From an uncultured Rhodospirillaceae bacterium (lineage in GTDB: Bacteria; Pseudomonadota; Alphaproteobacteria; UBA9219): DNA of 64,000 bases. The translations under genes and the position numbers were made by a program. Location: the NCBI GenBank assembly GCA_964390005.1, contig CAYMGM010000001.1:129839-193838 (forward strand), written 5' to 3'. The notes beneath the pieces are model-generated. The model was not told the origin of the DNA. It worked only from the letters and a program-made list of their open reading frames with translations, and did not search any database. Shown here piece by piece: positions 1 through 64,000 of this stretch (positions within the stretch are counted from its first letter, which is position 1; every line of letters starts with the position of its first letter).

Positions 1-31
1 TGATTCCGTCGCCGGGCGCAATCACGCGCAA

Positions 32-976
32 GTGGGGTTGGATCCGGCCAAATTGGCCGCCGAGAATAAAACGCCACTGTCGATTGCGCTGACAAAAATC
101 AACCCGGACGGAACGCCTGAGCGCGTGATGATGGACAAGTTTTCATCGCCTCAGGAAATGCATGACCGCGGAATCGATGCCTGTCGTATTATGGGAATTG
201 CAGATAATGCGACGACCCAAGGCGCGAAATTCTATGATGCGAAAATGGGTTATGCCATTCCCATTGATGGGGCGGGCAAGGCCGATACATATGTCGTTAT
301 GGGCCCCGCGCCGGAAGATAAAGGAGTCTCGCAAACATCTGTCGGCAAAATAACCGGCAAACTGATCGATAATTTTTCATGGGTGATGACCGAAGACCGC
401 GGTCAGGCGAACAAAATCATGGAATGGGGCGAAAAAACATCGGCGCAGAATGAAGCCCTTTACAACAAACTTCAGCAAGAAGGTAAAATCGTTTATTTCG
501 GCGCACCTGCAGGGGCCAAGGGGTTGGCGTCGACAGAAATGAGTTCAGAGAAAATCAACGCGCAGATGAAGGCGACCTATGAGAATATCGTTGAAAAATA
601 TGGTATTCCCGCGCTTCAAAATATGGGGTTGGCAAAAGACAACCTCGGCGCGCGGCCTCATCCTCCTGCCGCGTGGGATGCGCCTGCGAAATACGGCCAA
701 GACCAGTGGTATGACAAGGTTATGAAGGGTGGCACGCCAGAAGAAAAGGCGCTGCTCGATCGCTATGGTTTGTCCAAGGACAAGGGGAACCCTGCGGCGG
801 AGACGTCGCAAACCACTCCGCCAGGCGACGCTCAACGGCGACACGGTTATAACCAGATGAGGTTGGAAGCCGCGCATAAGGCTCCGGCGGAAGCGCCTTC
901 CGAAGGTGAAAGCCAGAAAAAAGTGGCCGAAAACGCAGCCAAACCGCGCCCCTTTGTCGCTCAGATGGGGCTGTAG
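32..976 (+). CDS. hypothetical protein, possibly 5'-truncated at the window edge
   Basis: 314-aa ORF with a GTG start at 32. The frame stays open back to position 2, so the true start may lie upstream of the window. No recognisable motifs. Confidence 0.45.
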   Translation: MGLDPAKLAAENKTPLSIALTKINPDGTPERVMMDKFSSPQEMHDRGIDACRIMGIADNATTQGAKFYDAKMGYAIPIDGAGKADTYVVMGPAPEDKGVSQTSVGKITGKLIDNFSWVMTEDRGQANKIMEWGEKTSAQNEALYNKLQQEGKIVYFGAPAGAKGLASTEMSSEKINAQMKATYENIVEKYGIPALQNMGLAKDNLGARPHPPAAWDAPAKYGQDQWYDKVMKGGTPEEKALLDRYGLSKDKGNPAAETSQTTPPGDAQRRHGYNQMRLEAAHKAPAEAPSEGESQKKVAENAAKPRPFVAQMGL

Positions 977-1085
977 AGTCCATTAACCATGAGTTTTCCT
1001 TGATGCTTTCAACAAGCATCGTCTAGAAAGAAGATCGGTCATTAAGGAAAAAAATAGTGGCGGCCGATTTATTTAAGGAAAACAT

Positions 1086-2252
1086 ATGTCTCAGCTCCCT
1101 TTATCGGAAGGCGCTTTGTCCGATGTCGCCGACATGGCGGAATTGCTTGCCGAAACGGTTCAGACTGTCGCCAAAGAATGTGGTCGCCCCCCTGATGAAG
1201 TTTTGCCTGCCATTTTAAACGAGCTGGAACGGCAAACCCGTCTGATCGTCTCGCCACCTGTTGTCGTGAGCGCGCCCGAAGCCCCTGCAAAAACGGTGCG
1301 CCCGCCCGCAGCAAAATCTGCGCCGAAACCGGTTACCCCGCAAGTTGTCGTTAAAGAAGAGGTTGTCGGTAAGAAACCGGTTTTAGAGGCCGCGAGCAAT
1401 CAAGAAAACCTGACAGAAGAAAACAGGCCCGAGATCGAAGCGCATGTCCGGCAAGCTTTTCAAGACGTGCGTCGGGCCAATCCATCCATGAATAATCGAG
1501 AATTGGCTCAAGTTTTTGGAACGAATGCGCAGATTATCGCCGGTATTTATATGACCAACGCGGCGCTGCCGCGAAGCTTAGGCGCGCGCGACGGCGGGGG
1601 GATTGCGCCTTTGTTCCGAAAGAACTTCCCGGCTGTTTATGCGCTTCATGCCGAAGCGCTGAAGGCTTTTGATTATTTGAATGCGCAAGCTTCGCAGGAA
1701 AAAGGTGCTGCGCAGAAAGTCCGTGTGACCGTTTTGGCGCCTGCCACGCGTAGCCAAGTTCAAAGGTCAGCGACTGCTTGGCGTCAAACCGTTGAATCTA
1801 TCGAGCAAGGCGGCCTTACGTTGTCTCATACACTTGATGTAGCGCGGCAAGCTGGGACAACGACGGCGGCGCGTAAGCCAGCACTTTCTCAATCCACGGA
1901 TAAAAAGGCTATGCCTTCGGCGCAGGCACCGCTGCCGCGTCCCAAGCGCCCCACGACGCCGCTTGAGGCTTTGCGGCAAGAGATGTCCGTTTTTGTCGCC
2001 GAGATCATACACAACAACGTTTTGCCTGACTTGCCCATGGGGGAAGGTGGAGCCGGAACGTTGCTTGAGGCCATCCGAAAAGGCGATCCATCCGTTTCGC
2101 TTGAAAATTGCTATCAGGTTTATCGGACGCTTTGCGATGCTTGCGGGTTGCAGCCCGATCGGAAAAGAACGGCCTTGGATATGCGTGCCTATATGATCCG
2201 CCGCACGTTTACCGACGTCGGTCGCGCTGAAGGCATCGTTTTGGGATCGTAA
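1086..2252 (+). CDS. hypothetical protein with a central Pro/Ala/Lys-rich low-complexity linker
   Basis: 388-aa ORF. A GGAAAACAT-like RBS sits upstream. A PPVVVSAPEAPAKTVRPPAAKSAPKPVTP segment separates two globular parts. No known family recognised. Confidence 0.45.
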   Translation: MSQLPLSEGALSDVADMAELLAETVQTVAKECGRPPDEVLPAILNELERQTRLIVSPPVVVSAPEAPAKTVRPPAAKSAPKPVTPQVVVKEEVVGKKPVLEAASNQENLTEENRPEIEAHVRQAFQDVRRANPSMNNRELAQVFGTNAQIIAGIYMTNAALPRSLGARDGGGIAPLFRKNFPAVYALHAEALKAFDYLNAQASQEKGAAQKVRVTVLAPATRSQVQRSATAWRQTVESIEQGGLTLSHTLDVARQAGTTTAARKPALSQSTDKKAMPSAQAPLPRPKRPTTPLEALRQEMSVFVAEIIHNNVLPDLPMGEGGAGTLLEAIRKGDPSVSLENCYQVYRTLCDACGLQPDRKRTALDMRAYMIRRTFTDVGRAEGIVLGS

Positions 2253-2255
2253 AAG

Positions 2256-2978
2256 CTATCTTTTCGCTTCAAGAGCGGCACATAGCGCGGCAAAAGTCTC
2301 GGAGACAGGGCTTGCCGCGCGGTGAGACAGATAAAAACCGCCCGTTTTGTGAAGCCAAGCCGTGACCGTTTGCGCCGGTTCTTCATCTGGCAAAAGCAAA
2401 TGCAAAAAAACAAGCTGCGGCTGAAAGGTTGTAAACAAGCGAATGCGCGCTTGCCAGGTTTCCAAATCTTTTTCACGAAAACGACTGCACAAAACCAATT
2501 GAGCGCGGCGCGGGACAGGCGATAGCGGCGGTAAGGTATCGCTTGAAACGCAAGGCGGCAGAAGCGGGGCGGCAAAAGCGCCAAACCCGCCCGCGCCAAT
2601 CATGGTGCTGGGCAGGGCGCTGTCCAGCCACATCAAACGGTCGCCGTCTTCCAGCTTTAAGCGGCCCAGGGCAAGCATCAAGGCATAGGCCTCATCCAAA
2701 AGCGCGCGCTGATCAAACAAATCGGGCGACCGCTCCAGCCAAAGGCAAAGGGTTTGGACGGCTTCGGTTTCTCTTTCGCGGACGATCAATTTGTCCGTTC
2801 GCGCCGATTGCCGCCAATCGATCAAGGTTGCCGCTTCGCCATCTTGATAGGGGCGAAAATGCCAATACCCATCATGGGGCGCAGGCGGGCGATGCGCGCG
2901 CACCGTTTGCCGAAAAATATGCGTTAGCCTTTCGGCTTCAAGCATCAAAGGATGGGTTGCGTGGGCGTCGCCTTGCAT
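2256..2978 (-). CDS. DUF58-family protein, the usual downstream partner of a MoxR ATPase
   Basis: 240 aa, lying 6 bp downstream of the MoxR-like gene on the same strand. Its size and operon position match the MoxR-DUF58 pairing. Sequence similarity is only judged by eye. Confidence 0.55.
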   Translation of the reverse strand: MQGDAHATHPLMLEAERLTHIFRQTVRAHRPPAPHDGYWHFRPYQDGEAATLIDWRQSARTDKLIVRERETEAVQTLCLWLERSPDLFDQRALLDEAYALMLALGRLKLEDGDRLMWLDSALPSTMIGAGGFGAFAAPLLPPCVSSDTLPPLSPVPRRAQLVLCSRFREKDLETWQARIRLFTTFQPQLVFLHLLLPDEEPAQTVTAWLHKTGGFYLSHRAASPVSETFAALCAALEAKR

Positions 2979-2984
2979 GTTTTC

Positions 2985-3956
2985 TTAGGCCGGGATTGTT
3001 TGTATCAGTGCATTCAAGACGTCTTTCATGGCCACGCCGTCGGCGCGAGCGCGGAAGTTTAAAGACATACGATGTTGCAGAACAGGGCGGATCAAAGCGC
3101 GCAGATCGTCAAAGGTGGGCGCAAGGCGTCCATCTAAAAGCGCGCGGGCGCGAATGCACAAAGCCAGGGCTTGCGACGCGCGCGGGCCGGGGCCCCATGC
3201 GACATAATCTTTGACGATGGGCAGGCTTGAGCCGTGCGGGCGGCCTTCGCGGACAAGCGTCAGAATGGCTTCGATGATTTTGTCGGCCACAGGCATTTGG
3301 CGAACCAAGGCCTGACAGTCTTTCAGATCTTGCGCATACAAAATGGTGCGCGGCGCAGTGTCGGCGGTCTGCATGACTGTCGTTTGCAGCATCATCTTTT
3401 CGGCTTCGCGCGACGGATAATCCATATCAATCTGAAGAAGAAAACGATCCAATTGAGCCTCGGGCAACGGATAGATGCCTTCTTGTTCCAACGGGTTTTG
3501 TGTTGCCAAGACATGGAACGGGCTGGGAAGCGCATGCTCACGCCCCGCGACGGTCACGCGGCGTTCTTGCATCGCTTGCAACAGCGCGGCTTGCGTGCGG
3601 GGGCTGGTACGGTTGATTTCATCGACCATCAGGAATTGGCTAAAAACAGGCCCCTGCACAAAACGAAACGCACGTTTGCCGTAATCGCCTTCTTCCAAAA
3701 CTTCAGCGCCGATCACATCCGATGGCATCAAATCGGGCGTGCATTGAATCCGGCGGCTTTCAAGCCCCAGAACTTTGGCCAGCGCCATAACAAGGCGCGT
3801 TTTGGCGACGCCAGGCAAACCAATCAGCAAGATATGCCCGCCCGAGACCAAGGCCGTCAGGGTATCTAAAATAGCTTGGTCTTGACCAAAGATCACACTT
3901 GCCGCTTCTTTGCGCGCATCGTTCAATTTGATGATGGCGATATCCAGCGCTTTCAT
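2985..3956 (-). CDS. MoxR-like AAA+ ATPase
   Basis: Walker A motif LLIGLPGVAKT, a Walker B region FLMVDEINRTSP, and the RVTVAG...FHVLATQNP sensor region typical of the MoxR/RavA family. The ORF track starts at 4085, but the conserved N-terminus begins at MKALDIAII (about 3956). Confidence 0.85.
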   Translation of the reverse strand: MKALDIAIIKLNDARKEAASVIFGQDQAILDTLTALVSGGHILLIGLPGVAKTRLVMALAKVLGLESRRIQCTPDLMPSDVIGAEVLEEGDYGKRAFRFVQGPVFSQFLMVDEINRTSPRTQAALLQAMQERRVTVAGREHALPSPFHVLATQNPLEQEGIYPLPEAQLDRFLLQIDMDYPSREAEKMMLQTTVMQTADTAPRTILYAQDLKDCQALVRQMPVADKIIEAILTLVREGRPHGSSLPIVKDYVAWGPGPRASQALALCIRARALLDGRLAPTFDDLRALIRPVLQHRMSLNFRARADGVAMKDVLNALIQTIPA

Positions 3957-4118
3957 CGTTTCGGCGCTTAACGGCTCGGTCGGGGAAAAATCAGACACGG
4001 AAAGACCCACCTTTGGCAAAAGAAACAACACAGAAAAACGTAGCAAACAGGTGTTAAGAAATAGCAACGAAAGCCTTTTTTTCAAGATTTACCCCTAAAA
4101 AATGATTAAGATGCATCC

Positions 4119-5345
4119 ATGACAAAGCTTAAGGATTGGCCTTTCTTACACGACCCCGATTTGGCGCAGATTTGGGACGCTGTTGAGGCGCAGCAAACAG
4201 GTGTTTTGCGCGTCGTGGGCGGCATTGTGCGCGATACGCTGCTGGGGCGGCGTTTGGGCGATTGTGATCTCGCCGTGGCTTTACCGCCGGATCAAGTCCG
4301 GGCGCTTTTGCAGGCTAAAGGGATCAAAGCCGTTCCGACAGGGCTGGCGCATGGAACGGTGACGGCTGTGTGTGGTGGGCGCGGGTTTGAAATCACCAGC
4401 TTGCGTTGCGATGTCGCCACCGATGGTCGCCACGCGCAGGTCGCCTTTACGGACGATTGGGCCGAAGATGCGGCGCGTCGCGATTTTACGATCAATGCCT
4501 TGTATGTTGATCGGGCAGGGAAGCTTTACGATTTTGTTGGCGGACAGGCCGATCTTGCCGCGCGGCGCTTACGTTTTATTGGCGTGGCACTGGCGCGCTT
4601 GACCGAAGATTATTTGCGTCTTTTGCGCTATTTTCGCTTTGCGGCCGAGCTGGACTGGCCCGCCGATGATCTCGAAGCGCTGGCGGCTTGCGCGGCAGCG
4701 CGCACGCATCTTTCCAGCCTGTCGGTTGAGCGCATTTGGCACGAGGTGAAGCGCTTATTGGGGGCAGATGCTCCCTTGGGCGTTCTGACAAAGATGGAGC
4801 AAACCGGGGTTTTAGGTACGCTTTTACCTGAAAATACAGGGGTTGAGACCCTTGCGCGCCTTTTATCGTTCGCGGCGTCGGCTCCGGCTGAAACAGATGC
4901 CTTACCGCTTGTTTTGCTGCGGCTTTTATCTCTCTTGCCGCCAGATAAAGAAGCGATCGCGGTGCTGGCGAAGCGGTGGCATTTGTCAACGCGCGAGAAA
5001 AAAACGGCTTTGGTTCTTTTCGAGGTTGCCCATCGGTTTGATCGTGCCCTTGCGCCGCGCGCAGCCCTTTATGCGGCGCGCGCGCATCCTGTGGGGGGGC
5101 TGTTATTGGCCGCCGCGCAGGGAAAAATCGCGGACCTTGCCCCTTATTGGGCCGCCTTGCAGAAAGGGCCGCTTCCCGTTTTTCCTTTGAAAGGCAAGGA
5201 TCTTCTGGCTTTAGGCATGCCGCAAGGCGCTCAGATTGCGGTGTTTTTGGCGCGTTTGGAGAGCTGGTGGATCGAGAACGACTTTAGACCCGATTTGACG
5301 GCTTGCCGTGAAAAAGCAAAAGCGTGGCTTGACGCTTCTGCTTAG
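4119..5345 (+). CDS. cca: CCA-adding tRNA nucleotidyltransferase / poly(A) polymerase family
   Basis: GGIVRDTLLGR...DCDLAV nucleotidyltransferase head motif, an RRDFTINALY motif, and the ~400-aa length typical of alphaproteobacterial CCA enzymes. Confidence 0.8.
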   Translation: MTKLKDWPFLHDPDLAQIWDAVEAQQTGVLRVVGGIVRDTLLGRRLGDCDLAVALPPDQVRALLQAKGIKAVPTGLAHGTVTAVCGGRGFEITSLRCDVATDGRHAQVAFTDDWAEDAARRDFTINALYVDRAGKLYDFVGGQADLAARRLRFIGVALARLTEDYLRLLRYFRFAAELDWPADDLEALAACAAARTHLSSLSVERIWHEVKRLLGADAPLGVLTKMEQTGVLGTLLPENTGVETLARLLSFAASAPAETDALPLVLLRLLSLLPPDKEAIAVLAKRWHLSTREKKTALVLFEVAHRFDRALAPRAALYAARAHPVGGLLLAAAQGKIADLAPYWAALQKGPLPVFPLKGKDLLALGMPQGAQIAVFLARLESWWIENDFRPDLTACREKAKAWLDASA

Positions 5346-5563
5346 TGGACGCTTGTCGGCTCCATTTCGTTTTGACGGACGGTTGCAAAGGCTGTGTCAC
5401 GCTCGGGAACCATCGCCAGCGGCGTGCCGTCGGCTGCGTAAATCGCATGAACACGCTGTCCCGCGATCTGGATCACTTTGATATAGGCCGTATCGTCAAG
5501 ACCCAACCGAAAAAACTCTTCTTTGCTCGGCGGGCGTGTCATACCTGTTAGCATTCCAACCAC
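5342..5563 (-). CDS. small hypothetical protein (73 aa)
   Basis: ORF only. It overlaps the cca stop by 4 bp on the opposite strand. No motifs. Confidence 0.25.
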   Translation of the reverse strand: MVGMLTGMTRPPSKEEFFRLGLDDTAYIKVIQIAGQRVHAIYAADGTPLAMVPERDTAFATVRQNEMEPTSVH

Positions 5564-5882
5564 CCCTTTCGTTACCCTGCTTTTTCATCGAAAAAGCGAA
5601 ACAAATAGCCGCATACTTACGAGAATAGCGAAAAGCCCATAAGAAATCCTTAATTACGAACCCGGATTGATGCTGTTTCTTAAAAAAGGCCTCTTTCTTA
5701 AAGATGGGAAGGCATGGGCGTTTTGACAAGAGGGCTTGCGGTTGATTGCGAATCAATTGAATCTTGCTAAGATGCAAACCTAACGTGATAGAAAAAGTGC
5801 GTTCATGCCTTTTGTCTTGATCGCTTGGACTGTTTCTTTTCCGGCCTTTCTCTTGGCCCCCTAACCAACGGATATCTTAACC

Positions 5883-6218
5883 ATGGCCCAGAAAATCCTT
5901 TATTGGAGCTCGATCGTTTTAGCCGGTCTGGCTCTGGTTTTGTTTTTGGCGAATGCGACGCTGATTTCGCGTAACCAAAAGATGCAAGCTGAAGTGGCTT
6001 CGCGCCAGTCGACGATGGAATTGTTTACGGTCTTGAGCCCGCTGAACCAAAATCTGGCACAGATTATGGCCCAGTCTGCCGTGAAAAATCACGACGAAGC
6101 GATGCGCGAATTGCTCGCCTCGCAGGGCATCACAATCAACAATAATGAAGCGGCAAAAGAAGCGCCGAAGGCGCCTGCCGCGCCTGCCGCCGATGCCGCG
6201 AAAACCGACAAGAAATAA
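5883..6218 (+). CDS. hypothetical membrane-anchored protein
   Basis: 111 aa. An N-terminal TM helix (ILYWSSIVLAGLALVLFLANATLI) is followed by a coiled, Ala-rich tail. It is followed 12 bp later by a second small membrane ORF. Confidence 0.4.
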   Translation: MAQKILYWSSIVLAGLALVLFLANATLISRNQKMQAEVASRQSTMELFTVLSPLNQNLAQIMAQSAVKNHDEAMRELLASQGITINNNEAAKEAPKAPAAPAADAAKTDKK

Positions 6219-6230
6219 GGGAGAGTTTCG

Positions 6231-6677
6231 ATGAGCCAAGATAAATGCACCAGCGGCGATATGCCCTGCCTGTTGCTTCCGATTTTTCTCGTCTCGCTGA
6301 CGATGGCGGGCTTTTTCGGTTTTCAGTCGTATCAGGTGTTAAAAGAAAAGACATCGCTTGAGCTGGCCTATCATCAGCAAGAAGAGCCGTTGAAAGCCGT
6401 CGATAATATGTCCAAGCAAATGGGGGGCCTGATCACCGGGATGAAAAAGCTAATGGATCAAGGCAATCCTCACGCCAAGGAAATCATGGAAAAGCTGGTC
6501 GCCGAGACTCAAATGTCGGCGCGTAGCGGTAACCGTGGCGCGATGTTCCTGCTTGATCGGATGATCTCGGGCGGTATTTTGCGCGTCGAAAAGCCGGGCG
6601 AGGCAGGTAATGCTGCCGAAAAAGCCCCTGTTCCGGCAGCGTCTGAGCCCGCCACGCGCGGGCCCGTGAAGCCATAA
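6231..6677 (+). CDS. hypothetical membrane-anchored protein
   Basis: 148 aa with one N-terminal TM helix. It forms a two-gene operon with 5883-6218 and is followed by a strong intrinsic terminator. Confidence 0.4.
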   Translation: MSQDKCTSGDMPCLLLPIFLVSLTMAGFFGFQSYQVLKEKTSLELAYHQQEEPLKAVDNMSKQMGGLITGMKKLMDQGNPHAKEIMEKLVAETQMSARSGNRGAMFLLDRMISGGILRVEKPGEAGNAAEKAPVPAASEPATRGPVKP

Positions 6678-6698
6678 GCGGCGCATGCATTCTCAGAT

Positions 6699-6729
6699 AA
6701 AGGGGGCCTTTACGGCCCCCTTTGTTTTA
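6699..6729 (+). terminator. rho-independent terminator
   Basis: Hairpin AGGGGGCC-TTTA-CGGCCCCCT followed by TTTGTTTT. Confidence 0.7.
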
Positions 6730-7027
6730 GAAAAAACGATGCCGGAAATATGAAAGGGAATACGTGCTTGAAGCCCTTTAAAAGGCATGATAGGCTTTGC
6801 CCATGATGCAGCGCCTCTCTCATGCAGCTTTTCAGGCTGCCAACGCACAGGAAGTCGGTCTTCGCCGGTCTTTCGGCGTTTTCGATGCGCGTTATGCTTT
6901 CTTTTATTGGTTCCGGTAAAACCGGATCAACGCAGCCTTTTCCCCCTTACAATTTGTTTTCCTTCTTTGCCCTTGATGGCAAGGCAGGCGTTTATCAAAC
7001 GTTGCAAGACAATCAGGAAGAAATCAA

Positions 7028-8446
7028 ATGACACTGGATCCGATGCCCCCCTTAGAGATGGAAGATTACAAGCCTGAATCTGAATGGACGCCTGCAAGTT
7101 GGCGCGGCAAAAAGGCTGGGCAACAACCGGCCTATGACGATCCTGCGGCGTTGCGCGATGCCGAAGTCCGTCTTGGCAAATTGCCGCCGCTTGTTTTTGC
7201 AGGGGAAGCACGCAAGCTGAAAAAGAATTTGGCGCGCGTGGCGGCTGGCAACGCTTTCCTGTTTATGGGGGGCGATTGCGCTGAAAGCTTTTCCGAGTTC
7301 AGCGCCAACAACATTCGCGACACGTTCCGCGTTATTTTGCAAATGTCGATCGTATTGATTTTCGGCGGCGCGACCCCGGTTATCAAAGTGGGACGCATGG
7401 CGGGCCAATTTGGCAAGCCGCGCAGCGACGACAACGAAACGCGCGATGGCGTCAGCTTGCCCAGTTATCGCGGCGACATCATCAACGATCTGGCCTTTAC
7501 GCCTGAAGCGCGGCGACCCGATCCCGAGCGTATGATTGCCGCCTATAACCAAGCGGCGGCGACGTTGAACTTGCTGCGCGCTTTTGCGCAAGGCGGCTAC
7601 GCCGATTTGCATGAGGTGCATCGTTGGAATCTGGGCTTTGTCGAGCGCAGTTTACAAGGTGCCCGTTACCGCGATATCGCGCGCCGTATCGACGAAGCGT
7701 TAGAATTCATGTCGGCTTGCGGCGTGACAAGCGAGACGACAAAGTTTATGCGCGAGACCGAGTTTTACACCGCGCATGAAGGCTTGTTGCTGCCTTACGA
7801 AGAAGCGCTAACGCGCATCGACAGCACGACGGGCGATTGGTACGACGTGTCGGCGCACATGCTGTGGGTCGGTGATCGCACGCGCGCACCCGATGGCGCG
7901 CATGTCGAGTTTTTGCGCGGCGTTAAAAATCCGATTGGTCTGAAATGTGGCCCGACGTTGCCGCCGGATGATCTCATCCGCTTGATCGATCTTTTGAACC
8001 CGCAGAACGAGCCGGGACGTCTGACATTAATCGCGCGTATGGGGGTGGACAAGGTCGGCGATTACCTGGCGCCGCTTTTGCGTAAAGTGAAGGAAGAAGG
8101 GCGGCAAGTCGTTTGGTGTTCGGACCCCATGCATGGCAATGTCGAAAAGACAAGCGTTGGGTATAAGACTCGCGATTTCGACAGAATCCTGTCCGAAGCC
8201 CGCAGCTTTTTCGAGATCTGCACAGCCGAAAACGTCTGGCCAGGCGGCATCCATCTGGAAATGACCGGTTGCGATGTGACGGAATGTGTCGGCGGCGCGG
8301 CTCAATTGACCGAAGCCGATCTTTCAAGCCGCTATCTGACGCATTGCGATCCGCGCTTGAATGCCTCTCAAGCCCTTGAAATGGCGTTTCTTGTTGCCGA
8401 TCACTTGAAAACGTTACGCGCCTGTAAACCGGCGCTTGACGACTAA
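7028..8446 (+). CDS. 3-deoxy-7-phosphoheptulonate (DAHP) synthase, class II
   Basis: 472 aa. It has the N-terminal [27 protein letters not shown] signature of class II (plant-like) DAHP synthases, a GGDCAESF metal-binding motif, and the typical length. Confidence 0.85.
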
Positions 8447-8455
8447 AAAGAACAA

Positions 8456-8512
8456 AAGACGCGTCGCTTGAAGGGCTTGGGGCCCAAAAGGCGACGCGTC
8501 TTCTCCTCGTTT
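8456..8512 (+). terminator. rho-independent terminator after the DAHP synthase gene
   Basis: Long perfect hairpin AAGACGCGTCGC...GCGACGCGTCTT followed by a CTCCTCGTTT run. Confidence 0.6.
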
Positions 8513-8636
8513 GACTATATCTCCTTGGCGTTAACGGTAAATACGTTTATGCTCGCTGAAAGCAGCGTCAGGCGGTGGGTTTTGGCCCTCGCATGGCCCC
8601 CATTTTATCCCTCGATTTAGACAAGGAGGCTTTCCT

Positions 8637-9029
8637 ATGAAGCGACAAATTTATCTTGCCGCGGCGTTTTTCGCGCTGATGACGGCTCCGGCTCTGGCAG
8701 GAACCGCGACCTATACGGACGGGACCGGCGCGTGGCGCTCGACCGGGTGCAAACCGCCCAGCCCACCGGCCGCTTATTCTTATGACCCTGAAGTTGCCGC
8801 TGAAAATTTGAACAGTACGATGCAACGGAACAATGCCTATGTCGATGCCGTGCACGACTATATGGACTGCGTCAGCAAAGAAGCGCAAAAAGATGCCGAA
8901 TCTGCGTCAAAGATGATTATCGATGCGGCCCAAGCCGATATCGTAGCCATTCAAAAACAGGCCGAAGCCGTGCAAACGCGTCTGCCTGCTGGGCCCCAGC
9001 CCGAAGCCACGAAAAAGCATAAGCGCTAA
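8637..9029 (+). CDS. secreted hypothetical protein
   Basis: 130 aa. Signal peptide MKRQIYLAAAFFALMTAPALAGTA. A GGAGG RBS lies upstream. Confidence 0.45.
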   Translation: MKRQIYLAAAFFALMTAPALAGTATYTDGTGAWRSTGCKPPSPPAAYSYDPEVAAENLNSTMQRNNAYVDAVHDYMDCVSKEAQKDAESASKMIIDAAQADIVAIQKQAEAVQTRLPAGPQPEATKKHKR

Positions 9030-9082
9030 GCGGCGTTTGTGATGACGACTGTCTTATAGGTTGATGCAAAAAGGGGGAAGCT

Positions 9083-10729
9083 ATGAAGGTCGCGCTTGCG
9101 CAGCTGGATCCTGTTGTTGGCGATGTGGCTGGCAATGTAAGCCGATTGGCTTCCCGTTGGGGCGAGGCGGCGCAAAATGGCGCCGACCTTTTGATCGCGA
9201 CCGAGCTGTATGTGACGGGCTATCCGCCTGAGGATTTGGTTTTAAAACCAAGCCTTCAGAAACTCGTTACCGACGCCGTTGAAGGGCTGGCGCGGATGAC
9301 GGCCTCGGGGCCCGCCATTTTGCTGGGCGCGCCGTGGATGATCGACGGCAAGCTGTATAACGCGGCGTTGTTGCTTGACGGCGGCGTTGTCTCGGCGGTT
9401 GTCCGCAAGCAGTTTTTGCCGAACGAAGGGCCCTTTGACGAAAAGCGGGCCTTTGTCTGCGCGCCTGAAAGCCAAGAGCCTGTCGCATGGCGCGGCATGA
9501 AGCTTGGCGTCATGATCTGCGAAGACATGTGGAAGGAAGGGCCGTCTGCGTACCTGCGCGATCAAGGGGCGCAGCTTTTGATCGTTTTGAACGGCAGTCC
9601 CTTTGAGCTTGGCAAGCAAATCCAGCGGCACAATCTGGCGATCGAGCGTGCGCGTGAGACGGGCTTGCCGCTGATTTATATCAATCATGTCGGCGGGCAG
9701 GACGAGCTTGTTTTTGAAGGCGGTTCGTTTGTTATGTCGGCAGAAGGCGAACTGGTTCTTCAAGCGCCGTTTTGGGAAGAGTCTCTTGTCCCCGTTGTCT
9801 TTCAAGAAACAGACGGCAAGCTTGTGCCCGAAAGCGGTAGCGTCGCTTCGATTCAGGATCGTGAAGAAGCGCTTTACATGGCTTTGATGACGGGGCTGCG
9901 CGACCATGTGCGGAAAAACAAGTTTTCGCGCGTGATCTTGGGGCTTTCCGGCGGGATTGATTGCGCCCTGATCGCGGCCTTGGCCGTCGATGCTTTGGGG
10001 GCCGATCTTGTGCGCTTTGTGATGATTCCCGCGCCGTCGATGCCTATTGAAAATATCGACGATGCAACGGCTGTGGCGCGCGCGCTGGGCAAGCCTTTGG
10101 CCTCGTTGCCAGCTTCGCCCGCTTTGGCTGCTTTTGATCAAATCTTGGCGGTTCAGTTTATGGGCTGTCAGCCCGATATGACGGAAATCAACATCGAAAG
10201 CCGCTGCCGTAGCGTCATGTTGATGGCTTTGGCCGATAAAAGCCATGCCTTGCTGCTGGCCTCGGTTAACAAGACCGAACTGGCGGTGGGGTTTGCGGCC
10301 TTGTACGGCGAAATGGCGGGCGCTTATGCCCCCCTTAAAGATGTCTATAAAACAGATGTCTATCGTTTAGCCCGCTGGCGTAACACACATGTTCCGGCGA
10401 CGGGGCGCGGGCCTTCCGAGACCATTTTCCCTGAATCTGTTTTGGCTAAAACGCCGTCCAGCGACCGCTATGCGATGATCGAGACCGAAGACCCCATGCC
10501 GGCCTCCAGCGAATTGGACGATATTTTGACCGGCCTTGTCGAAGACGATCTGGGCGTCGCCGAGATGGCCGAGCGCGGTATCGAGGCCTCTTTAGTGAGG
10601 CGCGTTCTGTTGCGGCTAGACCGGGCCGAATATAAACGCCGCCAAGCCCCGCCGGGGCCGAAAGTTTCACGTCGCCATTTGACGCGGGACCGCAGATATC
10701 CTATGACGAACAGATATTTGGACGACTAA
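9083..10729 (+). CDS. nadE: glutamine-dependent NAD+ synthetase
   Basis: 548 aa. An N-terminal nitrilase/CN-hydrolase domain (MKVALAQLDPVVGD...) is joined to a C-terminal NAD synthetase domain with the ATP pyrophosphatase SGGIDS motif (LGLSGGIDCALIAALAV). Confidence 0.9.
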   Translation: MKVALAQLDPVVGDVAGNVSRLASRWGEAAQNGADLLIATELYVTGYPPEDLVLKPSLQKLVTDAVEGLARMTASGPAILLGAPWMIDGKLYNAALLLDGGVVSAVVRKQFLPNEGPFDEKRAFVCAPESQEPVAWRGMKLGVMICEDMWKEGPSAYLRDQGAQLLIVLNGSPFELGKQIQRHNLAIERARETGLPLIYINHVGGQDELVFEGGSFVMSAEGELVLQAPFWEESLVPVVFQETDGKLVPESGSVASIQDREEALYMALMTGLRDHVRKNKFSRVILGLSGGIDCALIAALAVDALGADLVRFVMIPAPSMPIENIDDATAVARALGKPLASLPASPALAAFDQILAVQFMGCQPDMTEINIESRCRSVMLMALADKSHALLLASVNKTELAVGFAALYGEMAGAYAPLKDVYKTDVYRLARWRNTHVPATGRGPSETIFPESVLAKTPSSDRYAMIETEDPMPASSELDDILTGLVEDDLGVAEMAERGIEASLVRRVLLRLDRAEYKRRQAPPGPKVSRRHLTRDRRYPMTNRYLDD

Positions 10730-10758
10730 CCGCCGTTCTTCCGAAAAATGAGAGACCT

Positions 10759-11763
10759 TTGATGACAAGCCAGCAAGAAAACGCGCGCCGGACCGAAATC
10801 TTGAGCCGCATCGACGAAGTTTTGATCGACGCCGCTTTGGATGAAAACGACCCCCATTTTTATCGCGGTAAAGTCCGCGACGTTTATGATGTGCCGGGCG
10901 GGCGGCGCGTGATGGTTGCAACGGATCGCCAAAGCGCCTTTGATCAGGTGTTGGCCGCCGTTCCGTTTAAGGGCCAGGTTTTGACCGCGACCGCGCGGTT
11001 TTGGTTTGAAGCGACGCAAGACATTTTGCCCAATCATGTCATCGCTTACCCCGACCCGAATGTCTCGGTCGTCAAGTCGCTGACGATGCTGCCTGTCGAA
11101 GTCGTTGTGCGTGACTATATGACTGGCTCGACGTCGACGTCGATCTGGCCGATGTACCAAAGCGGTCGGCGCAATATGTATGGAATTTCGTTTCCCGATG
11201 GTTTGAAGAAAAACGACAAATTACCCCAAACCATCGTGACGCCGACAACCAAGGGCGGCACTGGTGAACATGATCGCCCCATTACGCCTGCCGAGATTAT
11301 CGAAGAAAAGCTTTTAACGGCGGACCAATGGGCCGAAGTTGAAAAAGCGGCGCTGGCCCTTTTTGCGCGCGGACGCGATTTGGCGGCGCGGCAAGGCTTG
11401 ATCCTTGTCGATACGAAGTATGAGTTTGGTTGGGACGAACAAGGCCATTTAACGTTGGCCGACGAAATCCATACGCCGGACAGCAGCCGTTATTGGATCG
11501 CCGAATCCTATGAAGCGCGCCGCGCCCGTGGCGAGGAGCCGGACAGTCTGGATAAAGAGTTTCTGCGTCTTTGGATTGCCGCGCGGTGCGATCCGTACAA
11601 GGATCCTATCCCCGCCATTCCGCCCGAAACCTTAGCCGATTTTAGCGCGCGTTATATTGCGCTGTATGAAAAAATCTCGGGGCAAACGTTTGTCTTGCCA
11701 CCGCGCGGGGCGGATGTGAAAGAACGTGTCTTGGCGAGCCTTAAGCCTTTTCTGGCGGCGTAA
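10759..11763 (+). CDS. SAICAR synthetase-like protein, long form (second purC paralog)
   Basis: 334 aa. YRGKVRDVYD and DTKYEFG motifs typical of the SAICAR synthetase family, with N- and C-terminal extensions. A canonical purC is also present at 13799-14596. Confidence 0.7.
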   Translation: MMTSQQENARRTEILSRIDEVLIDAALDENDPHFYRGKVRDVYDVPGGRRVMVATDRQSAFDQVLAAVPFKGQVLTATARFWFEATQDILPNHVIAYPDPNVSVVKSLTMLPVEVVVRDYMTGSTSTSIWPMYQSGRRNMYGISFPDGLKKNDKLPQTIVTPTTKGGTGEHDRPITPAEIIEEKLLTADQWAEVEKAALALFARGRDLAARQGLILVDTKYEFGWDEQGHLTLADEIHTPDSSRYWIAESYEARRARGEEPDSLDKEFLRLWIAARCDPYKDPIPAIPPETLADFSARYIALYEKISGQTFVLPPRGADVKERVLASLKPFLAA

Positions 11764-12580
11764 AGCTGGGCAGCTTGGCAACAAAATCTTTGTCGGTGGC
11801 CAGATAGCCCAAAGGGAGGCAGCGTTCGGTTGCCGCTAAAAGACGTTCGATCTGCGGCGTTGCGCGGCGGCGCGCCAGCCACAGGACAAGGCTGATCCAA
11901 AGCGGCGTTTCAGGCATCGGGTGAAACGCTTCCTCTCGGTCAAAATCGTACGGATGGGCATAGGTCCAAAGCGCCTGGTTTGCATGCGCTTTTGTAAGCC
12001 ATTTTTGGACGATGCCAAAAGGAAGCGCGTACAGATAAATCCCGCCTAAATAGGGGATCGACAGCGGACCCAGCGCGTGGACGGGCAGCGGAAACTCGAC
12101 CATCCCACAAGACCACCGAAACGGCGTTTGGGGCGCTTTGCTCATACCAAAGCGAGAAAACCGCGTCGGCATAAGGCTTGAGGAATAGGCAAAGCCAAGT
12201 TTATCCAGCTTCTCAAGCGCCCAGAGGGTCGGTTGCGCCAGCGAATAGCAGGGGGCACGAAACCCTAAAACGGGCGAGCTCGTCGTCTGCTCAAGCCTGT
12301 CCTTATCAACATAGGCTTCGCGAAAGAAAATCTCGGGGTGTTCTTTGGTCAGCGGCAAGTGCGTGTGGCTGTGATAGCCGATTTCATGACCACGCGCCGC
12401 GATATCGCGCACAAGATCCGGCGCGGCGGCGGCGATGCGTCCAACGGTAAAAAAAGTGGCCTTGACTTGATGCGCATCGCAGAAATCAAGGATGCGTCTT
12501 GTCATTGCGACATAACGCCCATCGGGTTCATAGGCAAATGTCGGATCTTCAAAATCGATGGTCAGGTGAAGGCGTGTCAC
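11741..12580 (-). CDS. polysaccharide deacetylase family protein (NodB homology / CE4)
   Basis: 279 aa. ATFFTVGRIAAAAPDLVRDIAARGHEIGYHSHTH matches the CE4 NodB motifs. Confidence 0.7.
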   Translation of the reverse strand: MTRLHLTIDFEDPTFAYEPDGRYVAMTRRILDFCDAHQVKATFFTVGRIAAAAPDLVRDIAARGHEIGYHSHTHLPLTKEHPEIFFREAYVDKDRLEQTTSSPVLGFRAPCYSLAQPTLWALEKLDKLGFAYSSSLMPTRFSRFGMSKAPQTPFRWSCGMVEFPLPVHALGPLSIPYLGGIYLYALPFGIVQKWLTKAHANQALWTYAHPYDFDREEAFHPMPETPLWISLVLWLARRRATPQIERLLAATERCLPLGYLATDKDFVAKLPSFTPPEKA

Positions 12581-13191
12581 TGTTTAATCGCCTGGACTTC
12601 CAACAGAATGGTTAAATCTTTTCCAAAACGTTCTTTGCCGCCGGTGTTTTCGGTCATTTCATAATCGTCGCGTTTCAGAGTCCCGTTGATGGAAAGCCCC
12701 ATCTCGCCGGTTGATTCATCAACTTTATTTATTTTGACGTTGATTTTAGCGTCTTTGGTAATGCGCCGCGCCGTCAATTTTCCTGAAACGACAGTAACGC
12801 CATCGTCGACCACTTGCGCAGGGTCGGTTTGAATAAACGAAACTTCGGGATAGCGCAGCATGTCCAGCATCATCTGAAACTGCGAGATATCGCCACCGAG
12901 CGTCATTTGAATGCTGTTGGCATCAATCGCAAAACGTAAATTGTTAATCGTCTTCTGTTCAGGATCATAGCTGTACGAAGCCGTCGCTTGCTTGAAGACC
13001 GTCAAAAGGTCAGACAGGCCACGATCACGTACCTTGATCATCGCCATCATTTTTTGCGGGGGAACATAGTATTTATCTTCCGAAGCGAAAGCCGCCTGCG
13101 GCGTTAAGCCCAACAGTATTAGGCACAGACAAAAAAGGCAGCCAAGGCGAGTGAGAAAAGAAAAAGAAGATGTCGCCTTGGTTTGCTTCAT
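12577..13191 (-). CDS. YceI-like periplasmic protein
   Basis: Signal peptide starting at MKQTKATSSFSFLTRLGCLFCLCLILLGLTPQAAFA, then a YceI-like beta-barrel region (VSGKLTARRITKDAKINVKINKVDE...). The start codon overlaps the stop of the upstream lipoprotein gene. Confidence 0.65.
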   Translation of the reverse strand: MKQTKATSSFSFLTRLGCLFCLCLILLGLTPQAAFASEDKYYVPPQKMMAMIKVRDRGLSDLLTVFKQATASYSYDPEQKTINNLRFAIDANSIQMTLGGDISQFQMMLDMLRYPEVSFIQTDPAQVVDDGVTVVSGKLTARRITKDAKINVKINKVDESTGEMGLSINGTLKRDDYEMTENTGGKERFGKDLTILLEVQAIKQ

Positions 13192-13493
13192 TGCCAGTAT
13201 CCTCCAACATGCGCCCAGCCATAACCGCGGCGTTCCCACCGATCATTCGACCAAACCGCCGTCGGGTTGGGGCGAACGGTCAGACGGCCCGGAACCCATG
13301 AAAAGTCGCGACCATCGTAAGACCAATAGCCTGGAACCCAAATTTCATGCACAGGATCATCAGCCAACAGTTTTTCTTCAGGCACGGGATCGGGAGGCGG
13401 GACCATTGACAGGCCGTTGAAAGACGGCGTGGGCGATCCGGCACATGCGGCCAGAACAAGGGCTGTCCCTAAAAGCAGAGAGACGTGCCCCAT
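13188..13493 (-). CDS. lipoprotein with Trp/Tyr-Gly repeat motifs
   Basis: Lipobox LVLAACAG after MGHVSLLLGTA. The mature part carries repeated W/Y-x-x-G motifs (GYWSYDGRDFSW, GYGWAHVGGYWQ). It is translationally coupled to the YceI gene. Confidence 0.5.
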   Translation of the reverse strand: MGHVSLLLGTALVLAACAGSPTPSFNGLSMVPPPDPVPEEKLLADDPVHEIWVPGYWSYDGRDFSWVPGRLTVRPNPTAVWSNDRWERRGYGWAHVGGYWQ

Positions 13494-13575
13494 ACGGGTT
13501 TTAACGAAAGAGATCATTTCAGGAACACAAATCATCGGACCAGCCAAGCATGATGAGATCGAAAGGCAAGGGCTA

Positions 13576-13815
13576 TCAAAGCACAGTTACCTTGTAATCC
13601 TCAATAACCAAATTGGCGAGAAGCTTTTCGGCCATGGCTTTGGCGGCTTCGGCGGCTTTGGCCGGGTCCGTTTCGGCAACGTCCAAGACGATGGTTTTGC
13701 CCATGCGGACTTCGCCGATGCCTGCAAAGCCCATGCCCGCCAAAGCGTGGCTGATGGCTTTGCCCTGCGGGTCCAAAACGCCTTCTTTCAACATGATATC
13801 AACGCGCAGTTTCAT
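13576..13815 (-). CDS. purS: phosphoribosylformylglycinamidine synthase subunit PurS
   Basis: 79 aa. [21 protein letters not shown] is the classic PurS N-terminus. It overlaps the purC stop in operon arrangement. Confidence 0.85.
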
Positions 13816-14596
13816 TTTTCTTCTCGCTTACGTTTAAAAGGTTGACGATCTTAACTGTTTGAGCGGCGGGGGGTTCTTGTAGAATCCCCAAGCGCCGCGC
13901 AACATCTTGATAGGCCTCTTCGACGCGGCCTAAATCTTCACGGAACCGATCCTTGTCCATCTTTTCGTTACTGAAACGGTCCCATAGGCGGCATGTGTCG
14001 GGGCTGATTTCATCGGCGACGACAATGCGCAGTTCGTCATTGTCCCACAGACGGCCAAACTCAAGCCGAATGTCGATCAAACGGATACCCGCGCCCAAGA
14101 AAAGGCCGGAAAGATAGTCATTGACGCGCAACGTTAGCGCCATGATCTCGTCCATTTCGGGCGGCGCGGCCCAGCCAAAAGCCGTGATATGCTCGTCTGT
14201 GACCATGGGATTGGCGAGGTCGTCTTTTTTATAGAAAAACTCGACAATTGAGCGCGGCAAGGGGGTGCCTTCAGGGATGCCAAGCCTTTTGGCCATCGAA
14301 CCAGCCGCCGCGTTGCGCACAACGACTTGAATGGGAATCATGTCGACTTGGCGAACCAATTGTTCGCGCATATTTAACCGGCGTATAAAATGGGTTGGAA
14401 CGCCCATTTCGCCGAGTTTGGTCATCAAAAACTCAGAAATGCGGTTGTTAAGGACGCCTTTGCCCGTAATGGTGCCTTGTTTTGTTTTATGAAACGCCGT
14501 GACGTCGTCTTTAAAATATTGAATCAACGTGCCCGGCTCAGGCCCTTCGAACAGAACTTTGGCTTTTCCTTCATAGATGCGATGCCGTCTGTTCAT
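13799..14596 (-). CDS. purC: phosphoribosylaminoimidazole-succinocarboxamide synthase
   Basis: 265 aa. [18 protein letters not shown] and DIRLEFG motifs are canonical for PurC. Confidence 0.9.
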
Positions 14597-14704
14597 ACGA
14601 AAACAACTCTTTCCAACGATTTACTCTGTTAACAAGCTTGTGTTCATGGGTATAGCAGCCAAACCCGCTAAAGACAATAAGGGCAACAGGCAGCGTTAAC
14701 CTTG

Positions 14705-16795
14705 TTAGCCCGACCGAAAAAGTCGAACAGCCGTATCTTTTTCAAAGAGATAGAGAAGCGTGCGCAAAGCCTTCCCGCGTGGCGTGACCAGTTCGGGATC
14801 TTTGTTGAGGATCAAATCGGCCTCTTGCCGCGCCATATGTAAAAGGTCTTGGTCGCGCATCAGGTCTGCCAGACGAAAAACGGGCAAGCCGCTTTGCCGC
14901 GTGCCCATCACTTCGCCGGGGCCGCGTAGGCGCAGATCTTCTTCGGCAATCCGAAAACCGTCTTCTGTCTCACGCAAAAGCTTCAACCGTTCGGTTGCAA
15001 TCTGACTTAAGGGACCTTGATAAAGCAAAAGACAGACGGAAGCCACGGCCCCCCGACCCACGCGTCCCCGCAATTGGTGTAGAGCGGCAAGGCCAAAACG
15101 TTCGGCATGCTCGATAATCATCAAGCTGGCGTTGGGGACATCGACGCCGACTTCGATGACGGTGGTCGCCACAAGAATCTTAATTTGACCGCTGGCAAAA
15201 CGCTCCATAACCGCATTTTTCTGATCCGGCGATAAGCGGCCATGAACAAGCCCCACCTGCATCGCCCCAAAACGCCGGGCGAGCAAATCGGCCCGATCCG
15301 TGGCGGCGGCCAGATCGCTTTTTTCCGATTCTTCGACGAGCGGACAAACCCAGTAGGCTTGCTTGCCCGCGCCGATGTGACGCGCCAGGCCCTCAATCAC
15401 CGCATCCAGGCGTGTCACGTCGATCAAGCGCGTGTCGATGGGCTGACGGCCTGCGGGTTTTTCCATCAAGCGTGAAACATCCATATCGCCATAAGCGGTC
15501 AAGGTTAGCGTTCGTGGGATGGGCGTTGCCGTCATCGCCAGAATATCGACGGCTTGCCCTTTTTCTGTCATCTGCAAACGTTGATGCACGCCAAAGCGGT
15601 GCTGTTCGTCCACGACGGCAAGACCAAGACGGTGAAAGACGACTTCTTCCTGAAAAAGGGCATGCGTGCCGACAACCAAAGGAAGATCGCCATGCGCCAA
15701 GGCGGTTAGGGTTTCTTTTCGTTCTTTGGCACGGCCTTTTTTGCCCAGCAGCAAACCGATCGGCAAGCCCAGTGGCTTTAGAAACGAGCTGAGCTTATCA
15801 AAATGTTGTTTGGCAAGAATCTCTGTTGGCGCCAAAAGAACCGCTTGAAAACCAGACTCGACAGCCTGCAACATTGCCATCAGCGCAACCAGTGTTTTGC
15901 CTGATCCCACATCGCCTTGTAAAAGGCGTAGCATACGGGTCGGGGCCGCCATATCGGCGCTGATTTCTTGAAATGCGGCGACTTGGGCCTTTGTCGGTTG
16001 AAAAGGAAGAGATGCCAACAGGCCTTGGTTCAGCGCTTTTGTCCCCGTCATTGAGCAGCCTGGCCGCTGCCGCGATTGCTGGCGGATTAGGGCCAAAGCC
16101 AATTGATCGGCCAAGCATTCATCATAAGCCAACCTGCGCCGCGCGGACGTGCCTTGGCCTGTTTGTTCGGCCAACAAAGGATCGTGCGCCAAAAGCAACG
16201 AATCTTTCCACGTGGGCCACCGTTCGCGGGAAAGAAGATGCTCATCGTGCCATTCTGTAAGCGCTGGCGTGCGGTCTAAAGCTTGGCGAACGCTTTTGAC
16301 AAGACCGCGGTTTGCCAGGCCTTGTGTCAGTGGATAAACGGGCTCTAAAGACGGTATCTCATTTTTTTGATCGGGCGCGACGACGAAATCGGGGTGGTTC
16401 ATGATCCATGAACCTTGGAACCTTTCTAATAATCCGCTGACAAAACGCATCTGCCCAACAGGATATAACCGAGACAGGTAATCGCCTTTTGTGTTAAAAT
16501 AAGTAATCTGAAGGGGGGCGGATCCGTCTGTCGCTTCGATATGATAGGGCTTCCCTGCGCGGGCAGGCGGTTTGTGTTCGGTGATGGATAATAAAAGCGT
16601 CGCGACGCGCCCTGATTCTGCCGCGACGAGACGCGGTGCATAACGCCGGTCGATAACGTCCTGCGGAAGGTGCCAAAGCAGATCGATCAGGCGCGTTCCG
16701 CCGCAAAGTTTTTTGTACAAGACGGCTAAACGCGGACCTATGCCTTTGAGCGTCGTCATCTCGGCAAAGAGGGGAAAAAGACATGAAGGGCGCAT
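14705..16795 (-). CDS. recG: ATP-dependent DNA helicase RecG
   Basis: 696 aa. Helicase motif I GDVGSGKT, DEAH-like VVDEQHRFG, the RecG wedge/N-terminal domain, and the typical length. Confidence 0.9.
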   Translation of the reverse strand: MRPSCLFPLFAEMTTLKGIGPRLAVLYKKLCGGTRLIDLLWHLPQDVIDRRYAPRLVAAESGRVATLLLSITEHKPPARAGKPYHIEATDGSAPLQITYFNTKGDYLSRLYPVGQMRFVSGLLERFQGSWIMNHPDFVVAPDQKNEIPSLEPVYPLTQGLANRGLVKSVRQALDRTPALTEWHDEHLLSRERWPTWKDSLLLAHDPLLAEQTGQGTSARRRLAYDECLADQLALALIRQQSRQRPGCSMTGTKALNQGLLASLPFQPTKAQVAAFQEISADMAAPTRMLRLLQGDVGSGKTLVALMAMLQAVESGFQAVLLAPTEILAKQHFDKLSSFLKPLGLPIGLLLGKKGRAKERKETLTALAHGDLPLVVGTHALFQEEVVFHRLGLAVVDEQHRFGVHQRLQMTEKGQAVDILAMTATPIPRTLTLTAYGDMDVSRLMEKPAGRQPIDTRLIDVTRLDAVIEGLARHIGAGKQAYWVCPLVEESEKSDLAAATDRADLLARRFGAMQVGLVHGRLSPDQKNAVMERFASGQIKILVATTVIEVGVDVPNASLMIIEHAERFGLAALHQLRGRVGRGAVASVCLLLYQGPLSQIATERLKLLRETEDGFRIAEEDLRLRGPGEVMGTRQSGLPVFRLADLMRDQDLLHMARQEADLILNKDPELVTPRGKALRTLLYLFEKDTAVRLFRSG

Positions 16796-16935
16796 AAAAG
16801 CCAGCGTAGCGAAAAATCAGAAAAAAGCAAAATAACACGCAGGAAGGGTGGTAAAGCAAGTTACACTGTAAAGTCCAATAGGTTATAGGCGTATGATCAT
16901 AGAGGCAAAACCTTGAATGATGTCAAGATGTTGTT

Positions 16936-17991
16936 ATGGTCAATTTTGTGTCGGCGTATCATCATGCCAATTGGCACGCTTTGGGGGGTGGTTTCTTGCT
17001 GGATCAGAATAGTCTGAAGACGGATCATTTGCGTCCCATTCTGGCTCGGAAAGCTGCAGGAACGGCAGACGCTATCGATTGTCCGGTCGGCGAAACACAG
17101 ACGCTGGGGGGGTGCAAGGACGGCTTTGTTCGTTCCGAATACCACAGCTGCGGTTTTGGTTTTGGGGTTTTTTTTGTCGATGCCCTGGTGCGGGAGCCGT
17201 ATGCTTTTCAACTGCCGTTTCCAAATGCCACCAAAGCGCTTCTTTTGCACGTTGTCACCTCGGGAAAGGGGCGTCTTATTCTTGATAAGGGAATGGCGAT
17301 TCCGGGAAGCGCCGGGGATGCTGTTTTTAGCGTACCTGAAAGCGGCGGTTATGTGGTCGAGCCAGCCCATGGCGTCAGTTATAGCATGCTGGCTTCCGTT
17401 ATGTGCGTTGAACGTTTTATCACGACGTTCTCTCAACAAATGTTGCCTGCGCCGCTGAATGAATTTTTAACGGGACGGCGTTCAAATCTCATTCGTTGCA
17501 GCGCACCGTCGCATGTCATTCAGCGGTTGACAAAAGAGATGCAGGCGAATCCCTATCGGGGCCCGGTTGCAACGCTTTACCTTGAAAGCAAGATGCTCGA
17601 GCTGCTAGCCGAAGTTATGGCTCAATTCGACAGTAACCAAGAAACATCGGCGCGTGTTTTATCGTGCGAGCGCCGTCGCGCCGTTGCCGCGCGAGACGTT
17701 CTGATCGACAATTTATCCAATCCGCCTTCCGTTTCGGCTTTGGCGCAAACGGTTGGCCTTTCGCAACGACGCTTAAACTATATTTTTCGTGAATTGTACG
17801 GCGGTACGGTCTTTTCTTGTATGACACAGTGGCGGCTTGCGCGTGCGCGCGAACTTCTTGAGGAGGGATCGCTTTCCGTCAAGCAAGTGGCCTCGACAAT
17901 GGGGTATGCACACGCGAACAATTTTATCCTAGCCTTTACGCGCAATTTTGGCGTTTCGCCTGGCAAGTGCCGTAAAGAGTATGGTGGTTGA
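16936..17991 (+). CDS. AraC-family transcriptional regulator
   Basis: C-terminal double HTH (SVSALAQTVGLSQRRLNYIFRE...VKQVASTMGYAHANNFILAFTRNFGVSPGKCR). Divergent from recG. Confidence 0.8.
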   Translation: MVNFVSAYHHANWHALGGGFLLDQNSLKTDHLRPILARKAAGTADAIDCPVGETQTLGGCKDGFVRSEYHSCGFGFGVFFVDALVREPYAFQLPFPNATKALLLHVVTSGKGRLILDKGMAIPGSAGDAVFSVPESGGYVVEPAHGVSYSMLASVMCVERFITTFSQQMLPAPLNEFLTGRRSNLIRCSAPSHVIQRLTKEMQANPYRGPVATLYLESKMLELLAEVMAQFDSNQETSARVLSCERRRAVAARDVLIDNLSNPPSVSALAQTVGLSQRRLNYIFRELYGGTVFSCMTQWRLARARELLEEGSLSVKQVASTMGYAHANNFILAFTRNFGVSPGKCRKEYGG

Positions 17992-18217
17992 AAACACATT
18001 TGTTTTTAAGGCCACGAATACAATTTTAATCTGTGGGTTTGAAGATTATAGCGCATAAGCATAGCTTTTTGGATTTTTGTCATAGCTGTTAAACCTTGTC
18101 CGATTGCATGCAACTGTGTTTTTATAATGAATCTAATCTAACTGGGCCTGTTCTGGGCAACGAATCCTAAGTATGATCTCATCGAATGTTCCAATTTCTG
18201 GCGAAAAGAGGCTGGGT

Positions 18218-19867
18218 ATGCAGGCGCATAAAAGGATTATCGGTAAAATTGCAGCTATCATTATTATTCTTGTTGGCGTTTCATTTGGTGTTAGCGGGTT
18301 AGGATTGTATGCTCTTTCAGACAGTACGCACGATACAGAAAGACTGAACGCGCAAGCATGGCTCATTCGCCTAAACGCGCAAATGTATATCCAAGCGCAG
18401 CGTATGCTTCTGGAAGCGAACCGGCAGACATTCGATGCGTCAGAGGTCTCGCCACGGCAAAACATTCAAGATGCCACGCAGAAATTCGAACATAACTTGG
18501 ATAAACTAACCCGCGATGCTTCAAAAGATTGGGGACCCGTTGTCGAGAAAATCCGCACGGCCTACGAAAGCTATCGCCCCTCCATTCTTGCCGTTTTCGA
18601 AACGACGGATCGCCCGTCGGCCTTACGCACGGTGCAAAAGCAAGCGGATGTAATTTTTTCTTTGTTGGTGCAATTGAATACGGATTTGTCGACGCAAAGC
18701 GATCAAACAGCAAACCTTGCGCGCGAACGGTATGCCTCATTTCTTAAACTTCTATGGGGGCTTTCGCTTTTGGGGGCGTTTTTAGGATCGGTCGTTGGCT
18801 ATAAAATCGCCGACAAAGGATTGATCAAACCTGTCGCAGCCCTCATTCTGTCGTTGAACGGCATAACCAAGGGCAATCTCGAATGCGATATCCCGGGAAC
18901 GCAGCGTCCTGACGAAATCGGCGATGTCGCGCGGGCCGTCGAACAGCTGCGCGACCATGAAAGACAAGCTCAAAAAGAGCGCGTTCTTCACGCCGAAGCT
19001 GAAAAAAAACGGCAAGCTCATGCCGATCATGTCGAAGGCTTGGCTCAGGGTTTTGAAAAAGACGTCTCGGGCACGCTTGATGTCGTCAGCAGTGCGACAA
19101 CCCAGCTAGAGGCCACGGCGCAATCTCTCTCGGCGACGGCAGAGGAGACGAACAGACAATCAGCGGCGGTTGCTGCTGCCTCGGAAGAATCCTCGGCCAG
19201 CGTTCAGACTGTCGCAAGTGCAGCTGAAGAATTGTCAAAATCCATCGTTGAGATTGCGCACAATATCAAACAGTCGAAAGACGCCGCCGAGACGGCCGTG
19301 ACGCGCGCGCAAGAAACCACGCAAATTGTTAAGGCGTTGGCTGAGAATTCGACGAAGATTGGCGATGTCATTAATCTGATCAACGATATTGCAGCGCAAA
19401 CAAATCTTTTGGCCCTGAATGCGACGATTGAAGCGGCGCGCGCGGGCGACGCTGGCAAAGGGTTCGCCGTTGTCGCAGGCGAGGTGAAACAATTAGCCAG
19501 CCAAACGGCGCAAGCAACGGAAGAGATTCATACGCAGGTCAGCGCCGTTCAAAGCTCGGTGACTCAGGCCATCGGCGCGATTGAAGCTGTTGTCGGACAA
19601 ATCAGCAAAGTTAACGAAATCACGACTTATGTTGCTTCATCGGTTGAAGAGCAAACGGCGGCAACCGATGAAATTGCGCGCAGCATCAGCCAAGTCGCGG
19701 CAGGCACGCAAGAGGTCGCCTCGAATATCACGGGCGTGACCCAGGCGGCTTCTGAAACGGGGTCTTCCTCAAGTCAGGTTCTTAGCGCCTCGCACAGTCT
19801 GGCGCGTGAGGCCGGAAAGTTGGAAGAGATTGTCAAGTCCTTTTTAGCTGGTGTTAGAAAAGCTTAA
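18218..19867 (+). CDS. methyl-accepting chemotaxis protein
   Basis: N-terminal TM, a periplasmic region, a second TM with a HAMP domain, and the highly conserved MCP signalling motif [37 protein letters not shown]. The ATG at 18218 has an AAGAGG RBS. The ORF track starts at 18173. Confidence 0.85.
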
Positions 19868-19930
19868 CATCTTCTTTTAGCCGGGGCTTGCACGAAAAAC
19901 CCATAGAAACGCTTTTGTTGCGCGTCGTTT

Positions 19931-20230
19931 TTGTATAAAACCGTCCGCATGGATGAAACAGACCGCTTGAGGCGCTTGCGCTTCCGCAGCTGGCATTGCG
20001 GTATGCGTGAGCTTGATTTGTTGCTTGGCTCTTTTGCCGACGCGCAGTTAGCGGCGCTGCCGCCGGAAGAGCTGGCCGCGTTTGAGGCGCTTCTTGCCGT
20101 GAGTAATCCTGACTTGTTTGCTTGGTTGACTCGTGCTGCCCCTGTGCCTTTGAGCTTTCAGGGGCCGCTCATGGATCGTCTTATGGCTTTTCTGGCAACA
20201 GCCCGCCTTGAGCCATCGGGATGCCTCTAA
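19931..20230 (+). CDS. sdhE: FAD assembly factor SdhE (Sdh5/DUF339 family)
   Basis: 99 aa. The signature RGMRELDLLLG motif (RGxxE) is present. It lies upstream of mfd, a common alphaproteobacterial arrangement. Confidence 0.75.
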   Translation: MYKTVRMDETDRLRRLRFRSWHCGMRELDLLLGSFADAQLAALPPEELAAFEALLAVSNPDLFAWLTRAAPVPLSFQGPLMDRLMAFLATARLEPSGCL

Positions 20231-20278
20231 GCCGAAGCTAGATAAGCGCCCCACGATGACAAATTGATCGATAGATAG

Positions 20279-23200
20279 ATGTTAGCTTCGTTTTTTTCTT
20301 TAGATCGTCCGAACCGAGAGACGCTTTATGGTGCGCCGTCGGGATTTGATGCGCGTGCGCTGGCGGCTTTGGCACACCGTGCCAAAGGACAGCCGGTTTT
20401 GTTTGTCGCGCAAGACGATATGCGGGCGGCTTTCATGGCCGAAGCCTTGGCTTTTTTCGACCCATCGATTGAACTGGTTTCTTTTCCCGCATGGGATTGT
20501 TTGCCGTATGACCGCATCTCGCCGCATGCCGATGTGTTAAGCCAGCGCTTGGCCGCCTTGGGGCGCGCGCGCCGTCCGTTTTCTATACCCTGCGTTTACC
20601 TGACGACTGTCGCGGGCTTGGCCCAACGAACGCTACCGCCCGAGGCTTTGGACGCTTCATTTTTGCGTCTTGAGGTGGGGAAAGAGACACCGCCGGATCG
20701 TCTGCGGTCCTTCTTGGTCGAAAGCGGCTTTATCTCTGTCGGCACGGTTCGCGAAAGCGGTGAGTTTGCCGTCCGAGGCGGGATTGTCGATCTATTCCCG
20801 GCGGGCTATGAAACGCCTTTTCGTTTAGATTTTTTTGGCGACGAGATCGACAGCATCCGCGCGTTCGATCCGCTGACGCAAACGACGATCGATAAAGTTA
20901 CGTCGCTTGATTTGCGCCCGATGTCCGAGGTTCTGTTAAATCCCCAAACGATTGCGACATTCCGCACGGGCTATCGCGCGTTGTTTGGAGCCGTAATGCA
21001 GCTTGATCCGCTTTACGAAGCGGTCTCGGCAGGGCAAAAGTTTCCGGGGCTCGAACATTGGCTCCCGCTATTTTATGCACATACGGCGGCTTTGTTCGAT
21101 TACTTGCCAAAGGCCGTTTTCGCTTTCGATTATCAAGCGCAGGAAGCCTATACGGCGCATATGCAGCAGGTTGCCGATTTTTACGCGGCGCGCCAAAGCC
21201 TCTATCAAGCGGCCACGCGCCAGACCAAGAAAAAAGGCGCGGCCCAACCGGCCCCAAGCTATAAACCCGTTCCGGTCGCGCAGCTTTATATGGAAGACGC
21301 GACCCTTCAACAACGTTTGGAAGCTTATCCCGTCGCTTTGTTTTCGCCATTTTCTGAAACGGAAAAAGAAGGCGAAGCCCCATCCGATCTGGGCGGCAGG
21401 CAGGGCCGCGACTTTGCTGAAGCACGGGCAGGCGACGATAGCGCCTTTCTCTACAAAGCCGTTGCCGCTTATGTTGCCGATGCGCAAAGCACGGGCCGCC
21501 GCGTGGCTGTCGCTTGTTATAGCAAAGGCTCGGCCGACCGCTTGGGCGGACTGTTGCGCCAACATGGTATGCAGATCCGCGACGATGTCACGCACTATGA
21601 TGTGATGCGGCGTGGCGATGTGGCTTCGGTTGCGATGATTGTTTTGGGGCTGGCGCATGGTTTTACTTCGCCTGACCTTGTCGTTTTGACCGAACAGGAC
21701 ATTTTGGGCGACCGTATGATCCGCGCGCCGCGCAAACGCCGCGCCGCCGCGCCGTTTCAGATGGAGCTTGGAAGCCTGTCGGTGGGCGATTTTGTCGTGC
21801 ATGCCGAGCATGGCATTGGGCGCTATGAAGGCCTTGAGGCCGTCAACGCTTTGGGCGCCGCGCATGATTGCGTGAAGCTGATCTATGACGGCGGGGATAA
21901 GCTTTTTGTTCCCGTTGAAAACATCGACGTTCTGAGCCGCTATGGCGGCGCGGATTGCGGCGCGGTCTTAGACAAACTGGGCGGCGTGGCTTGGCAGGCG
22001 CGTAAAGCGCGTGTGAAAAAGCGCTTGAAGGACATTGCCGATGCGTTGTTAAAAGTCGCTGCCGAACGCGCGCTCCGCAAGGGCGATATTCTGCAAGCGC
22101 CCGAGACCATGTATCAAGAGTTTGCGGCGCGCTTTCCCTATCCCGAGACAGACGATCAGTTGCGTGCGATTGAAAGTGTGTTGGATGACCTTTGCAGCGG
22201 CAAGCCGATGGATCGGCTGGTCTGTGGCGATGTCGGCTTTGGCAAAACGGAAATCGCGCTTCGCGCGGCTTTTGCGGCGGTCTTATCGGGCGTTCAAGTG
22301 GCTGTCGTCGTGCCGACAACCTTGCTGGCGCGGCAACATTACCAGAACTTCACGCAGCGCTTTGCTGGATTCCCGATCCGCATCGGCCAGCTTTCGCGCA
22401 TGGTCGGCGCGCGCGATGCCAAACTGACCAAAGAAGGCCTGAAAGACGGAACGACCCAAATCGTCGTCGGCACGCATGCGCTTTTGGCCAAGGATGTCGG
22501 TTTTGATAATCTGGGTCTTTTGATCATCGATGAAGAGCAGCATTTTGGCGTCAAACAAAAAGAGCGCCTGAAAGAATTGCGAACGGACGTGCATGTACTG
22601 ACGTTGACGGCCACGCCTATCCCGCGCACGTTGCAACTTGCCTTGGCCGGTGTGCGCGAGCTTAGCTTGATCGCGACGCCACCCGTGGATCGCCTGGCGG
22701 TGAAGACATTTGTTTTGCCTTTTGATCCGTTGGTGATCCGCGAAGCGTTGATGCGTGAACATTATCGTGGCGGCCAAAGCTTTTATGTCTGCCCGCGTCT
22801 TGAAGATTTAGACGGCGTCGCCGCAACTTTGCGCGAATTGGTCCCTGACCTCAAGGTTGTCAGCGCGCATGGGCGCATGACGCCAACGCAGCTTGAAGAC
22901 ATCATGACCGCTTTCGACGCGCGGCAATTTGATATTTTGCTCGCCACCAACATTGTCGAATCCGGCCTTGATATTCCCAACGCAAACACAATCGTTTTGC
23001 ATCGCGCCGATATGTTTGGTCTGGCGCAGCTTTATCAATTGCGCGGGCGCGTTGGGCGCGGCAAGCAGCGCGGTTATGCCTATTTTACCTATGCGCCGAC
23101 GGCCATGTTATCCTCGCAAGCGCAGCAGCGCTTAGAGGTTATTCAAACGTTGGATCAGCTTGGCGCTGGCTTCCAATTGGCGAGCCACGACATGGACATT

Positions 23201-23800
23201 CGCGGCGCTGGGAATTTGCTGGGCGAAGAACAGTCCGGCCATATTCGCGAAGTCGGGATCGAGCTTTATCAGCAAATGTTGGAAGACGCGATTGCGGCGG
23301 CCCGAACGGCGGGCGTTTCGCCCGCTGGCGATGATGTGCCCGACCGTTGGACACCGCAAATCGCCATTGGTCTGTCGGTCATGATTCCGGAAACTTATGT
23401 GCCGGATCTGAATGTCCGCCTTGGCCTTTACCGCCGCCTGGCCGAGGAGGTGGAAGCCGAAGACATTGACTCGATTGCGGCAGAGATGGTCGATCGTTTT
23501 GGCCCGCTGCCCGAGCCGGTTGAGAATCTTTTACAAACGGTCTTGATCAAGGGCCTGTGCCGCCGCGCTGGTGTCGCGCGTGTTGACGCTGGTCCCAAGG
23601 GCGGCGTTTTTGGCTTTTACCGCGACAGCTTTGCCGCGCCCGAGAAATTGCTGGCTTGGATCACGGCCCAGCAGGGCACAGCCCGTTTCAGACCAGATCA
23701 AAAAATCGTTGTCGTTCGGGCCTGGGATTCGATGGAGAATCGGTTGAAAGGGCTTCAAAACATTCTCAAAGAATGGGCGCAAATGCTTGTCATACCTTGA
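20279..23800 (+). CDS. mfd: transcription-repair coupling factor
   Basis: 1173 aa. UvrB-homology N-terminus, an RNAP-interaction domain, helicase motifs (GDVGFGKTEIALRAAF, DEEQHFGV) and a C-terminal TRG/D7 region. Confidence 0.95.
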   Translation: MLASFFSLDRPNRETLYGAPSGFDARALAALAHRAKGQPVLFVAQDDMRAAFMAEALAFFDPSIELVSFPAWDCLPYDRISPHADVLSQRLAALGRARRPFSIPCVYLTTVAGLAQRTLPPEALDASFLRLEVGKETPPDRLRSFLVESGFISVGTVRESGEFAVRGGIVDLFPAGYETPFRLDFFGDEIDSIRAFDPLTQTTIDKVTSLDLRPMSEVLLNPQTIATFRTGYRALFGAVMQLDPLYEAVSAGQKFPGLEHWLPLFYAHTAALFDYLPKAVFAFDYQAQEAYTAHMQQVADFYAARQSLYQAATRQTKKKGAAQPAPSYKPVPVAQLYMEDATLQQRLEAYPVALFSPFSETEKEGEAPSDLGGRQGRDFAEARAGDDSAFLYKAVAAYVADAQSTGRRVAVACYSKGSADRLGGLLRQHGMQIRDDVTHYDVMRRGDVASVAMIVLGLAHGFTSPDLVVLTEQDILGDRMIRAPRKRRAAAPFQMELGSLSVGDFVVHAEHGIGRYEGLEAVNALGAAHDCVKLIYDGGDKLFVPVENIDVLSRYGGADCGAVLDKLGGVAWQARKARVKKRLKDIADALLKVAAERALRKGDILQAPETMYQEFAARFPYPETDDQLRAIESVLDDLCSGKPMDRLVCGDVGFGKTEIALRAAFAAVLSGVQVAVVVPTTLLARQHYQNFTQRFAGFPIRIGQLSRMVGARDAKLTKEGLKDGTTQIVVGTHALLAKDVGFDNLGLLIIDEEQHFGVKQKERLKELRTDVHVLTLTATPIPRTLQLALAGVRELSLIATPPVDRLAVKTFVLPFDPLVIREALMREHYRGGQSFYVCPRLEDLDGVAATLRELVPDLKVVSAHGRMTPTQLEDIMTAFDARQFDILLATNIVESGLDIPNANTIVLHRADMFGLAQLYQLRGRVGRGKQRGYAYFTYAPTAMLSSQAQQRLEVIQTLDQLGAGFQLASHDMDIRGAGNLLGEEQSGHIREVGIELYQQMLEDAIAAARTAGVSPAGDDVPDRWTPQIAIGLSVMIPETYVPDLNVRLGLYRRLAEEVEAEDIDSIAAEMVDRFGPLPEPVENLLQTVLIKGLCRRAGVARVDAGPKGGVFGFYRDSFAAPEKLLAWITAQQGTARFRPDQKIVVVRAWDSMENRLKGLQNILKEWAQMLVIP

Positions 23801-23913
23801 AAAGTAACGAAATATAAGGATTATTGCGGCACAATCCCGTCCGGTTTATCATAAAAACCGTTCCGATCAGGCCGTTTGAGCCCATTTGAGCCCTTTTGAG
23901 CAAGGAGTTATCG

Positions 23914-24273
23914 ATGTCCGAAGATTACGTTGTCTCTAAAATCCGCGAAGCTATGCAAGCGACGGATCAAGACAAACGTGACGCCCAAAAGCTGTTGATT
24001 ACATGGGCTGTCCGCGATCAGGCTTTGCTTTTAGGTTTGGCCAAGCCTCATCTGAAAGGGATTGTCGCGGCCCGTATCGAAAGCCTGTTTGGGGGCGATG
24101 GGGTCGGTGCTCATGATAAAACGCATTTTTCTTTGAAAGATGCCGATGCCATGGCGGCCTCCGCGCGTCCGATGGGGGATAAACGCTCACATGTCCCACC
24201 GCCAAAATCGTCTGTTCGCCAAGCTTCTGTGATGCAGCAGTTGGCCGATGCCTATAAAAAAGGTAAAAAATAA
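23914..24273 (+). CDS. hypothetical protein
   Basis: The ATG at 23914 is preceded by a perfect AAGGAG SD. The ORF-track TTG at 23896 is less likely. 119 aa, no known motifs. Confidence 0.45.
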   Translation: MSEDYVVSKIREAMQATDQDKRDAQKLLITWAVRDQALLLGLAKPHLKGIVAARIESLFGGDGVGAHDKTHFSLKDADAMAASARPMGDKRSHVPPPKSSVRQASVMQQLADAYKKGKK

Positions 24274-24389
24274 AGACATAGTGCTTTGTTGTATAAAGAT
24301 ATTTTATCATATTTGTTTGCGGTCTTTAAAACAGTACAAATATGGTCTAATATATCTATTGTGAACAAAGTCTAGCGAGGGAGGTCAAA

Positions 24390-24644
24390 ATGACAACCTA
24401 CCATCAAGGGATGACCAAAAGCGGACGTCTTGGCGTCGCTGTCTTGCTCTTACTCTCGTTAAGCGCATGCAGTGGCATGAATAAAACCGAGCAGCGCGTT
24501 TTATCGGGCGCGGCCATCGGTACAGGGGTCGGTGCGGCGGGAACGGTGTTAACAGGCGGCTGCGTTGCTTGTGGCGCTGCCATCGGCGGTGCTGTCGGTG
24601 CTGGCACGGGCTATGTTATCGATAAGGTCGAAAAAAACAAATAA
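24390..24644 (+). CDS. glycine-zipper (YMGG-like) lipoprotein
   Basis: 84 aa. Lipobox LSLSACSG, followed by a Gly-zipper GAAIGTGVGAAGTVLTGGCVACGAAIGGAVGAGTG. A GGGAGG RBS lies upstream. Confidence 0.6.
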   Translation: MTTYHQGMTKSGRLGVAVLLLLSLSACSGMNKTEQRVLSGAAIGTGVGAAGTVLTGGCVACGAAIGGAVGAGTGYVIDKVEKNK

Positions 24645-24650
24645 GCGCAC

Positions 24651-25901
24651 CTACTTCTTGGCATGCTCCATCATGGCGTCTGTGAAATTTGCATCTTTGA
24701 GTTTGGCCTCCGAGAAGTCGGCATAGCGAAGGTCGGCGCCTGTAAAATCCGCATACATCAGGTTTGCGCCATTGAAATTGGCGTAACGCAGATTGGCCCC
24801 TCGGAAAGAGGCGGGCAGCTTGCGCCCGTTGTCAAGCTGCAAAGCCTCAAGCCGCGCATGAGCCAAATTGGCTGAGACCATATTGCAATTGTTAAAATTG
24901 CTGGCGCGAAGATCGGCAAAGGATAGGTTGGATTTTCGGAAATCGCTGCTTTCGAAGATGGCGGCTTGAAGATTGCTGTAAGACAGATCGACGCCATAAA
25001 GAACAGCATTGCGCGCGATCATCATTGTCAGATCGACGGCTTTAAATGTCTTCAAGCCGCGCAGATCGAAACCGGATAAATCCAGTTTTTTACCTTTTTT
25101 ACCTTCGCTTGTGAGCCATTGCTGATGCATGGAAACCAGCTCTTCTGGCGAATAGTCCGTTTTCTCGATCGAATGACCCTGTGGGGTATTGAGAAGCGCG
25201 CCTTCTAAATTGACGTCTTTGACTTTCTTACCCGCCAAATCCATCAATGTCCCGGCAAGATTGGCTCCGGCAAAATTAACGCCCTGCATCGAGACGTTGC
25301 TTAGGTCGGCCCCTGTTAGGTCTGCGCCTTCAAAGTTGGCGTTTTCAAGCTTGCCTTCAGAGATTTTAACGTTTTTAAGAACGGCATCTGCAAAAATCGA
25401 GTTTTGCGTTACGGCGCTTGCCATGCGGACAGATGCCAGATTTGCGCCACTCATATCCGCGCCGCCGACGCCGTCGGCCCAGGCCGAGCCTTCGCTTGAG
25501 AAGGATAAGCCTTTTTCAGGGTCGTAAGAGGCAAAATTGCCTTCGCGTAAATCGGCTTCATGCAAATTAGCGCCGACCAGAATGGCATCTTTTAATGCGG
25601 CGCCGCGTAAATCGGCGCGGACAAGTTGCGCGTTTCGAAAATTGGCTTTGCGCAGATCGCAGGCAAAGAACAAACAATAATTCAGTGTCGATTTTTCAAA
25701 ATTAGATTCATATAAAACAGATCCTGTAAAATCGGCATGAGAGAGATCTTGGCCGTGAAAATCAAGACCGGTCATATCAAAATGAGATAAAAGCGCACGC
25801 GAACCGCCACCACGCCCTTGACGAAACAAGAGATGGTGCTCGATCAAAACATCAAGCTGAGGTTGTGTCAGCTTTTTAAGCGTTTTATTGATATCTGTCA
25901 T
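24651..25901 (-). CDS. pentapeptide-repeat protein (416 aa)
   Basis: Long runs of A(D/N)LxG/A(N/D)FxG pentapeptide repeats across most of the length (for example ADFTGADLRYADFSEAKLKDANFTDA). Confidence 0.8.
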   Translation of the reverse strand: MTDINKTLKKLTQPQLDVLIEHHLLFRQGRGGGSRALLSHFDMTGLDFHGQDLSHADFTGSVLYESNFEKSTLNYCLFFACDLRKANFRNAQLVRADLRGAALKDAILVGANLHEADLREGNFASYDPEKGLSFSSEGSAWADGVGGADMSGANLASVRMASAVTQNSIFADAVLKNVKISEGKLENANFEGADLTGADLSNVSMQGVNFAGANLAGTLMDLAGKKVKDVNLEGALLNTPQGHSIEKTDYSPEELVSMHQQWLTSEGKKGKKLDLSGFDLRGLKTFKAVDLTMMIARNAVLYGVDLSYSNLQAAIFESSDFRKSNLSFADLRASNFNNCNMVSANLAHARLEALQLDNGRKLPASFRGANLRYANFNGANLMYADFTGADLRYADFSEAKLKDANFTDAMMEHAKK

Positions 25902-25941
25902 TTATGCAATTAGCTATAAGCCGTCTTTGTCCTGCGGACGA

Positions 25942-26238
25942 TTATTTGGCGTCTCCGATCAGGGGACGCGTCAGCGCACAAAGCGATCCTGTGCATGTCA
26001 CCAAAATGCCGTCGATCATAGGGGCTTTATCGTCCTGCATTTTGACTTTCTGACAGGTGACTTTATATATTGTTGGCGCATCAAGTCCAATTTTTTGGAC
26101 ATAGACTTCAATTTTTTGTGGTGAACAATTGTTTTGGCGCGCGACATCGCGCGCTTCGGCTTGTCCGGCTTGTGCTGGGGCCGAAGCAAGACAAAAGCCA
26201 AGAAATAAAACATCTAAAAACAGGCATTTTCTTAGCAT
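25942..26238 (-). CDS. small secreted Cys-containing hypothetical protein
   Basis: 98 aa. Signal peptide MLRKCLFLDVLFLGFCLASAPAQA. Six Cys in the mature part. Confidence 0.4.
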   Translation of the reverse strand: MLRKCLFLDVLFLGFCLASAPAQAGQAEARDVARQNNCSPQKIEVYVQKIGLDAPTIYKVTCQKVKMQDDKAPMIDGILVTCTGSLCALTRPLIGDAK

Positions 26239-26396
26239 GATTTCTTATACAACAATGTTGTTAAAGGCTGGTGAAGGTGGGCTATATTTGAAAGATTCTA
26301 TCTTTGAGATCAGCTTAGAAGGTTGAAGAAGAAAAGCGTTTGACGACGTATGCGGCAGATCGAAAGAATCGACCGCATGCGTCGCCAAAAATGGAA

Positions 26397-28280
26397 TTAA
26401 TCGCTTTCTTTTTTCTTTAAACTATCCAGCAGCGTCGTATCGAGGCGAACGGGATAGGCGCTTTTCAGATAGTTGGCATAAAGTTCCAAAAGATCCATGG
26501 AAAGGCTGCGGGTCAGCTGCGTACGCAGTTTTTCTTCTTGTTGTTTGTCGGCTGACGCAGGCTCAACCCGGACAAGACGGAAAACGAATTCCTTATTTTC
26601 ATCCGAGACAACGTCGATGTCCTTGTTTTTGATTGTGAAGGCGCGTTGAGCCACTTGCGGCGGCAATTCCGAATCTGCATCGCCCAATAAGGAGAGGGGC
26701 TTGGATAAGCGTACGTCGACGCCTGGCAGCGTTGCGAACTTGCTAAAGTTGGCGCCATCGCGCAGGGCTTTGGCGATTTCTTCGGCCTTCTGTCGGGCAG
26801 CTTCGGTTTGGCGTTCGGCGATAACTTTTTGAGCGACGATGGCTTTGACGGAATCAAAGGGGCGAATTTGGCTGGGCTGAACGTCGTCCGTGCGCACAAC
26901 CAAATAATTGCCCTGGCCGTCTTCGATCACGGCGCTCACGTCACTGGCCGCTTGCGAAAAAGCGGTTTTGATGACATCGCCTTTGGGCAGTTCTTCTTTC
27001 AGTTTCGATCCATCGGCGCGCAGACCTTGCGATGTCAAAAGCGGGGTTTTGATCAGACGCAATTTCAAAAGATCGGCGATATCCTCAAGGCTGTGACCGG
27101 CGGCCAATTCGTCGTCGAGTTGATTGACGGCTTTGGCGAGATAATCGGACGCCTGTTCATTTTTCAGGCTGTCGCGAATTTCGTCTTTAACCTCGGCGAG
27201 CGCCGGAAGCCCACTGGGGTGTATCTTTTTGAGTTGGACGACATGCCACCCAAGTTGGCTTTTGACCGGGGGCGCAATCTGGCCTTCGGCGATGGCAAAG
27301 ACCGAGGCATAAAGTTCATGCATCACCGATTTGTCGTCAACGCCAGCGATAGGAACAGCGGTCAGCTTCATGGCCTTGGCGGCGCTTGCAAGATCGCCTG
27401 TTTTTTGAGCTGCTTCGGCCAAGGCCTTGGCTTTGGCTTCATCCTGTAACACGACCTGAAGAATGTCGCGTTTTTCGGGGCGCTTAAGCGAGTCTTTGCG
27501 CTCGTCATAGGCGTTTTTGATCTCATCGTCGGATGGTTTGATGTTTTTCATGACGGCATCGCCGTTCAAGATAGCGACGGTCAGTGAACGGTATTCGGGG
27601 GCCGTAAATTCTTGCGCGGCCTCTTTATCATAATAAGCGCGCAATGTTTTCTCGTCGGGCTTGTCGTCAACTTTCATCGCGTTATGGCGCAGGCTTAAGA
27701 CTTCAAGAACGCGTTTATCAGCGCGTGCGCGGTAGAGGTCTTTGACCATAAGATTGGGTAAGGGCGTATTCTCGATCAGGCCTGAGATTAACAACTTGCG
27801 TCCACGGAAAGCGCGTTCCATGTCGAAAATGTTTTGCTCTGTTTGGCGCGATTCGGCAACCAGACGGCGCCATTTGGCGCGATCAAAATGACCTTGTTTG
27901 TCTTGTAATTCGGGCTGCGTGGCAAAAAATTGCAAGATAGATTTATTGGAAACGTTCAAGCCCAGCTTTTTGACTTCTTGATCGTTGGCGGCCTTTTGCA
28001 TCAGGCCGTTGAGCGTGCGGTCTAAGATGCCAATCTGGCGGGCTTCATTTTCAGTCAGTTGCGGACCGAAAACTTGACGCGCTTCGGGAAGATCTTTTTT
28101 GAAGGCTTGTTCCAATTCGCCCACGGTGATTTTGACATCGCCGACCGTTGCGACCGCTTTTTGCTGTAGATTGCCGCGGAAGATATCGCCAATGCCCCAA
28201 ATACTGAAGCTAACGACCAAAAGAAGCATAAGCCCTTTAAAGATCCATGATTGGGCGAGAACGCGCATCGATTGAAGCAT
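26397..28280 (-). CDS. ppiD: periplasmic chaperone / peptidyl-prolyl isomerase PpiD (SurA-N domain family)
   Basis: 627 aa. An N-terminal TM anchor, a SurA-like N domain, and a parvulin-like segment (GQIAPPVKSQLGWHVVQL). Confidence 0.75.
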   Translation of the reverse strand: MLQSMRVLAQSWIFKGLMLLLVVSFSIWGIGDIFRGNLQQKAVATVGDVKITVGELEQAFKKDLPEARQVFGPQLTENEARQIGILDRTLNGLMQKAANDQEVKKLGLNVSNKSILQFFATQPELQDKQGHFDRAKWRRLVAESRQTEQNIFDMERAFRGRKLLISGLIENTPLPNLMVKDLYRARADKRVLEVLSLRHNAMKVDDKPDEKTLRAYYDKEAAQEFTAPEYRSLTVAILNGDAVMKNIKPSDDEIKNAYDERKDSLKRPEKRDILQVVLQDEAKAKALAEAAQKTGDLASAAKAMKLTAVPIAGVDDKSVMHELYASVFAIAEGQIAPPVKSQLGWHVVQLKKIHPSGLPALAEVKDEIRDSLKNEQASDYLAKAVNQLDDELAAGHSLEDIADLLKLRLIKTPLLTSQGLRADGSKLKEELPKGDVIKTAFSQAASDVSAVIEDGQGNYLVVRTDDVQPSQIRPFDSVKAIVAQKVIAERQTEAARQKAEEIAKALRDGANFSKFATLPGVDVRLSKPLSLLGDADSELPPQVAQRAFTIKNKDIDVVSDENKEFVFRLVRVEPASADKQQEEKLRTQLTRSLSMDLLELYANYLKSAYPVRLDTTLLDSLKKKESD

Positions 28281-28507
28281 AAGAAGTCGATCCTGTCTGT
28301 CGGCGCATAATAATGAAGACAGAACAAAACGTCCTGCCGACTTGACGTTTTGTTGAAAGCGGCGGCATGATAAACAAGAAACGTCCCTTGCGGCAACCGG
28401 GCATTTCTTTGCCCTTGTTCCTTGTTTCCCTGTCCTTATATAGTGTAGGCGATCTTGATTCGCTTCTTTATTGTGACCCCACCCTAAGATAGCTCAAAGG
28501 TGTAACA

Positions 28508-29269
28508 ATGGCCAAAAGGCGCAAGCTTATCGCCGGAAACTGGAAAATGAACGGACGGCTGACGTCTGGTTTGACGCTTGCCAAGGCACTGGCGGATCAA
28601 GCCGATATGAACAAACCGCTTCCTTATGATTTATTGATCTGTCCGCCTGCCACGCTTATCTGGCCGATTGCCGAGACGTTGATGGGAACGCCCGTCCTTT
28701 TAGGCGCGCAAGACTGCCACACGGCCAACCACGGCGCATTCACGGGCGATATCAGTGCGGGCATGTTGGCTGATTTGGGGTGCCGCTATGTCATTTTAGG
28801 CCATTCCGAGCGGCGCGTCGGCCATGCCGAGACAAACGATTTTGTCGCCCGGAAAGTTTCTGCGGCGCAATTGGCTGGTTTGAACACGATCCTTTGCGTT
28901 GGCGAGTCTTTAGAACAGCGCGTCAGCGGCAATACCGAGCTGGCGATTGTTCAACAATTATCCGAATCGCTTCCTGAAAAGTACCAAGCCTCGCAAATGG
29001 TTGTTGCGTATGAGCCTTTATGGGCGATTGGCTCGGGGCAGCAGCCGACGTTAGACGAAATCAGGGCTGTGCACCGCCTGATCCGGCGTACGCTGGGCAA
29101 TGTCGGCGAAATGGTCCAGGTTTTGTACGGAGGCTCGGTGACGTCCGAAAATGCGGGTCCTCTTTTACAAAACAATGAAATTGACGGTGTTTTGGTCGGC
29201 GGCGCTAGCCTAAACGCTGACGCTTTTTGGGCGATTGCTCAAAAAGCCGACTTCCCGGAGGATGAATAG
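28508..29269 (+). CDS. tpiA: triose-phosphate isomerase
   Basis: 253 aa. The AGNWKMNG N-terminus and the catalytic-loop motifs YEPLWAIGSG and ILGHSERR. Confidence 0.95.
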   Translation: MAKRRKLIAGNWKMNGRLTSGLTLAKALADQADMNKPLPYDLLICPPATLIWPIAETLMGTPVLLGAQDCHTANHGAFTGDISAGMLADLGCRYVILGHSERRVGHAETNDFVARKVSAAQLAGLNTILCVGESLEQRVSGNTELAIVQQLSESLPEKYQASQMVVAYEPLWAIGSGQQPTLDEIRAVHRLIRRTLGNVGEMVQVLYGGSVTSENAGPLLQNNEIDGVLVGGASLNADAFWAIAQKADFPEDE

Positions 29270-29369
29270 TTAACGCGCCAGCAAGTCCTTTTAAAAAAAC
29301 GTGTGAAAAGCAAAGCGCGGGCTTGCAACGGCGGGCTGTGACAGTTATAAAGCCATCCTTCCAGACGGA

Positions 29370-29446
29370 CGGAGAGTAGCTCAGCCTGGTAGAGCACTGC
29401 TTTCGGGAGGCAGGGGCCGGAGGTTCGAATCCTCTCTCTCCGACCA
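29370..29446 (+). tRNA. tRNA-Pro (anticodon CGG)
   Basis: Cloverleaf folded by hand. Acceptor CGGAGAG/CTCTCCG, D-arm GCTC-AGCCTGGTA-GAGC, anticodon stem CTGCT/GGCAG with loop TTCGGGA (anticodon CGG), a T-arm with GGTTCGAATCC, discriminator A, and an encoded CCA. Confidence 0.85.
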
Positions 29447-29486
29447 GTCAAAGAAAAAGGCCCCTTTATGGGGCCTTTTTCTTTGA
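29447..29486 (+). terminator. rho-independent terminator immediately 3' of tRNA-Pro
   Basis: AAAGAAAAAGGCCCC-TTTA-TGGGGCCTTTTTCTTT hairpin with a U-tail. Confidence 0.7.
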
Positions 29487-29615
29487 CTAATTTGGTAGAG
29501 GATACGAACCGGAGAAGGAGGTTTGACCAAACAGTCTGGGAGACTGTTTGGCGCGAGGCGAAGCCGAGATCTGAGCAGCGCGAAGATCAAAAACAGACTT
29601 TAAGTTTGTTTTTGC

Positions 29616-29674
29616 AATCCTCTCTCTCCGACCAGTCAAAGAAAAAGGCCCCTTTATGGGGCCTTTTTCTTTGA
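29616..29674 (+). repeat. 59-bp perfect direct repeat of the tRNA-Pro 3' end plus terminator (a second copy of 29428-29486)
   Basis: AATCCTCTCTCTCCGACCAGTCAAAGAAAAAGGCCCCTTTATGGGGCCTTTTTCTTTGA occurs twice, 129 bp apart. This is an att-site-like scar. Confidence 0.85.
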
Positions 29675-29914
29675 AGGATCGGATGGAGGCGGTAAACCGC
29701 TATATTTGATCGCTGGGAAGGTCAAAGCCACCTTTGGGTAAGGCAGTCGTCGCATATAAAAGAACGATTGTTGGCCCCATCCTGTGCAAGCTTGTTAATA
29801 ATGTATCTTTTTGCGCCTTGTCGATAATTTTATTGTTGTGTGGGAGCCGAAATGAAGTTAGTCTTCGAATCGAATAGACCTTATTCCGAATCTTCTCAAG
29901 AAGGATGTCTTGTA

Positions 29915-30466
29915 ATGAGAATTTTAAAATTTTTAGGCATTATGACCCTTTTGATGGGGCTCTCTTCTGCCGCACAGGCTTCGACGTTAGCTTTTGATCT
30001 TTCGACAGACCCGTCGGGAAGCGGCTTGTTAGCGTCAGGCAAAGGGGCTTTGACCGACAACACGCTGACCTTGAGCTCGATGCCAAGCTACAGCCGTTTG
30101 GTTTTGACCTTCACGTTTATCCCTGCAGCTATCGGGGCAAGTGTTTCGACAGATTATAATGGAAACATTGCTGGGGTTAGCTATATGGGGCCTTCGACTC
30201 CTTACGCTTTTAAGAATACCACGTTGGACCATGGCGTCACGGGCACGCTGGAGGTTTCAAGCTCGGGGGCGGCACTTACCGTTAAAAACATGACGCATGA
30301 TCTGTATACCTTCCAGAATATGCTGGCGGTTTATTTCAGAAATTGTACAGAGGGCGTTGTCAATTATAGTTATACATTGACAGCCATTCCGCTTCCTGCC
30401 GTTTTGCCGCTGTTTGCGGTTGGCGTCTTGGGCTTGGGCGCTGCCAAGAAGCGCCGCAAAGCTTAA
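29915..30466 (+). CDS. secreted protein with a VPLPA-CTERM-type (PEP-CTERM-like) C-terminal sorting signal
   Basis: Signal peptide MRILKFLGIMTLLMGLSSAAQA. The extreme C-terminus is IPLPAVLPLFAVGVLGLGAAKKRRKA, that is, a (V/I)PLPA motif, a TM helix and a basic cluster. The ORF track starts at 29840, but the ATG at 29915 has an RBS. Confidence 0.55.
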   Translation: MRILKFLGIMTLLMGLSSAAQASTLAFDLSTDPSGSGLLASGKGALTDNTLTLSSMPSYSRLVLTFTFIPAAIGASVSTDYNGNIAGVSYMGPSTPYAFKNTTLDHGVTGTLEVSSSGAALTVKNMTHDLYTFQNMLAVYFRNCTEGVVNYSYTLTAIPLPAVLPLFAVGVLGLGAAKKRRKA

Positions 30467-30482
30467 GGCTTTGGGAATTAAA

Positions 30483-30516
30483 AAAAGGGGGCCACCGGCC
30501 CCCTTTTTTGTTTTTA
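30483..30516. terminator. bidirectional rho-independent terminator between convergent genes
   Basis: AAAAGGGGGCC-ACCG-GCCCCCTTTTTTGTTTTT. A-run on one side and T-run on the other. Confidence 0.7.
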
Positions 30517-30524
30517 TGTTGGGC

Positions 30525-31748
30525 TTAACGTCGCGGGAAAAGCCGCGCATCCTCTGGCGTCGGATCGGCGGGGATCTGCGCGCGCGCGTGGCAGTCTTGC
30601 GCCTCGGTTAAAAGGTTCTCAAGAAGGTCCGTGAACAGAACAGGTTTCTCGGCCGCTTCCCACAGGAAAAAGCCAAACGAGCCAGGGCATGGGTTGGCTT
30701 CGTTAAACCAGACATCGCCTGTCACTTCGTTGCAGAGAAAATCAAGGCGCGGGACGCCTGTGCCGCCTGTCGTTTCAAACACCGTTGCCGCCCAAGCGCG
30801 GATATGCGCCTCCATTTCTGGGGCGATTTGCGGGTTGATTTCGCGCGTCAGCGATAACATCCCTTCGCTGGGTTTGGCACCGGGGGTTTTAGATCCGCCC
30901 ATTTTGGGGCTGCCATCCTTTGTGCCGCCTGCGCAATATTTCGTGCGGAAGTCTAAAAGCTCGGTCGAGCGCTTGGGCTTTTCAATCGCCGAGGTTTGGA
31001 TAAGGCCGTTGATGCGGCGCACGGCCACGTTATATTCGACCATGTTCTCGACAAAAGGCTCGAGCAGGGCCGTGTCGTCGAAACGGAAAATACCCGGCAA
31101 GACGTCGGCAACTTCTTGAAAATTATCGACACGTGCCACACCGATGCTGCTTCCCAAATGGGCTGGTTTGATGCAGCAAGGAAAGGCGACATCGCCCATC
31201 AGTGCTTCCAATTCGGCGGCGGTCAGCATAAGCCCCTCTAGCGGGCGTTTGATTTCAAGGAAAGGAAGTTGCGGAACGTCTGTTGCGGCGATCATGCGCT
31301 TGGTCGCGGCTTTGTCCATCAAAACCGCCGAGGCCAGTTGGCGCATGCCGGTATAGGGGACGTTGGCCGTCTCGAACAGGCCCTGAATGCGGCCATCTTC
31401 GCCGACAAGCCCATGAAAAGCCAGAAAAGCGATATCAAAGGGGATCAGGCGCGTTTTGCCGAAAACCCCTTGGGGCATCGTGCGCAGGCAAGGCGTCTCG
31501 GACGGGCCGATATGAAGCGTCACCTGCGTACAGGCCCGCATCGCCTCGCCATTCGGAATATAGAAAGAGCGGTCGCGCAAAGCCTCGCCAATCAGCCAAG
31601 CGCCATTGGGGGCGATATACAAGGGCTGGGCGTCGTAGCGGGCCGGGTCCAAAGCGTCCAAGGCTTGAAGCCCCGTGATGATGCTGACATCATGTTCGGG
31701 CGAACGTCCGCCGAAAAGGACAAGGACTCTTGTTTTTTGACCGGTCAT
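30525..31748 (-). CDS. D-alanine--D-alanine ligase family ATP-grasp enzyme (divergent, with a long omega-loop insertion)
   Basis: N-terminal VLVLFGGRSPEHDVS, a central ATP-grasp region, and the C-terminal RLDFLCNEVTGDVWFNEANPCPG motif, all typical of Ddl. An extra ~35-aa insertion (KYCAGGTKDGSPKMGGSKTPGAKPSEGM) sits before the C-terminal motif. The start is placed at MTGQKTRVLV (31748), whereas the ORF track gives 31826. Confidence 0.8.
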   Translation of the reverse strand: MTGQKTRVLVLFGGRSPEHDVSIITGLQALDALDPARYDAQPLYIAPNGAWLIGEALRDRSFYIPNGEAMRACTQVTLHIGPSETPCLRTMPQGVFGKTRLIPFDIAFLAFHGLVGEDGRIQGLFETANVPYTGMRQLASAVLMDKAATKRMIAATDVPQLPFLEIKRPLEGLMLTAAELEALMGDVAFPCCIKPAHLGSSIGVARVDNFQEVADVLPGIFRFDDTALLEPFVENMVEYNVAVRRINGLIQTSAIEKPKRSTELLDFRTKYCAGGTKDGSPKMGGSKTPGAKPSEGMLSLTREINPQIAPEMEAHIRAWAATVFETTGGTGVPRLDFLCNEVTGDVWFNEANPCPGSFGFFLWEAAEKPVLFTDLLENLLTEAQDCHARAQIPADPTPEDARLFPRR

Positions 31749-31868
31749 GTGAATAATCCGCTTGATGAGACAAAGCCTTGTTGCGCTTTGTCGGTCGAGA
31801 AAAATCAGGGGCCAGCATGCCCCCAATGGCAGAAAATTGTCAAGTCAGCCCATAGGTAAGGCTTTTCG

Positions 31869-32663
31869 TTGCAGCAAAATCCTGTGCATAACGGGCCCCC
31901 GGGCCTCATCGCTCATTCTTTTGACGGCGTGCCTTTGGGGCAATCGCCGTTTCTGATCGTTTGGGGGCATGGCTGGGGACATAATCGGTCTGTCTTTGCG
32001 CCGTTCGCCGCTTCTTTGTCGCGGCAGGCTTCGCATCTGTTGATCGATTTTCCCGGCTTTGGCGCGTCGCCCATGCCGCCGGAGGTTTGGGATACCGCCG
32101 CTTATGCCGATGCTGTGGCCTCTTTGCTCGCGCCGCTGCGCGAACAGGTGCCATTTATCGTGTGGGTGGGGCATTCCTTTGGCTGCCGCGTCGGCATTCA
32201 ACTGGCGGCGCGTCATCCCAAGCTGGTTGATGCGATGGCTTTGATGGCCGGGGCGGGGTTGCCGCGCCATCGCTCGCTTGCGCAGCGTCTTCGTATCAAA
32301 GGCCGCATTCTGTTCTTTAAACTTTGTAAGAAATTGGCCCCGCTGGTCGGGATCAGCGTCGAGGATTTGCGCAACAAATTTGGCAGCGCCGATTATCGTC
32401 AAGCTGGCGCGATGCGCCCGATTTTTTTGAAAACGATCAGCGAAGATCTAACGCCGCAGGCGCGTCAAGTCGCGTGCCCGACGCTTTTACTGTACGGCGA
32501 GCAAGACACCGAAACGCCGCCCGAGATTGGGCAACGTTTGGCCACCTTGATAAAGGGCAGTGAGCTGACCCTTTTGCCGGGGCTGGATCACTACACAATT
32601 TTAGATCGCGGGCGGGCTCTCGTTTTGAAACGCCTGACCGCTTTGATGGAGCGCCTGTCATGA
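31869..32663 (+). CDS. alpha/beta-hydrolase fold protein
   Basis: HGWGHN oxyanion region and a GHSFG nucleophile elbow. 264 aa. TTG start, with an alternative GTG at 31884. Its stop overlaps the start of the next gene (ATGA). Confidence 0.7.
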   Translation: MQQNPVHNGPPGLIAHSFDGVPLGQSPFLIVWGHGWGHNRSVFAPFAASLSRQASHLLIDFPGFGASPMPPEVWDTAAYADAVASLLAPLREQVPFIVWVGHSFGCRVGIQLAARHPKLVDAMALMAGAGLPRHRSLAQRLRIKGRILFFKLCKKLAPLVGISVEDLRNKFGSADYRQAGAMRPIFLKTISEDLTPQARQVACPTLLLYGEQDTETPPEIGQRLATLIKGSELTLLPGLDHYTILDRGRALVLKRLTALMERLS

Positions 32664-34261
32664 CTTCTTTTGGCACGTTGTTGTCGTTGGCTTTCTTTTT
32701 GTATTTTTTAAGCCGTCGCTTGCCGCGTCTTTTGCATATTTTTCAGCAAGAGGAATATGACGGCGCGCGTTTTCTGGCGTGGATTTTGCGCACCTTGGCG
32801 TTCGATCGCCGCGTTTCGGCGCTTTTGCTGGTGGCCGGTGTGGTGGGGGCGCTTTCGCCCGGCGATGTCAAAGCTTATTTGCCTGCCGTTGTGCTGGGGC
32901 TTTCGGCGCGGTACGAACCTGATCCCCGCCAAAGCGCCAAAAAGAAACTGGCGATGACGGCGCGCGCGTCGCGCATTTATTATGTTTCTTTGATTTTGGC
33001 CGGTTTGGCCGCTTGGGGCGGGCTGGCGCTGGGGCACAGTTTTGGCGCAGTGGTCGTGATGCAGCTTTTGCCGCTGACCCTTGTGATCGGCAATGGGCTG
33101 CTCGCGCCCTATGAAACCATGCTGCAAGCCCGTATTCGCCGCCAAGCGATGCAGCATTTGCAGGAAATAGCGCCGCGCGTCGTGGGCATTACGGGGTCTT
33201 TTGGTAAGACGTCGGTCAAACATATTCTGGGCCATGTGTTGACGCTGAACGCGCCTACGCTTTTTACGCCGGGCAGCGTCAATACGTTGATGGGAATCTC
33301 GCGCGTGATCCGCGAAAATCTGCGCAAAGGCTGTAAGTTTTTCCTCGTTGAAATGGGGGCCTATGGCGAAGGCTCGATTGCGCGTTTGTGCGGGTTGACG
33401 CCGCCTTCGGCTGGTATTGTCACGGCTTTGGGCGCGGCGCATTACGAACGGTTTGGCTCGCTGGACGCCGTGGCGCATGCCAAGTTCGAATTAGCCGACG
33501 CTGTTTTAAAGGCCCAAGACGGTTTCGTTGTCGTCCATGAACAAGTTTTGCAGCAGCCCTATGCGCGCGACTATGTCGCCGCGCACCGCGCGCAATTTGT
33601 CGTTTGCGGTGTCGAGGCCGATGCCGATTTGCGTTATGAAGCGCCGCTTCAGACTCCAAACGGTCTTGAGGTCGCGGTGGCGTGGCAAGGACAAAACTAC
33701 ACCCTTTTTGCCCCGCTTTATGGGGTGCAGCATGGCGGGAATATGGCGCTGGCCTTCGCTTGCGCGGCGAAGCTTGGCATCGCGCCCGATCGCATTGTGG
33801 CCGCTTTGCGCAGTACGCCGCAAATCACGCATCGTTTAGAGGTCAAGAATCTGAACGAGCCATCGGTAATGATTGATGATGCCTATAATTCAAACCCGGC
33901 TGGTTTTCAGGCGGCGCTGGGCATTTTGGACATGCTGGGGCAGCATAAAAAAGCCCGCCGCGTTTTAGTGACACCGGGCGTGACCGAGCTTGGCGTTCAA
34001 CATGACGCTGTTCACAAAACCTTGGGGGAAGAGGCGGCGGCGCGGACGGATATTGCGCTGGTTGTCCGGCCCGATGTTTTGAAGTCCTTTATCGAAGGCT
34101 ATGAAAGCGCTAGCGGCACTGGAAAAGTCGTGCCTGTCGCCGATTTGACAGCGGCGCGGGCGTGGCTTGCGGCCCACCCGGCGGCAGCGCCGTTTACAGG
34201 CGATGTCGTTTTGTTCGAAAACGATTTGCCGGATGTTCTTGAGCGCCGTTTGAGCCTTTAA
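32660..34261 (+). CDS. membrane-anchored Mur ligase family protein (MurF-like)
   Basis: An N-terminal ~170 aa with about 4 predicted TM helices is followed by the Mur ligase P-loop GITGSFGKTSVKHIL, a central domain, and the C-terminal DDAYNSNP motif as in MurF. 533 aa. Confidence 0.75.
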   Translation: MTSFGTLLSLAFFLYFLSRRLPRLLHIFQQEEYDGARFLAWILRTLAFDRRVSALLLVAGVVGALSPGDVKAYLPAVVLGLSARYEPDPRQSAKKKLAMTARASRIYYVSLILAGLAAWGGLALGHSFGAVVVMQLLPLTLVIGNGLLAPYETMLQARIRRQAMQHLQEIAPRVVGITGSFGKTSVKHILGHVLTLNAPTLFTPGSVNTLMGISRVIRENLRKGCKFFLVEMGAYGEGSIARLCGLTPPSAGIVTALGAAHYERFGSLDAVAHAKFELADAVLKAQDGFVVVHEQVLQQPYARDYVAAHRAQFVVCGVEADADLRYEAPLQTPNGLEVAVAWQGQNYTLFAPLYGVQHGGNMALAFACAAKLGIAPDRIVAALRSTPQITHRLEVKNLNEPSVMIDDAYNSNPAGFQAALGILDMLGQHKKARRVLVTPGVTELGVQHDAVHKTLGEEAAARTDIALVVRPDVLKSFIEGYESASGTGKVVPVADLTAARAWLAAHPAAAPFTGDVVLFENDLPDVLERRLSL

Positions 34262-34437
34262 ACATCGCGCCAAGCATTGTGCATCGCAGCGTAAAAGAGG
34301 CCATAATTTTGCTGCGCCGCAACATGGTTAATATTTCTTGTAAGGCCGTTTTTCTTGTGCTTTTCTGAGCGCTTCGGAGCTTCTTGTTCAAGAAGAGGAT
34401 CCGTTTTGTTTGTCTCAAAGAAAGAACGCAACCGATT

Positions 34438-34689
34438 ATGTGTGCTTTGCAACAAGAAAAACTTCGCGCCTGTTTCACAGAAGCCTTAGTTTTGCCCGCC
34501 GAGACGGATTTAGAAACGCTGCGCTATCAATCCATACCGGCGTGGGATTCGATTGGGCACATGCGTTTGATCGCGGCGATCGAAGGCGCGTTTAACATCA
34601 TGCTGACAACGGACCAGATTTTGGATCTCAGTTCGTATGCCAAAGCGTGCGAGATTTTGGGGGCTCATGGTGTCGCTAGCGAGTCCTGA
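34438..34689 (+). CDS. acyl carrier protein
   Basis: 84 aa from MCALQQ. The phosphopantetheine-attachment context is WDSIGHMRLIAAIEGAFNI (DSI/DSL motif with the Ser). Confidence 0.7.
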   Translation: MCALQQEKLRACFTEALVLPAETDLETLRYQSIPAWDSIGHMRLIAAIEGAFNIMLTTDQILDLSSYAKACEILGAHGVASES

Positions 34690-35425
34690 TCCATCTGACG
34701 TGCGTCCCGTCGCCGTCGTCACTGGCGCTTCGCGCGGGATTGGCGCGGCCATCGCGCGGTGCTTGGCGCGTGATGGCTATCGCTTGGCGCTGACCGCACG
34801 CGGACATGACGCGCTCATCGCTTTGCAAAACGATCTGGGAAGCGAAGACGTTTTTGTCATGGCGGGCGATGTTGCCGATACGGCTTTTGTGCAAAGCTTT
34901 TATCAAGCGGTGCAAACCCGCTTTGGCCGGATTGATGTGTTGGTGGCCAATGCCGGACAATTGGCCAATGCGCCGCTTGGCCTGATTGCGCCCGAGATGG
35001 CGGACAAGGCTTTTGATGTCAACGTGCTTGGCGTTCTTTCTCACATGCAGATGGCCGCGCGTTTTATGCGCCGTACGAAACAAGGCGCGATGATTTTGAT
35101 GGGCAGTATTATCGGCACGCAGGGCGGCATTGGCCAGACCGTTTACGCGGCGACCAAAGCCGCTTTGGTTGGCATGGCGCTTTCCGCGGTGAAAGAGCTG
35201 GGGCCGGACGGGATCACCGTCAATGTCATTGCGCCCGGCATGATCGATACCGACATGTTGGCCGATTTGTCTGACGCGAAGATTGCGGCGCGTCTTGAGC
35301 AGGTGGCCCTGCGCCGCGTCGGCCAACCGCAGGAAGTTGCGGATCTCGTCTCTTTTCTGGCGTCTGACAAGGCGCGCTATATCACAGGCCAAGTCATTGG
35401 CATTGACGGAGGAATGGTGATTTAA
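34667..35425 (+). CDS. SDR-family oxidoreductase (3-oxoacyl-ACP reductase-like)
   Basis: TGASRGIG cofactor motif, an NAG motif and YAATKAAL (catalytic YxxxK). About 252 aa. It overlaps the ACP stop. Confidence 0.8.
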   Translation: MVSLASPDPSDVRPVAVVTGASRGIGAAIARCLARDGYRLALTARGHDALIALQNDLGSEDVFVMAGDVADTAFVQSFYQAVQTRFGRIDVLVANAGQLANAPLGLIAPEMADKAFDVNVLGVLSHMQMAARFMRRTKQGAMILMGSIIGTQGGIGQTVYAATKAALVGMALSAVKELGPDGITVNVIAPGMIDTDMLADLSDAKIAARLEQVALRRVGQPQEVADLVSFLASDKARYITGQVIGIDGGMVI

Positions 35426-36835
35426 ATGATCGTTTTCACACTGCCTTTTCTGCCCAATACCGTGTTGCATCGCGCGCTTGTTCCCGACGATACACCTGCC
35501 TTGTTCGATGACAAATCGGTCGCGTGGACGACCTATGGCGAGGTGCGTGAGAAAATCGACGCCATGCAGGTTTGTTTTGCCGCGCTTGAAAAAGATCTGA
35601 TCTTCTGCGTCGCGCCGCGAACGGTCGATGGCGCTGTGGCCTATATGGGGGCAACGGCTTCAGGCCATGCTGTCGCGCTGGTCGATCCTTCTATGACGCA
35701 TTTGCGCGGCGTTGTTGCCGCGTACCGTCCGCGCTGGATCATGGCACCGCTGGATCATGCGTATCAAGGCTATGGCAAGGTCGAAGATTTTCCTTTGACG
35801 GGGATGGCGCTTTGGAAACGCTTTGGCGAAGCGGGCGGCTTTATCCATCCGCGCCTTTATTTGATTTTGCTGACATCGGGATCGACCGGCAGCAGCAAAG
35901 GCGTGCGCCTTTCTTATGCAAATGTGGCCAGCAACACGTCGGCGGTGATCGAAAGCCTGTCGATGGAGGGCGGCGTTTGCGCGGTGGGGCATTTGCCTTT
36001 GTCTTATTCCTTTGGGCTCTCGGTTCTTAACACGGCGATGGCTGTGGGCGGGCGCGTTTTGCTGACAGAAGAGGGGATGATGAGCCCCGCTTTCTGGTCG
36101 CGTGCCCGCGCGCAAGAAGCCAATCTGTTCCCCGGCGTTCCGTATCATTTTGAGATGCTGCTGCGCCTGTCGCTGGAAGGGCTGAAGATTCCGTCGCTGA
36201 AAACCTTTTTGCAGGCTGGCGGTAAAATGCCGGTTCCCATGACGCAAAAAGTTCTTGAGGCGGTCATGGCGCGGCAAGGCGGGCTTTACATCATGTATGG
36301 CCAAACAGAAGCCAGCCCGCGCATTTCATCGTTTCCGCTTCACTTGCATCCAGAAAAAATCGGCTCATCAGGTATCCCCATGTCGGGCGGCCATGTCGAG
36401 ATCGTCGATAACGAGATTATCTATCACGGACCGAACGTGATGATGGGCTATGCGATCACGCGCGAAGATTTGTGCAAAGGCGACGGCATGCATGGGCGCT
36501 TGCCGACGGGCGATCACGGCTCTGTGGATGCTGACGGTTATTTGACCGTTTTGGGCCGCGAAAAACGCATTGCCAAGCTTTACGGTCAGCGCGTGGCGTT
36601 GGACGATCTGGAAAAGTTTGCGGCAGCATTGGCCCCCGTCGTTGCGATTGAGCGCGATCAGCAAATCTTGCTGATTACCACGGCGGCAGAAGAAAGCCTG
36701 CGCGACCGGATCAAAGCCTTGGTGATGAGCGAAACGGGCTTGCCGCCGACATGGCTTGAGGTGCGCTCGGTTGCCGATATTCCGCACCAGCCGAACGGCA
36801 AGGTCGATTACCAGCGCCTCCGAGCCGAAGCGTGA
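35426..36835 (+). CDS. AMP-dependent synthetase/ligase (acyl-CoA or acyl-ACP synthetase-like)
   Basis: AMP-binding motif LTSGSTGSSKGV and a YGQTEA motif. 469 aa. It starts 1 nt after the SDR stop. Confidence 0.8.
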   Translation: MIVFTLPFLPNTVLHRALVPDDTPALFDDKSVAWTTYGEVREKIDAMQVCFAALEKDLIFCVAPRTVDGAVAYMGATASGHAVALVDPSMTHLRGVVAAYRPRWIMAPLDHAYQGYGKVEDFPLTGMALWKRFGEAGGFIHPRLYLILLTSGSTGSSKGVRLSYANVASNTSAVIESLSMEGGVCAVGHLPLSYSFGLSVLNTAMAVGGRVLLTEEGMMSPAFWSRARAQEANLFPGVPYHFEMLLRLSLEGLKIPSLKTFLQAGGKMPVPMTQKVLEAVMARQGGLYIMYGQTEASPRISSFPLHLHPEKIGSSGIPMSGGHVEIVDNEIIYHGPNVMMGYAITREDLCKGDGMHGRLPTGDHGSVDADGYLTVLGREKRIAKLYGQRVALDDLEKFAAALAPVVAIERDQQILLITTAAEESLRDRIKALVMSETGLPPTWLEVRSVADIPHQPNGKVDYQRLRAEA

Positions 36836-37929
36836 GCCAGCAAGAGGGAACAGCGCTCGACGCTTTGTTCGCGCTTCCCTATGCCAGCCTTGCCCAAGCG
36901 GAAAAAGAGCGGCAACTGTTTCCGCTGCTGCGCGATGGGCTTGCCTATCACCGCGCGGCTTGCCCTGCTTTTGATCGGATTGTCGCGCGCGCTTTTCCGG
37001 ACGAGCCTGTGGGGCTCGATACCTTGCCCTATCTTCCGATCTCGCTGTTCAAGGACCGGCGTTTGCTTAGCGTGCCCGCGACGGAGGTGCGCGTGGCGGT
37101 TCAGTCCAGCGGCACCAGCGCCAGCGGGCTTAGTCAGGTTGCTTTAACGGCGGATGATGCGCGGCGTACCGCGCGGTCGCTCGCCTCGATCTTAAAGACG
37201 GTTTTAGGGCCTGTGCGCTTGCCCATGCTGTTCATCGACACGCCAGATGTTCTGAAAGGTGGGGGCGCTGTCGGGGCGCGTGCGGCGGCGATTTTGGGTT
37301 TAATGCCTTATGGCCGCGATCACCGTTTTGTCCTGAACGAAGCTTGGGAATTGGATGAAAATGCGCTGCTTGATTTTCTTGCCAAGAACGGGAGTAAGCC
37401 TTTTGTGATTTATGGTTTTACTTTTCTTGTTTGGCAGGCGCTGGCGCCTTTTTGCGCATCGCACCGCGTGGATCTTTCGAACGCGCTTTTGCTGCATAGC
37501 GGCGGGTGGAAAAAACTGCAAAGCCTTGCCGTTGATAATGCCGCTTTTCGCCATGCTTTTGCCGCGCAGGCTGGGCTGACACACATTGTCAATTTTTACG
37601 GCATGGCTGAAATGCCGGGTGTTGTTTTTCTGGAAAACGCAGACGGTCTTTTTTATCCGCCAAGCTTTGCCGACGTTTTGATCCGCGATCCGGTGACGCT
37701 TGCGCCGCTGCCTGTGGGGCAAGCGGGGCTGGTGCAGTGGATCAATCCACTGCCGCGCAGCTATCCCGGCCTTTCCGTTTTGACCGAAGACCTTGGCATT
37801 GTTGAAACCATCGATAGCAATGTCAGTGGTTGGAAAGGCCAAGCGCTTCGTCTGATCGGGCGCGCCCCAAAGGCTGAAATGCGCGGCTGCAGCGATGTGT
37901 TGGCGCAAAAAATAAGCGGGGAGGTCTGA
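36832..37929 (+). CDS. LuxE-family acyl-protein synthetase
   Basis: VQSSGTSASG, LHSGGWKKL and VLTEDLG correspond to the FTSSGTNG, ITGGGWK and IVTDDVG motifs of Vibrio LuxE. 365 aa. 4-bp overlap with the upstream gene. Confidence 0.7.
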   Translation: MSQQEGTALDALFALPYASLAQAEKERQLFPLLRDGLAYHRAACPAFDRIVARAFPDEPVGLDTLPYLPISLFKDRRLLSVPATEVRVAVQSSGTSASGLSQVALTADDARRTARSLASILKTVLGPVRLPMLFIDTPDVLKGGGAVGARAAAILGLMPYGRDHRFVLNEAWELDENALLDFLAKNGSKPFVIYGFTFLVWQALAPFCASHRVDLSNALLLHSGGWKKLQSLAVDNAAFRHAFAAQAGLTHIVNFYGMAEMPGVVFLENADGLFYPPSFADVLIRDPVTLAPLPVGQAGLVQWINPLPRSYPGLSVLTEDLGIVETIDSNVSGWKGQALRLIGRAPKAEMRGCSDVLAQKISGEV

Positions 37930-39128
37930 TGATCCAGTTTCATTTTGCCGCCACGCCACTAAAGGATTTAGAAGATCTTCGTAACGCCTGCCTTGCCGCG
38001 AAAGCGCAGCCTTTGGCTTTTGCCGACCCTAGCGTGCAGGCCTTTGCCCGCGCTTTGTCGGCGGGGTTGCTACAGGATCCTTTGGCCAAAGCTTTTCCGG
38101 CTTGCACGGCCTTTGGGTTTTGGCTGCGGGCCGCTGCGCTGGATGATTTAACGGCGCGTGTGCAAGCGGGATCGGTTGGACGCGCGCCTGCCGGGGCTGT
38201 CTTTTTAATGCCCCCTTCCAACGTGACAACGCTTTTTGCTTACACGGCGCTTTTATCACTTTTATGCGGCAATGTGACGCTGGTTCGCCTGCCGCAGACG
38301 CCCAGCGCGGCGCAAGATTATCTGCTGAGCCATTTTCTACGGGCGCTGGACCAAGCCCCGGATGCATTACGGCAGAAGCTGTTTCTTTTAGGTTATGGTC
38401 ACGATGACGCGATCACCACGGCCTTATCGGCGCTTGCAGACAGGCGTTTTGTCTGGGGGGCTGATGAAACAATTGCGCATATCGGCTCGTTGCCTTTGCC
38501 AGCGGGGGCGCATCATATCGGTTTTGGCGATCGCTTTTCCGCTGCGACCATCGGCGCAGAGGGTTATTTGGCTTTAGACGATCAGGCCAAAGATCATCTG
38601 GCGCGTCTGATGGCCGCCGATATTTACAGCTTTGATCAATTGGCTTGTTCGTCGCCGCGTGCGCTGTTTTGGATTGGCAGCGCCGATACGGTGCAAAAAG
38701 CGCGCGCCGATTATTACCCGCGTCTGACCGCAGCGGCTGAAGCGCGCGGCTATGCGCTTGACGCGGCTCAAGCCATTGCGCGCCGCCGCGCGGCTTTTCT
38801 GGCGCTTCATGATCTTCAAACGCAGTTCTATTGGGGGGCGTCAAAGGCGTTGGCCGTGATCGGCTTGGCGACAGCTGAAGAATTAGAGCCTTTTAAAACA
38901 GTATCTTATGGTTTTGGCCTTTTGCTTGATGCCTGTTGCCCCTCGCTTGAGGCTGTTCTATCAATAGCCAGCGCGCGCGATCAAACGCTAAGCTATGCTT
39001 GCCTGCCTGCGGTGCCGACCGAGCAAACAGCGTATGATCGAATGGTCCCGGTTGGCCGCGCGCTAGATTTTGACGTGAGATGGGACCGCATAGATTTGAT
39101 CGAGGCGATGACACGCCAGCAAGGATGA
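37929..39128 (+). CDS. LuxC-family acyl-CoA reductase-like protein
   Basis: 399 aa. It is the immediate partner of the LuxE-like gene, with a Cys-containing DQLACSSP motif in the position expected for a LuxC catalytic Cys. The family call rests partly on context. Confidence 0.5.
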   Translation: MIQFHFAATPLKDLEDLRNACLAAKAQPLAFADPSVQAFARALSAGLLQDPLAKAFPACTAFGFWLRAAALDDLTARVQAGSVGRAPAGAVFLMPPSNVTTLFAYTALLSLLCGNVTLVRLPQTPSAAQDYLLSHFLRALDQAPDALRQKLFLLGYGHDDAITTALSALADRRFVWGADETIAHIGSLPLPAGAHHIGFGDRFSAATIGAEGYLALDDQAKDHLARLMAADIYSFDQLACSSPRALFWIGSADTVQKARADYYPRLTAAAEARGYALDAAQAIARRRAAFLALHDLQTQFYWGASKALAVIGLATAEELEPFKTVSYGFGLLLDACCPSLEAVLSIASARDQTLSYACLPAVPTEQTAYDRMVPVGRALDFDVRWDRIDLIEAMTRQQG

Positions 39129-39134
39129 AGCAAG

Positions 39135-39776
39135 ATGTCAAAACTAATCATTGTAGGCGCGGGGGGCTTTGGCCTTGAGGTCGCCGCCTATGCCGAGGAC
39201 GCGCGCGCGGCACAAGCCGCGCAGCCCGAAATCATCGGCTTCTGCGATGACACAAAACCCAAAGGTGCGCAGCATGCGGGCTATCCCGTCATCGCGAACA
39301 CGGATGATCCCATTGATCCCACCGCGCTTTATATCTTGGCGGTTGGCTTTCCGGCTGCGCGGCGCGCGTTGGCTGAAAAACTGGCGGCTAAAGGGGCCCA
39401 GTTTCATACGCTGATCCACCCGCAAAGCTATGTCGCGCGGACGGCACGCCTTGCGCCGGGATGTATAGTTGTTCCGTTCGCGACGGTGGGGCCGATGGCC
39501 GTTTTGGGTCCGCACACAATGCTGAATTACCATGCGGTCTTTGGCCACGAAGCGCAGGCTGGTGATTTTTGCGTTTTATGCCCGTATGCCTGCGTCCACG
39601 GCACGGCTGTTTTAGAAGACGATGTCTTTATTGGCAGCGGCGGTTATGTCACGCGCGGCTTGCGTATTGGGCAAGGCTCGAAAATTGCCGCAAACGCTGT
39701 CGTTTATAATGATATCCCGCCGGGCGCGTTGGCGCTTGGCAATCCCGCCGTTTGCAGGAAGGAGCCGAACGCATGA
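39135..39776 (+). CDS. NeuD/PglD-family hexapeptide-repeat N-acyltransferase
   Basis: An N-terminal Rossmann-like IIVGAGGFGLEV is followed by left-handed beta-helix hexapeptide repeats (VFIGSGGYV, IGQGSKIAANAVV). 213 aa. Confidence 0.75.
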   Translation: MSKLIIVGAGGFGLEVAAYAEDARAAQAAQPEIIGFCDDTKPKGAQHAGYPVIANTDDPIDPTALYILAVGFPAARRALAEKLAAKGAQFHTLIHPQSYVARTARLAPGCIVVPFATVGPMAVLGPHTMLNYHAVFGHEAQAGDFCVLCPYACVHGTAVLEDDVFIGSGGYVTRGLRIGQGSKIAANAVVYNDIPPGALALGNPAVCRKEPNA

Positions 39777-40411
39777 AATATTCTTTTTCCATTTTGGCGG
39801 CTTTGGTTTTTCTGACGTCTCCGGCGTTCGCTCAGGGCACGACGGCAGCCGATCCTGAGGCGCGCCTGGCCGCTTGTCTGCAACGCGCCGAAGCCTTGCC
39901 CGATCAAACGAAGGTTGAAGCCGATGCATGGCTTAAGAAAGGCGGCGGCGATCGCGCGCAATTGTGCCGGGCTTATGCGCAGCTGCATCGCGGCGATTAT
40001 GTCTCGGCGGCGCAGGGGTTTTTGTTCCTTGCGCAAAAGCGCCCAAAAACAGACCATGTGCAGCGCGCGAAATTGCTTGAACAAGCAGGGCTTGCCTATA
40101 TGCAGGCGCATGAAGCTGGCCATGCCGAAAGTTCCTTTGCGGCGGCTTTGAAAGAAACGCCAGGGCAGGGGGATCTGCTTTACGACCGCGCCAACGCGCG
40201 CGCCGCTGGCGACAAGCTGTGGGAAGCTTTGGACGATCTGAAACTTGTTTTGAAGAAAGAACCCGAAAGGGTCGATGCCTTGCGCCTTTCGGGACATACT
40301 TGGATCAAGCTGGGGTACGAAAGCAAAGGCAAAGCCGATTTGCTGTTGGCCGAGCAATTGGCAACGGGCGGCGATCCGCGCGACAAAAAACAGGATAAGT
40401 CCGCGCCATGA
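39773..40411 (+). CDS. periplasmic TPR-like repeat protein
   Basis: Signal peptide MKYSFSILAALVFLTSPAFAQG, then helical TPR-like repeats. Its start ATGA overlaps the acyltransferase stop. The ORF track starts at 39752. Confidence 0.5.
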   Translation: MKYSFSILAALVFLTSPAFAQGTTAADPEARLAACLQRAEALPDQTKVEADAWLKKGGGDRAQLCRAYAQLHRGDYVSAAQGFLFLAQKRPKTDHVQRAKLLEQAGLAYMQAHEAGHAESSFAAALKETPGQGDLLYDRANARAAGDKLWEALDDLKLVLKKEPERVDALRLSGHTWIKLGYESKGKADLLLAEQLATGGDPRDKKQDKSAP

Positions 40412-41247
40412 TCGTGACGCGCTTTGCGCCAAGCCCGACGGGATATCTGCATCTCGGGCACGCTTATTCGGCTTGTCTGGCCTATGACTTGGCGCAGGAA
40501 AAGGGCGGGCGTTTTATCTTAAGGATTGAAGATATCGACCCCACGCGCTGCAAAGACATCTACGTCCAAGCGTTGCTTGAGGATTTAGCCTGGCTCGGCC
40601 TTGCTTGGGAGACGCCCGTTCGCCGCCAATCCGAACACCTGGCCGATTACGGCGCGGCGCTTGATCGTTTACAGGCGATGGGGCTTTTGTATCCGTGTTT
40701 TTGCACGCGCCAAGATATTCGCGCCGAGGTCGCGGCGGCTTTATCCGCGCCCCAAGGCCCCGATGGCCCTGTTTATCCCGGCGCTTGCAAGCCTTTGTCT
40801 CCCGATGAGGTTGCTGCGCGGCAGCAAGCCGGTATCCCTTTTTCGTGGCGGCTTGATATGGCGCGCGCCTGCCGGATGGCCCCCAGCCTGTCGTGGCAGG
40901 AAGAAAACCAAGGCCCGATTGCGGCGCGCCCCGAAGCTTTTGGCGATATTGTTTTGGCGCGTAAAGAATGCCCCACCAGCTATCACCTAAGCGTGACGGT
41001 TGACGATGCGCTTCAAGGCGTGACCGATATTGTCCGTGGCCAAGATTTGTTCGCGGCCACGGCCATCCATCGTTTGTTGCAGGTTTTGTTGGATCTTCCC
41101 GCGCCGCGCTATCATCATCACCGACTTTTATGCGGGCCCGACGGCAAACGCCTTGCCAAACGCGATCACGCCAAAGCCTTGCGCACATTACGCGCCGAAG
41201 GCCTGACACCCAGCGATGTTCGGCAGCTTTTCGTTACGGCAAAATAA
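40408..41247 (+). CDS. gluQ: glutamyl-Q tRNA(Asp) synthetase (truncated GluRS paralog)
   Basis: HLGH motif in TRFAPSPTGYLHLGHAYSA, an RIEDID motif and a KLAKRD (KMSKS-like) motif. 279 aa, with no anticodon-binding domain. Confidence 0.85.
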   Translation: MIVTRFAPSPTGYLHLGHAYSACLAYDLAQEKGGRFILRIEDIDPTRCKDIYVQALLEDLAWLGLAWETPVRRQSEHLADYGAALDRLQAMGLLYPCFCTRQDIRAEVAAALSAPQGPDGPVYPGACKPLSPDEVAARQQAGIPFSWRLDMARACRMAPSLSWQEENQGPIAARPEAFGDIVLARKECPTSYHLSVTVDDALQGVTDIVRGQDLFAATAIHRLLQVLLDLPAPRYHHHRLLCGPDGKRLAKRDHAKALRTLRAEGLTPSDVRQLFVTAK

Positions 41248-41255
41248 GCTTGCGC

Positions 41256-42131
41256 TTATTCGATCGGATCGCCCTTCAGCGGCGCTAACGCCGCTTCGAT
41301 CGCGGCAAAGCCGGGATGCGAAGACGTCAAAATGCCGTGCCGGATCAGAAAATCGATCAGAACAAGATTGCAGTTGAACTTGAACTTGTCTGAATCATGC
41401 ACAATGGCCGCGACTTCTTTGGCGGGCATCAGATAAAAACCGGCAACTTCGCCATCTTTGTTCCGCGGCAAGAAATCTTCCGGCAGCTTCAAATCAAAGA
41501 CAGCCAGCGTGTCATAGCGCAAGCCGTTCTGGCGGTCGATTTTATAGGTCAGCGTGCCAGCGGCTTTGGCGGTTTTGGCCAAACGTTCATCCATGCCCGC
41601 TTCTTCATAGGCTTCCTTGGCCAGATTATCGCGCATGGAAAGGCCCATCGGCACGCCGCCCGCGATGATATGATCTAACAGGCCGGGATCCAGCGGACGG
41701 TCTTTGGCGCGTTCGCCAATCCAGATATAAAGGCCGTCTTCTTTGTGAACATAGCCGTTCACATGCAACCCATAGGCATGAACGCCAAAATACGGCACGG
41801 CGGCGCGGTCTAACTTGGCCACCGGCTCGTCGCCCCAGTTTTGATAAACGGGGTACATTTCGTTGCGTTCGCGCGTGCCATAATGCTGGGTCAGCTTGTC
41901 GGTCGCGCGCGCCAAAGCGCGGCTGCGGCTAAAGAAATCGTTGTGCGCGTCGGCCAACGAGACAGCGCTGTCGCTGACGTCGAAATCTTGTGGCATTTGC
42001 GCCAATTGCGCTGCCGTTTCCGCCGTGACAGAGCCATAAACTGTGCCGTCGATTAAAAAGGGCCGAAAGGCCGCGTCATCATGAGCGGTGCAGGCTTGAA
42101 TGTGGCGCAGGAAGCTTTTCTCCTGAGTCAT
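41256..42131 (-). CDS. NUDIX-domain hydrolase (DUF4743-NUDIX type)
   Basis: 291 aa. A Nudix box-like segment GGVPMGLSMRDNLAKEAYEEAGM (GX5EX7REUXEEXGU-like). Confidence 0.55.
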   Translation of the reverse strand: MTQEKSFLRHIQACTAHDDAAFRPFLIDGTVYGSVTAETAAQLAQMPQDFDVSDSAVSLADAHNDFFSRSRALARATDKLTQHYGTRERNEMYPVYQNWGDEPVAKLDRAAVPYFGVHAYGLHVNGYVHKEDGLYIWIGERAKDRPLDPGLLDHIIAGGVPMGLSMRDNLAKEAYEEAGMDERLAKTAKAAGTLTYKIDRQNGLRYDTLAVFDLKLPEDFLPRNKDGEVAGFYLMPAKEVAAIVHDSDKFKFNCNLVLIDFLIRHGILTSSHPGFAAIEAALAPLKGDPIE

Positions 42132-42159
42132 ATGTTTCTCTCCCTTGATCTTACGTTCG

Positions 42160-42942
42160 TTATCCGACGCGGTGCGCCATTAATTTTTTTAATTCGGCTA
42201 TGGCTTTAGCAGGATTTAGGCCCTTTGGGCAAGTGTTGGTGCAATTGAGAATAGTATGGCACCTGAAAGCTTGGAACGGATCTTCCAATTGGTCAAGTCT
42301 TTCGGCGGCATTGTCGTCACGGCTATCGACGACCCAGCGATAAGCCTGCAGCATGACGGCGGGCCCAAGATAGCGGTCGCCATTCCAGAAATAGCTGGGG
42401 CAACTGGTCGAGCAGCACATGCAGAAAATGCATTCATAAAGGCCGTCCAGCAAGGCGCGCTCTTCCGGCGATTGCAGACGTTCTTGATCCGGCGGGGGCG
42501 TGGTGTCGTTTTGCAGCCAAGGCTTGATCGAGGCCAACTGGGCGTAAGCATGGTTCATATCCGGAACCAGATCCTTGACCACCTTCATGTGCGGCAAGGG
42601 ATAGATGCGCACATCGCCGCGCACGCTGTCGATAGGCTTGGTGCAAGCCAGCGTGTTGGTGCCGTCGATATTCATGGCGCACGATCCGCAAATGCCTTCG
42701 CGGCACGATTTGCGGAAGGTCAAAGTCCCGTCGATCTGGCCTTTGATATAAATCAAAGCGTCCAGTACCATCGGCCCGCATTTATCCAGATCAATCGTAT
42801 AGCTGTCGAGGCGCGGTTGATCGCCAAAATCGGGCGACCAACGATAGATTTTAAAGGTCTTCGAACGCTTAGCGCCTTCCGAGGCGTCGATGACGCGACC
42901 TTTAACAATTTTTGAATTGGCGGGAAGAAGAAACTCGACCAT
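42160..42942 (-). CDS. sdhB: succinate dehydrogenase iron-sulfur subunit
   Basis: [11 protein letters not shown] ([2Fe-2S]) plus two Cys clusters, [12 protein letters not shown] and [13 protein letters not shown]. 260 aa. Confidence 0.95.
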
Positions 42943-42961
42943 CTATCAATCCTGTTTCGGC

Positions 42962-44725
42962 TTAGTAAACGCGGGCTTCGGGTTGGATCGTCTCGATCTC
43001 GTCCGACAGAGGGCGCAGTTGAACGGGGCGATAGCCGATGGCTGTGCTGCCATCGCTACCGACTTGAATCAGCGTGTGCTTCATCCAATTGGCATCGTCG
43101 CGCTGCGGGAAATCTTCGCGCGCATGCGCCCCGCGCGATTCCGTGCGTGACGCAGCGGCATCGACGGTCGCCAAGGCTTGGTAAAGCAAATTGTCCAGCT
43201 CAAGCGTCTCCAGCAGTTCCGAATTCCAAACCATCGACCGGTCGGAAAGGCCCAGATCCACTTTCTTGGCAAAAGCGGTGCGGATTTGCGCTTGCGCTTT
43301 TTCCAAAATGGGACCGGTGCGGAAAACGCTGCATTCAGTTTGCATGATCTGCTGCATCTCTTGACGCAGATCGGCGGGTTTGACGGGGCCTTTGGCGGTC
43401 CGATAAAAATCGAGACGCGCGACAGCTTCGTCGCCTGCGCCTTGCGGCAAATCGGCATGCGGCGCGCCCGGCGCGATCAGCTCGGCAGCGCGCTGCGCCG
43501 CGGCACGGCCAAACACAATGATATCCAGCAGCGAGTTCGATCCCAAACGGTTGGCGCCATGAACCGACACGCAAGCCGTCTCGCCAATCGCCATCAAGCC
43601 CGGCACGTCAGGCACTTCGCCATGCAGGCTCGATGGAATGCCGCCCATGCAATAATGCACCGTCGGCACAATAGGAATAGGCGCTTTGGTCACATCGACG
43701 CCCGCAAAAATCTGAGACGTCTCTGTAATGCCGGGCAGGCGCTCTTGGATAATCTTGGGGTCCAGATGCTCGATGTGCAAATGCATGTGGTCTTTGTTGG
43801 GGCCGCAACCGCGGCCTTCGCGGATCTCAATCGTCATCGCGCGGCTGACCACGTCGCGGCTGGCCAAATCTTTGGCTTTAGGTGCGTAACGCTCCATAAA
43901 GCGCTCGCCCAGCGCATTGGTGATATAGCCGCCTTCGCCGCGCACGCCTTCGGTGATCAAGCAACCCGTGCCATAAAGGCCGGTGGGGTGGAATTGAACA
44001 AACTCCATATCCTGAAGTGGCAGACCAGCGCGCAAAACCATGCCGTTGCCGTCGCCGGTGCAGGTGTGCGCCGCTGTGGTCGAAGCAAAAGCGCGGCCAT
44101 AGCCGCCCGTCGCCAAAACGGTTTGATGCGCGCGGAAGCGGTGAAGCGTGCCGTCGTCAAGATTCCAAGCCATCACGCCGCGGCAAACGCCATCGGCATC
44201 GATGATAAGATCCAAAACAAAATATTCGATAAAGAAGGTCGTGCCATGCTTCAGCGCCTGCTGATACAGCGTATGCAAAATCGCATGACCTGTGCGGTCG
44301 GCGGCGGCGCAGGTGCGCTTGGCCGTGTGCTTGCCATAATGCGTCGTCATACCGCCAAAGGCGCGCTGATAAATCCGGCCTTCCGGCGTGCGGCTGAAGG
44401 GTACGCCGTAATGTTCCAATTCAATGACGGCGGGGATAGCCTCGCGGCACATATATTCAATCGCGTCTTGATCGCCTAGCCAATCGGACCCTTTGACCGT
44501 GTCGTATACGTGCCAACGCCAATCGTCTTCGCCCGCATTGCCAAAAGCCGCGCCAATACCGCCTTGCGCCGCGACCGTGTGGCTGCGCGTCGGAAAGATC
44601 TTGGACAGACAGGCCGTCTTTAATCCTTTTTCCGCCATGCCAAAGGCTGCGCGTAACCCAGCGCCGCCCGCGCCCACGACGACGACATCGAAAGTGTGAT
44701 CGATAATGGTATAGGCTTGCGTCAC
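42962..44725 (-). CDS. sdhA: succinate dehydrogenase flavoprotein subunit
   Basis: FAD-binding [14 protein letters not shown], the covalent-FAD His region [10 protein letters not shown], and an HGANRLG motif. 587 aa. Confidence 0.95.
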
Positions 44726-44729
44726 GGGA

Positions 44730-45140
44730 TCAGGCTCCTACAAAAACTTTGATAACAGCCAAAAGGCTTGAAAAGGCGATAAGGACAGCGGCAAACCGAA
44801 CGGCCAAAACTGCCAAAAGGTTAAGGGCCGGATCATGCACATAATCTTCGACAATGCCCAAAATGCCGTTCGCGCCGTGCCAAATGCCGACAAAGATCAT
44901 CAGCAGCAAGAACAAAGCATTCGGCCCGAATTGCAACCAAGCCACGGCGTCGTCATAGCCGCTGCCCAGCAGCACTTGATGGACAAAGCTGAAAAGGCTG
45001 TACAAAACAAGCGGGATCAAGGCGACAGACAAATATTGCTGCGTCAGCCAATGATGCGTGCCACTGCGGGCCGAGCCGCGGCCTTTGGCGCGGGTTAGGG
45101 GATCTTGGCGGCTTGTGGCGGGATTGGGTATCAGGGCCAT
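44730..45140 (-). CDS. sdhD: succinate dehydrogenase membrane anchor subunit
   Basis: Three TM helices with a heme-ligand His context (HHW...). It is positioned between sdhC and sdhA. The start is placed at MALIPNP, whereas the ORF track gives 45173. Confidence 0.65.
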
Positions 45141-45580
45141 GAGATCACCCCATTGAGAAAGATAAAGGCCCAAAGGCCAAGCGTCGCCAAAGCCGAAACG
45201 GCGGCGGCGATATAACCAGATTTATAAATGGCGGGGAGTGTCAGACAAGCGCCAACGTCCCACAGCAAATGGCGGACGCCGCAGCACATATGATAGAACA
45301 GCCCCCAGCTCCAAGCCGCGATGAACAGAACGGCGATAGGATGAGATAAAATCTTGGCATAGGTGGCATAAGCTTCAGGCCCCATGGCGATAGAGATCAG
45401 CCAAGAAACCAACAGCGCAATGCCCCCCGCCAAACAAAATCCGGTCACGCGATGAATGATCGACATCAGCGAGGTCAGCTGCGGTTTATAGATGCTCAGG
45501 TGAGGCGACAAAGGCCGATCGGTTTGTTTGACGCGCGGCAAGGGCAGCGGCTGAGGCGCCTGTTCATCAAGAGGAGGCAT
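45131..45580 (-). CDS. sdhC: succinate dehydrogenase cytochrome b556 subunit
   Basis: RPLSPHLSIYKPQLTSLMSIIHRVTG is the SdhC signature. Three TM helices. It is the first gene of sdhCDAB. Confidence 0.8.
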   Translation of the reverse strand: MPPLDEQAPQPLPLPRVKQTDRPLSPHLSIYKPQLTSLMSIIHRVTGFCLAGGIALLVSWLISIAMGPEAYATYAKILSHPIAVLFIAAWSWGLFYHMCCGVRHLLWDVGACLTLPAIYKSGYIAAAVSALATLGLWAFIFLNGVISWP

Positions 45581-45677
45581 AGGGGGTCTCTATGTTAAAG
45601 GCGCGGCCAGCGCGCCCGATTGGATTCGATTGACCGGCATCCTAAGGAAACATCGGCTTGATCGCAAGTTTATTGAT

Positions 45678-45718
45678 CAAAAGACAAGAAAAACAAACGG
45701 CCACGTCAAGACGTGGCC
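45678..45718 (-). terminator. rho-independent terminator (minus strand)
   Basis: Hairpin GGCCACGTC-TTG-ACGTGGCC followed on the minus strand by GTTTGTTTTTCTTGTCTTTTG. Confidence 0.65.
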
Positions 45719-45744
45719 GCTGCAAAACGCAAGACAAACCAAGA

Positions 45745-45930
45745 TTAAGCGGTGATATCCACTTGTGATCCGCGGCCCGTTTCGGCGGGTGGCGGCGTCG
45801 GCTCTTCTTTAACTTCGACAGGCTCAGGCCTCGGTTGCTGTTGAGAAGCCGTTTCTTGCTGACGGCGGATTGTCTCAAGCTGGCCCGAGACGGCCCCTTG
45901 TGAAGAGCTAATATTCGATAGTCCAGCCAT
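45745..45930 (-). CDS. small YjfB-like (putative motility) protein
   Basis: 61 aa. The MAGLSNISSS N-terminus, a Gln-rich middle and a GSQVDITA C-terminus resemble the YjfB family pattern. It has its own terminator. Low confidence. Confidence 0.35.
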   Translation of the reverse strand: MAGLSNISSSQGAVSGQLETIRRQQETASQQQPRPEPVEVKEEPTPPPAETGRGSQVDITA

Positions 45931-46178
45931 GAGACCCCTCCCTAGCTTTGTTACAGTTACCTATTATCCACCATTTCTCTTACGAAATGAATAAGAGAAC
46001 ATAAGTCATGCCTAGCCATTTGTAAAATAATGATATTTTTCAATATCAAAACACACATTTGTTGGTAAAAGCTGCGTGAATCAGGTTTAAAGCCCATGAT
46101 TCCTTGCGAAAAAAGGCGTTTTGTGCCAAAAAGTTGCTTGAAAAGGCTCCAGCAAAAAACAAAGAAAAAGGGAATTTC

Positions 46179-47285
46179 ATGAAAGTCGCCGTCGTTCACG
46201 AATGGCTGACCACAAAAGCGGGATCAGAATCTGTCATTGAACAAATACTGACCTTGTATCCGGAAGCCGATTTGTTTGTTTTAGTTGATTTTTTGCCCGA
46301 AGCGGATCGCGCTTTTCTGGCTGGCCACAGGATCAAAACATCTTTCATCCAGAACTTACCTTTTGCGCACAAAAAATACCGTTCTTATTTGCCGCTGATG
46401 CCGCTGGCGGTTGAGCAGTTTGATTTGTCGGGCTACGACCTTGTTATCAGCTCGTCGCATGCGGTGGCCAAAGGGGTGCTGACAGGCCCCGATCAAGTTC
46501 ATATTTCCTATGTTCACAGTCCCATTCGCTATGCGTGGGATCTTCAACACATCTATTTGCGCGAGTCAGGGCTTACCAAAGGCCTGCGCGGTATCTTGGC
46601 TAAATTGATTTTACATTATATGCGCCTGTGGGATTGCCGTACCGCTTGTGGCGTCGATCAGTTTGTCGCGAACTCAAACTACATCGCGCGGCGGATTAAA
46701 AAGGTCTATGGCAGGTCGGCGCAAGTTGTTTATCCGCCGGTCCATTTAGATAAGTATATTGCTGGCACGCAGCCGCGCGAAGATTTTTATTTGGCGGTGT
46801 CGCGCTTTGTGCCTTACAAAAAGATGTCGTTGATCGTCGAAGCTTTCACGCGCTTGCCTGATCGGCGCTTGATCGTCATCGGCGACGGCCCAGATTTGAA
46901 AAGCGCAAAAGAGCAAGCGAGCGCAAACGTGACCTTTCTTGGCTACCAAGCGCAAGATGTTGTGATCGATCACATGCAACGCGCCAAAGCCTTTGTCTTT
47001 GCGGCCGAAGAAGATTTTGGCATCGCCCCGGTCGAGGCGCAAGGCTGCGGCACGCCCGTGATAGCCTTTGGCCGCGGCGGCGCAACCGAAACGGTCGTTG
47101 ATGGTCAAACAGGCGTGTTGTTTCCCGAGCAAACGCCTGAATCCCTGATCGAGGCGATTAAAAAGTTTGAGGTCCTCGCGCCGCAACTCAAGGCGACAAC
47201 CATCCGTGAAAATGCCGAGCGTTTCAGCGTCGCACGTTTCAAGGAAGGCATTCAAAAGATCGTCGACGAAGCGATGAAAGCGTAA
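46179..47285 (+). CDS. glycosyltransferase family 4
   Basis: GT-B fold. The C-terminal EDFGIAPVEAQGCGTPVIA motif (E-x7-E). The start is placed at MKVAVVHEWL, whereas the ORF track gives 46104. Confidence 0.8.
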   Translation: MKVAVVHEWLTTKAGSESVIEQILTLYPEADLFVLVDFLPEADRAFLAGHRIKTSFIQNLPFAHKKYRSYLPLMPLAVEQFDLSGYDLVISSSHAVAKGVLTGPDQVHISYVHSPIRYAWDLQHIYLRESGLTKGLRGILAKLILHYMRLWDCRTACGVDQFVANSNYIARRIKKVYGRSAQVVYPPVHLDKYIAGTQPREDFYLAVSRFVPYKKMSLIVEAFTRLPDRRLIVIGDGPDLKSAKEQASANVTFLGYQAQDVVIDHMQRAKAFVFAAEEDFGIAPVEAQGCGTPVIAFGRGGATETVVDGQTGVLFPEQTPESLIEAIKKFEVLAPQLKATTIRENAERFSVARFKEGIQKIVDEAMKA

Positions 47286-47294
47286 CGGCCCCTT

Positions 47295-48380
47295 ATGCGT
47301 CTTCCCCTTTACATCAATGCGCGTTTTCTTGGCAAACCGATCACGGGCACGCAGCGTTTTGCGCATGAGATTATAGCTGCCCTCGATAAAAAAATAGGTG
47401 AGGGCGCACAAGTTTTCTCGAAGGTCGTGTTACTGGCGCCTTCTGGGACGCCGCAGCCGACGGGGCTTGAGCCTATTGGCTTTCAAACATGCGGCCATCT
47501 ACAAGGCCATTTGTGGGAGCAATGGGATTTGTGGCGTGCCAGCCATGACGGCCTGCTGCTCAGCCTGACGAATAGCGGCCCCGTGTGCCACCCGCGGCAT
47601 TTGGTCGTCATTCATGATGCGTTGGTTTACCGGTTGCCCGAAAACTACGCTTGGGCCTATCGCTTGTTTCACCAGAATCTTGGGCGTCTTTTGGCGCGTC
47701 GCGCGCGCGTTGGCACGGTCTCGGCCTTTTCGGCCTCTGAACTAGCCGCCGTCTTTCACGGCCAATCATCGGACTACCCCGTTTTTTACGATGGCTTCGA
47801 TCACATTCTGCGCCTGACGGAAGAGCCCGCCATCCTTGATCGCCTGAACCTGCGCGGTAAACGCTTTTTCCTTTTTGTCGGCTCGCACGTTCCCAACAAA
47901 AACCTAGCCCGCGCGATCCAAGCGTTTATGGCGCTGAAAGACGACACGCTTTCATTTGTGATTGTCGGCTCAACACAATCAAAGGTTTTTGCCGCGACGC
48001 AACTTCAACTACCACCGACGGTCTTGATGCCGGGGCGCTTGACGGATGGCGAGATCGTCGCGCTTTATCGTCATGCTTATGCGCTGGTTTTTCCAAGCTT
48101 GTACGAAGGTTTTGGTATTCCGCCGTTGGAAGCGTTGACGTTGGGCTGCCCCGTGATTGCCTCGCGCATCGCGCCGGTCCAAGAAGTGTGCGGCGAGGCT
48201 GCCAAATATTTTGATCCGTTAGATACCGCGGATATGGCGGCGCAACTGCGCGCGAGTCTTAATGATCCCGCCTGGCGCACAGCCTGTGTGGCAAAGGGTA
48301 AGCAGCGCTTGCCAAACTTCACATGGCGCGCAAGCGCCGAGAAAATATGGCAAGAATTGCTATTCATGAAGAAGGATTGA
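47295..48380 (+). CDS. glycosyltransferase family 4
   Basis: EGFGIPPLEALTLGCPVIAS, the GT4 E-x7-E motif. 361 aa. Confidence 0.8.
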   Translation: MRLPLYINARFLGKPITGTQRFAHEIIAALDKKIGEGAQVFSKVVLLAPSGTPQPTGLEPIGFQTCGHLQGHLWEQWDLWRASHDGLLLSLTNSGPVCHPRHLVVIHDALVYRLPENYAWAYRLFHQNLGRLLARRARVGTVSAFSASELAAVFHGQSSDYPVFYDGFDHILRLTEEPAILDRLNLRGKRFFLFVGSHVPNKNLARAIQAFMALKDDTLSFVIVGSTQSKVFAATQLQLPPTVLMPGRLTDGEIVALYRHAYALVFPSLYEGFGIPPLEALTLGCPVIASRIAPVQEVCGEAAKYFDPLDTADMAAQLRASLNDPAWRTACVAKGKQRLPNFTWRASAEKIWQELLFMKKD

Positions 48381-48385
48381 TGGTG

Positions 48386-49435
48386 ATGAAAAAAGAATTC
48401 ACTGGTGCCCGGTATGGTTTTATTGATGCCATTCGCGGGATAGCGGCCTTGCTCGTGATGCTACAACACTCGCTTTATTCCAGTGGCTTGCTTGGTGACA
48501 TCCATGGCCCTTTAACAGGCTTTATTCCAACGATGCTTGAGTTGGGCGAGACGGGGGTCGTTGCCTTTTTTCTTGTCTCAGGGTTTGTTATTCCGCTCAG
48601 TTTAGAAAAAACGGCAAACTTTAAAATGTTCTGGATACACCGTATTTTGCGTATTTATCCGCTGTATCTGTGCGTCTATTTTGTCAGTTTGGTTTTGCAC
48701 CTTGGAACTTTTGATATCTCAGGCTTTTCAGCGCACGTCGTCAATTTTCTATCGCATCTATTAATGATCCAGGAATATGTCAAACAACCTAATCTTGTCG
48801 GCGGGTCGTGGACGCTTTCGATTGAAATGATCTGGTATATCGGTCTTTCAGTTTTATTCTTGTTGGCCTTGAATAAAAAGCCGCGTTTGCTTGTCGCTTT
48901 AGCCGTTGCCGCTTCATTTTTGGCATGTGTCGTTTGCGCGTTTGGGCCTCACCTTCCTATGGGAAGACTTTCAATGCTGGTTTGTTGTGTGTTGGGTTTC
49001 GTTTGTTACCGTTATGGGAAAAGCGATTTATCCAGCCGCGAATTTTGCTTTTTGGCAGGGCTTTTAATCATTGCGATTGTTACAAACCTGATGACTGGAT
49101 TTTTGTTGTTTCCATCGGCATATCCCACAGCCAGTTTTGCAATGGTTCGAGGTTCTTGGTCTTTAGGTATTTTGATTTTTTTTATACCTTTTCTCTTCCG
49201 TCAATCGTCCATCTGGGACAACAGCCTTTTGTCTTTCCTTGGGAAAATAAGTTATTCGATCTATTTGGGGCACGGTGTTGTCTTGCACCTGCTTGAAGAT
49301 AGCCCGCTAACAGGGTGGTGGTTTATTGCCGCTGTTTTTGTATCGACAATTCTTGTTGCGAGTCTGTCCTACCGCTATATTGAGCAACCGCCCATTCAAT
49401 TCGGTAAAAAACTGAACTCTTTAAGGCAACTCTAG
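48386..49435 (+). CDS. acyltransferase family 3 membrane O-acyltransferase
   Basis: About 10 TM helices. The N-terminal FIDAIRGIAALLVMLQH motif is typical of acyltransferase-3 (OatA/OafA-like). Lower GC than the flanking genes. Confidence 0.75.
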   Translation: MKKEFTGARYGFIDAIRGIAALLVMLQHSLYSSGLLGDIHGPLTGFIPTMLELGETGVVAFFLVSGFVIPLSLEKTANFKMFWIHRILRIYPLYLCVYFVSLVLHLGTFDISGFSAHVVNFLSHLLMIQEYVKQPNLVGGSWTLSIEMIWYIGLSVLFLLALNKKPRLLVALAVAASFLACVVCAFGPHLPMGRLSMLVCCVLGFVCYRYGKSDLSSREFCFLAGLLIIAIVTNLMTGFLLFPSAYPTASFAMVRGSWSLGILIFFIPFLFRQSSIWDNSLLSFLGKISYSIYLGHGVVLHLLEDSPLTGWWFIAAVFVSTILVASLSYRYIEQPPIQFGKKLNSLRQL

Positions 49436-49556
49436 GTAAAATCGGAGTCTATGACGTCGGCAGGGCGCGGCCATAGCCAAGCGCGGTTACGTGGCGTTCG
49501 CTTTATAAATAAGGAACGATGACGGATATTTTTCTTCGATCGTTTTTTCTATATCT

Positions 49557-50492
49557 CTAACTTTCAAAGGAAGCTTTTTCTAAGATTTTGCTTGGGTGGC
49601 CTTTACCGCAAAGCTTGTCGCCTATGGCCATAAAATTTCCGCGTAAGCGCCCCCAATAATCGATATCGGGCCGCGGCGGACGAATGGATTTGATAATATT
49701 GGCCGCAAAGTTTCGTGCAATTTGCCGCAAAGCGGCTTTGGTGGGCATTGTCCCTTTTCCCATCAAATAAAGAGGATTGGCAACTTGGGAATACCCGAAC
49801 CGAAGGCCACTTGTTCGTCCCCCTGAGACCCCCATGTGAACGCCGCGGCAGTTTGGCGTTCGTACGACAGGGCCAAAGGCCAAGGCTTGGCCGGTATAGT
49901 CATAGTCTTCTTGCCAGCTATAAAGCGGAAGGTTTTCATCAAAACGACATTGCCGGATAACGGTATGGTTAAAAGCCATGTTGCAGCCATAGGCACAATC
50001 GACAAAAGATTCTTTTGTTGTATTGGCCCAGTGCTTTTCAGGAACGATGGTCCCGGCCAGATAGTTTGTCGCTTGTTCTTCGCTAAGGCCGCCAGTCATG
50101 ACGCCGTCAGCTAAGACACGTCCTGTCAGGCCGACGATATCGCCTTTGGCAAAACGATCAGCAGCCTTTTCGAGCCAGTCGTCGGCAGGGCGAAAATCGT
50201 CGTCAAAAAAAGCGCAAAAGAAGTCGCCTTTTGTCTCATCCAGAAAGCCGCGTTGACGTAAGGTCTGAATCCCATAATTGCGCTGGCATGTCAGACCGGC
50301 AACAGGAGAAAGAACGATGTTTCCAGCAAGATGCTTAAAAGCGGGATGGTCGCGGCATTCGAAGACATCCCTTTCTTCGCTGCCAACGACAACGACGCCA
50401 TGCGGAGCAAGTGTCTGGCGTTGTAGGTAATCCAGCAGGGTGCCCGTCTCTTTGGCACGTCCTTTGGTCGCGATAATAACGAAAGCGCGCAT
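49557..50492 (-). CDS. glycosyltransferase (GT-A fold, family 2-like)
   Basis: 311 aa. The N-terminus MRAFVIIATKGRAKE resembles GT-A, and FFDDDF is a DxD-like motif. Confidence 0.55.
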   Translation of the reverse strand: MRAFVIIATKGRAKETGTLLDYLQRQTLAPHGVVVVGSEERDVFECRDHPAFKHLAGNIVLSPVAGLTCQRNYGIQTLRQRGFLDETKGDFFCAFFDDDFRPADDWLEKAADRFAKGDIVGLTGRVLADGVMTGGLSEEQATNYLAGTIVPEKHWANTTKESFVDCAYGCNMAFNHTVIRQCRFDENLPLYSWQEDYDYTGQALAFGPVVRTPNCRGVHMGVSGGRTSGLRFGYSQVANPLYLMGKGTMPTKAALRQIARNFAANIIKSIRPPRPDIDYWGRLRGNFMAIGDKLCGKGHPSKILEKASFES

Positions 50493-50636
50493 AGTGCCGT
50501 CTCGATCTTTTGTTTCAGTATTTCTTATGTTATGAACAGGATCATCCGAGATGGCAAGTTCTCACTTTTCGAATGAAGATAAAAAGCGTGTCTTCAAAGA
50601 TTTTGGTTAATATTTTGTCCTTCGCTTAGACAAAAA

Positions 50637-52175
50637 TTGTGGATAATACAGATGCAACCCGAAATAAAACCTAAATTATCGCATCAAGTCGCGAAGGCAG
50701 GCAGCCTGACAGTCTTGGGGAAATTGTTGGGACGCGGGCTCGATTTTATCACGTTGATCGTCTTATCTCACATATTAACGCCCAGCGATTTTGGCTTAAC
50801 GGCCCTTGCGATGACGTCAGTGACAATTGCTGAAAGCGTGACATCGTTACCGTTGACGGCGGTTTTAGTTCGAGAAGAGGCGCCAACCAAGGCCATGTTT
50901 GATACGGCCTTTACCTTGGCTTTTCTCCGCGGGTGCGTTCTGGCTGCTTTTCTAAGCGGCATTGCTTTTGTCATGGCACAGATTTATGGCGAGCCTCGCT
51001 TGACGCCCTTGGTCTGCGCCTTGTCGTTCGCGCCGATTTTTCGAGGCCTTCAAAGTCCGCATATGGTGCGCTTTGTAAAGGACATGGATTTTAGACGTGA
51101 TGCCTCGCTAGAGATTGTGGGGAAAGCGGGGGCTTTGATCGTTGCATCGACGCTTGCCTTGTCAACACGTAGCTATTGGTCGATTGCGATGGCGACAATA
51201 ACGACGCCATTTATTATGAATGTTCTTTCATATTTTTATGCGCCCTATAAACCCGCCTTTAGCCTAGCCGAATGGCCGCTTTTTCGCGCGATCGTCGGGT
51301 GGAACAGTTTGACGCAGCTTATTCTCTCATTAACCTGGCAATCTGATAGGTTGTTGCTTGGCTACTTTATCCCGAAGGCTAATCTTGGTCGCTATACAAT
51401 GGCCAACGATTTGTCCAGCATAGGGATTCAGGCTCTTGTCGTTCCATTGGATCAGCCGCTTCTCGTGGCTTTTTCCAAACGTTTTGATGATGCAAAAGAA
51501 ACGCTTGCCGCAACATATTTAAAAAGCACAAATGCAGTCCTGACAATAGCCGGCCCCTTTTTTCTTGGTCTTTCTCTATTAGCACAACCCATTGTACGTC
51601 TTGTGCTCGGCGAAGCGTGGAGCGAAACCGGACGGTGGTTGCACTGGATCGCACTTTTGAACCTTTCGTTGCTTCCTTTTTATCATATGAACAGCTTGGC
51701 TCTCGCCGTTGATCAGGCCCGTATGACAACAAGGCGTACCTTTGGCGAATTTCTTGTTCAAATACCAGTTGTCTTATGGGGAAGTAGATATTTGGGTGTC
51801 ACGGGGGCTCTGATCGGGCGCAGCATAACGCGCGCCGTTTCTATTCTTATCAGCCTTATAACAGTGCGTGAATTGATTGACGTTTCGATAAAAGGTCAAC
51901 TGATGGCCATGCATCGAACCATGATTGCTTTGTTGACGATGAGCGGCGTTCTTCTTTTAACGCGTGATTTTGTAGCGACGTCGTCAACAGTCATGATGGT
52001 TTTGTCGCTTGGCGTCGTTGCGGTTATCTCGGGCCTCTCATATTATTTGTGCCTTTACGCTTTATGGTTGGCAGAGGGGCGACCAGACGGTTGTGAGAAA
52101 ATTGCGGTTTCGCGGTTGTTAAGTCTTGTCTCTTATCTTTCGAGCAAATGTCTTAAAAAGCGCAAATTATTATAA
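50637..52175 (+). CDS. polysaccharide biosynthesis flippase (Wzx/MOP superfamily)
   Basis: 512 aa and about 12-14 TM helices. The N-terminus (KAGSLTVLGKLLGRGLDFITLIVLSHIL) is typical of the MOP exporter family. Confidence 0.75.
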   Translation: MWIIQMQPEIKPKLSHQVAKAGSLTVLGKLLGRGLDFITLIVLSHILTPSDFGLTALAMTSVTIAESVTSLPLTAVLVREEAPTKAMFDTAFTLAFLRGCVLAAFLSGIAFVMAQIYGEPRLTPLVCALSFAPIFRGLQSPHMVRFVKDMDFRRDASLEIVGKAGALIVASTLALSTRSYWSIAMATITTPFIMNVLSYFYAPYKPAFSLAEWPLFRAIVGWNSLTQLILSLTWQSDRLLLGYFIPKANLGRYTMANDLSSIGIQALVVPLDQPLLVAFSKRFDDAKETLAATYLKSTNAVLTIAGPFFLGLSLLAQPIVRLVLGEAWSETGRWLHWIALLNLSLLPFYHMNSLALAVDQARMTTRRTFGEFLVQIPVVLWGSRYLGVTGALIGRSITRAVSILISLITVRELIDVSIKGQLMAMHRTMIALLTMSGVLLLTRDFVATSSTVMMVLSLGVVAVISGLSYYLCLYALWLAEGRPDGCEKIAVSRLLSLVSYLSSKCLKKRKLL

Positions 52176-53098
52176 CCCCACATCAGGATCAGTCGACCGG
52201 TGATCGCTGGCGACGAAGAAAAAGACCCTTTTAAAATATGAACTATAGCTTGTAGAGATTGTCGAAGATCAAATCTTTTCAAAGCCTGATTGCGCCGAAA
52301 AACGCGCAGTAAAATGTAGCCTTCTTTGGTCGCCGGAGATAGGCGAAGCTGACGAAGCTTGTTCTCAAGCAAGTACTTGTTCACCTCGATAATTTCCGAT
52401 GAAACGGCGCTGCGTTCTTGCTCTTCTGTGCGCGTCATTGAAATGTTTGCCCCGTGCAGACGATATTTCAGAACAGGAACATTGATGTCGTGGATAAGGC
52501 CGTAGCGACTGATGCGAATGTACATGTCATAATCTTCGGCATGAGGATAGGCTGATGAATACCCTCCCGCTTTTTTCAAAGCATCGGTGCGCAGCATGAC
52601 AAGGGGGTGAAGAGCAGTTTTGATAATCGGCGGAAACACAGTCAAATCTGTCTGTTCATGCTGTTGTCGCGGACTTTTAAAGTCGGCCTTTGAGGCAGGT
52701 TGGGTTTGTCCGTTTGCGTCAATCGTGATCGGCTTTCCGCCGACAAGAACGACATCGGGGTGTTCTTTTAGATAAGAAACTTGGACGGCGAACCTGTCTG
52801 GCAGTGAAATATCGTCAGCATCCATGCGAGCCGTAAAGGTTCCGCGTGCGATGGCCAAGCCAGCATTTAGCGCTGCGACGATACCGGCGTTTTCCTGTGA
52901 TAAAACGCGAATGCGTTTGTCCCGCTTTTGATAGTCATCGATAATTTTATCTGAACCGTCCGTACTTCCATCGTTAACAATAATGAGTTCAAAATCATCA
53001 AGCGATTGATCAAGAATAGATTGAATGCTTTCGGCTAAATAGGCCTGACCATTATAAACAGGAAGCAAGCATGAGACAGTGATCGTGGGCGATGTCAT
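52133..53098 (-). CDS. glycosyltransferase family 2
   Basis: VSCLLPVYNGQAYLAESIQSILDQS...LIIVNDGSTDGS...RMDADDIS are the classic GT2 motifs. The start is placed at MTSPTITVS, whereas the ORF track gives 53263. Confidence 0.8.
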   Translation of the reverse strand: MTSPTITVSCLLPVYNGQAYLAESIQSILDQSLDDFELIIVNDGSTDGSDKIIDDYQKRDKRIRVLSQENAGIVAALNAGLAIARGTFTARMDADDISLPDRFAVQVSYLKEHPDVVLVGGKPITIDANGQTQPASKADFKSPRQQHEQTDLTVFPPIIKTALHPLVMLRTDALKKAGGYSSAYPHAEDYDMYIRISRYGLIHDINVPVLKYRLHGANISMTRTEEQERSAVSSEIIEVNKYLLENKLRQLRLSPATKEGYILLRVFRRNQALKRFDLRQSLQAIVHILKGSFSSSPAITGRLILMWGYNNLRFLRHLLER

Positions 53099-53241
53099 GA
53101 CAAAGATCGTTAATGTTTTTGCTCTCTTGGAGGGCGAAGATAACAAATAATATATTGCACTTAGCCATTGAATAGGCAATCTTGTTTTGTGGATTTGAAG
53201 GGATTTTATATTCCTTCTTTTTATTGTAAGGGAGTAAGCAG

Positions 53242-54186
53242 ATGAATATGCAGGATTTGTCAATGCAATTGGACCATTGCACAGATCTATTAGAAGGGCC
53301 TGTCGTTTATCTTGATTATCCCGTTCATAATAATATTGGCGATATCCTCATTTGGCTTGGGGCGCAGAAACTATTAAAAAGAAATCATATACAAGTGCTG
53401 GGCTCTTTTGAGCTGCGCTTAGGTTTCTATGCGAAACATTTATTGTCGTCTTGTACGACGATATGTATGCATGGGGGAGGGAATCTTGGTGATCTCTATC
53501 CGCGGCACCAGTCTTTTCGTGAAAAGATCATTCAAAAATATCCGGATAAAAAAATTGTCATTTTTCCTCAGACTGCCTGTTTTAGTAGTGCAGAGGCTCT
53601 ACAGAAAACAGCCGACATCTTTTTAGCGCACAAAAATCTCCATATTTTTCTAAGAGATCAAAACTCGTTTCAAACGTTGCAAGAGAAGGGAATTCCGAAC
53701 CTCCATCTTTCTCCTGATACAGCCCATGCTCTTTGGCCAATACGCCTTGGCGCGTTTTATCAAAAGGACAGCAAGCTCTATTTTTTCAGGCGCGACAAGG
53801 AAAAGACGCAAACGCCTTTTGATTGCGATGAGAAAGATGCATTCGATTGGAAAGACTGTATTCGTGGGTTCGACGAAGCTTTATTTAATTTTGGTCTTCA
53901 GTATCATCGTGTCGATGCGCGTTTGGCGGGCAGTCTTTTGAAGTCGAGTTGCCTATGGAATTATGTCTCGCAACGTCTTCTCGCCTCTGCTGCCGGGGTT
54001 TATGCAAACCACGAAACCGTCATTACAAACCGCCTGCATGGGATGATTTTTGCGGCGCTCACCGGAACAAAATGCATAGCCTTTGATAATTCGTACGGTA
54101 AGCTGTCTAGCTATTACGACCTTTGGCTTAAAGACATAGATAACCTTAGCTTTATCCAATCAGGTGGGGTTCAACCGCGTCTTTGA
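53242..54186 (+). CDS. polysaccharide pyruvyl transferase family protein
   Basis: NIGDILIW, GGGNLGD and NRLHGMIFAALTGTKCIAFDNSYGK match the CsaB/WcaK pyruvyl-transferase family. 314 aa. Low GC. Confidence 0.7.
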   Translation: MNMQDLSMQLDHCTDLLEGPVVYLDYPVHNNIGDILIWLGAQKLLKRNHIQVLGSFELRLGFYAKHLLSSCTTICMHGGGNLGDLYPRHQSFREKIIQKYPDKKIVIFPQTACFSSAEALQKTADIFLAHKNLHIFLRDQNSFQTLQEKGIPNLHLSPDTAHALWPIRLGAFYQKDSKLYFFRRDKEKTQTPFDCDEKDAFDWKDCIRGFDEALFNFGLQYHRVDARLAGSLLKSSCLWNYVSQRLLASAAGVYANHETVITNRLHGMIFAALTGTKCIAFDNSYGKLSSYYDLWLKDIDNLSFIQSGGVQPRL

Positions 54187-55624
54187 TCGTTGGGGCCAAA
54201 TGGTTTTATCTCTCTTAGCTTTTCTGATCATCTTGTGCGGACTGGCCTCGGATGGGCTTGTGGTGCGTCTTTTGTTTATTATGCCATCGTTTGCTGCGAT
54301 GGCCGTTCTTCCGCCATCTTGGCTGGGGGGCGTCAATATAACGCCAGGCAGTATGACTGCATTGATCTTTTCCTTGCGTTACATGACAAAGCCAGGCGCG
54401 TTTCATGGTGCCGTCGCCGCTTGCTTGAATAGAAAAAAACTGGGCTGGCTTTTCGTCTTTTACCTGGTCGCTTTTGCCGGAGCCCTTTTTCTTCCCCGGT
54501 TGTTCGCGGGGCGCATTCTAACTTATCAGCTCAGTACGGCAAAACTCAGCTATGTGATGCCAACAGGAACAAATTTCACACAAGCCTTGTATCTATTTTT
54601 GTCAGTTATGACGGCCATCATGGTATCCGTGACGATTACAAAACGTCCAAAATTCGGAGATTTGTTGTTGAAAGGGTTTTATGCTGGCGGTTTGGCCGTT
54701 ATTGGGACAGGGCTTCTTGATATTACGGCCAACCTGCTTGGACAAGGGGCTTTGCTGAAGGCTTTTTACACAGCCGAATATGGGTATTCAGCCGGGGCCA
54801 TTAATGGGTCACGCCGTGTCTTAGGGTTGACGCCTGAGCCTTCTACCTTTGGTTCGCACGCTGTCGCTTTTGCGGCGTTGCTTCTTTTCTTCGGACCGGC
54901 GTATGCAACAAAAATAGAAAAGCGCAACGCGTTTCTTTGTGGCCTTGGGTGCGCGGTAATGGCGTTTCTTTCGCTTTCATCGACAGCGTATGCCGCGATG
55001 TCTGTCGCTTTAGGTTTGTTCGCCCTTTACAGTGTTAAAGGTTATTCGAGCGATGGCAAAATTATTCGGCAATCCGTCGCCAACAAGCTGCTTATGGGGC
55101 TCTTTGTTTTTGTGTTGGTGGGGCTGTTCGTTTTGAGCTTCAGTGGCGCGTTCGACTATATGATGAATATGTTCGATACGCTGCTTTTTAAAAAGCAGTA
55201 CACCACGTCATATTTAGAAAGATCAAGTTGGACGACGACGGGGCTAGAAGCTTTTTTTCAGTCATGGGGGGTGGGCGTTGGCGTCGGATCTGTCCTTACC
55301 TCTAATTTTTTTGTTAATATTCTTGCAAGTACTGGCATTTTGGGCGCGATGCTATTTGCTCTTTTCTTGATGTCCTTTTTCACGGCGCGCGTCCCCATGA
55401 ACAATGGGCGAGCATCGATTTTTATCGGTGCGGCTAAAAGAAGTTATCTGCCCATTATGGTTGGCGCCTTTTTTGCGGGAACGACACCTGATTTTGGCAT
55501 TGTTCCCGCTGTGCTGTTCGGCTTGGTTTCTGGCTTTATAACCCCTATTGGTGGAGATTCTCATCGGTCTTTGCCGTTGCAAAAAAACAAAACTTATTTG
55601 CGAAAACCGTTAGAGAGAAAATAG
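54164..55624 (+). CDS. polytopic membrane protein, Wzy-type polymerase or O-antigen-ligase-like
   Basis: 486 aa with more than 10 TM helices and a larger loop. It lies in a polysaccharide locus between the pyruvyl transferase and GT genes. The family is not confirmed. Confidence 0.45.
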   Translation: MGFNRVFDRWGQMVLSLLAFLIILCGLASDGLVVRLLFIMPSFAAMAVLPPSWLGGVNITPGSMTALIFSLRYMTKPGAFHGAVAACLNRKKLGWLFVFYLVAFAGALFLPRLFAGRILTYQLSTAKLSYVMPTGTNFTQALYLFLSVMTAIMVSVTITKRPKFGDLLLKGFYAGGLAVIGTGLLDITANLLGQGALLKAFYTAEYGYSAGAINGSRRVLGLTPEPSTFGSHAVAFAALLLFFGPAYATKIEKRNAFLCGLGCAVMAFLSLSSTAYAAMSVALGLFALYSVKGYSSDGKIIRQSVANKLLMGLFVFVLVGLFVLSFSGAFDYMMNMFDTLLFKKQYTTSYLERSSWTTTGLEAFFQSWGVGVGVGSVLTSNFFVNILASTGILGAMLFALFLMSFFTARVPMNNGRASIFIGAAKRSYLPIMVGAFFAGTTPDFGIVPAVLFGLVSGFITPIGGDSHRSLPLQKNKTYLRKPLERK

Positions 55625-55644
55625 GCGTTCTTGATTTCTAGAGA

Positions 55645-55920
55645 TCAAGCAAAAACCCCGACGACGGACATTCCTACCTCTGGCGAAACAATAGCTATCG
55701 TCGTGGGGAGGTCGTTTGAAAAATCACTGTCGCTGCGAATGCAAGTGTAATAAAGACTTGGATCGCCAGCTCCTGGCAACAGGCTTTCGTTGCCGTTTTC
55801 GTCCGTTATGGTTTGTTCGGCGCGACCCTTTTGGATCGGGATATAATTTTTAAAACTTGCCACGAAGTTTTCTAAAAGAGCTTCATTATCACAAGATAAA
55901 TATGTGTCGATATAAGCCAT
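55645..55920 (-). CDS. hypothetical protein (AT-rich, phage-like triplet member)
   Basis: 91 aa. It is the last of three tightly packed minus-strand ORFs with GC clearly below the surrounding genes. Confidence 0.3.
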   Translation of the reverse strand: MAYIDTYLSCDNEALLENFVASFKNYIPIQKGRAEQTITDENGNESLLPGAGDPSLYYTCIRSDSDFSNDLPTTIAIVSPEVGMSVVGVFA

Positions 55921-55927
55921 CTTTCAC

Positions 55928-56911
55928 CTAAACGCTTTGGATTCTTTTAAGACAGAGTCTGTTTAAAACAGAAGGATCAACGGTATAGGATCCACTGCTG
56001 ACGCTTATGTCTTGGGTGCTGTCATCGTCAAACGTGCAGCGTATCGTTGAAATACCCGATGGGATTGTAAAGGAAAGCTGATCTGTGGCACGTGTGACGG
56101 CGCTTCCATTTGTGGGAATGTATGATGTGGCAACAGAGCCAACTTCATACTGCTCTCCCCATATATTTATGTTACCTGATGATCCTAGATATGACGGTAA
56201 AGAGCCGTTGGTATCTAAATTATTTGTCAGGGCGTTATAGAAAGTAGAATGGTTTCCTGAAGTGTTTTCTTTGGCCTTTACTGAAATTCTATAATTTGAA
56301 TTTCCTACCGCTTCAATGCTTGGTACAGCAACTGTAAAAGCGTTGTGGCCGACCACACCGGCACTAACATCAAAATTTGCATAATAAAGTTCAGTGTACG
56401 ACCCTGCATATGCTTTCATTTGCAGAATATACTCAGAACCCGCTCTTGCAAACACGCTCATGATTATATCATTGTAGTTCATAGCTATAAGCGGCGGTTT
56501 TGCATAGTGAACTGAAGACCCTGTTCCTTCATTAAGATTTTTGAAATAGGTCATCCCGTCTGGAGAAAGCAGAGACGAATCTGACGCGGTAACGCCAGAA
56601 AGGGCCCAATTCGTAGGAGGATTTGAGTTTGTAAATAAGTTTGTTCTTTGAGGCTCAATCAGTAACCCGCTAGCTTCCCACAATCCCGTCGAGGTATTGT
56701 AGTCATAATTAAATCTAGGCGTATCTACCGAAGCGGTCCGCATGACGCCGCTACTGTCGAAATAGGTTCCCGTGCTGGCGCGAGAGAAGCGACAATCGGT
56801 CGGCAGGATTCCGCTTGTAAAGGACAGATCCAACGCAGGCGGTTGGGGCGCGGCGCTCTTATGCGTCTTGTCAAGTAAAAGAAGCATCGCCATATTAAAC
56901 CGCGCGGACAA
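55928..56911 (-). CDS. phage tail-fibre-like protein
   Basis: 327 aa, Ser/Thr/Asn/Gly-rich. The LIEPQRTNLFTNSN and YIPTNGSAVTRATDQLSF motifs resemble conserved segments of phage tail-fibre / host-specificity proteins. No signal peptide. Confidence 0.4.
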   Translation of the reverse strand: MSARFNMAMLLLLDKTHKSAAPQPPALDLSFTSGILPTDCRFSRASTGTYFDSSGVMRTASVDTPRFNYDYNTSTGLWEASGLLIEPQRTNLFTNSNPPTNWALSGVTASDSSLLSPDGMTYFKNLNEGTGSSVHYAKPPLIAMNYNDIIMSVFARAGSEYILQMKAYAGSYTELYYANFDVSAGVVGHNAFTVAVPSIEAVGNSNYRISVKAKENTSGNHSTFYNALTNNLDTNGSLPSYLGSSGNINIWGEQYEVGSVATSYIPTNGSAVTRATDQLSFTIPSGISTIRCTFDDDSTQDISVSSGSYTVDPSVLNRLCLKRIQSV

Positions 56912-57260
56912 TCAATTTCAGGGTCGAAGCTGTCGCCTGCAAGACGGGGCTTGCTGCCGTACCTGACCTGATTTTCAGGTACTGCAAGGACGCAAAGCCT
57001 TTAGGATCAAGCATGATGCAACTAGAGGCGGTGGGAACGGCTGTAATTTCGCTACCGTCCTGGTCAATAAGGCTGTACCAGTTGGTGCCATTATCAGGGG
57101 ACATTTGAAAAGTCAAAGAAGCGTTTGTCCAGTTGGCGGGAATGGCAACGCCAAACAAACGCAATCCGCCAAGATCGATCGTGTTTGTTATGGATGCGCT
57201 GGCGTTGATCGTAACGGGAAGCGCTTCCCAAGCGGAGACGCAGGTGTCTTTCAGTGACAT
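56895..57260 (-). CDS. hypothetical phage-structural-like protein
   Basis: About 121 aa from MSLKDTCVS. It overlaps the tail-fibre-like gene start by 17 bp. AT-rich. Confidence 0.3.
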   Translation of the reverse strand: MSLKDTCVSAWEALPVTINASASITNTIDLGGLRLFGVAIPANWTNASLTFQMSPDNGTNWYSLIDQDGSEITAVPTASSCIMLDPKGFASLQYLKIRSGTAASPVLQATASTLKLIVRAV

Positions 57261-57466
57261 TTGAAATCCTTTCCAAGCATAAAAAAAGCGGCCCCTGAAA
57301 AGGGCCGCGTGCCGCGAGATATTTTTGTTTTTGTTCCTGTAAGTGTTCCGAATGCGCGTCAAAGCAAAAAAGGCGCAAGGAACCTGTCTTTAGTCAATAC
57401 GCGAAAGCGCGGATCTCGTCAAGGGAAAAATCCTACATTTAGACGAATGTTCAGAAAAATTCTACT

Positions 57467-58612
57467 TTAAACGAGTGCCTTGGCATAAATGGCTTGCTGA
57501 TGATCGGGGGCGCATGTTTCCCATCCGGCTTTGGCTATCGCGTCGAAAAAACGTGGGTTCTCATACAATTGCCGCATAGCTTTGGCGGTCGCATCAATGT
57601 CGGGATCGGCCCATGTGACTGTGCCATAGATACCGCTTTGATCCTTCATGGTAACAAGCTGATAGGGAACAAGAAGAGCATTCTCAGGCGACATAAAGTC
57701 CATATTGCCAGACCAAGCCGTTGCAATCGTCGCAAGACCAGCGATACGGGCCTCAAGAAGAGGAAGGCCAAAACCTTCGGCGCGGTGTAGCGACACATAG
57801 ACATGGGCATCGGTCATGATTTTTTCGATTTCGGCGCGCGTCAAGGTTTCGCGGATAAGATGGATGCGATCATCGCCAGCAACGGATTCGATGAATTGCG
57901 CTATTTCAGGTATTGTTGATTGGCCTTGTAACTTCACGACAAGGCGAGCGTTGTCTTCTTTTGAAAACGCTTTTTGAAAAGCCGCGACGACGGCAGCTGG
58001 ATTCTTTCGCGTGAGGCCTGATCGTGCATCGGCCATGGTCAAAAAGCATAAAGGCTCTTGATCGGCATGCCATTGACGGGGAGACGGGCCGCGATCCATG
58101 CGGACATGAGGCACAACGCGGATCGGATCGGCGTAAAGTTTGCCAAGTCCAAGGGCCGCAAAACGGCTCGGCGTCCAAATTTCATCCCAAATGCCTGTAT
58201 AGACGGGCCATCCGGCAGGCGGATCGGGCAGTTCCCAAGCAAAGTATCCAATACGCCTTTGGTTTTTTAAAACCTTTCGCAAAGGCCAGGCCAGTTGCAG
58301 AAACTCGGGGGCTGCGCAGTGAAAGATAAAAATGCCATCCTTTGGACAATCAATCTGTTTAAAGGGGTTGCGAATAGCTGACGAAATATCGACTTTACGA
58401 ACCTTATAGCCCAACCGTTCAAAAGCAATTGCATGATAGTTGGCCCCATTGGTTAATCCGTTTTGGACCGCAAAACGGCAAACGATGTTAATGGGGGTAT
58501 CAAGTGTTAGGGGAAGTGCGGCGGGGCTTGGCCGTTGTAGCTTTGACAAGGCGATCCGATTAAAAATGGAAAAATAGAGGCCCTTGGCCCATTTTTTTAA
58601 TTGTGACATCAA
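57467..58612 (-). CDS. glycosyltransferase family 4
   Basis: RAEGFGLPLLEARIAGLATIAT is the E-x7-E motif. 381 aa. Confidence 0.7.
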   Translation of the reverse strand: MMSQLKKWAKGLYFSIFNRIALSKLQRPSPAALPLTLDTPINIVCRFAVQNGLTNGANYHAIAFERLGYKVRKVDISSAIRNPFKQIDCPKDGIFIFHCAAPEFLQLAWPLRKVLKNQRRIGYFAWELPDPPAGWPVYTGIWDEIWTPSRFAALGLGKLYADPIRVVPHVRMDRGPSPRQWHADQEPLCFLTMADARSGLTRKNPAAVVAAFQKAFSKEDNARLVVKLQGQSTIPEIAQFIESVAGDDRIHLIRETLTRAEIEKIMTDAHVYVSLHRAEGFGLPLLEARIAGLATIATAWSGNMDFMSPENALLVPYQLVTMKDQSGIYGTVTWADPDIDATAKAMRQLYENPRFFDAIAKAGWETCAPDHQQAIYAKALV

Positions 58613-58712
58613 ATAAGTCCATTTCTATGGTTTTGTTAGCGCTTTAGACGCCTTGACCTTGGCGTTATCTTGGCACAGCATAAAGAAAAAGCCAATTCGG
58701 AAAGGCCTCACA

Positions 58713-60041
58713 ATGAAAACGACAGTTCAACGTATTTCAATTTACGCTTTTTTTGTTTTTAGTCTTTTGAGCGCCAGTTCTGTTTGGGCAGCCGAGCCCG
58801 TGCGCGCTCTTAGCGCCGATGCTTTTTTGAATTCTCTCGGGGTCATTACGCATGTGGCGCAAGGGTATAATCCCCGCCTTTATATTGACCCCCTGCGTTT
58901 TCTTGGTGTCCGACAAATTCGCGATGGTTCCAAAAATCTTTCAGGCATCGTCACGTTGCATGAGAAAACGGGGGTGCGCGTTGCCCTTATCGGGGCAAAG
59001 ATTCCAGAAGTGATTAGTTCAGCCCGTACGTTGGCGGCGCGGGATATGTTGCTTGCGATTGAAGGCCCGAACGAACCGAACAATTTTCCTATCACTTATC
59101 AGAATAGCGTTGGTGGAGGAAAGACGGGCTCATGGGCACCGGTCGCTTTTTATCAGCGCGACCTGTATGCAGCCGTCAAAGCGGATCCTGTTTTAAAGGA
59201 TTATCCCGTTTTTCATGTATCGGAAGGCGGCGCGGAAATAGACAATGTTGGCTTGCAGTTTTTGACGATACCTGAAAACGCGGGCACTTTATTGCCAGCA
59301 GGAACTATTTTTGCCGATTATGCGAACGCGCATAACTATGTTTGTGGAAACGGCAATCGTTATGATGACAATCAAGCATGGAATGCGGCCGATCCTGTTT
59401 TAAACGCACGTTGGGATGGGCTGTATGGCTTGTATGGCCGGACGTGGCTTCGCCATTATACAGGTTATACAAATGAACAGTTGATGACGTTACCGCGCGT
59501 TACGACAGAGACGGGATGGGGAACGGGCCCTCGGGGGGCGAGCGAAGACGTGCAAGGCAAAGTTCTTGTGAATACCTATTTGGCTCAGTTCAAACGCGGC
59601 TGGACTTATACCTTTGTTTATGAACTTGGCGAAGGTGAAGGCGGCGGTGGCAATTATGGGCTGTTCCATAAAGATTGGACGCCAAAATTAGCTGCGACCT
59701 ATATTCACAACATGACGTCGATTTTAGCCGATACAAAACCGGTCTTGAAGCCAGGAAGTTTGGCTTACAGCTTATCCAATCAACCCGCGACGGTTCACGA
59801 TCTTCTTTTGCAAAAAAGCGATGGGGTCTTTTATTTGGTTGTTTGGGGCGAAAAAGTCTCAGGCAGCGACGAGGTACGCGTTACTTTGGATAAGCCCGCG
59901 GCTGTTATCGATGTTTTTGATGTTACGCTGAGCGACGGTCCGCAGCAGCGTCTTAAGAACCAGTCTGAGGTTCCCTTAACGCTATCGGATCACGCGCTGA
60001 TTTTAAAGATTTCGAACAGCAAGAGCACGCCGAGCAAATAA
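58713..60041 (+). CDS. secreted glycoside-hydrolase-like protein
   Basis: Signal peptide MKTTVQRISIYAFFVFSLLSASSVWA. TIM-barrel-like conserved acidic positions (LAIEGPNEPNN, TTETGWG) are reminiscent of GH clan A enzymes. Confidence 0.45.
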   Translation: MKTTVQRISIYAFFVFSLLSASSVWAAEPVRALSADAFLNSLGVITHVAQGYNPRLYIDPLRFLGVRQIRDGSKNLSGIVTLHEKTGVRVALIGAKIPEVISSARTLAARDMLLAIEGPNEPNNFPITYQNSVGGGKTGSWAPVAFYQRDLYAAVKADPVLKDYPVFHVSEGGAEIDNVGLQFLTIPENAGTLLPAGTIFADYANAHNYVCGNGNRYDDNQAWNAADPVLNARWDGLYGLYGRTWLRHYTGYTNEQLMTLPRVTTETGWGTGPRGASEDVQGKVLVNTYLAQFKRGWTYTFVYELGEGEGGGGNYGLFHKDWTPKLAATYIHNMTSILADTKPVLKPGSLAYSLSNQPATVHDLLLQKSDGVFYLVVWGEKVSGSDEVRVTLDKPAAVIDVFDVTLSDGPQQRLKNQSEVPLTLSDHALILKISNSKSTPSK

Positions 60042-60042
60042 A

Positions 60043-60306
60043 CAGGCGCATACAGCAAAGTTGCAGAGCTAAAAAGAATGACCGCGGTGCAAAACCGCAC
60101 TGAGCAAGCAAACAGGCGCATACAGTTAAGTTGCAGGGCTTAAAAGAATGGCTGCGGTGCCACGCCGCACTGAGCAAGCAAACAGGCGCATACAGTTAAG
60201 TTGCAGAGCTTAAAAGAATGGCTGCGGTGCCACCGCACTGAGCAAGCAAACAGGCGCATACAGTTAAGTTGCAGGGCTTGAAAGAATGGCCGCGGCGCCA
60301 CGCCGC
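60043..60306. repeat. about 3.8 tandem copies of a 68-70-bp repeat
   Basis: The units begin with CAGGCGCATACAG at 60043, 60113, 60183 and 60251. They are more than 90% identical, and the last unit is truncated by the tRNA-derived repeat. Confidence 0.9.
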
Positions 60307-60334
60307 TGGTTGGGGCGGGAGGGATCGAACCTCC
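60307..60334 (-). repeat. 28-bp direct repeat of the tRNA-Gln 3' end (partial tRNA copy, att-like)
   Basis: TGGTTGGGGCGGGAGGGATCGAACCTCC is identical to 60391-60418. It is followed by the hairpin TGTCGGCC-TTT-GGCCGACA. No 5' half of a tRNA is present. Confidence 0.85.
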
Positions 60335-60390
60335 TGTCGGCCTTTGGCCGACAACTAAATTTAGCGGAGGTTCTACGGATGGTTGGGCTT

Positions 60391-60465
60391 TGGTTGGGGC
60401 GGGAGGGATCGAACCTCCGCATGGCGGAATCAAAATCCGCTGCCTTACCGCTTGGCTACGCCCCA
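60391..60465 (-). tRNA. tRNA-Gln (anticodon UUG)
   Basis: The reverse complement reads UGGGGCGUAGCCAAGCGGUAAGGCAGCGGAUUUUGAUUCCGCCAUGCGGAGGUUCGAUCCCUCCCGCCCCAACCA. This is the characteristic tRNA-Gln sequence with a U1-A72 pair and anticodon loop UUUUGAU. Confidence 0.85.
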
Positions 60466-60742
60466 ATATCACATCGGCCGATTCATAAATGACAACGACG
60501 GTTGCGAGGGTCGGGACAATAACTTGCCTTATCCCAAAGAGCAATCCCTCTTTTCAGGCTATTTGAAAAAAATTATCCAGCGTAATCAATAAGGCAGCCC
60601 CTTATGCATGTTGACGCTGTTTTTAGGGGCTTGGGCTGTTCCAAACGGTAAAGCTTTGTTTGATCGCGATAAACTTGTTTTTAACACTCTAGGGCGTAAG
60701 TCATGGGGGAGACCATCATTTTTGACGAAAAAGGATTGCCCC

Positions 60743-61228
60743 ATGAGCAAAAGCGCAACGCTCTTAGACCGCACGTTCGATGAAGGCGTTGCCTTGACGA
60801 TCGAGGCACGAAACTACATTTCCTATCACGAACAAGCCGACCGCCGGACCTTTGACCTGCCGCAGTGCTTGAATGTCGGGTACCACCATACGCGGGTCTC
60901 GGCGCGGCTGATCCAGATTATGACGTGGCTGCTGGCGATGAAAGCGCTGCTGGCTGGCGAGATCTCACCCGAGCAGTTTAACTCTCCCGAATACGCCTTG
61001 GCTGGCGGTGAGGAATGCGAAAGCGACATGGGGCCCGAGCTTGGCGATCTGCCGCAAGGCCTGCAAAGCTTGCTTGAGCGTTCGCATGCGCTTTATGCGC
61101 GTATTCTGCGCCTTGATGCGATGGTCCGCAGCAAATTGGATGCGGGCGAGGTCCCTAATTTCGGGATGATCCAAGGGATCAAGATCATCGATGAAGAACC
61201 GGCGCAAGATTATAACGGGCGCTATTAA
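60743..61228 (+). CDS. hypothetical protein (possibly DUF1465-like)
   Basis: About 161 aa from MSKSATLLDR, with a GATT-like RBS region. The ORF track begins at 60608. Acidic C-terminus. Weak family assignment. Confidence 0.35.
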   Translation: MSKSATLLDRTFDEGVALTIEARNYISYHEQADRRTFDLPQCLNVGYHHTRVSARLIQIMTWLLAMKALLAGEISPEQFNSPEYALAGGEECESDMGPELGDLPQGLQSLLERSHALYARILRLDAMVRSKLDAGEVPNFGMIQGIKIIDEEPAQDYNGRY

Positions 61229-61250
61229 GACCGTATTTTTGAACCCAACA

Positions 61251-61292
61251 AAAAACCCTTCTTTCATTTGAAAGAAGGGTTTTTTGTAAGGG
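61251..61292. terminator. bidirectional rho-independent terminator
   Basis: AAAAACCCTTCTTTC-ATTT-GAAAGAAGGGTTTTTTG between convergent genes. Confidence 0.75.
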
Positions 61293-61319
61293 CAACAGAG
61301 ACCCAAAGAAAAGGAGGCG

Positions 61320-61628
61320 TTAGGCCTTCTTCTTTTCTTTCTTGGCGCCAGTTGTCACTTTGATCTTTTCTTCGGCAGCTTCGGGCTTGGCTTCGGCAGC
61401 CTTGTCCTTCGAGCCCGTCAAGCCAGCAAAACGCTTGTTGAACTTGGCCAACTGACCGCCGCGATCGACCATACGATGTTGACCCGTCCAAGCCGGATGC
61501 GTCTTGGGGTCGATATCAAGCTGCAAACGATCACCTTCTTTGCCGTAGGTGCTGCGGGTCTTGATTTCGGTCCCGTCTGTCATGATGACGGTGATTTCGT
61601 GATAATCGGGATGAATGTCCTGCTTCAT
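61320..61628 (-). CDS. rpmE: 50S ribosomal protein L31
   Basis: [49 protein letters not shown] is canonical L31. The ORF track starts further upstream at 61724, which is unlikely. Confidence 0.9.
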
Positions 61629-61833
61629 TTTGCGCTTCTTTCTCGCGTATCGGGCCCTATAAGAGGGCCTTTTGGTCATAAACTCTCTGGCTCCGGGGCG
61701 CGGATCGCGCGGACGCGGAATCAATGCGTCTTTCTAGGGAAAAGCTAAGGTAAATGCAAGATCTTCCGTTTTTTTTTATTTCGGGCAAGCCTTTGGGTGA
61801 AAAATGCATCTCTAACACATTGAAAAACAATAA

Positions 61834-62586
61834 CTAACTTGCCGCGGCAACAACGGACAGAAACTGAAAGAGCCTCTCGGAGGTTGGATTCTTTAAAATA
61901 TCGGGCCCGCCGCGCTCAACAATTTCGCCGCCAGCCATAAATAGGACTTGGTCCGCCGTGTGGCGGGCAAAGCCCAAAAGATGGGTAATCAGGAAGATGC
62001 CGATGCCTTTATTTCGCAAGGCTTTGAGATAGGCCAGAATATTGGCGACCTGTTCGACATCAAGGGCCGAGGTGATTTCATCAAGCAGTAAATAGCGCGG
62101 CTGCAACAGAACGGCACGCGCCAAAGCGGCGCGTTGGCGCTGACCCAGAGAAACCTCATTCGGATAGCGGTCGATAAACGAGGCCATGTCGAAAGCTTCA
62201 ATCATCTCGGCCAAGCCATCCATCGCCCCGCCGCGCAAACGCACGGGCAAGAGGATATTTTCCCGCAGCGTCAGATGCGGCCACAGGAACAATTGCTGAA
62301 AGACGGTTGTGACCAACGGCCACGGCGGCACAAAAGGCGTATCGGCGGCCAGCGGAAAAGAAAAGCTTTGATCATCGACACAGATCGTGCCGCTGGCGGG
62401 CGGATCCAGTAAAGCCAAGCAGCGCAAAAGCGTTGTTTTGCCGGTGCCGCTGGGGCCGATAAGAACCGAGATTTCGCCCGGACGTATCGCAAGATCAATC
62501 GCTGAAAAAACGGGCACGCCGTCGTCATAAGCGAAGGAAAGATCGCGTGCTTGCAAAGCGGGGGAAGAGGGGGGCTGATCCGTCAT
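61834..62586 (-). CDS. ABC transporter ATP-binding protein (polar amino acid type)
   Basis: Walker A GPSGTGKTT, LSGGQ-like LSLGQRQRAALARA, and Walker B LLLDEITSALD. 250 aa. Confidence 0.85.
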   Translation of the reverse strand: MTDQPPSSPALQARDLSFAYDDGVPVFSAIDLAIRPGEISVLIGPSGTGKTTLLRCLALLDPPASGTICVDDQSFSFPLAADTPFVPPWPLVTTVFQQLFLWPHLTLRENILLPVRLRGGAMDGLAEMIEAFDMASFIDRYPNEVSLGQRQRAALARAVLLQPRYLLLDEITSALDVEQVANILAYLKALRNKGIGIFLITHLLGFARHTADQVLFMAGGEIVERGGPDILKNPTSERLFQFLSVVAAAS

Positions 62587-62589
62587 TGT

Positions 62590-63255
62590 CTAGCGTTCGG
62601 AATAATCGCGTGTGGCGCGTTTTTTCAGCCAAGCCGCGAAAAGGTTGATGGGCAAGCAAACCATAAGGAAGAAGACAGCCAAGGCCGTATAGATTTCGAT
62701 AGGGCGATAGATCAAACTGTTGATGCGCTGCGCGACGCGAAAGATTTCTTCGACCGAGATCAAGCTAGCAAAAAGCGAGGCATGCAGAACGCCAACTTGC
62801 AGCACCAACAAACTTGGCAGCAATTGTTGGAACAAAATAGGCAGTTGGATATAGCGAATAATCTGCCGCCCCGACATGCCCGAGACGCGGCCTGCCGTGA
62901 CATATTGCTTGGGAAAATCGACCATGGCCTGTCGAACGGTTTCGGCGACGGCGAAAAGATTGACGAGCCCCAAGGTCAGCGAAGCCGTATAGAAAGGATC
63001 GATCACAACGCCGAACAGGGCTTGCGCCGGATAATGCAGCCAAAACAGCACAACCAGCGCCGGAATAGCCGAAAAGGCGAATGAAGCGCCGCGTATAAAC
63101 CGCCCCCACGTCTGCCGCCTATAAGCGCCGATGGCGCCCAAAGCGATCCCGCCTGAAAGACCGAAAAACCAAACGACGCCGCAAAGCGCAAGCGTCACGC
63201 GCAAGCCTTGCAGAAAGGCGATGTGATAATTGATCAGAATGTCAAAGACGGACAT
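62590..63255 (-). CDS. amino-acid ABC transporter permease
   Basis: Five TM helices with the EAA-like loop region (VAETVRQAMVDFPKQYVTAGRVSGMS) of HisM/GlnP-type permeases. The start is placed at MSVFDIL. Confidence 0.8.
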   Translation of the reverse strand: MSVFDILINYHIAFLQGLRVTLALCGVVWFFGLSGGIALGAIGAYRRQTWGRFIRGASFAFSAIPALVVLFWLHYPAQALFGVVIDPFYTASLTLGLVNLFAVAETVRQAMVDFPKQYVTAGRVSGMSGRQIIRYIQLPILFQQLLPSLLVLQVGVLHASLFASLISVEEIFRVAQRINSLIYRPIEIYTALAVFFLMVCLPINLFAAWLKKRATRDYSER

Positions 63256-63268
63256 AAAATCCCCGTTG

Positions 63269-64000
63269 TTACGGCGCGCCTTCATAGGGCGCGCGCAGGC
63301 GTAGATAGGTGCCGGGGACTTCTTCCCACTTGTCGATGATACGATCCCACTTGCCGGTGTTGACAATATCGTCGATCATCGCGTTAAAGAAATCGCGCAA
63401 GCCCCATTCGTTTAATGGAACGACCATTTCAAACGGCATGACCTTCAGCGGTTTTGTCAGCGCGATTTTCTTAATCTTGCCGGGGTTGTTTTTGCTGTAT
63501 TGAATAAAGCCGTTCATATCCCAAAGGACGACATCGGCTTTTTTGTCGATCACGTCTTGCAGCAAAAGCCCATAATCGGCTGAAGCGGGCTCTTCGATAA
63601 TCGTCACGTTTGAAAACCATTCGCGAGCAAGCGCGGCGGTAACATTGCCTTCTTGAACGACCATGCGGACGTCTTTTTTATCTAAATCGTGCCAGTCAGC
63701 GCCAAAGCGCGTTTCGTCGGCGCGCACAAAAGGATAGATCCCAGAATACAGCATCGGCTTTGAAAACAGAACGGCGCGGTTTTGCGCGGCGTCGGGCCAC
63801 ATCGGGGCGCAGACGGCATCAAAACGCCCCGTTTGCAAAGCGGGGACCCAGTTGCCAAAACTAACTTCTTCGGTCCATTCGACCTTGATGCCTGTTTTCT
63901 GCGCAAAATAATCCATCATATCGACGACGATCCCGGACATGTGGCCGTCTTTTTGATCGCGCATAACAAAGGGCGGGAAGATATAATAGCCGCAGCGCAG
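63269..64000 (-). CDS. ABC transporter substrate-binding protein (family 3), N-terminus beyond the window
   Basis: SBP_bac_3-like sequence. No signal peptide is visible at the ATG at 63964, and the frame stays open to the window edge, so the gene is 5'-truncated here. Confidence 0.65.
   Translation of the reverse strand: MRCGYYIFPPFVMRDQKDGHMSGIVVDMMDYFAQKTGIKVEWTEEVSFGNWVPALQTGRFDAVCAPMWPDAAQNRAVLFSKPMLYSGIYPFVRADETRFGADWHDLDKKDVRMVVQEGNVTAALAREWFSNVTIIEEPASADYGLLLQDVIDKKADVVLWDMNGFIQYSKNNPGKIKKIALTKPLKVMPFEMVVPLNEWGLRDFFNAMIDDIVNTGKWDRIIDKWEEVPGTYLRLRAPYEGAP

Follow-up and report, generated by a model that had tools for sequence, protein, structure and literature searches.

Gene content of the surface-polysaccharide cluster

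The stretch of DNA analysed here (64 kb, hereafter the window) contains, at positions 46179–60041, a real lower-GC, lineage-variable surface-polysaccharide gene cluster, with sdh genes on one side and a tRNA-Gln gene on the other. Two plus-strand GT4 glycosyltransferase genes come first, at 46179–47285 (368 aa; Pfam Glycos_transf_1, 1.2e-29, and Glyco_transf_4; the 368-aa gene call also occurs in L068) and 47295–48380 (361 aa; Glycos_transf_1, 5.5e-27), followed on the same strand by an Acyl_transf_3 membrane O-acyltransferase at 48386–49435 (349 aa; PF01757, 5.6e-30; 43.8% GC). A minus-strand gene at 49557–50492 (311 aa) encodes a GT2/GT-A-type glycosyltransferase with a weak match to Glycos_transf_2 (8.8e-6; 26.2 bits against a Pfam cut-off of 23.3) and weak NCBIfam matches to HpsN and EpsD. 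Beyond it lie a Wzx-type MOP flippase at 50652–52175 (plus strand, 507 aa; Pfam Polysacc_synt_3, 9.1e-50; NCBIfam MOP flippase, 1.4e-31), a strong GT2 glycosyltransferase at 52133–53098 (minus strand, 321 aa; Glycos_transf_2, 1.3e-34) and a polysaccharide pyruvyl transferase at 53242–54186 (plus strand, 314 aa; PS_pyruv_trans, 1.5e-32; 43.2% GC). The plus-strand gene at 54200–55624 (474 aa, about nine hydrophobic segments) is a candidate Wzy-like polymerase: its match to Wzy_C is weak (E 6e-4; 20.1 bits, under the Pfam cut-off of 31.7) and the NCBIfam search gave no match, while a protein 50% identical to it occupies the equivalent position in L073. A third GT4 gene, at 57467–58609 (minus strand, 380 aa; Glycos_transf_1, 3.2e-9; GT4-conflict, 1.5e-8), also matches the PHROG 2170 glycosyltransferase (4.7e-17).

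At the right end of the cluster, the plus-strand gene at 58713–60041 (442 aa) encodes a protein with a signal peptide and a clan GH-A-like fold resembling PslG, comprising the barrel, a C-terminal beta-sandwich and two catalytic glutamates. PslG is a GH39 hydrolase from the Psl exopolysaccharide operon of Pseudomonas aeruginosa. In contrast to PslG, the protein has no Pfam or NCBIfam match that would place it in GH39; it is 13% identical to PslG in sequence, finds no sequence or profile match in the PDB at E up to 1, and belongs to a separate, very conserved family of its own (>2800 members at ~60% identity). The secreted glycoside hydrolase described in an earlier note on this DNA corresponds to this exported protein of PslG-like fold.

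Pfam and NCBIfam content supports a heteropolysaccharide locus of Wzx/Wzy type with genes for O-acyl and pyruvyl modification. Three GT4 and two GT2-type genes supply the several glycosyltransferases expected for a repeat unit, and the flippase is of the MOP/PST family expected of a Wzx/Wzy-dependent cluster. The mix of GT4 and GT2 genes with Wzx, Wzy-like, acyltransferase and pyruvyl transferase genes, the GC below that of the genome and the mosaic structure between strains all resemble Wzx/Wzy O-antigen, capsule and EPS clusters, among which the colanic acid and succinoglycan types are examples with acetyl and pyruvyl decorations. In contrast to such clusters, the locus lacks an initiating phosphoglycosyl transferase, chain-length regulator, Wza and sugar-nucleotide genes, and carries virus-derived structural genes. 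No initiating phosphoglycosyl transferase, Wzc/Wzz, Wza or WaaL was found among the ORFs scanned across the window, so gene content does not resolve the earlier assignment to ‘O-antigen or EPS’, and no sugar-nucleotide genes were found in the locus or the window. The missing initiating transferase and chain-length and export genes may be encoded elsewhere, by analogy with R. capsulatus, in which the initiating transferase and wza/wzb/wzc also lie elsewhere (PMC10218006, Table 1). The earlier note's account of the gene content was confirmed in part, with corrections to counts and GC: it had listed four GT4 genes, of which three were found, and a Wzy/ligase-like polymerase, here a candidate below the Pfam cut-off, while its acyltransferase-3, Wzx flippase and pyruvyl transferase were recovered, as were its GT2 and GT-A glycosyltransferases, one strong and one weak (26 bits).

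Base composition and lineage variability

Cluster genes average 48.3 ± 3.6% GC (GC3 49.5%) versus 55.1 ± 2.7% (GC3 60.5%) in 36 backbone genes (Mann–Whitney p ~4e-6). Over 48386–60041 the GC content is 47.0%, while the lowest equally long stretch within 1–45580 is not under 52.2%. The lower GC previously claimed for the cluster, as opposed to a uniform composition, is thus borne out by calculation, although the flanks are at 52.5–56.8% GC rather than the ~60% given before. The first two GT4 genes have backbone-like GC3 (0.57–0.61).

Comparison with a sister lineage (sample SRR23004076, which includes L186) shows the cluster to be a mosaic of 69–97% identity beside sdh flank DNA that is 95.7% identical, with an SdhA protein identity of 99.6%. 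At the amino acid level, the second GT4 (98.8%, L186), the GT2 at 52133–53098 (96%, L186) and the third GT4 (92.6%, L187) are highly similar, while Wzx (81%) and the Wzy candidate (75%) are less so. In L186 the place of the Acyl_transf_3 gene is taken by a PS_pyruv_trans gene encoding 433 aa, a second pyruvyl transferase, and in the sister lineage a different acyltransferase is found downstream of the third GT4. The mosaic and the acyltransferase swap indicate that the locus varies by recombination, in agreement with the strain variability claimed earlier; strict conservation was not seen.

The tRNA-Gln boundary

The right boundary of the low-GC span is a minus-strand tRNA-Gln (UUG) gene at 60391–60465 (ARAGORN; Rfam tRNA, 64.9 bits), and 28 nt of its 3′ end are repeated exactly, in the manner of an integration scar, at 60307–60334 on the same strand (0 expected by chance). 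The two copies start 84 bp from each other and enclose 56 bp; a third copy was not found in the window with up to three mismatches allowed, including on the sdh side. Adjacent to the repeat, at 60024–60306, are four tandem copies of a ~70-bp unit (80–96% identity to a reference copy), each with a small hairpin that is weakly terminator-like on the minus strand; its 29-nt core occurs three times and is absent from the rest of the window, and the units have no Rfam match. No integrase, transposase or other mobility gene was found in the cluster, its flanks or the window.

These features bear on the earlier proposal that all 14 kb of the cluster arrived in a single step, as an integrative island at tRNA-Gln. 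As in tRNA-linked genomic islands, a tRNA 3′ end adjoins the cluster, its 3′ segment is duplicated as an att-like repeat, GC is below that of the backbone and content varies between strains; two related loci described below (L075 and L080) likewise have tRNA genes next to their base-gene side, and an integrase lies near a third (L077). In contrast to such islands, both repeat copies lie at the tRNA side and, since they enclose 56 bp, they do not bound the ~14-kb cluster; the window has no integrase and the first two GT4 genes have backbone GC. Furthermore, the locus occupies the same position in the sister lineage, and its segment-wise divergence and cassette swap suggest repeated recombination within a resident locus. 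One-step acquisition is therefore improbable; of the earlier interpretation, the variable Wzx/Wzy locus holds and the tRNA-Gln and repeat pair are real, but acquisition as a unit is not upheld.

A head-spike module within the cluster

The most informative feature of the locus is a phage/GTA-derived head-spike module of three minus-strand genes at 55645–57260, absent from the earlier note, which lies between the Wzy-like gene and the third GT4 gene and is thus adjacent to the predicted receptor genes. These virus-derived genes probably encode capsid spikes with which a gene-transfer particle would recognise the same sugar coat. In order of transcription they encode o121 (56895–57260, 121 aa), a jelly-roll protein and putative capsid-vertex base for the fibre, o321 (55928–56893, 321 aa), a homologue of the RcGTA head-spike fibre GhsB/Rcc01080, and o91 (55645–55920, 91 aa).

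The fibre provides the clearest homology. In addition to PHROG 5939, a tail protein (8e-49), the best PDB sequence match of o321 is 6tb9 ‘Head spike fiber Rcc01080’ (phmmer, chain 6tb9_F3, E 1.7e-22), with residues 19–287 aligning to 28–289 of 325 in Rcc01080, and it is 30.7% identical to the RcapMu tail fibre. The N and C ends of the family are conserved and the centre is hypervariable. For example, identity to the sister-lineage fibre is 66% over the N part and 70% over the C part but drops to 21% in the centre, the central domain having been replaced in that lineage along with polysaccharide genes. The N-terminus reads MAMLLLLD; an M-x-x-(L/I/F)4-5 run is common to close relatives and LGLGL occurs in remoter ones, and in the RcGTA fibre an IALGLGLGL stretch binds the base pentamer (PMC7296036). 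Neither o121 nor its family profile matched Rcc01079/GhsA, and hhalign against RcapMu57, a Rcc01079 homologue (E 1.2e-5), gave a probability of 0.08; the jelly-roll fold of o121 is like that described for the base (PMC7296036), which is a resemblance only. The third protein, o91, is also unrelated to Rcc01079/GhsA and has no Pfam, PHROG or PDB match, but phage-like clusters L086, L087 and L161–L163 carry homologues (34–40% identity) behind their fibre gene, and polysaccharide locus L075 has another. A second strain keeps the module ORFs intact and differs in them by 11 synonymous and 9 nonsynonymous changes (dN/dS 0.23–0.32; p 0.002 against neutrality), a substitution pattern indicating that the module genes are functional.

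Some fibre homologues have Laminin_G_3 or CBM_4_9 matches, and the module sits among polysaccharide genes beside the PslG-like hydrolase, as also in L073. The three proteins could thus be cellular carbohydrate-binding proteins, for example in polysaccharide anchoring or processing, with no particle involved. However, no signal peptide or transmembrane segment was found in o121, o321 or o91, which fits release by lysis rather than secreted lectins; both families occur in phage head modules, and the promoter described below is common to structural clusters. A purely cellular role is therefore very improbable.

Related particle clusters and a common promoter motif

The module order of base, fibre and o91 is colinear with capsid, p132, base, fibre, o91 and connector in L086, L087 and L161–L163, and L071 carries homologues of base and fibre (51% and 43% identity) inside an RcGTA-like cluster. 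Just upstream of each of these RcGTA-like clusters is a DUF6456 gene, the annotation given to GafA homologues (PMC9638019, PMC9765227). In other structural clusters (L164/L165, L166, L170, L171, L173 and L174) the base/fibre slot is empty, as it would be if those genomes encoded the module at another site. Conversely, in four other alphaproteobacterial genomes the base gene abuts Wzx/Wzy loci at four distinct chromosomal sites (L073, L075, L077 and L080), with the fibre gene kept beside it in three of the four.

A promoter-like motif, TTGAC-N18-TATTGAC, lies upstream of o121 at 57393–57422 on the minus strand and is the sole match in the window (0.04 expected by chance). One copy precedes the base gene in each of the same four loci, and one lies ahead of TerL in 12 phage-like clusters (the 12 having upstream DNA), so that the motif is common to GafA-linked structural clusters; in alignment A5, TTGAC and TATTGAC are invariant in 16/16 sequences. 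It was not found among published GafA or GafY sites. Between the motif and o121 is an intrinsic-terminator-like hairpin (57288–57308, minus strand; 9-bp stem with 7 GC pairs, then T7), which ends 28 nt before the o121 ATG and is the strongest terminator-like site in 55.4–60.7 kb; similar hairpins with a T-run, read by eye, precede the base genes of L073 and L080. GafA/GafYZ-controlled accessory GTA loci in R. capsulatus and Caulobacter crescentus are similar in that scattered accessory structural genes are driven by the main-cluster activator, and GafYZ also overcomes terminators (PMC11150451, PMC9638019). Likewise, the module follows a common promoter motif and a leader terminator, and DUF6456 genes accompany the related clusters. 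In contrast to those accessory loci, the DUF6456 gene of the related clusters is directly upstream of the structural genes.

This recurrence weighs on the possibility that the locus is an ordinary variable polysaccharide island holding an inert prophage remnant, in which a phage once integrated at tRNA-Gln and decayed, leaving three structural genes, and perhaps the adjacent GT4, now without a role for the cell. The tRNA-Gln gene 3 kb away with its duplicated 28-nt 3′ end, the low regional GC, and the match of the neighbouring GT4 to a phage ‘moron’ glycosyltransferase PHROG would all be consistent with such a remnant, and other homologues of rcc01079/rcc01080 in R. capsulatus sit in prophages (PMC5026251). 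However, no other phage gene flanks the module, its ORFs are unbroken and synonymous changes in them are in excess, and the base family is 44–66% conserved across MAGs. Four other genomes, moreover, have the base gene beside polysaccharide loci at unrelated sites, preceded by a conserved promoter of its own and usually accompanied by the fibre gene. An inert remnant is thus unlikely.

The related clusters may be true GTAs or prophages, and the module might serve a resident temperate phage as an in-trans host-range cassette for an inducible L071-type prophage. The related clusters are classed as viral by IMG/VR and carry lysozyme genes, and some have CI-like repressor genes or divergent XRE-S24 or XRE-CinA regulators resembling phage repressors. 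In contrast, the clusters seen hold structural and lysis genes only, with no integrase or replication genes in the 4–6 kb upstream, on contigs of up to 771 kb, and are paired with a GafA-family gene. Moreover, a self-transmitting phage with spike genes in trans would lose its host range on leaving the genome. Service to a temperate phage is thus unlikely.

A proposed linked spike and receptor cassette

The best reading, with slightly better than even confidence, is a linked receptor and spike cassette in a recombining polysaccharide locus, as in Rhodobacter capsulatus: a chromosomal Wzx/Wzy-type locus for a predicted acylated, pyruvylated surface heteropolysaccharide, carrying a module that stems from the head-decoration segment of RcGTA-like particle clusters. 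A GafA-family activator would turn on particle genes that we infer to lie elsewhere in the genome, and the module would be co-expressed with them from the same TTGAC-N18-TATTGAC promoter, its transcription having to pass the leader terminator. The jelly-roll protein o121 would then dock at capsid vertices, o321 would be anchored to it via its hydrophobic N-terminus, and the variable central lectin-like domain of the fibre would bind the polysaccharide of the neighbouring genes on recipient cells. Recombination would maintain the variability of the locus between lineages, and physical linkage would keep spike and receptor matched as it recombines. What is observed is the homology, the synteny, the common promoter motif, the recurrence in other genomes and the joint variation of fibre and polysaccharide genes; the particle cluster in this genome, its co-expression with the module and the binding of this polysaccharide by the fibre are inferred, with indirect support for such a co-regulated cluster from the motif in common with DUF6456-linked clusters of related genomes. 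Several observations count against the cassette: no capsid, terminase, DUF6456 or tail genes were found in the 64-kb window, which also lacks the initiating transferase and the export genes for the polysaccharide, none of the base genes has a TTAA-N7-TTAA CtrA box upstream, some related clusters carry CI-like repressor genes, and downstream of TATTGAC the motif is less conserved in the window than at other loci. The leader terminator could alternatively just end the transcript of the upstream GT4 gene, keeping the module silent.

The closest known system is that of R. capsulatus, in which the head-spike genes ghsA/ghsB (rcc01079–rcc01080) lie immediately upstream of the capsule receptor genes (rcc01081–rcc01086) and are co-regulated with them (PMC5026251, PMC10218006). 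Similarly, o321 is a sequence homologue of Rcc01080 of the same size with a hydrophobic N-terminus, the fibre gene directly follows a small beta-rich gene, and the two sit within or next to a capsule-type locus that varies between strains, at a distance from the putative main structural cluster (PMC5026251, PMC10218006). In contrast to R. capsulatus, the upstream protein has 121 aa and no detectable relation to the 84-aa Rcc01079, MxMLLLL replaces LGLGLGL as the putative N-terminal anchor, the module includes a third gene of 91 aa, and the predicted regulation draws on the common promoter motif. The host also differs in being a rarely sampled alphaproteobacterium, whose SdhC reaches no more than 50% identity to any near-full-length match in the species-level genome set, with one partial match at 68%.

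Gene content and composition of the polysaccharide cluster

The 13 genes at 46179–60041 include two GT4 glycosyltransferases (46179–47285 and 47295–48380, both +), an Acyl_transf_3 protein (48386–49435, +), a weakly matching GT2/GT-A glycosyltransferase (49557–50492, −), a Polysacc_synt_3/MOP flippase (50652–52175, +), a clear GT2 (52133–53098, −), a pyruvyl transferase (53242–54186, +) and a third GT4 (57467–58609, −), all assigned by Pfam and NCBIfam. The polysaccharide cluster recognised in the earlier note, with its GT4 and GT2 genes, acyltransferase, flippase and pyruvyl transferase, is thus borne out with corrections, its count of four GT4 genes being one too high. Assignment of the Wzy-like gene is weak: the match to Wzy_C (E 6e-4) falls short of the curated cut-off. 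Its protein has approximately nine hydrophobic segments. No initiating transferase, Wzc/Wzz or Wza was found in the 64-kb window, the remainder of which consists of housekeeping genes (sdhCDAB, ddl, a Mur ligase, mfd, recG, tpiA and L31). Taken alone, the polysaccharide cluster is ordinary; the head-spike module embedded in it is the more interesting content.

Cluster genes averaged 48.3% GC (49.5% GC3) versus 55.1% (60.5% GC3) for the 36 backbone genes (Mann–Whitney p ~4e-6), and the stretch 48386–60041 is 47.0% GC, while equally long stretches within 1–45580 never fall below 52.2%. In GC the first two GT4 genes resemble the backbone. The cluster therefore does lie below its surroundings as had been claimed, but the flanks are 52.5–56.8% GC and not 60%.

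Integration at the neighbouring tRNA-Gln gene (60391–60465, −), also proposed previously, is unsupported. An exact 28-nt copy of the tRNA 3′ end occurs at 60307–60334, but the two copies are only 84 bp apart (start to start), there is no third copy in the window, and neither an integrase nor a transposase is present in the cluster or the remainder of the window. The two copies look like an integration scar rather than the borders of the 14-kb cluster. Four tandem units of ~70 bp, each with a small hairpin, occupy 60024–60306, starting within the 3′ end of the PslG-like gene, whose last few codons they supply, and reaching to the partial tRNA copy. The unit has no Rfam match and is found nowhere else in the window, and the tRNA was the sole Rfam match over 45–61.5 kb. 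In the Caulobacter gene-transfer agent (GTA) cluster, tandem repeats serve as a strong terminator (PMC11150451).

A putative head-spike module within the cluster

Three tightly packed minus-strand ORFs absent from the earlier note separate the Wzy-like gene from the third GT4: o121 (56895–57260), o321 (55928–56893) and o91 (55645–55920). The product of o321 matches PHROG 5939 ‘tail protein’ (8e-49) as well as the tail-fibre genes of phages such as Rhodobacter phage RcapMu, and its best match among solved structures is Rcc01080 (GhsB), the head-spike fibre of the Rhodobacter capsulatus GTA (RcGTA), over nearly its full length (E 1.7e-22; 321 versus 325 aa). o121 has no detectable relationship to the 84-aa RcGTA spike base Rcc01079 (GhsA) or to the RcapMu homolog of that base, and we therefore call it a positional analogue of the base, and probably also a functional one, rather than placing it in the GhsA family. 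GhsA homology was not found for o91 either. Searches of PHROGs, Pfam and PDB sequences returned nothing for o121 or o91, tblastn of o121 against GenBank phages gave no match, and all three proteins lack both a signal peptide and membrane segments. Residues 53–61 of o121 carry a conserved FQMSPDxGxxW motif that is similar to one Asp-box (SxDxGxTW) from beta-propellers of the sialidase type and accounts for weak, sub-threshold matches to sialidases.

Variation between strains and lineages

The organism is rare in public data, with exact-protein look-ups matching a single NCBI contig plus a few SRA assemblies. Scanning species-level genomes with SdhC recovered only distant relatives (≤50% identity over near-full-length matches, and one partial match at 68%, L065), and yielded no syntenic neighbours usable for comparing island-present with island-absent genomes. 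In a second strain (SRR9674389, L158) the spike module is 99% identical to that of the window, differing by 11 synonymous and 9 nonsynonymous changes (dN/dS 0.23–0.32; p 0.002 against neutrality, from small counts). This excess of synonymous change, small as the counts are, indicates functional genes. One of the two main rival readings, that the module is an inert prophage remnant, appears unlikely.

A sister lineage (SRR23004076) has an sdh flank 95.7% identical to the window and an SdhA protein 99.6% identical (L188), while its polysaccharide cluster (L186, L187) is a mosaic in which identity is 94.8% at 47.9–48.4 kb, 71–80% across the weak GT2 and Wzx genes, 95–97% across the GT2 and pyruvyl transferase genes, 69–75% in the Wzy-like gene and 88% in the third GT4. 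In place of the Acyl_transf_3 gene (48386–49435) this lineage encodes a 433-aa pyruvyl transferase (L186, 590–1891), and an unrelated acyltransferase lies downstream of its third GT4; the exchange of an O-acyltransferase for a second pyruvyl transferase predicts a switch in polysaccharide decoration. Mosaic identity (69–97% overall) and gene replacement together show that the locus is variable, as the earlier note had proposed, and the pattern is that of segment-wise recombination within a resident locus, not of one-step insertion at the tRNA.

The fibres are conserved at both ends and hypervariable in the centre. Between the window and the sister lineage, identity is 66% over residues 1–95, 21% over residues 96–250 and 70% over residues 251–321, and the central 600 nt of the gene share no nucleotide similarity. 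The fibre centre and the polysaccharide genes have thus changed jointly, in lineages whose backbones are nearly identical.

Recurrence beside polysaccharide loci

In other Alphaproteobacteria the base gene directly adjoins a Wzx/Wzy polysaccharide locus, at four unrelated sites on the chromosome. These read PslG-like gene, base, fibre, Wzy-like gene and GT4 (L073); base, GT4, GT2, GT4, Wzy, GH16 and exosortase, with an o91 homolog (L075); Ugd, base and fibre, epimerase, pyruvyl transferase, Wzx, GT2 and Wzy (L077); and base and fibre, GH10, Wzx, GT4, Wzy, GT4, WecG and exosortase (L080). In L075 and L080 the side with the base gene is bordered by tRNA genes. At L077 (1–7989), the polysaccharide and spike locus of GCA_053527515.1 adjoins a tyrosine integrase and BrxR, SNF2 and DUF1156 genes, which look like a BREX-type defence system.

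Related structural clusters and a shared promoter motif

Homologs of o121 (51%) and o321 (43%) occur together in a chromosomal phage-like cluster (L071), and a metagenome scan with the capsid of this cluster identified 26 such clusters, carried by contigs as long as 771 kb. Their gene order is TerL, portal, protease, HK97 capsid, p132, a variable slot, connector, head-closure protein, homologs of RcGTA g12–g15 (DUF2460, phiJL001 Gp84 type, NlpC/P60, and Phage-tail_3 with Rcc01698_C) and lysozyme. The variable slot holds base, fibre and o91 homolog, exactly the order of the window module, in L086, L087 and L161–L163, the base only in L169 and the o91 homolog only in L172, and is empty in L164/L165, L166, L170, L171, L173 and L174. 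In L071 the HCP and the g12 homolog are directly adjacent, no major-tail or tape-measure gene being called in between; other RcGTA-like clusters have 1–2 kb at this position. Tetranucleotide composition was compared to assign one of the structural clusters of metagenome 3300027796 to the L080 polysaccharide locus, but the correlations of 0.78–0.84 do not discriminate.

A DUF6456 gene lies just ahead of every cluster having upstream DNA (29.6–38.1 bits versus a cut-off of 26.3), and the GTA activator GafA and its homologs carry this annotation (PMC9638019, PMC9765227). Chromosomal RcGTA-like clusters with such a GafA-family gene directly upstream are widespread (metagenome contigs L160–L174 and L181, and also L071 and L084–L087), and some also carry a divergent XRE-S24 or XRE-CinA regulator.

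The motif TTGAC-N18-TATTGAC follows an AT-rich stretch, continues downstream as CCACGGCG..TGCGTCC, and stands ahead of TerL in each of the 12 clusters having upstream DNA. Its single copy in the window (0.04 expected by chance) lies upstream of o121 at 57393–57422 (−), and each of the four other chromosomal loci has one copy ahead of its base gene; an additional match in an unrelated sdh locus (L032) is probably due to chance. CtrA boxes, sought by regular expression as TTAA-N7-TTAA and as half-site variants, were not found upstream of the base genes. In the window, a strong terminator hairpin (57288–57308) follows the motif and precedes the start codon of o121, so any transcript reaching the module must read through it. 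Anti-termination of the GafZ type, known from the Caulobacter GTA (PMC11150451), may operate here.

Comparison with the R. capsulatus gene-transfer agent

In R. capsulatus, ghsA and ghsB lie directly upstream of, and are co-regulated with, the capsule receptor genes rcc01081–rcc01086, a strain lacking these capsule genes is unable to bind RcGTA, the initiating transferase and wza/wzb/wzc are encoded elsewhere, and the fibre N-terminus (IALGLGLGL) plugs into the base pentamer (PMC5026251, PMC10218006, PMC7296036). No rcc01080 homolog was found in other Rhodobacterales by Hynes et al. (PMC5026251). Similarly, the window has a GhsB homolog with a hydrophobic N-terminus (MAMLLLL) adjoining a variable capsule-type locus, its spike genes lying apart from a main cluster. 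It differs in its lineage, its non-homologous base candidate, its third gene and a promoter link to particle genes that is drawn from comparative evidence only.

On this evidence we lean towards the module providing a GafA-regulated, GTA-like particle, whose other genes would lie elsewhere in the genome, with spikes that bind the capsule. That it instead serves a true prophage, the other main rival, seems improbable. More tentatively, the GafA-family-controlled RcGTA-like clusters of a lineage of uncultured Alphaproteobacteria may repeatedly have moved their spike genes from the structural cluster into the host's variable polysaccharide locus with the particle promoter kept, spike and polysaccharide being inherited, diversified and exchanged as one cassette.

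R. capsulatus offers the sole worked example of how GTAs keep their delivery directed at kin. The window locus and its relatives have the same spike/capsule linkage in a distant uncultured lineage, with a different base protein and a common promoter tying the module to particle genes. If the more tentative reading is correct, gene transfer would have kin recognition built in, a device known until now only from that one species and here using a base family absent from PHROGs and solved-structure sequences. Because two lineages with 95.7% identical flanks have swapped the fibre centre and parts of the polysaccharide pathway, a natural experiment is available, and with these added features receptor/ligand co-evolution is directly testable. 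The locus also flags an undescribed capsid-associated protein family, and the promoter motif could serve to find scattered accessory genes of such elements.

Other features of the window

Just upstream of the sdh operon, a four-gene run of backbone GC (35426–39776) encodes an AMP-binding enzyme, a LuxE-like acyl-protein synthetase, a LuxC-like acyl-CoA reductase and a PglD-type hexapeptide acetyltransferase, and resembles a set for sugar N-acylation or lipid modification. The polysaccharide deacetylase encoded at 11741–12580 (−) also has a DUF3473 domain, a pairing typical of PEP-CTERM/exosortase EPS systems; exosortase EpsH genes terminate the related polysaccharide loci L075 and L080. Two SAICAR synthetase paralogs (10759–11763, +; 13799–14596, −) lie <4 kb apart. 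A second, milder low-GC patch (24651–30466; 44–52% GC) surrounds tRNA-Pro (29370–29446); within it lie the gene for a 416-aa pentapeptide-repeat protein and two ORFs that match nothing in Pfam. Between sdhC and the first GT4, a 61-aa proline-/glutamine-rich ORF (45745–45930, −), which has no family match, is called in every strain; its sister-lineage copy is 100% conserved, versus 93% identity for SdhC.

Follow-up and report, generated by a model that had tools for sequence, protein, structure and literature searches.

The 64-kb stretch of DNA that was analysed (the window) contains a low-GC polysaccharide island in which three small genes lie on the minus strand. In the following, the 121-aa protein is called the base and the 321-aa protein the fibre, the 91-aa protein is termed orf91, and the loci compared are referred to by L numbers. 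The features of the locus are:

46104..60041, no strand assigned, low-GC island of the Wzx/Wzy polysaccharide type that hosts the three genes
57369..57400, minus strand, promoter-like motif GTATTGACTAAAGACAGGTTCCTTGCGCCTTT, a weak copy of GTATTGACA-N13-TTGCGTC located 139 nt upstream of the base ATG
57280..57308, minus strand, terminator-like hairpin GCGGCCCTTTTCAGGGGCCGC with a 9-pair stem and a T-run behind it, situated in the leader downstream of the motif and ahead of the base ATG
57274..57267, minus strand, Shine-Dalgarno sequence GGAAAGGA preceding the 121-aa gene
56895..57260, minus strand, 121-aa gene (base), ORF from ATG
56911..55928, minus strand, longer call of the fibre ORF, 327 aa from TTG
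55928..56893, minus strand, fibre gene, 321 aa from the ATG at 56893, start as in the database
55645..55920, minus strand, orf91 (91-aa gene), starting 7 nt past the fibre stop codon

The island is bounded by sdh genes and a tRNA-Gln gene and shows an att-like repeat of the tRNA-Gln 3' end. Its GC content (46-60.1 kb) is 0.479 compared to 0.545 in the first 46 kb of the window. It carries genes for three GT4 and two GT2 proteins, an acyltransferase, a Wzx flippase, a pyruvyl transferase and a secreted 462-aa protein as well as a weak Wzy-like match. The fibre gene has the Wzy-like gene, the pyruvyl transferase gene and a GT4 gene as its neighbours.

An earlier note on this DNA had described three tightly packed minus-strand ORFs, and these are present with the sizes it gave (121, 327 from the TTG, and 91 aa). 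The stop codon of the 121-aa gene and the fibre ATG are separated by 1 nt (TAAnATG), a junction also present in seven other loci, and the 121-aa gene is predicted to be translationally coupled to the fibre gene. Its start at the ATG at 57260 is supported because 40 homologues are about 121 aa long; an alternative 155-aa reading would run through the strong terminator-like hairpin. Judged by their conservation, the three ORFs are real genes, each of them with a conserved family. The same note had assigned to them the lowest GC content of the window, which is wrong in detail, since about 6% of equal-sized windows fall below the value of 0.465 found for the triplet. All of these lie inside the same island, and the 121-aa gene alone has a GC content of 0.519. 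As far as inspection of the N-termini can tell, signal peptides are lacking as reported. Likewise, the reported lack of an integrase and of other prophage genes holds in the annotated regions and in a phmmer screen that compared 44 reference proteins with every window ORF of 60 aa or more, the first 34 kb being covered by this screen only. The screen detected neither phage genes beyond the triplet nor tailocin sheath, tube or baseplate genes in the window.

The best match of the fibre among solved structures is Rcc01080 of RcGTA, the gene transfer agent (GTA) of Rhodobacter capsulatus (phmmer E 1.8e-22, PDB chain 6tb9_F3). The alignment covers residues 25-293 of the window fibre and residues 28-289 of the 325 residues of Rcc01080, by which the 321-aa protein is a near-full-length homologue of the head-spike fibre Rcc01080/GhsB. 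Rcc01080 was located experimentally as a head-spike fibre and not as a tail fibre, and the RcGTA spike consists of a base pentamer and one fibre held by its N-terminus (PMC7296036). The RcGTA fibre binds the capsule (PMC10218006). PHROG families of the 'tail protein' type also match the window fibre (8e-49), as do phage proteins annotated as tail fibres with about 30% identity (e.g., RcapMu gp58). The phage homologues of the fibre thus carry tail annotations, which is a counterpoint to a position on the head. Pfam returned nothing for any of the three triplet proteins. Together, the PHROG, Rcc01080 and phage tail-fibre matches support the previous suggestion that the protein is phage-structural and receptor-binding. 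The segments TNLFTNS and YIPTNGSAVTRATDQLSF, which had been singled out as fibre-like, fall in the two most conserved blocks of the fibre family and are aligned to the matching blocks of Rcc01080.

The AlphaFold model of the fibre (pLDDT 89.6) is all-beta, with low confidence for the N-terminal 20 residues, and shows a beta-sandwich resembling carbohydrate-binding modules (CBMs) and lectins. A beta-helix, a catalytic fold or another glycanase fold is absent from the model, and we rejected the depolymerase role that had been listed as an option. The closest solved fold, a further counterpoint to a position on the head, is the baseplate protein gp46 of Pseudomonas phage Pa193, which differs in being a 503-504-aa baseplate component (baseplate wedge 2) of a myovirus. 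CBM61, CBM4, CBM16 and CBM22 are among the fold relatives; these are modules of glycoside hydrolases, whereas the window fibre has no catalytic domain. Conservation in the family is concentrated at residues 21-100 and 241-320, and the central part is variable. The N-terminus (MAMLLLLDK) forms a hydrophobic stretch that we propose to act as a plug. Of 17 fibres encoded next to a base gene, most have 3-5 hydrophobic residues after the start, and a polar linker comes next. The Gly-alternating motif of the Rcc01080 N-terminus is absent from the window fibre.

The base is a member of a tight family (about 121 aa, 46-66% identity) from alphaproteobacterial metagenome-assembled genomes. Its model (pLDDT 90.8) shows a jellyroll/discoidin-like sandwich, and the structural neighbours include the pentameric YomS/XepA and capsid-surface proteins; Rcc01079 (GhsA), the base protein of the RcGTA spike, is not among the neighbours listed. 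The likeness to YomS/XepA, to a capsid protein of Agrobacterium phage 7-7-1 and to the HFTV1 turret protein gp30 is at the level of the fold (8-17% identity), and discoidin and C2 domains score equally well against the model as the virus-surface jellyrolls. According to an exhaustive profile search, the domain is much more widespread, being found in 6,196 representatives (E ≤ 0.001). Neither the 121-aa nor the 91-aa protein has a match in PHROGs, a tblastn search with the 121-aa protein against 50,697 phage records gave no match, and sequence and profile searches of the PDB with both families gave nothing meaningful. A profile of 23 members of the 121-aa family retrieved no Rcc01079 chain from the PDB at E ≤ 10, and hhalign assigned the family a probability of 0.4% against Rcc01079 and of 0.1% against RcapMu gp57. 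The profile search and hhalign thus detect no homology to Rcc01079, and the presence of a small jellyroll gene directly upstream of the fibre gene is best described as an analogy to Rcc01079, not as membership in its family. Two other candidates were discarded: the 'Gp80' protein of L002 has no similarity to the 121-aa protein and no PDB match either, and a 121-aa ORF located just past the end of the window is unrelated to the base. In GTA-like clusters (see below), a homologue of the base gene comes immediately behind the capsid and decoration genes, and a capsid-binding role is proposed from this gene position and the fold class only.

The orf91 family has the conserved signature MIDTYL...GVWA. 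Homologues follow the fibre gene in the detached loci L011, L014, L017 and L023 and are found inside the clusters L019 and L025 and, weakly, L038 (E 0.003). The protein has no Pfam, PHROG or PDB match, and a relationship to Rcc01079 was tested with the result that the two are unrelated. It might be an accessory protein, perhaps for assembly.

Homologues of the three genes occur in two settings among related uncultured alphaproteobacteria. In the first setting, they are part of compact clusters of the RcGTA-like type, located on chromosomes or viral contigs, with the gene order terminase, portal, S78 protease, capsid, 132-aa gene, base, fibre, orf91 and head-tail connector, followed by a head-completion gene, DUF2460 (g12), g13, g14, g15, DUF2793 and lysozyme. 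The L002 capsid matches the RcGTA protein Rcc01687 with an E value of 1.2e-80, the capsids of the in-cluster relatives are 71-78% identical, and the 132-aa protein resembles a capsid decoration protein. Upstream of the chromosomal cluster L038, housekeeping-type genes are found. Some clusters carry only part of the spike gene set. Its place is the same in every GTA-like cluster examined, after the capsid/decoration genes and ahead of the head-tail connector gene. In the second setting, base and fibre genes, with or without orf91, are detached from any such cluster and located beside polysaccharide genes. Besides the window, at least nine further loci show this arrangement (L004, L007, L010, L011, L013, L016, L017, L021, L023). 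The commonest families among 117 neighbouring ORFs of 13 detached loci were glycosyltransferases, Wzy, Wzx, exosortase EpsH/EpsI and sugar epimerases, and no phage family was found among the 25 commonest. The detached bases form their own clade, apart from the in-cluster bases. A further genome combines a detached base (L015) with an in-cluster base that lacks a fibre (L024).

Using a profile of six in-cluster capsids, we found a capsid of the host itself, P0213, which is 77% identical to the L002 capsid. P0213 is recorded on a contig of 735,216 bp, as is every window protein that was looked up, and P0213 and the triplet occur in the same two sequencing samples. The capsid cluster is located neither in the 64-kb window nor in the approximately 8.6 kb past its end. 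In the retrieved 7.9-kb piece of this cluster (L036), the gene order is portal, S78 protease, capsid, 132-aa gene, connector, HCP, DUF2460 (g12), g13, g14 and g15. At the site where the relatives carry the three spike genes, L036 has a 66-nt hairpin-containing gap, and no homologues of base, fibre or orf91 are present in the piece. Since L036 lacks the spike genes and the triplet resides in the island, the host capsid cluster misses exactly the genes that the island provides. By its sequence, the cluster is homologous to the structural cluster of RcGTA (HK97-type capsid, portal, protease and g12-g15), and the structural genes appear to be spread over several loci, namely the island and the capsid cluster, as is characteristic of RcGTA-like systems; split in this way, the element would be unable to transfer itself. 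A tailocin remnant, one of the roles considered in the earlier note, does not agree with a partner cluster that encodes an HK97-type capsid, a portal and a protease, and was rejected. No tail-tube or tape-measure gene was found in the retrieved piece of L036, and because of this the particle may be atypical or defective. In L036, L002 and L025, the DUF2460 (g12) gene directly follows the head-completion gene, and L038 has a 137-aa Phage_tail_2 gene and no gene of tape-measure size. The g8-g11 tail genes (terminator, tube, tape measure) could be located elsewhere in the genome.

We also compared the regions upstream of the base genes. A motif matching the one in the window, as defined by an exact TATTGAC or ATTGACA anchor, is present 100-416 nt upstream of the base gene in 15 of 15 detached loci examined. 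A PWM trained on 12 detached-locus sites only also found it at the starts of GTA-like clusters, i.e., L002/L028 (score 31.8), L030 (30.6) and L038 (21.5 and 20.3). Shuffled loci mostly scored 10-17, one of them reaching 21.6. The score of the window motif was reached by 13 of 20,000 shuffles of the 206-nt intergenic region and is unexceptional across the whole window. A hairpin with a T-run between the motif and the ATG was found in 11 of the 15 detached loci compared to 9.8% of random 150-nt stretches, and in ten loci 23-36 nt separate the end of the hairpin from the ATG. In the window hairpin, seven of the nine pairs are G-C. In L007, L014 and L021, the leader hairpin cannot be the terminator of the upstream gene, because in these loci that gene is divergent. 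No CtrA-type box (TTAA-N7-TTAA or half-site) was found upstream of any base gene, and no Rfam family matches the leader. Transcription of the spike genes would thus start from a promoter motif common to GTA-like clusters and read through the leader terminator, and the need for this read-through suggests antitermination control. A conserved promoter followed by an intrinsic terminator ahead of structural genes, with conserved bases between the two hexamer-like blocks of the promoter, is also known from lambda Q at PR'-tR' and from Caulobacter GafYZ; this likeness is one of layout only. GafZ bypasses terminators in CcGTA (PMC11150451).

Base and fibre differ in their conservation. The base was the more conserved protein in 66 of 66 locus pairs from 12 detached loci, with a mean identity of 55% compared to 31% for the fibre, whose most variable stretch comprises residues 101-240. 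In the closest pairs, dN/dS of the base was 0.10-0.23, indicating purifying selection, and the amino acid divergence of the fibre was three to four times that of the base. This contrast is the pattern that would be expected for a conserved adaptor combined with a diversifying receptor-binding protein. The contig from the second sample is 100% identical to the window and hence uninformative on selection.

In our view, the triplet is probably the detached spike module of an RcGTA-like GTA, or of a similarly domesticated phage-like particle, whose other structural genes are located elsewhere on the 735-kb contig. If such particles are produced, the 121-aa jellyroll protein would bind to the capsid, probably as a pentamer on the vertices, and one 321-aa fibre would be anchored to it via the short hydrophobic N-terminus. 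The variable lectin-like beta-sandwich of the fibre would then bind the extracellular polysaccharide of the Wzx/Wzy locus on recipient cells; the polysaccharide of the island is presumed to be the spike receptor. Among the roles listed in the earlier note, a GTA-type fibre or domesticated receptor-binding protein fits best, and the part that has to be revised is the assignment to the tail, because the homologue Rcc01080 is a head-spike and not a tail fibre. It might nevertheless be argued that the proteins belong to the same GTA-like particle and form a tail or baseplate fibre with its adaptor. We consider this unlikely, since Rcc01080, the only experimentally located homologue, sits on the head, and since every GTA-like cluster examined has the genes between the capsid/decoration and connector genes, ahead of its tail genes; moreover, these clusters already carry g15-type and DUF2793 distal tail genes.

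Rather improbable, in our opinion, is a function in the polysaccharide biology of the cell itself, i.e., as a lectin, matrix protein or processing factor independent of any particle. The repeated location of the pair beside polysaccharide genes and the CBM-like fold of the fibre would agree with such a function. It is opposed by the lack of a signal peptide (by inspection only) and of a catalytic fold in the fibre model, by the presence of the same three genes inside capsid-encoding clusters, by the absence of exactly these genes from the host cluster, and by the promoter motif shared with cluster starts. A reading of the triplet as an inert leftover, either of a prophage or of cargo brought in with the island, appears very improbable. 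Its reading frames are intact, purifying selection acts on the base, and the detached bases group in a single clade. In addition, 15 diverged loci have kept the same operon architecture together with the promoter motif and the leader hairpin; these properties outweigh the low GC content of the island, its position by tRNA-Gln with the att-like repeat, and the fact that other phage genes were not detected in the window. Base-like domains are so widespread (6,196 representatives) that the spike might serve another particle, such as a helper phage or satellite, instead of the RcGTA-like cluster of this contig. This, too, we regard as having very little probability, since the host cluster lacks the genes exactly where its relatives carry them, and since the in-cluster relatives have capsids of 71-78% identity, the host capsid being 77% identical to that of L002.

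The interpretation as a detached head-spike module agrees with RcGTA in several respects. The fibres are homologous over almost their full length (321 versus 325 aa), the fibre gene is immediately preceded by a gene for a small beta-sandwich protein, the fibre N-terminus is hydrophobic (in the window fibre, the first 20 residues are modelled with low confidence), the spike genes lie outside the main structural cluster and by polysaccharide genes, and the capsid of the partner cluster is RcGTA-like. On the other hand, the window base (121 aa) shows no detectable relationship to Rcc01079 with its 84 aa, the anchor consists of 4-5 contiguous hydrophobic residues instead of I-A-L-G-L-G-L-G-L, and the window has orf91 as a third conserved gene. 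Furthermore, the window genes are located inside the polysaccharide locus, whereas those of R. capsulatus precede it; the host is a member of an uncultured lineage of alphaproteobacteria, and the partner clusters lack a recognisable tape-measure gene, the host copy also a tail-tube gene. In R. capsulatus, rcc01079-rcc01080 are located immediately upstream of the capsule receptor genes and are co-regulated with them, and no homologue of rcc01080 could be identified in the other genomes of Rhodobacterales that were examined (PMC5026251).

The linkage of GTA spike genes to capsule receptor genes has so far been known from one organism, R. capsulatus (PMC5026251). Its recurrence in an uncultured, distant lineage, across a dozen genomes or more whose polysaccharide gene sets differ, would suggest a general rule, which, if true, would mean that GTAs tie their receptor-binding protein to the 'self' polysaccharide and thereby direct transfer towards kin. 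The location of the spike genes inside the polysaccharide island implies that receptor-binding protein and receptor could be inherited and exchanged together. As a tentative extension, to which we give somewhat less than even chances, the head-spike operon might have moved clade-wide into exopolysaccharide loci and been kept in the regulon by the promoter and an antitermination leader. It would have a base from a large, as yet undescribed jellyroll family and belong to a particle perhaps built without a tape measure and, in this host, also without a tail tube; glycan identity and transfer targeting would then form one heritable unit for kin-directed exchange. The promoter motif, the leader terminator and the new base-protein family could serve as handles to find GTA accessory loci in metagenomes, and the complementary presence and absence of genes between cluster and detached locus could be used in the same way.

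A related arrangement is found in Rhodobacter phage RcapMu, where a small protein (gp57) precedes a fibre of about 326 aa (gp58) that is about 30% identical to the fibre of the window; 'tail fibre' proteins of RcWaterboi, rV5-like phages and cyanophages can be grouped with this pair as likenesses. In contrast to the window genes, gp57/gp58 are encoded in the genome of an infectious phage, where they close the tail module, and gp57 belongs to the Rcc01079 family and not to the 121-aa family. In one temperate phage (locus L026), the base-like gene is also located at the end of the tail module.

Polysaccharide genes stand not only around the spike operons of relatives but in one locus (L010:9150-17211) also between spike genes. 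There, the gene for the 121-aa jellyroll protein (base) is followed by two glycosyltransferase genes and unlabelled ORFs, then by a 534-aa ORF and the homolog of the 91-aa protein gene (orf91). Because the glycosyltransferase genes separate base from the 534-aa ORF and the orf91 homolog, the spike operon of this locus appears to be interrupted by inserted polysaccharide genes. At a distance of up to 8 kb from the detached spike operons (13 loci), five ORFs matched exosortase EpsH and five matched EpsI (DUF3485). As judged from these matches, the neighboring genes point to exopolysaccharide systems of the PEP-CTERM/exosortase type.

L007:19394-20369, example of exosortase-type neighbor genes in the locus of a relative
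Window 58653-60041, plus strand, 462-aa protein with a putative N-terminal signal sequence (judged by eye) and an EGPNEPN motif

The 462-aa protein gave no match in Pfam or PDB. In two other loci (L009 and L013), a homolog of it directly precedes the base gene on the upstream side. This protein could be a glycanase of the polysaccharide locus.

Next to the polysaccharide island, the end of a tRNA gene is repeated.

Window 60391-60465, minus strand, tRNA-Gln
Window 60307-60334, direct repeat of the last 28 nt of tRNA-Gln

The duplicated 3′ end lies 56 nt downstream of the tRNA gene, on the side of the low-GC island, and resembles an att-type scar. The opposite end of the island yielded no copy matching the 28-nt repeat. 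A second set of genes that may modify sugars or lipids lies upstream of sdh (window 34637-41247); the three of its ORFs that were examined include a PglD-like acetyltransferase and a LuxC-type acyl-CoA reductase.

In the RcGTA-like clusters of the clade, including that of the host itself (L036), the g12-type (DUF2460) gene directly follows the head-completion gene.

L036:3691-5247, stretch with the head-completion and g12-type genes
L002:11142-12782, the same stretch
L025:9067-10632, the same stretch
L038:13687-15682, the same stretch

No tape-measure gene was recognizable in any of the four clusters and usually no tail-tube gene, a Phage_tail_2 gene of 137 aa being present in L038. The clade's particles may have a very short tail, or the missing tail genes may be located elsewhere. 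The L038 cluster, in which no large-terminase gene adjoins the portal gene, contains two copies of the promoter-like motif (L038:6818-8178), one 5′ of a 254-aa gene and one 5′ of the portal gene. In the host cluster, the site of the spike genes in relatives corresponds to a 66-nt gap (L036:3625-3690), in which a GC-rich hairpin precedes a stretch rich in T.

The 121-aa jellyroll family has no description in Pfam or PHROGs, and 6,196 cluster representatives with this domain were found in metagenomes (e.g., P0288, P0289, P0353). Carriers include multi-copy proteins, one of which (2,081 aa) has 18 matched stretches. A base-like 121-aa gene (within L026:8774-13373) also ends the tail module of a 46.8-kb temperate-phage contig with integrase and lysozyme, and in the tree it forms a branch adjoining the detached clade.

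Follow-up and report, generated by a model that had tools for sequence, protein, structure and literature searches.

A trailer module and a 70-bp tandem array in the 3′ flank of a tRNA-Gln(UUG) gene

In E. coli, the region distal to the tRNA-Tyr gene tyrV, annotated rttR/tpr, holds a tandem repeat with a period of 178 and 3.1 copies, as determined here by TRF. The 178-bp units end in AATCCTTCCCCCACCACCA, which is the last 19 nt of tRNA-Tyr, and further include internal hairpins and 10 nt of the tRNA 3′ part in inverted orientation (GGGGAAGGAT). The repeat sits in the trailer of the tRNA transcript, and the RNA rttR is released from this tRNA-distal repeat (bioRxiv 10.1101/2024.07.17.603846). 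It appears to be the closest verified analogue of the tRNA-Gln flank described below, which lies in a 64-kb stretch of DNA from a Micavibrio-like bacterium, analysed as a whole (the window). Both have, directly downstream of the tRNA gene, a tandem unit whose copies have the 3′ end of this tRNA as their last part. The E. coli unit boundary (19 nt, T-loop to CCA) is also that of a second repeat in the window, downstream of tRNA-Pro. The two systems differ in the tRNA concerned and in unit length, which is 178 bp in E. coli and 75–84 bp in the tRNA-Gln module. The module has no sequence or covariance-model similarity to rtT (no match to Rfam RtT), the window locus has no evident small ORF corresponding to tpr, and the 70-bp array that adjoins the module is, unlike the tyrTV repeat, without any tRNA sequence.

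Att-flanked islands and CIMEs, the latter being att-flanked elements that lack integration and transfer genes (PMC6323972), offer a second comparison. They share with the module a direct repeat running from the T-arm onward, occupied and empty sites, and tandem accretion, and related genomes have tyrosine integrases that use this tRNA. However, the repeats of the module are separated by 47–56 bp with no gene, no parent element was found, and the intervening DNA includes an inverted piece of the host's own tRNA. The 70-bp array resembles minisatellites (VNTRs), REP/BIME and ERIC repeats in being non-coding, hairpin-containing, placed between convergent genes, and arranged head to tail, but unlike REP/BIME and ERIC sequences its unit is not dispersed, all four of its matches in the window lying inside the array. 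The reading preferred here, to which we assign a probability of about one half, is that the 3′ flank of tRNA-Gln was remodelled twice by local repeat formation, with no integrated element.

Anatomy of the tRNA-Gln flank

The tRNA-Gln(UUG) gene occupies positions 60391..60465 on the minus strand, is 75 nt long and has an encoded CCA end. It was identified by ARAGORN (anticodon ttg) and matched Rfam RF00005 with 64.9 bits (E 3e-13), and its synteny with a divergent DUF1465/RcdA-like gene is kept in ~35 related species. The 28-nt 3′ end of the tRNA (60391-60418; TGGTTGGGGCGGGAGGGATCGAACCTCC on the plus strand) has an exact second copy at 60307..60334 on the minus strand, which comprises the T-arm, the 3′ strand of the acceptor stem and ACCA. 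With up to 3 mismatches allowed, the tRNA end has two matches in the window, as compared with 0 expected from 100 shuffles. The 56-nt spacer that separates the tRNA from the copy (60335-60390) makes up, together with the 28-nt copy, a module of 84 bp. The observation in an earlier note on this DNA of a 28-bp direct repeat of the tRNA-Gln 3′ end, 56 bp away, with an adjoining tandem array, is therefore confirmed.

Read in the tRNA sense, the spacer begins with 17 nt, AAGCCCAACCATCCGTA (60374..60390, minus strand), that differ in sequence and length (11–17 nt) among the species compared. This proximal part is followed by an exact inverted copy of the tRNA-Gln variable-loop/T-stem segment (60364..60373, minus strand), which reads GAACCTCCGC and is antisense to GCGGAGGTTC of the tRNA. 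A U-rich tract (60353-60363, minus strand) then precedes a GC hairpin, GUCGGCC AAA GGCCGAC (60336..60352, minus strand), that ends 1 nt before the 28-nt copy. The MFE of the hairpin is −13.4 kcal/mol, and background 22-mers attain −13 or below in only 0.2% of cases. A scan of positions 59000–61500 against Rfam 15 (E ≤ 1) matched the tRNA alone here, with no RtT, and assignment of the module to a known RNA family was rejected on that basis.

Directly beyond the partial tRNA copy lies the array, at 60032..60306 on the minus strand, defined by TRF, a repeat search and the sequence. Its four head-to-tail units are U1 (60032-60101, 70 nt), U2 (60102-60171, 70 nt), U3 (60172-60239, 68 nt) and U4 (60240-60306, 67 nt). 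TRF gave a period of 70, 3.9 copies, 90% matches and a score of 413 for 60032-60301, bearing out the ~3.8 tandem units counted earlier, and the repeat search placed four copies in register with spacings of 70, 70, and 68 and identities of 80–96%. U1 is the most divergent (80%), and U2–U4 are 93–96% alike. The array abuts the partial tRNA copy at 60306, and its other end, the start of U1 at 60032, lies seven bases ahead of the TAA stop codon (60039-60041) of a convergent gene.

This gene (58713..60041, plus strand) encodes a secreted glycosyl-hydrolase-like protein, with homologues named 'glycosyl hydrolase' that are 58–65% identical to it, and is the last gene of a low-GC polysaccharide locus. 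Hence the array does reach the stop codon of the last polysaccharide-locus gene, as had been described, U1 overlapping it. U1 also overlaps the part encoding the C-terminal tail of the protein, NSKSTPSK (60015-60038), whose 8 residues are not conserved; most homologues end in ...DHAxILEI[H/R/N], a tail of 2 residues being present in one.

In the tRNA sense, a GC hairpin opens each unit of the array, and CCAUUCUUU comes next. In a consensus scan, hairpins with T-tracts resembling terminators were flagged on the minus strand in three of the four units, namely in U1 (60083..60099), U2 (60153..60169) and U3 (60223..60237), the latter two with GCCATTCTTT; six terminator-like sites were found in the region, as compared with 1.7 expected. 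U1–U3 thus have the predicted features of an intrinsic terminator, a GC-rich hairpin plus a T-tract on the transcribed strand. In U4, the sequence and its predicted fold show the same element, GCGGCG UGG CGCCGC followed by GGCCAUUCUUUC (60292..60306, minus strand), which stands directly after the partial tRNA copy in the tRNA sense and was left unflagged for being one T below the T-count threshold of the scan. The unit hairpins are predicted to be weak terminators, of which a tRNA-Gln transcript would meet up to four.

The distribution of the 70-bp unit was determined using its core, ACAGGCGCATACAGNNAAGTTGCAG (25 specified bases), as a query. All four matches in the window were inside the array, with none elsewhere in the 64 kb, and no exact match was present in 185,579 GTDB species representatives, JGI metagenomes or IMG/VR; blastn of the unit against phages and plasmids gave nothing relevant. 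For the same organism, the search covered the 64-kb window and three short contigs. The unit is therefore without a homologue in any species or collection searched, and a dispersed extragenic family of the REP/BIME/ERIC type, which the earlier note had named as the finding that would speak against a link with integration, was rejected: no other copy turned up in these searches. The proposal that the array is the decayed end of an integrative element fared no better, since the array resembles neither the module nor the tRNA and nothing marks it as such an end; the doubled 70-bp unit, aligned locally with the module and the tRNA on both strands, scored no better than shuffles, and an origin of the array from decayed module copies was likewise rejected. 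A coding repeat was discarded because the periods of 70, 70, and 68 are not multiples of 3; the ORFs that span the region are spurious and extend through the tRNA. The contiguous units have no unique spacers of a CRISPR array, and the spacers of the module share motifs across species.

That the array itself has a function, by binding proteins at its repeated sites, encoding sRNAs in tandem or serving the hydrolase gene as a regulatory 3′ UTR, is considered highly improbable. The identity of 93–96% among U2–U4, the resemblance of the hairpin and U-tract of each unit to an sRNA 3′ end, and a location between convergent genes, typical of regulatory extragenic repeats, would fit such a role. However, the consensus scan found no promoter-like site in the region, and the left boundary falls within a coding tail, as for an arbitrary duplication breakpoint. 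Folding of the repeat, which had been suggested as a check, revealed the small hairpin but no signal beyond it (z-scores of +0.83 and −0.38), and a global RNA structure of the array was rejected. Nor is there any conservation that would argue for function, given the absence of homologues. With a hairpin and a T-tract per unit in the tRNA sense, we read the array as a private minisatellite, probably made up of four tandem copies of an intergenic segment that contains a terminator.

Short-read assemblies of the organism break here because of the repeats. The contigs L001, L002, and L062, from the same organism, and that of a 99%-identical relative (L063) all terminate either within the tRNA or at the array, and Logan contigs from other samples break within the repeats.

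A parallel structure is present at 29370..29689 on the plus strand, where the tRNA-Pro(CGG) gene (29370-29446) is followed by a direct repeat of its last 19 nt and terminator (29616-29675, plus strand, period 188). The distal repeat is 74 nt long and 91% identical, its first ~60 nt being exact, and lies 188 bp downstream. The flank also includes an inverted T-arm-like piece (29497-29510, plus strand; 0.02 matches expected by chance) and a hairpin (29588-29614, plus strand) just before the distal tRNA-Pro end copy. The tRNA-Pro scar invoked earlier is thus real, but the two scars do not bracket one island as had been supposed, since core genes (ddl-like, Mur-ligase, gluQ-like, and sdhCDAB) lie between them, and a single island bounded by tRNA-Pro and tRNA-Gln was rejected.

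Indel polymorphism and hairpin conservation of the module in related species

Among related species, the tRNA-Gln trailer module occurs in 0, 1 or 2 copies per species, and at least six Micavibrio-like species carry the same module, which belongs to a family specific to this clade. The unit is 75–84 bp long with spacers of a uniform 47–56 nt, and consists of 11–17 variable nt, an inverted 10–15-nt piece of the cognate tRNA variable-loop/T-arm segment, a U-rich tract, a GC hairpin, and the tRNA end. This layout was found in L011, in L060/L061, in L042, where the contig end truncates it, and in L071/L072, which have two units in tandem; L012 and L022 hold decayed modules. The window has 1.33 modules (tRNA end, spacer, tRNA end) and L071 two or more. 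L011, L060/61, and L071 have an intact second copy of the tRNA-Gln end; that of L012, of L022, and of the second L071 unit has decayed. Inspection by eye gave rise to a suspicion of decayed modules in L004 and L016 as well.

The module is a clean 75–79-nt indel between tRNA-Gln and the native flank, as judged by comparison of empty and occupied sites within the module family of relatives, in species other than that of the window. In L035, L066–68, and L069–70, the native flank CATATTTTCGTTAGC... stands right after the CCA of the tRNA, and in L060 and L011 the same flank follows the second tRNA-end copy.

In five species the inverted piece follows the variant of the host tRNA with 10–12 exact nt, and that of L011 extends to 15 nt, as read from the sequences and the fold. 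The window and L060 combine a tRNA with ...CATGCGGAGGTTC and the spacer motif GAACCTCCGC; L011, L071, and L042 combine a tRNA with ...CATTCGGAGGTTC and the spacer motif GAACCTCCGAAT. Within the helix that pairs the spacer motif with the tRNA variable-loop/T-stem, there is a single double change, from G-C to U-A. Hairpins equivalent to that of the window, with different stem sequences, are present in L011, L060, L012, and L071, and the module hairpin has −9 to −13.4 kcal/mol in 6/7 instances, as compared with 1.75% of background 22-mers.

The earlier note took the 28-nt copy to be att-like. In such terms, the locus would be an att scar or a minimal CIME-like remnant with 56 nt between attL (the regenerated tRNA-Gln) and attR (the displaced 28-nt fragment), left by a tyrosine integrase targeting the T-arm/acceptor end, or else an ~80-bp att-only unit mobilised in trans. 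This explanation is regarded as rather unlikely. The direct repeat is the tRNA-Gln 3′ end from the T-stem on, relatives show a precise presence/absence polymorphism, the tandem copies in L071 resemble tandem integration, tRNA-Gln is a synteny breakpoint, and the loss of integration and transfer genes is what defines a CIME (PMC6323972). Moreover, integrases targeting tRNA-Gln, for which a search had been recommended, do exist in relatives: L036 and L044 carry tyrosine integrases (Arm-DNA-bind_3, Phage_int_M, Phage_integrase) directly downstream of tRNA-Gln. However, these two islands have unrelated sequence beside the tRNA, and neither integrase nor cargo is found at the seven module-bearing loci and the window. 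The L036 integrase as a tblastn query had no match in the window, and no Phage_integrase was detected by Pfam among the long ORFs scanned at 28.5–62.6 kb, where the genes at 49.5–54.2 kb were covered by Pfam annotation of contig L062.

The spacer itself points in the same direction. There is no foreign cargo between the repeats, the 56 nt including the inverted piece of the cognate tRNA, and such a motif that copies the host tRNA and tracks its variant is unexpected for a foreign attP arm; its distance of 32–37 nt from its partner also exceeds that of a core-type site. Spacers of a uniform 47–56 nt are not what independent deletions would leave. The two halves of the spacer, N11–17 plus GAACCTCCG... 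on the tRNA side and the U-rich tract, GC hairpin and tRNA end on the far side, were sought at ~45 tRNA-Gln loci, none of which has a full element bearing them. No phage, plasmid or viral contig searched carries the tRNA-Gln end, and as an attP in IMG/VR it gave 0 matches with or without the spacer motif; a phage or plasmid attP of this kind was rejected. What stands of the att-like reading is thus the form of the repeat, the clean indel, the breakpoint, and the integrases of relatives; the missing integrase and cargo, the 56-nt length and the cognate inverted copy go against it. A CRISPR-like ectopic spacer and a casposon-type target duplication were excluded separately, since the spacers share motifs across species and terminal inverted repeats are absent, as was an integron attC, whose R′/R″ consensus is unmatched by inspection.

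A role of the module as a structured RNA, functional and transcribed together with tRNA-Gln, is distinctly unlikely. The module would act as an rtT-like trailer, for which rttR of E. coli, released from a tRNA-distal repeat, is a precedent (bioRxiv 10.1101/2024.07.17.603846), or as a spare 3′ half, the precursor folding as an extended cloverleaf via the distal T-arm and acceptor strand. The structure of the hairpin is kept and its sequence is not, with G-U pairs in the tRNA sense only, and the double change in the helix of tRNA and spacer motif and the identity of the second copy with the tRNA in four species are also consistent with this idea. The MFE structure of tRNA plus module is an extended cloverleaf in 4/4 intact species, and the window precursor has z = −4.0. 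However, shuffled spacers give a similar margin (in the window, 135/150 shuffles were equal or better), and only the extended folds of L011 and L071 exceed all shuffles; the extended cloverleaf was therefore rejected as a special property of the window. Co-transcriptional folding should favour the normal tRNA, and the module is missing or decayed in most related species and is hence dispensable. The lack of any Rfam match, RtT included, also argues against this role.

Proposed origin and meaning of the flank

Local repeat formation, the preferred reading, would start from the tRNA gene itself, where template switching at the palindromic T-arm, or an inverted-plus-direct duplication there, would have given rise to the module. 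The tRNA-end copies would then recombine or slip against each other, so that the unit is kept, duplicated, deleted or left to decay. The 70-bp array would have been formed in a separate, private event as four tandem copies of an intergenic segment. The tRNA-Gln transcript would run through the spacer and the pseudo-3′-end, next meet the putative weak intrinsic terminators of the array, and past these enter the convergent hydrolase gene antisense.

Some observations weigh against this account. The T-stem is the exact start of the repeat and the insertion has precise boundaries, as in an att duplication by a tyrosine integrase. The lack of a promoter in the consensus scan and the weakness of the predicted terminators also count against it. 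Neutral duplication is further at odds with a second copy that equals the tRNA in four species, the spacer having diverged beyond alignment, and with a hairpin that persists despite changed stem sequences. The identical second copies and the persisting hairpin speak for selection, gene conversion or a formation that is recent and recurrent.

The ~80-nt tRNA-Gln unit may also be a previously undescribed, selectively maintained element of Micavibrio-like bacteria, which we consider unlikely. Such an element would combine an inverted copy of the cognate T-arm and a U-tract with a covarying GC hairpin, reminiscent of a class-II variable arm, and a T-arm/acceptor end to spare. At the RNA level, it may yield a trailer RNA by processing or make the tRNA precursor bistable, with a choice of two 3′ halves; as a miniature mobile unit, it may consist of att alone, inserting, duplicating and excising at the T-arm of the tRNA.

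An incomplete tRNA copy is routinely read as the edge of an island, and the locus is therefore a caution: what the tRNA-end copy indicates here is an ~80-bp module derived from the tRNA, to which no element is attached, next to an array that is private. The tRNA-Gln flank appears to be recombination-prone, with repeats probably formed locally and no mobile element present. Its comparative value lies in a module of 0, 1 or 2 copies across related uncultivated predators, with an inverted piece that tracks the host and a hairpin that is kept. The tyrT/rtT curiosity of E. coli gains a second, independent lineage, and the locus offers a testable case of tRNA 3′ flanks generating repeats or small RNAs.

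Anatomy and setting of the tRNA-Gln locus

The gene for tRNA-Gln (anticodon UUG) lies on the reverse strand at 60391–60465 (ARAGORN; Rfam tRNA model, 64.9 bits), and its last 28 nt recur exactly at 60307–60334, 56 nt downstream in the tRNA sense. This sequence has only two matches in the window at up to three mismatches, and none in 100 shuffles. ARAGORN and Rfam support the tRNA, repeat search supports its partial second copy, and TRF and the sequence itself confirm a 70-bp tandem array that adjoins the copy and reaches the stop codon of a convergent hydrolase-like gene. The anatomy described in the earlier note is correct in every element.

The divergent neighbour of tRNA-Gln encodes a DUF1465/RcdA-like protein (60743–61228, + strand), and its best relatives, 70–82% identical, belong to MAGs labelled Micavibrio, Rhodospirillaceae, 'Bdellovibrionales' and Alphaproteobacteria. 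The window is therefore from an uncultivated Micavibrio-like alphaproteobacterium. The order tRNA-Gln(−)/DUF1465(+) is kept in about 35 species-level loci. To the right of tRNA-Gln synteny is maintained (DUF1465, L31, ABC transporter), and to the left no window gene was matched downstream of tRNA-Gln in any relative; tRNA-Gln is a synteny breakpoint. The polysaccharide locus on the left (about 46.1–60.0 kb; GC 44–49% versus 52–58% elsewhere) ends at this breakpoint, and no repeat of the tRNA-Gln end was found on its far side. Two adjacent ORFs of 327 and 155 aa within the locus (55928–57362, − strand) have no Pfam match and are conserved in L062, a contig of the same organism.

The trailer module in related species and its fold

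The 56-nt spacer and the 28-nt copy together form a module. It came to light in other species when the first 200 nt beyond tRNA-Gln were read at every locus compared and metagenomes were scanned for pairs of tRNA ends spaced 40–70 nt. The second tRNA-end copy is intact in the related loci L011, L060/L061 and L071/L072, cut at the contig end in L042, and decayed in its acceptor part in L012 and L022. Two modules stand one behind the other in L071/L072 (2540–2704 of L071, a JGI metagenome contig), and the tRNA end has decayed in the second; the module itself thus expands. The layout is constant in the tRNA sense: CCA is followed by 11–17 variable nt, GAACCUCC(G...), a U-rich stretch of 8–12 nt, a GC hairpin, one nt, and then the T-arm, the acceptor 3′ strand and ACCA, with a spacer length of 47–56 nt across species.

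Module-less loci (L035, L066–68 and L069–70) have the flank CATATTTTCGTTAGC..., a bidirectional-terminator-like hairpin, directly after tRNA-Gln, and in L060 and L011 this flank stands after the second copy. In alignment, presence and absence differ by a clean indel of 75–79 nt; therefore, either the module is an insertion between tRNA-Gln and the native flank or its absence is a precise deletion from there. Judged by eye, the module-less sisters of L060 and L022 (L004, 9650–9746, and L016, 6660–6755, respectively) retain 7–17 nt from the start of the spacer and a remnant resembling a T-arm, so that modules may have decayed there and not been lost precisely.

The second copy equals the tRNA over 25–28 nt in four species, and the spacers are otherwise barely alignable. 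The spacer motif GAACCUCC is the antisense of a variable-loop/T-stem segment of the cognate tRNA and matches the variant of its host: the window and L060 combine tRNA ...CAUGCGGAGGUUC with motif GAACCUCCGC, and L011, L071 and L042 combine tRNA ...CAUUCGGAGGUUC with motif GAACCUCCGAAU. As read from the sequences, the inverted match extends up to 15 nt in L011. The hairpin beside the second copy has an energy of −9.0 to −13.4 kcal/mol in six of seven instances, compared with only 1.75% of background 22-mers at −9 or lower. Its stem sequences vary (GUCGGCC, GCCGCC, GUGCGC, GCGUGC), and L022 has G-U pairs that form in the tRNA sense only.

The MFE structure of tRNA-Gln plus module is an extended cloverleaf. 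In it the distal acceptor strand is the partner of the tRNA's 5′ acceptor strand, and the spacer motif that of the proximal T-stem strand; the GC hairpin occupies a position like that of a class-II variable arm and precedes the distal T-arm by one nt. The window precursor folds with z = −4.0, and the extended fold is better than the normal-tRNA fold by 4.3–10.1 kcal/mol in all four intact species and worse in the two decayed ones. This predicted extended-cloverleaf reading of the module is tempting and would fit a functional trailer RNA. However, with shuffled spacers the extended fold is still favoured by 4–6 kcal/mol on average, and 135 of 150 shuffles match or beat the window value; L011 and L071 alone lie above every shuffle. 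For the window, the energy preference is thus no evidence of function, and we consider a functional trailer RNA quite unlikely.

Origin of the module

The earlier note took the repeated tRNA end for an att-like remnant. The att-like form is real: the repeat starts at the T-stem, as do the identity blocks of T-loop-crossing tyrosine integrases at tRNA genes; the indel is precise; and tandem modules occur. Moreover, a tyrosine integrase of 394–396 aa is encoded directly downstream of tRNA-Gln in two relatives, L036 (1809–2996) and L044 (682–1863). The two proteins share 86% identity and the domains Arm-DNA-bind_3, Phage_int_M and Phage_integrase, and both contigs end before the far sides of their islands. 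Nevertheless, no relative of this integrase was found in the window, and no integrase domain was detected by Pfam in the long ORFs scanned at 28.5–62.6 kb, the genes at 49.5–54.2 kb being covered through the Pfam annotation of contig L062. There are no genes between the repeats in any module-bearing locus, none of about 45 tRNA-Gln loci has a full element flanked by both spacer halves, and the sequence next to the tRNA is unrelated in integrase-bearing loci. The spacer motif is a copy of host tRNA located 32–37 nt from its partner, and is neither foreign nor positioned like a core-type site. An integrase-derived scar is thus rather unlikely. A CIME retains att sites and has lost its genes (PMC6323972); a CIME-like remnant is possible, but needs an unseen parent element and the same remnant of about 50 nt in every lineage.

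A tRNA-Pro(CGG) gene at 29370–29446 is followed by a similar design on a larger scale (region 29370–29689). The last 19 nt of the tRNA and the whole terminator are copied 188 bp downstream, in a repeat of 74 nt that is 91% identical overall and exact over its first ~60 nt. The 128-nt spacer contains an inverted T-arm-like piece at 29497–29510 (GGTTCGTATCCTCT against GGTTCGAATCCTCT; chance expectation 0.02) and two perfect small hairpins, with a hairpin immediately before the distal copy. The proposal that these two scars flank accessory regions fails: the ORFs from tRNA-Pro to the polysaccharide locus include ddl-like, Mur-ligase, LuxE/LuxC-like, gluQ-like, NUDIX and sdhCDAB genes, and therefore the scars bracket no single accessory region. 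At 35426–39776, between the cell-wall ligase genes and the gluQ-like/sdh genes, is a cluster for AMP-binding, LuxE-like acyl-protein synthetase, LuxC-like acyl-CoA reductase and PglD-like acetyltransferase proteins, which looks like an acyl-modification module.

Downstream of tyrT in E. coli, 178 bp that include the tRNA end are repeated 3.14 times. This was checked in MG1655, where TRF found a period of 178 with 3.1 copies directly after tyrV. The units terminate in AATCCTTCCCCCACCACCA, which equals the final 19 nt of tRNA-Tyr, and contain GGGGAAGGAT, an inverted complement of part of the tRNA-Tyr end, together with internal hairpins. Like the Gln module, they are tRNA-distal tandem units of direct and inverted tRNA pieces and hairpins; however, the Gln module is not homologous to RtT, as it has no Rfam RtT match. 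In the MG1655 record, the tyrV-distal repeat carries annotations for the sRNA rttR and for the small protein tpr, and the summary of a recent preprint gives rtT RNA a role in tyrT transcript processing and possibly in the stringent response (bioRxiv 10.1101/2024.07.17.603846).

The 70-bp array

TRF places the array at 60032–60301 (period 70, 3.9 copies, score 413). Unit 1 (60032–60101) shares 80% identity with the reference unit; units 2–4 (60102–60171, 60172–60239 and 60240–60306) are 93–96% alike. The periods of 70, 70 and 68 rule out a coding repeat. Unit 1 starts seven bases upstream of the TAA stop (60039–60041) of the ORF ending at 60041. The product of this last gene of the polysaccharide locus is a secreted protein, and its homologues carry the name 'glycosyl hydrolase'. 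Of nine homologues, eight stop at ...DHAxILEI[H/R/N] and lack a tail, and the ninth has a tail of 2 residues. In the window protein there is an additional eight-residue tail, NSKSTPSK (60015–60041 including the stop codon), of which unit 1 covers the last two codons and the stop; the repeat may be the source of the present ORF end.

Within the window, the 25 specified bases at which the unit is most conserved are confined to the four array units, and they have no exact match in 185,579 species (one genome each), 241 million JGI metagenome records or IMG/VR. No relevant match to the region came from blastn against collections of phages and plasmids, and nothing resembling the unit lies downstream of tRNA-Gln in related loci. 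Further copies were seen only in short-read (Logan) contigs of the same organism, L001, L002 and L062. Like L063, a contig from a 99%-identical relative, they all end within the array or the tRNA, and the locus is a systematic breakpoint in short-read assembly.

In the tRNA sense, a small GC hairpin (GCGGYG...CRCCGC) opens every unit, and (G)CCAUUCUUU comes directly after it. A consensus scan flagged three of the four as terminator-like (six sites in the region versus 1.7 expected) and found no promoter-like site there; the hairpins and T-tracts are putative terminators. The folding energy of the whole array is not unusual on either strand (z +0.83 and −0.38), and a functional array is very improbable. 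In neither orientation does the 70-bp unit significantly resemble the tRNA or the 84-nt duplication unit, which gives no support to the suggestion that the array is the decayed end of an integrative element. We conclude that it is probably a private minisatellite, which would have been born by tandem duplication of an intergenic segment bearing a hairpin and T-tract after the tRNA, its left breakpoint falling arbitrarily within the convergent gene's tail.

The locus consists of a small trailer module that derives from the tRNA and has relatives in sister species, and of a private minisatellite whose units resemble terminators; it is not the decayed end of an integrative element. With a probability of about 0.5, the module is a tyrT-type structure that would have been made locally by tRNA-templated duplication and would be maintained and reshaped by recombination between tRNA-end copies, and the array would be a run of terminators that is either neutral or of slight use.
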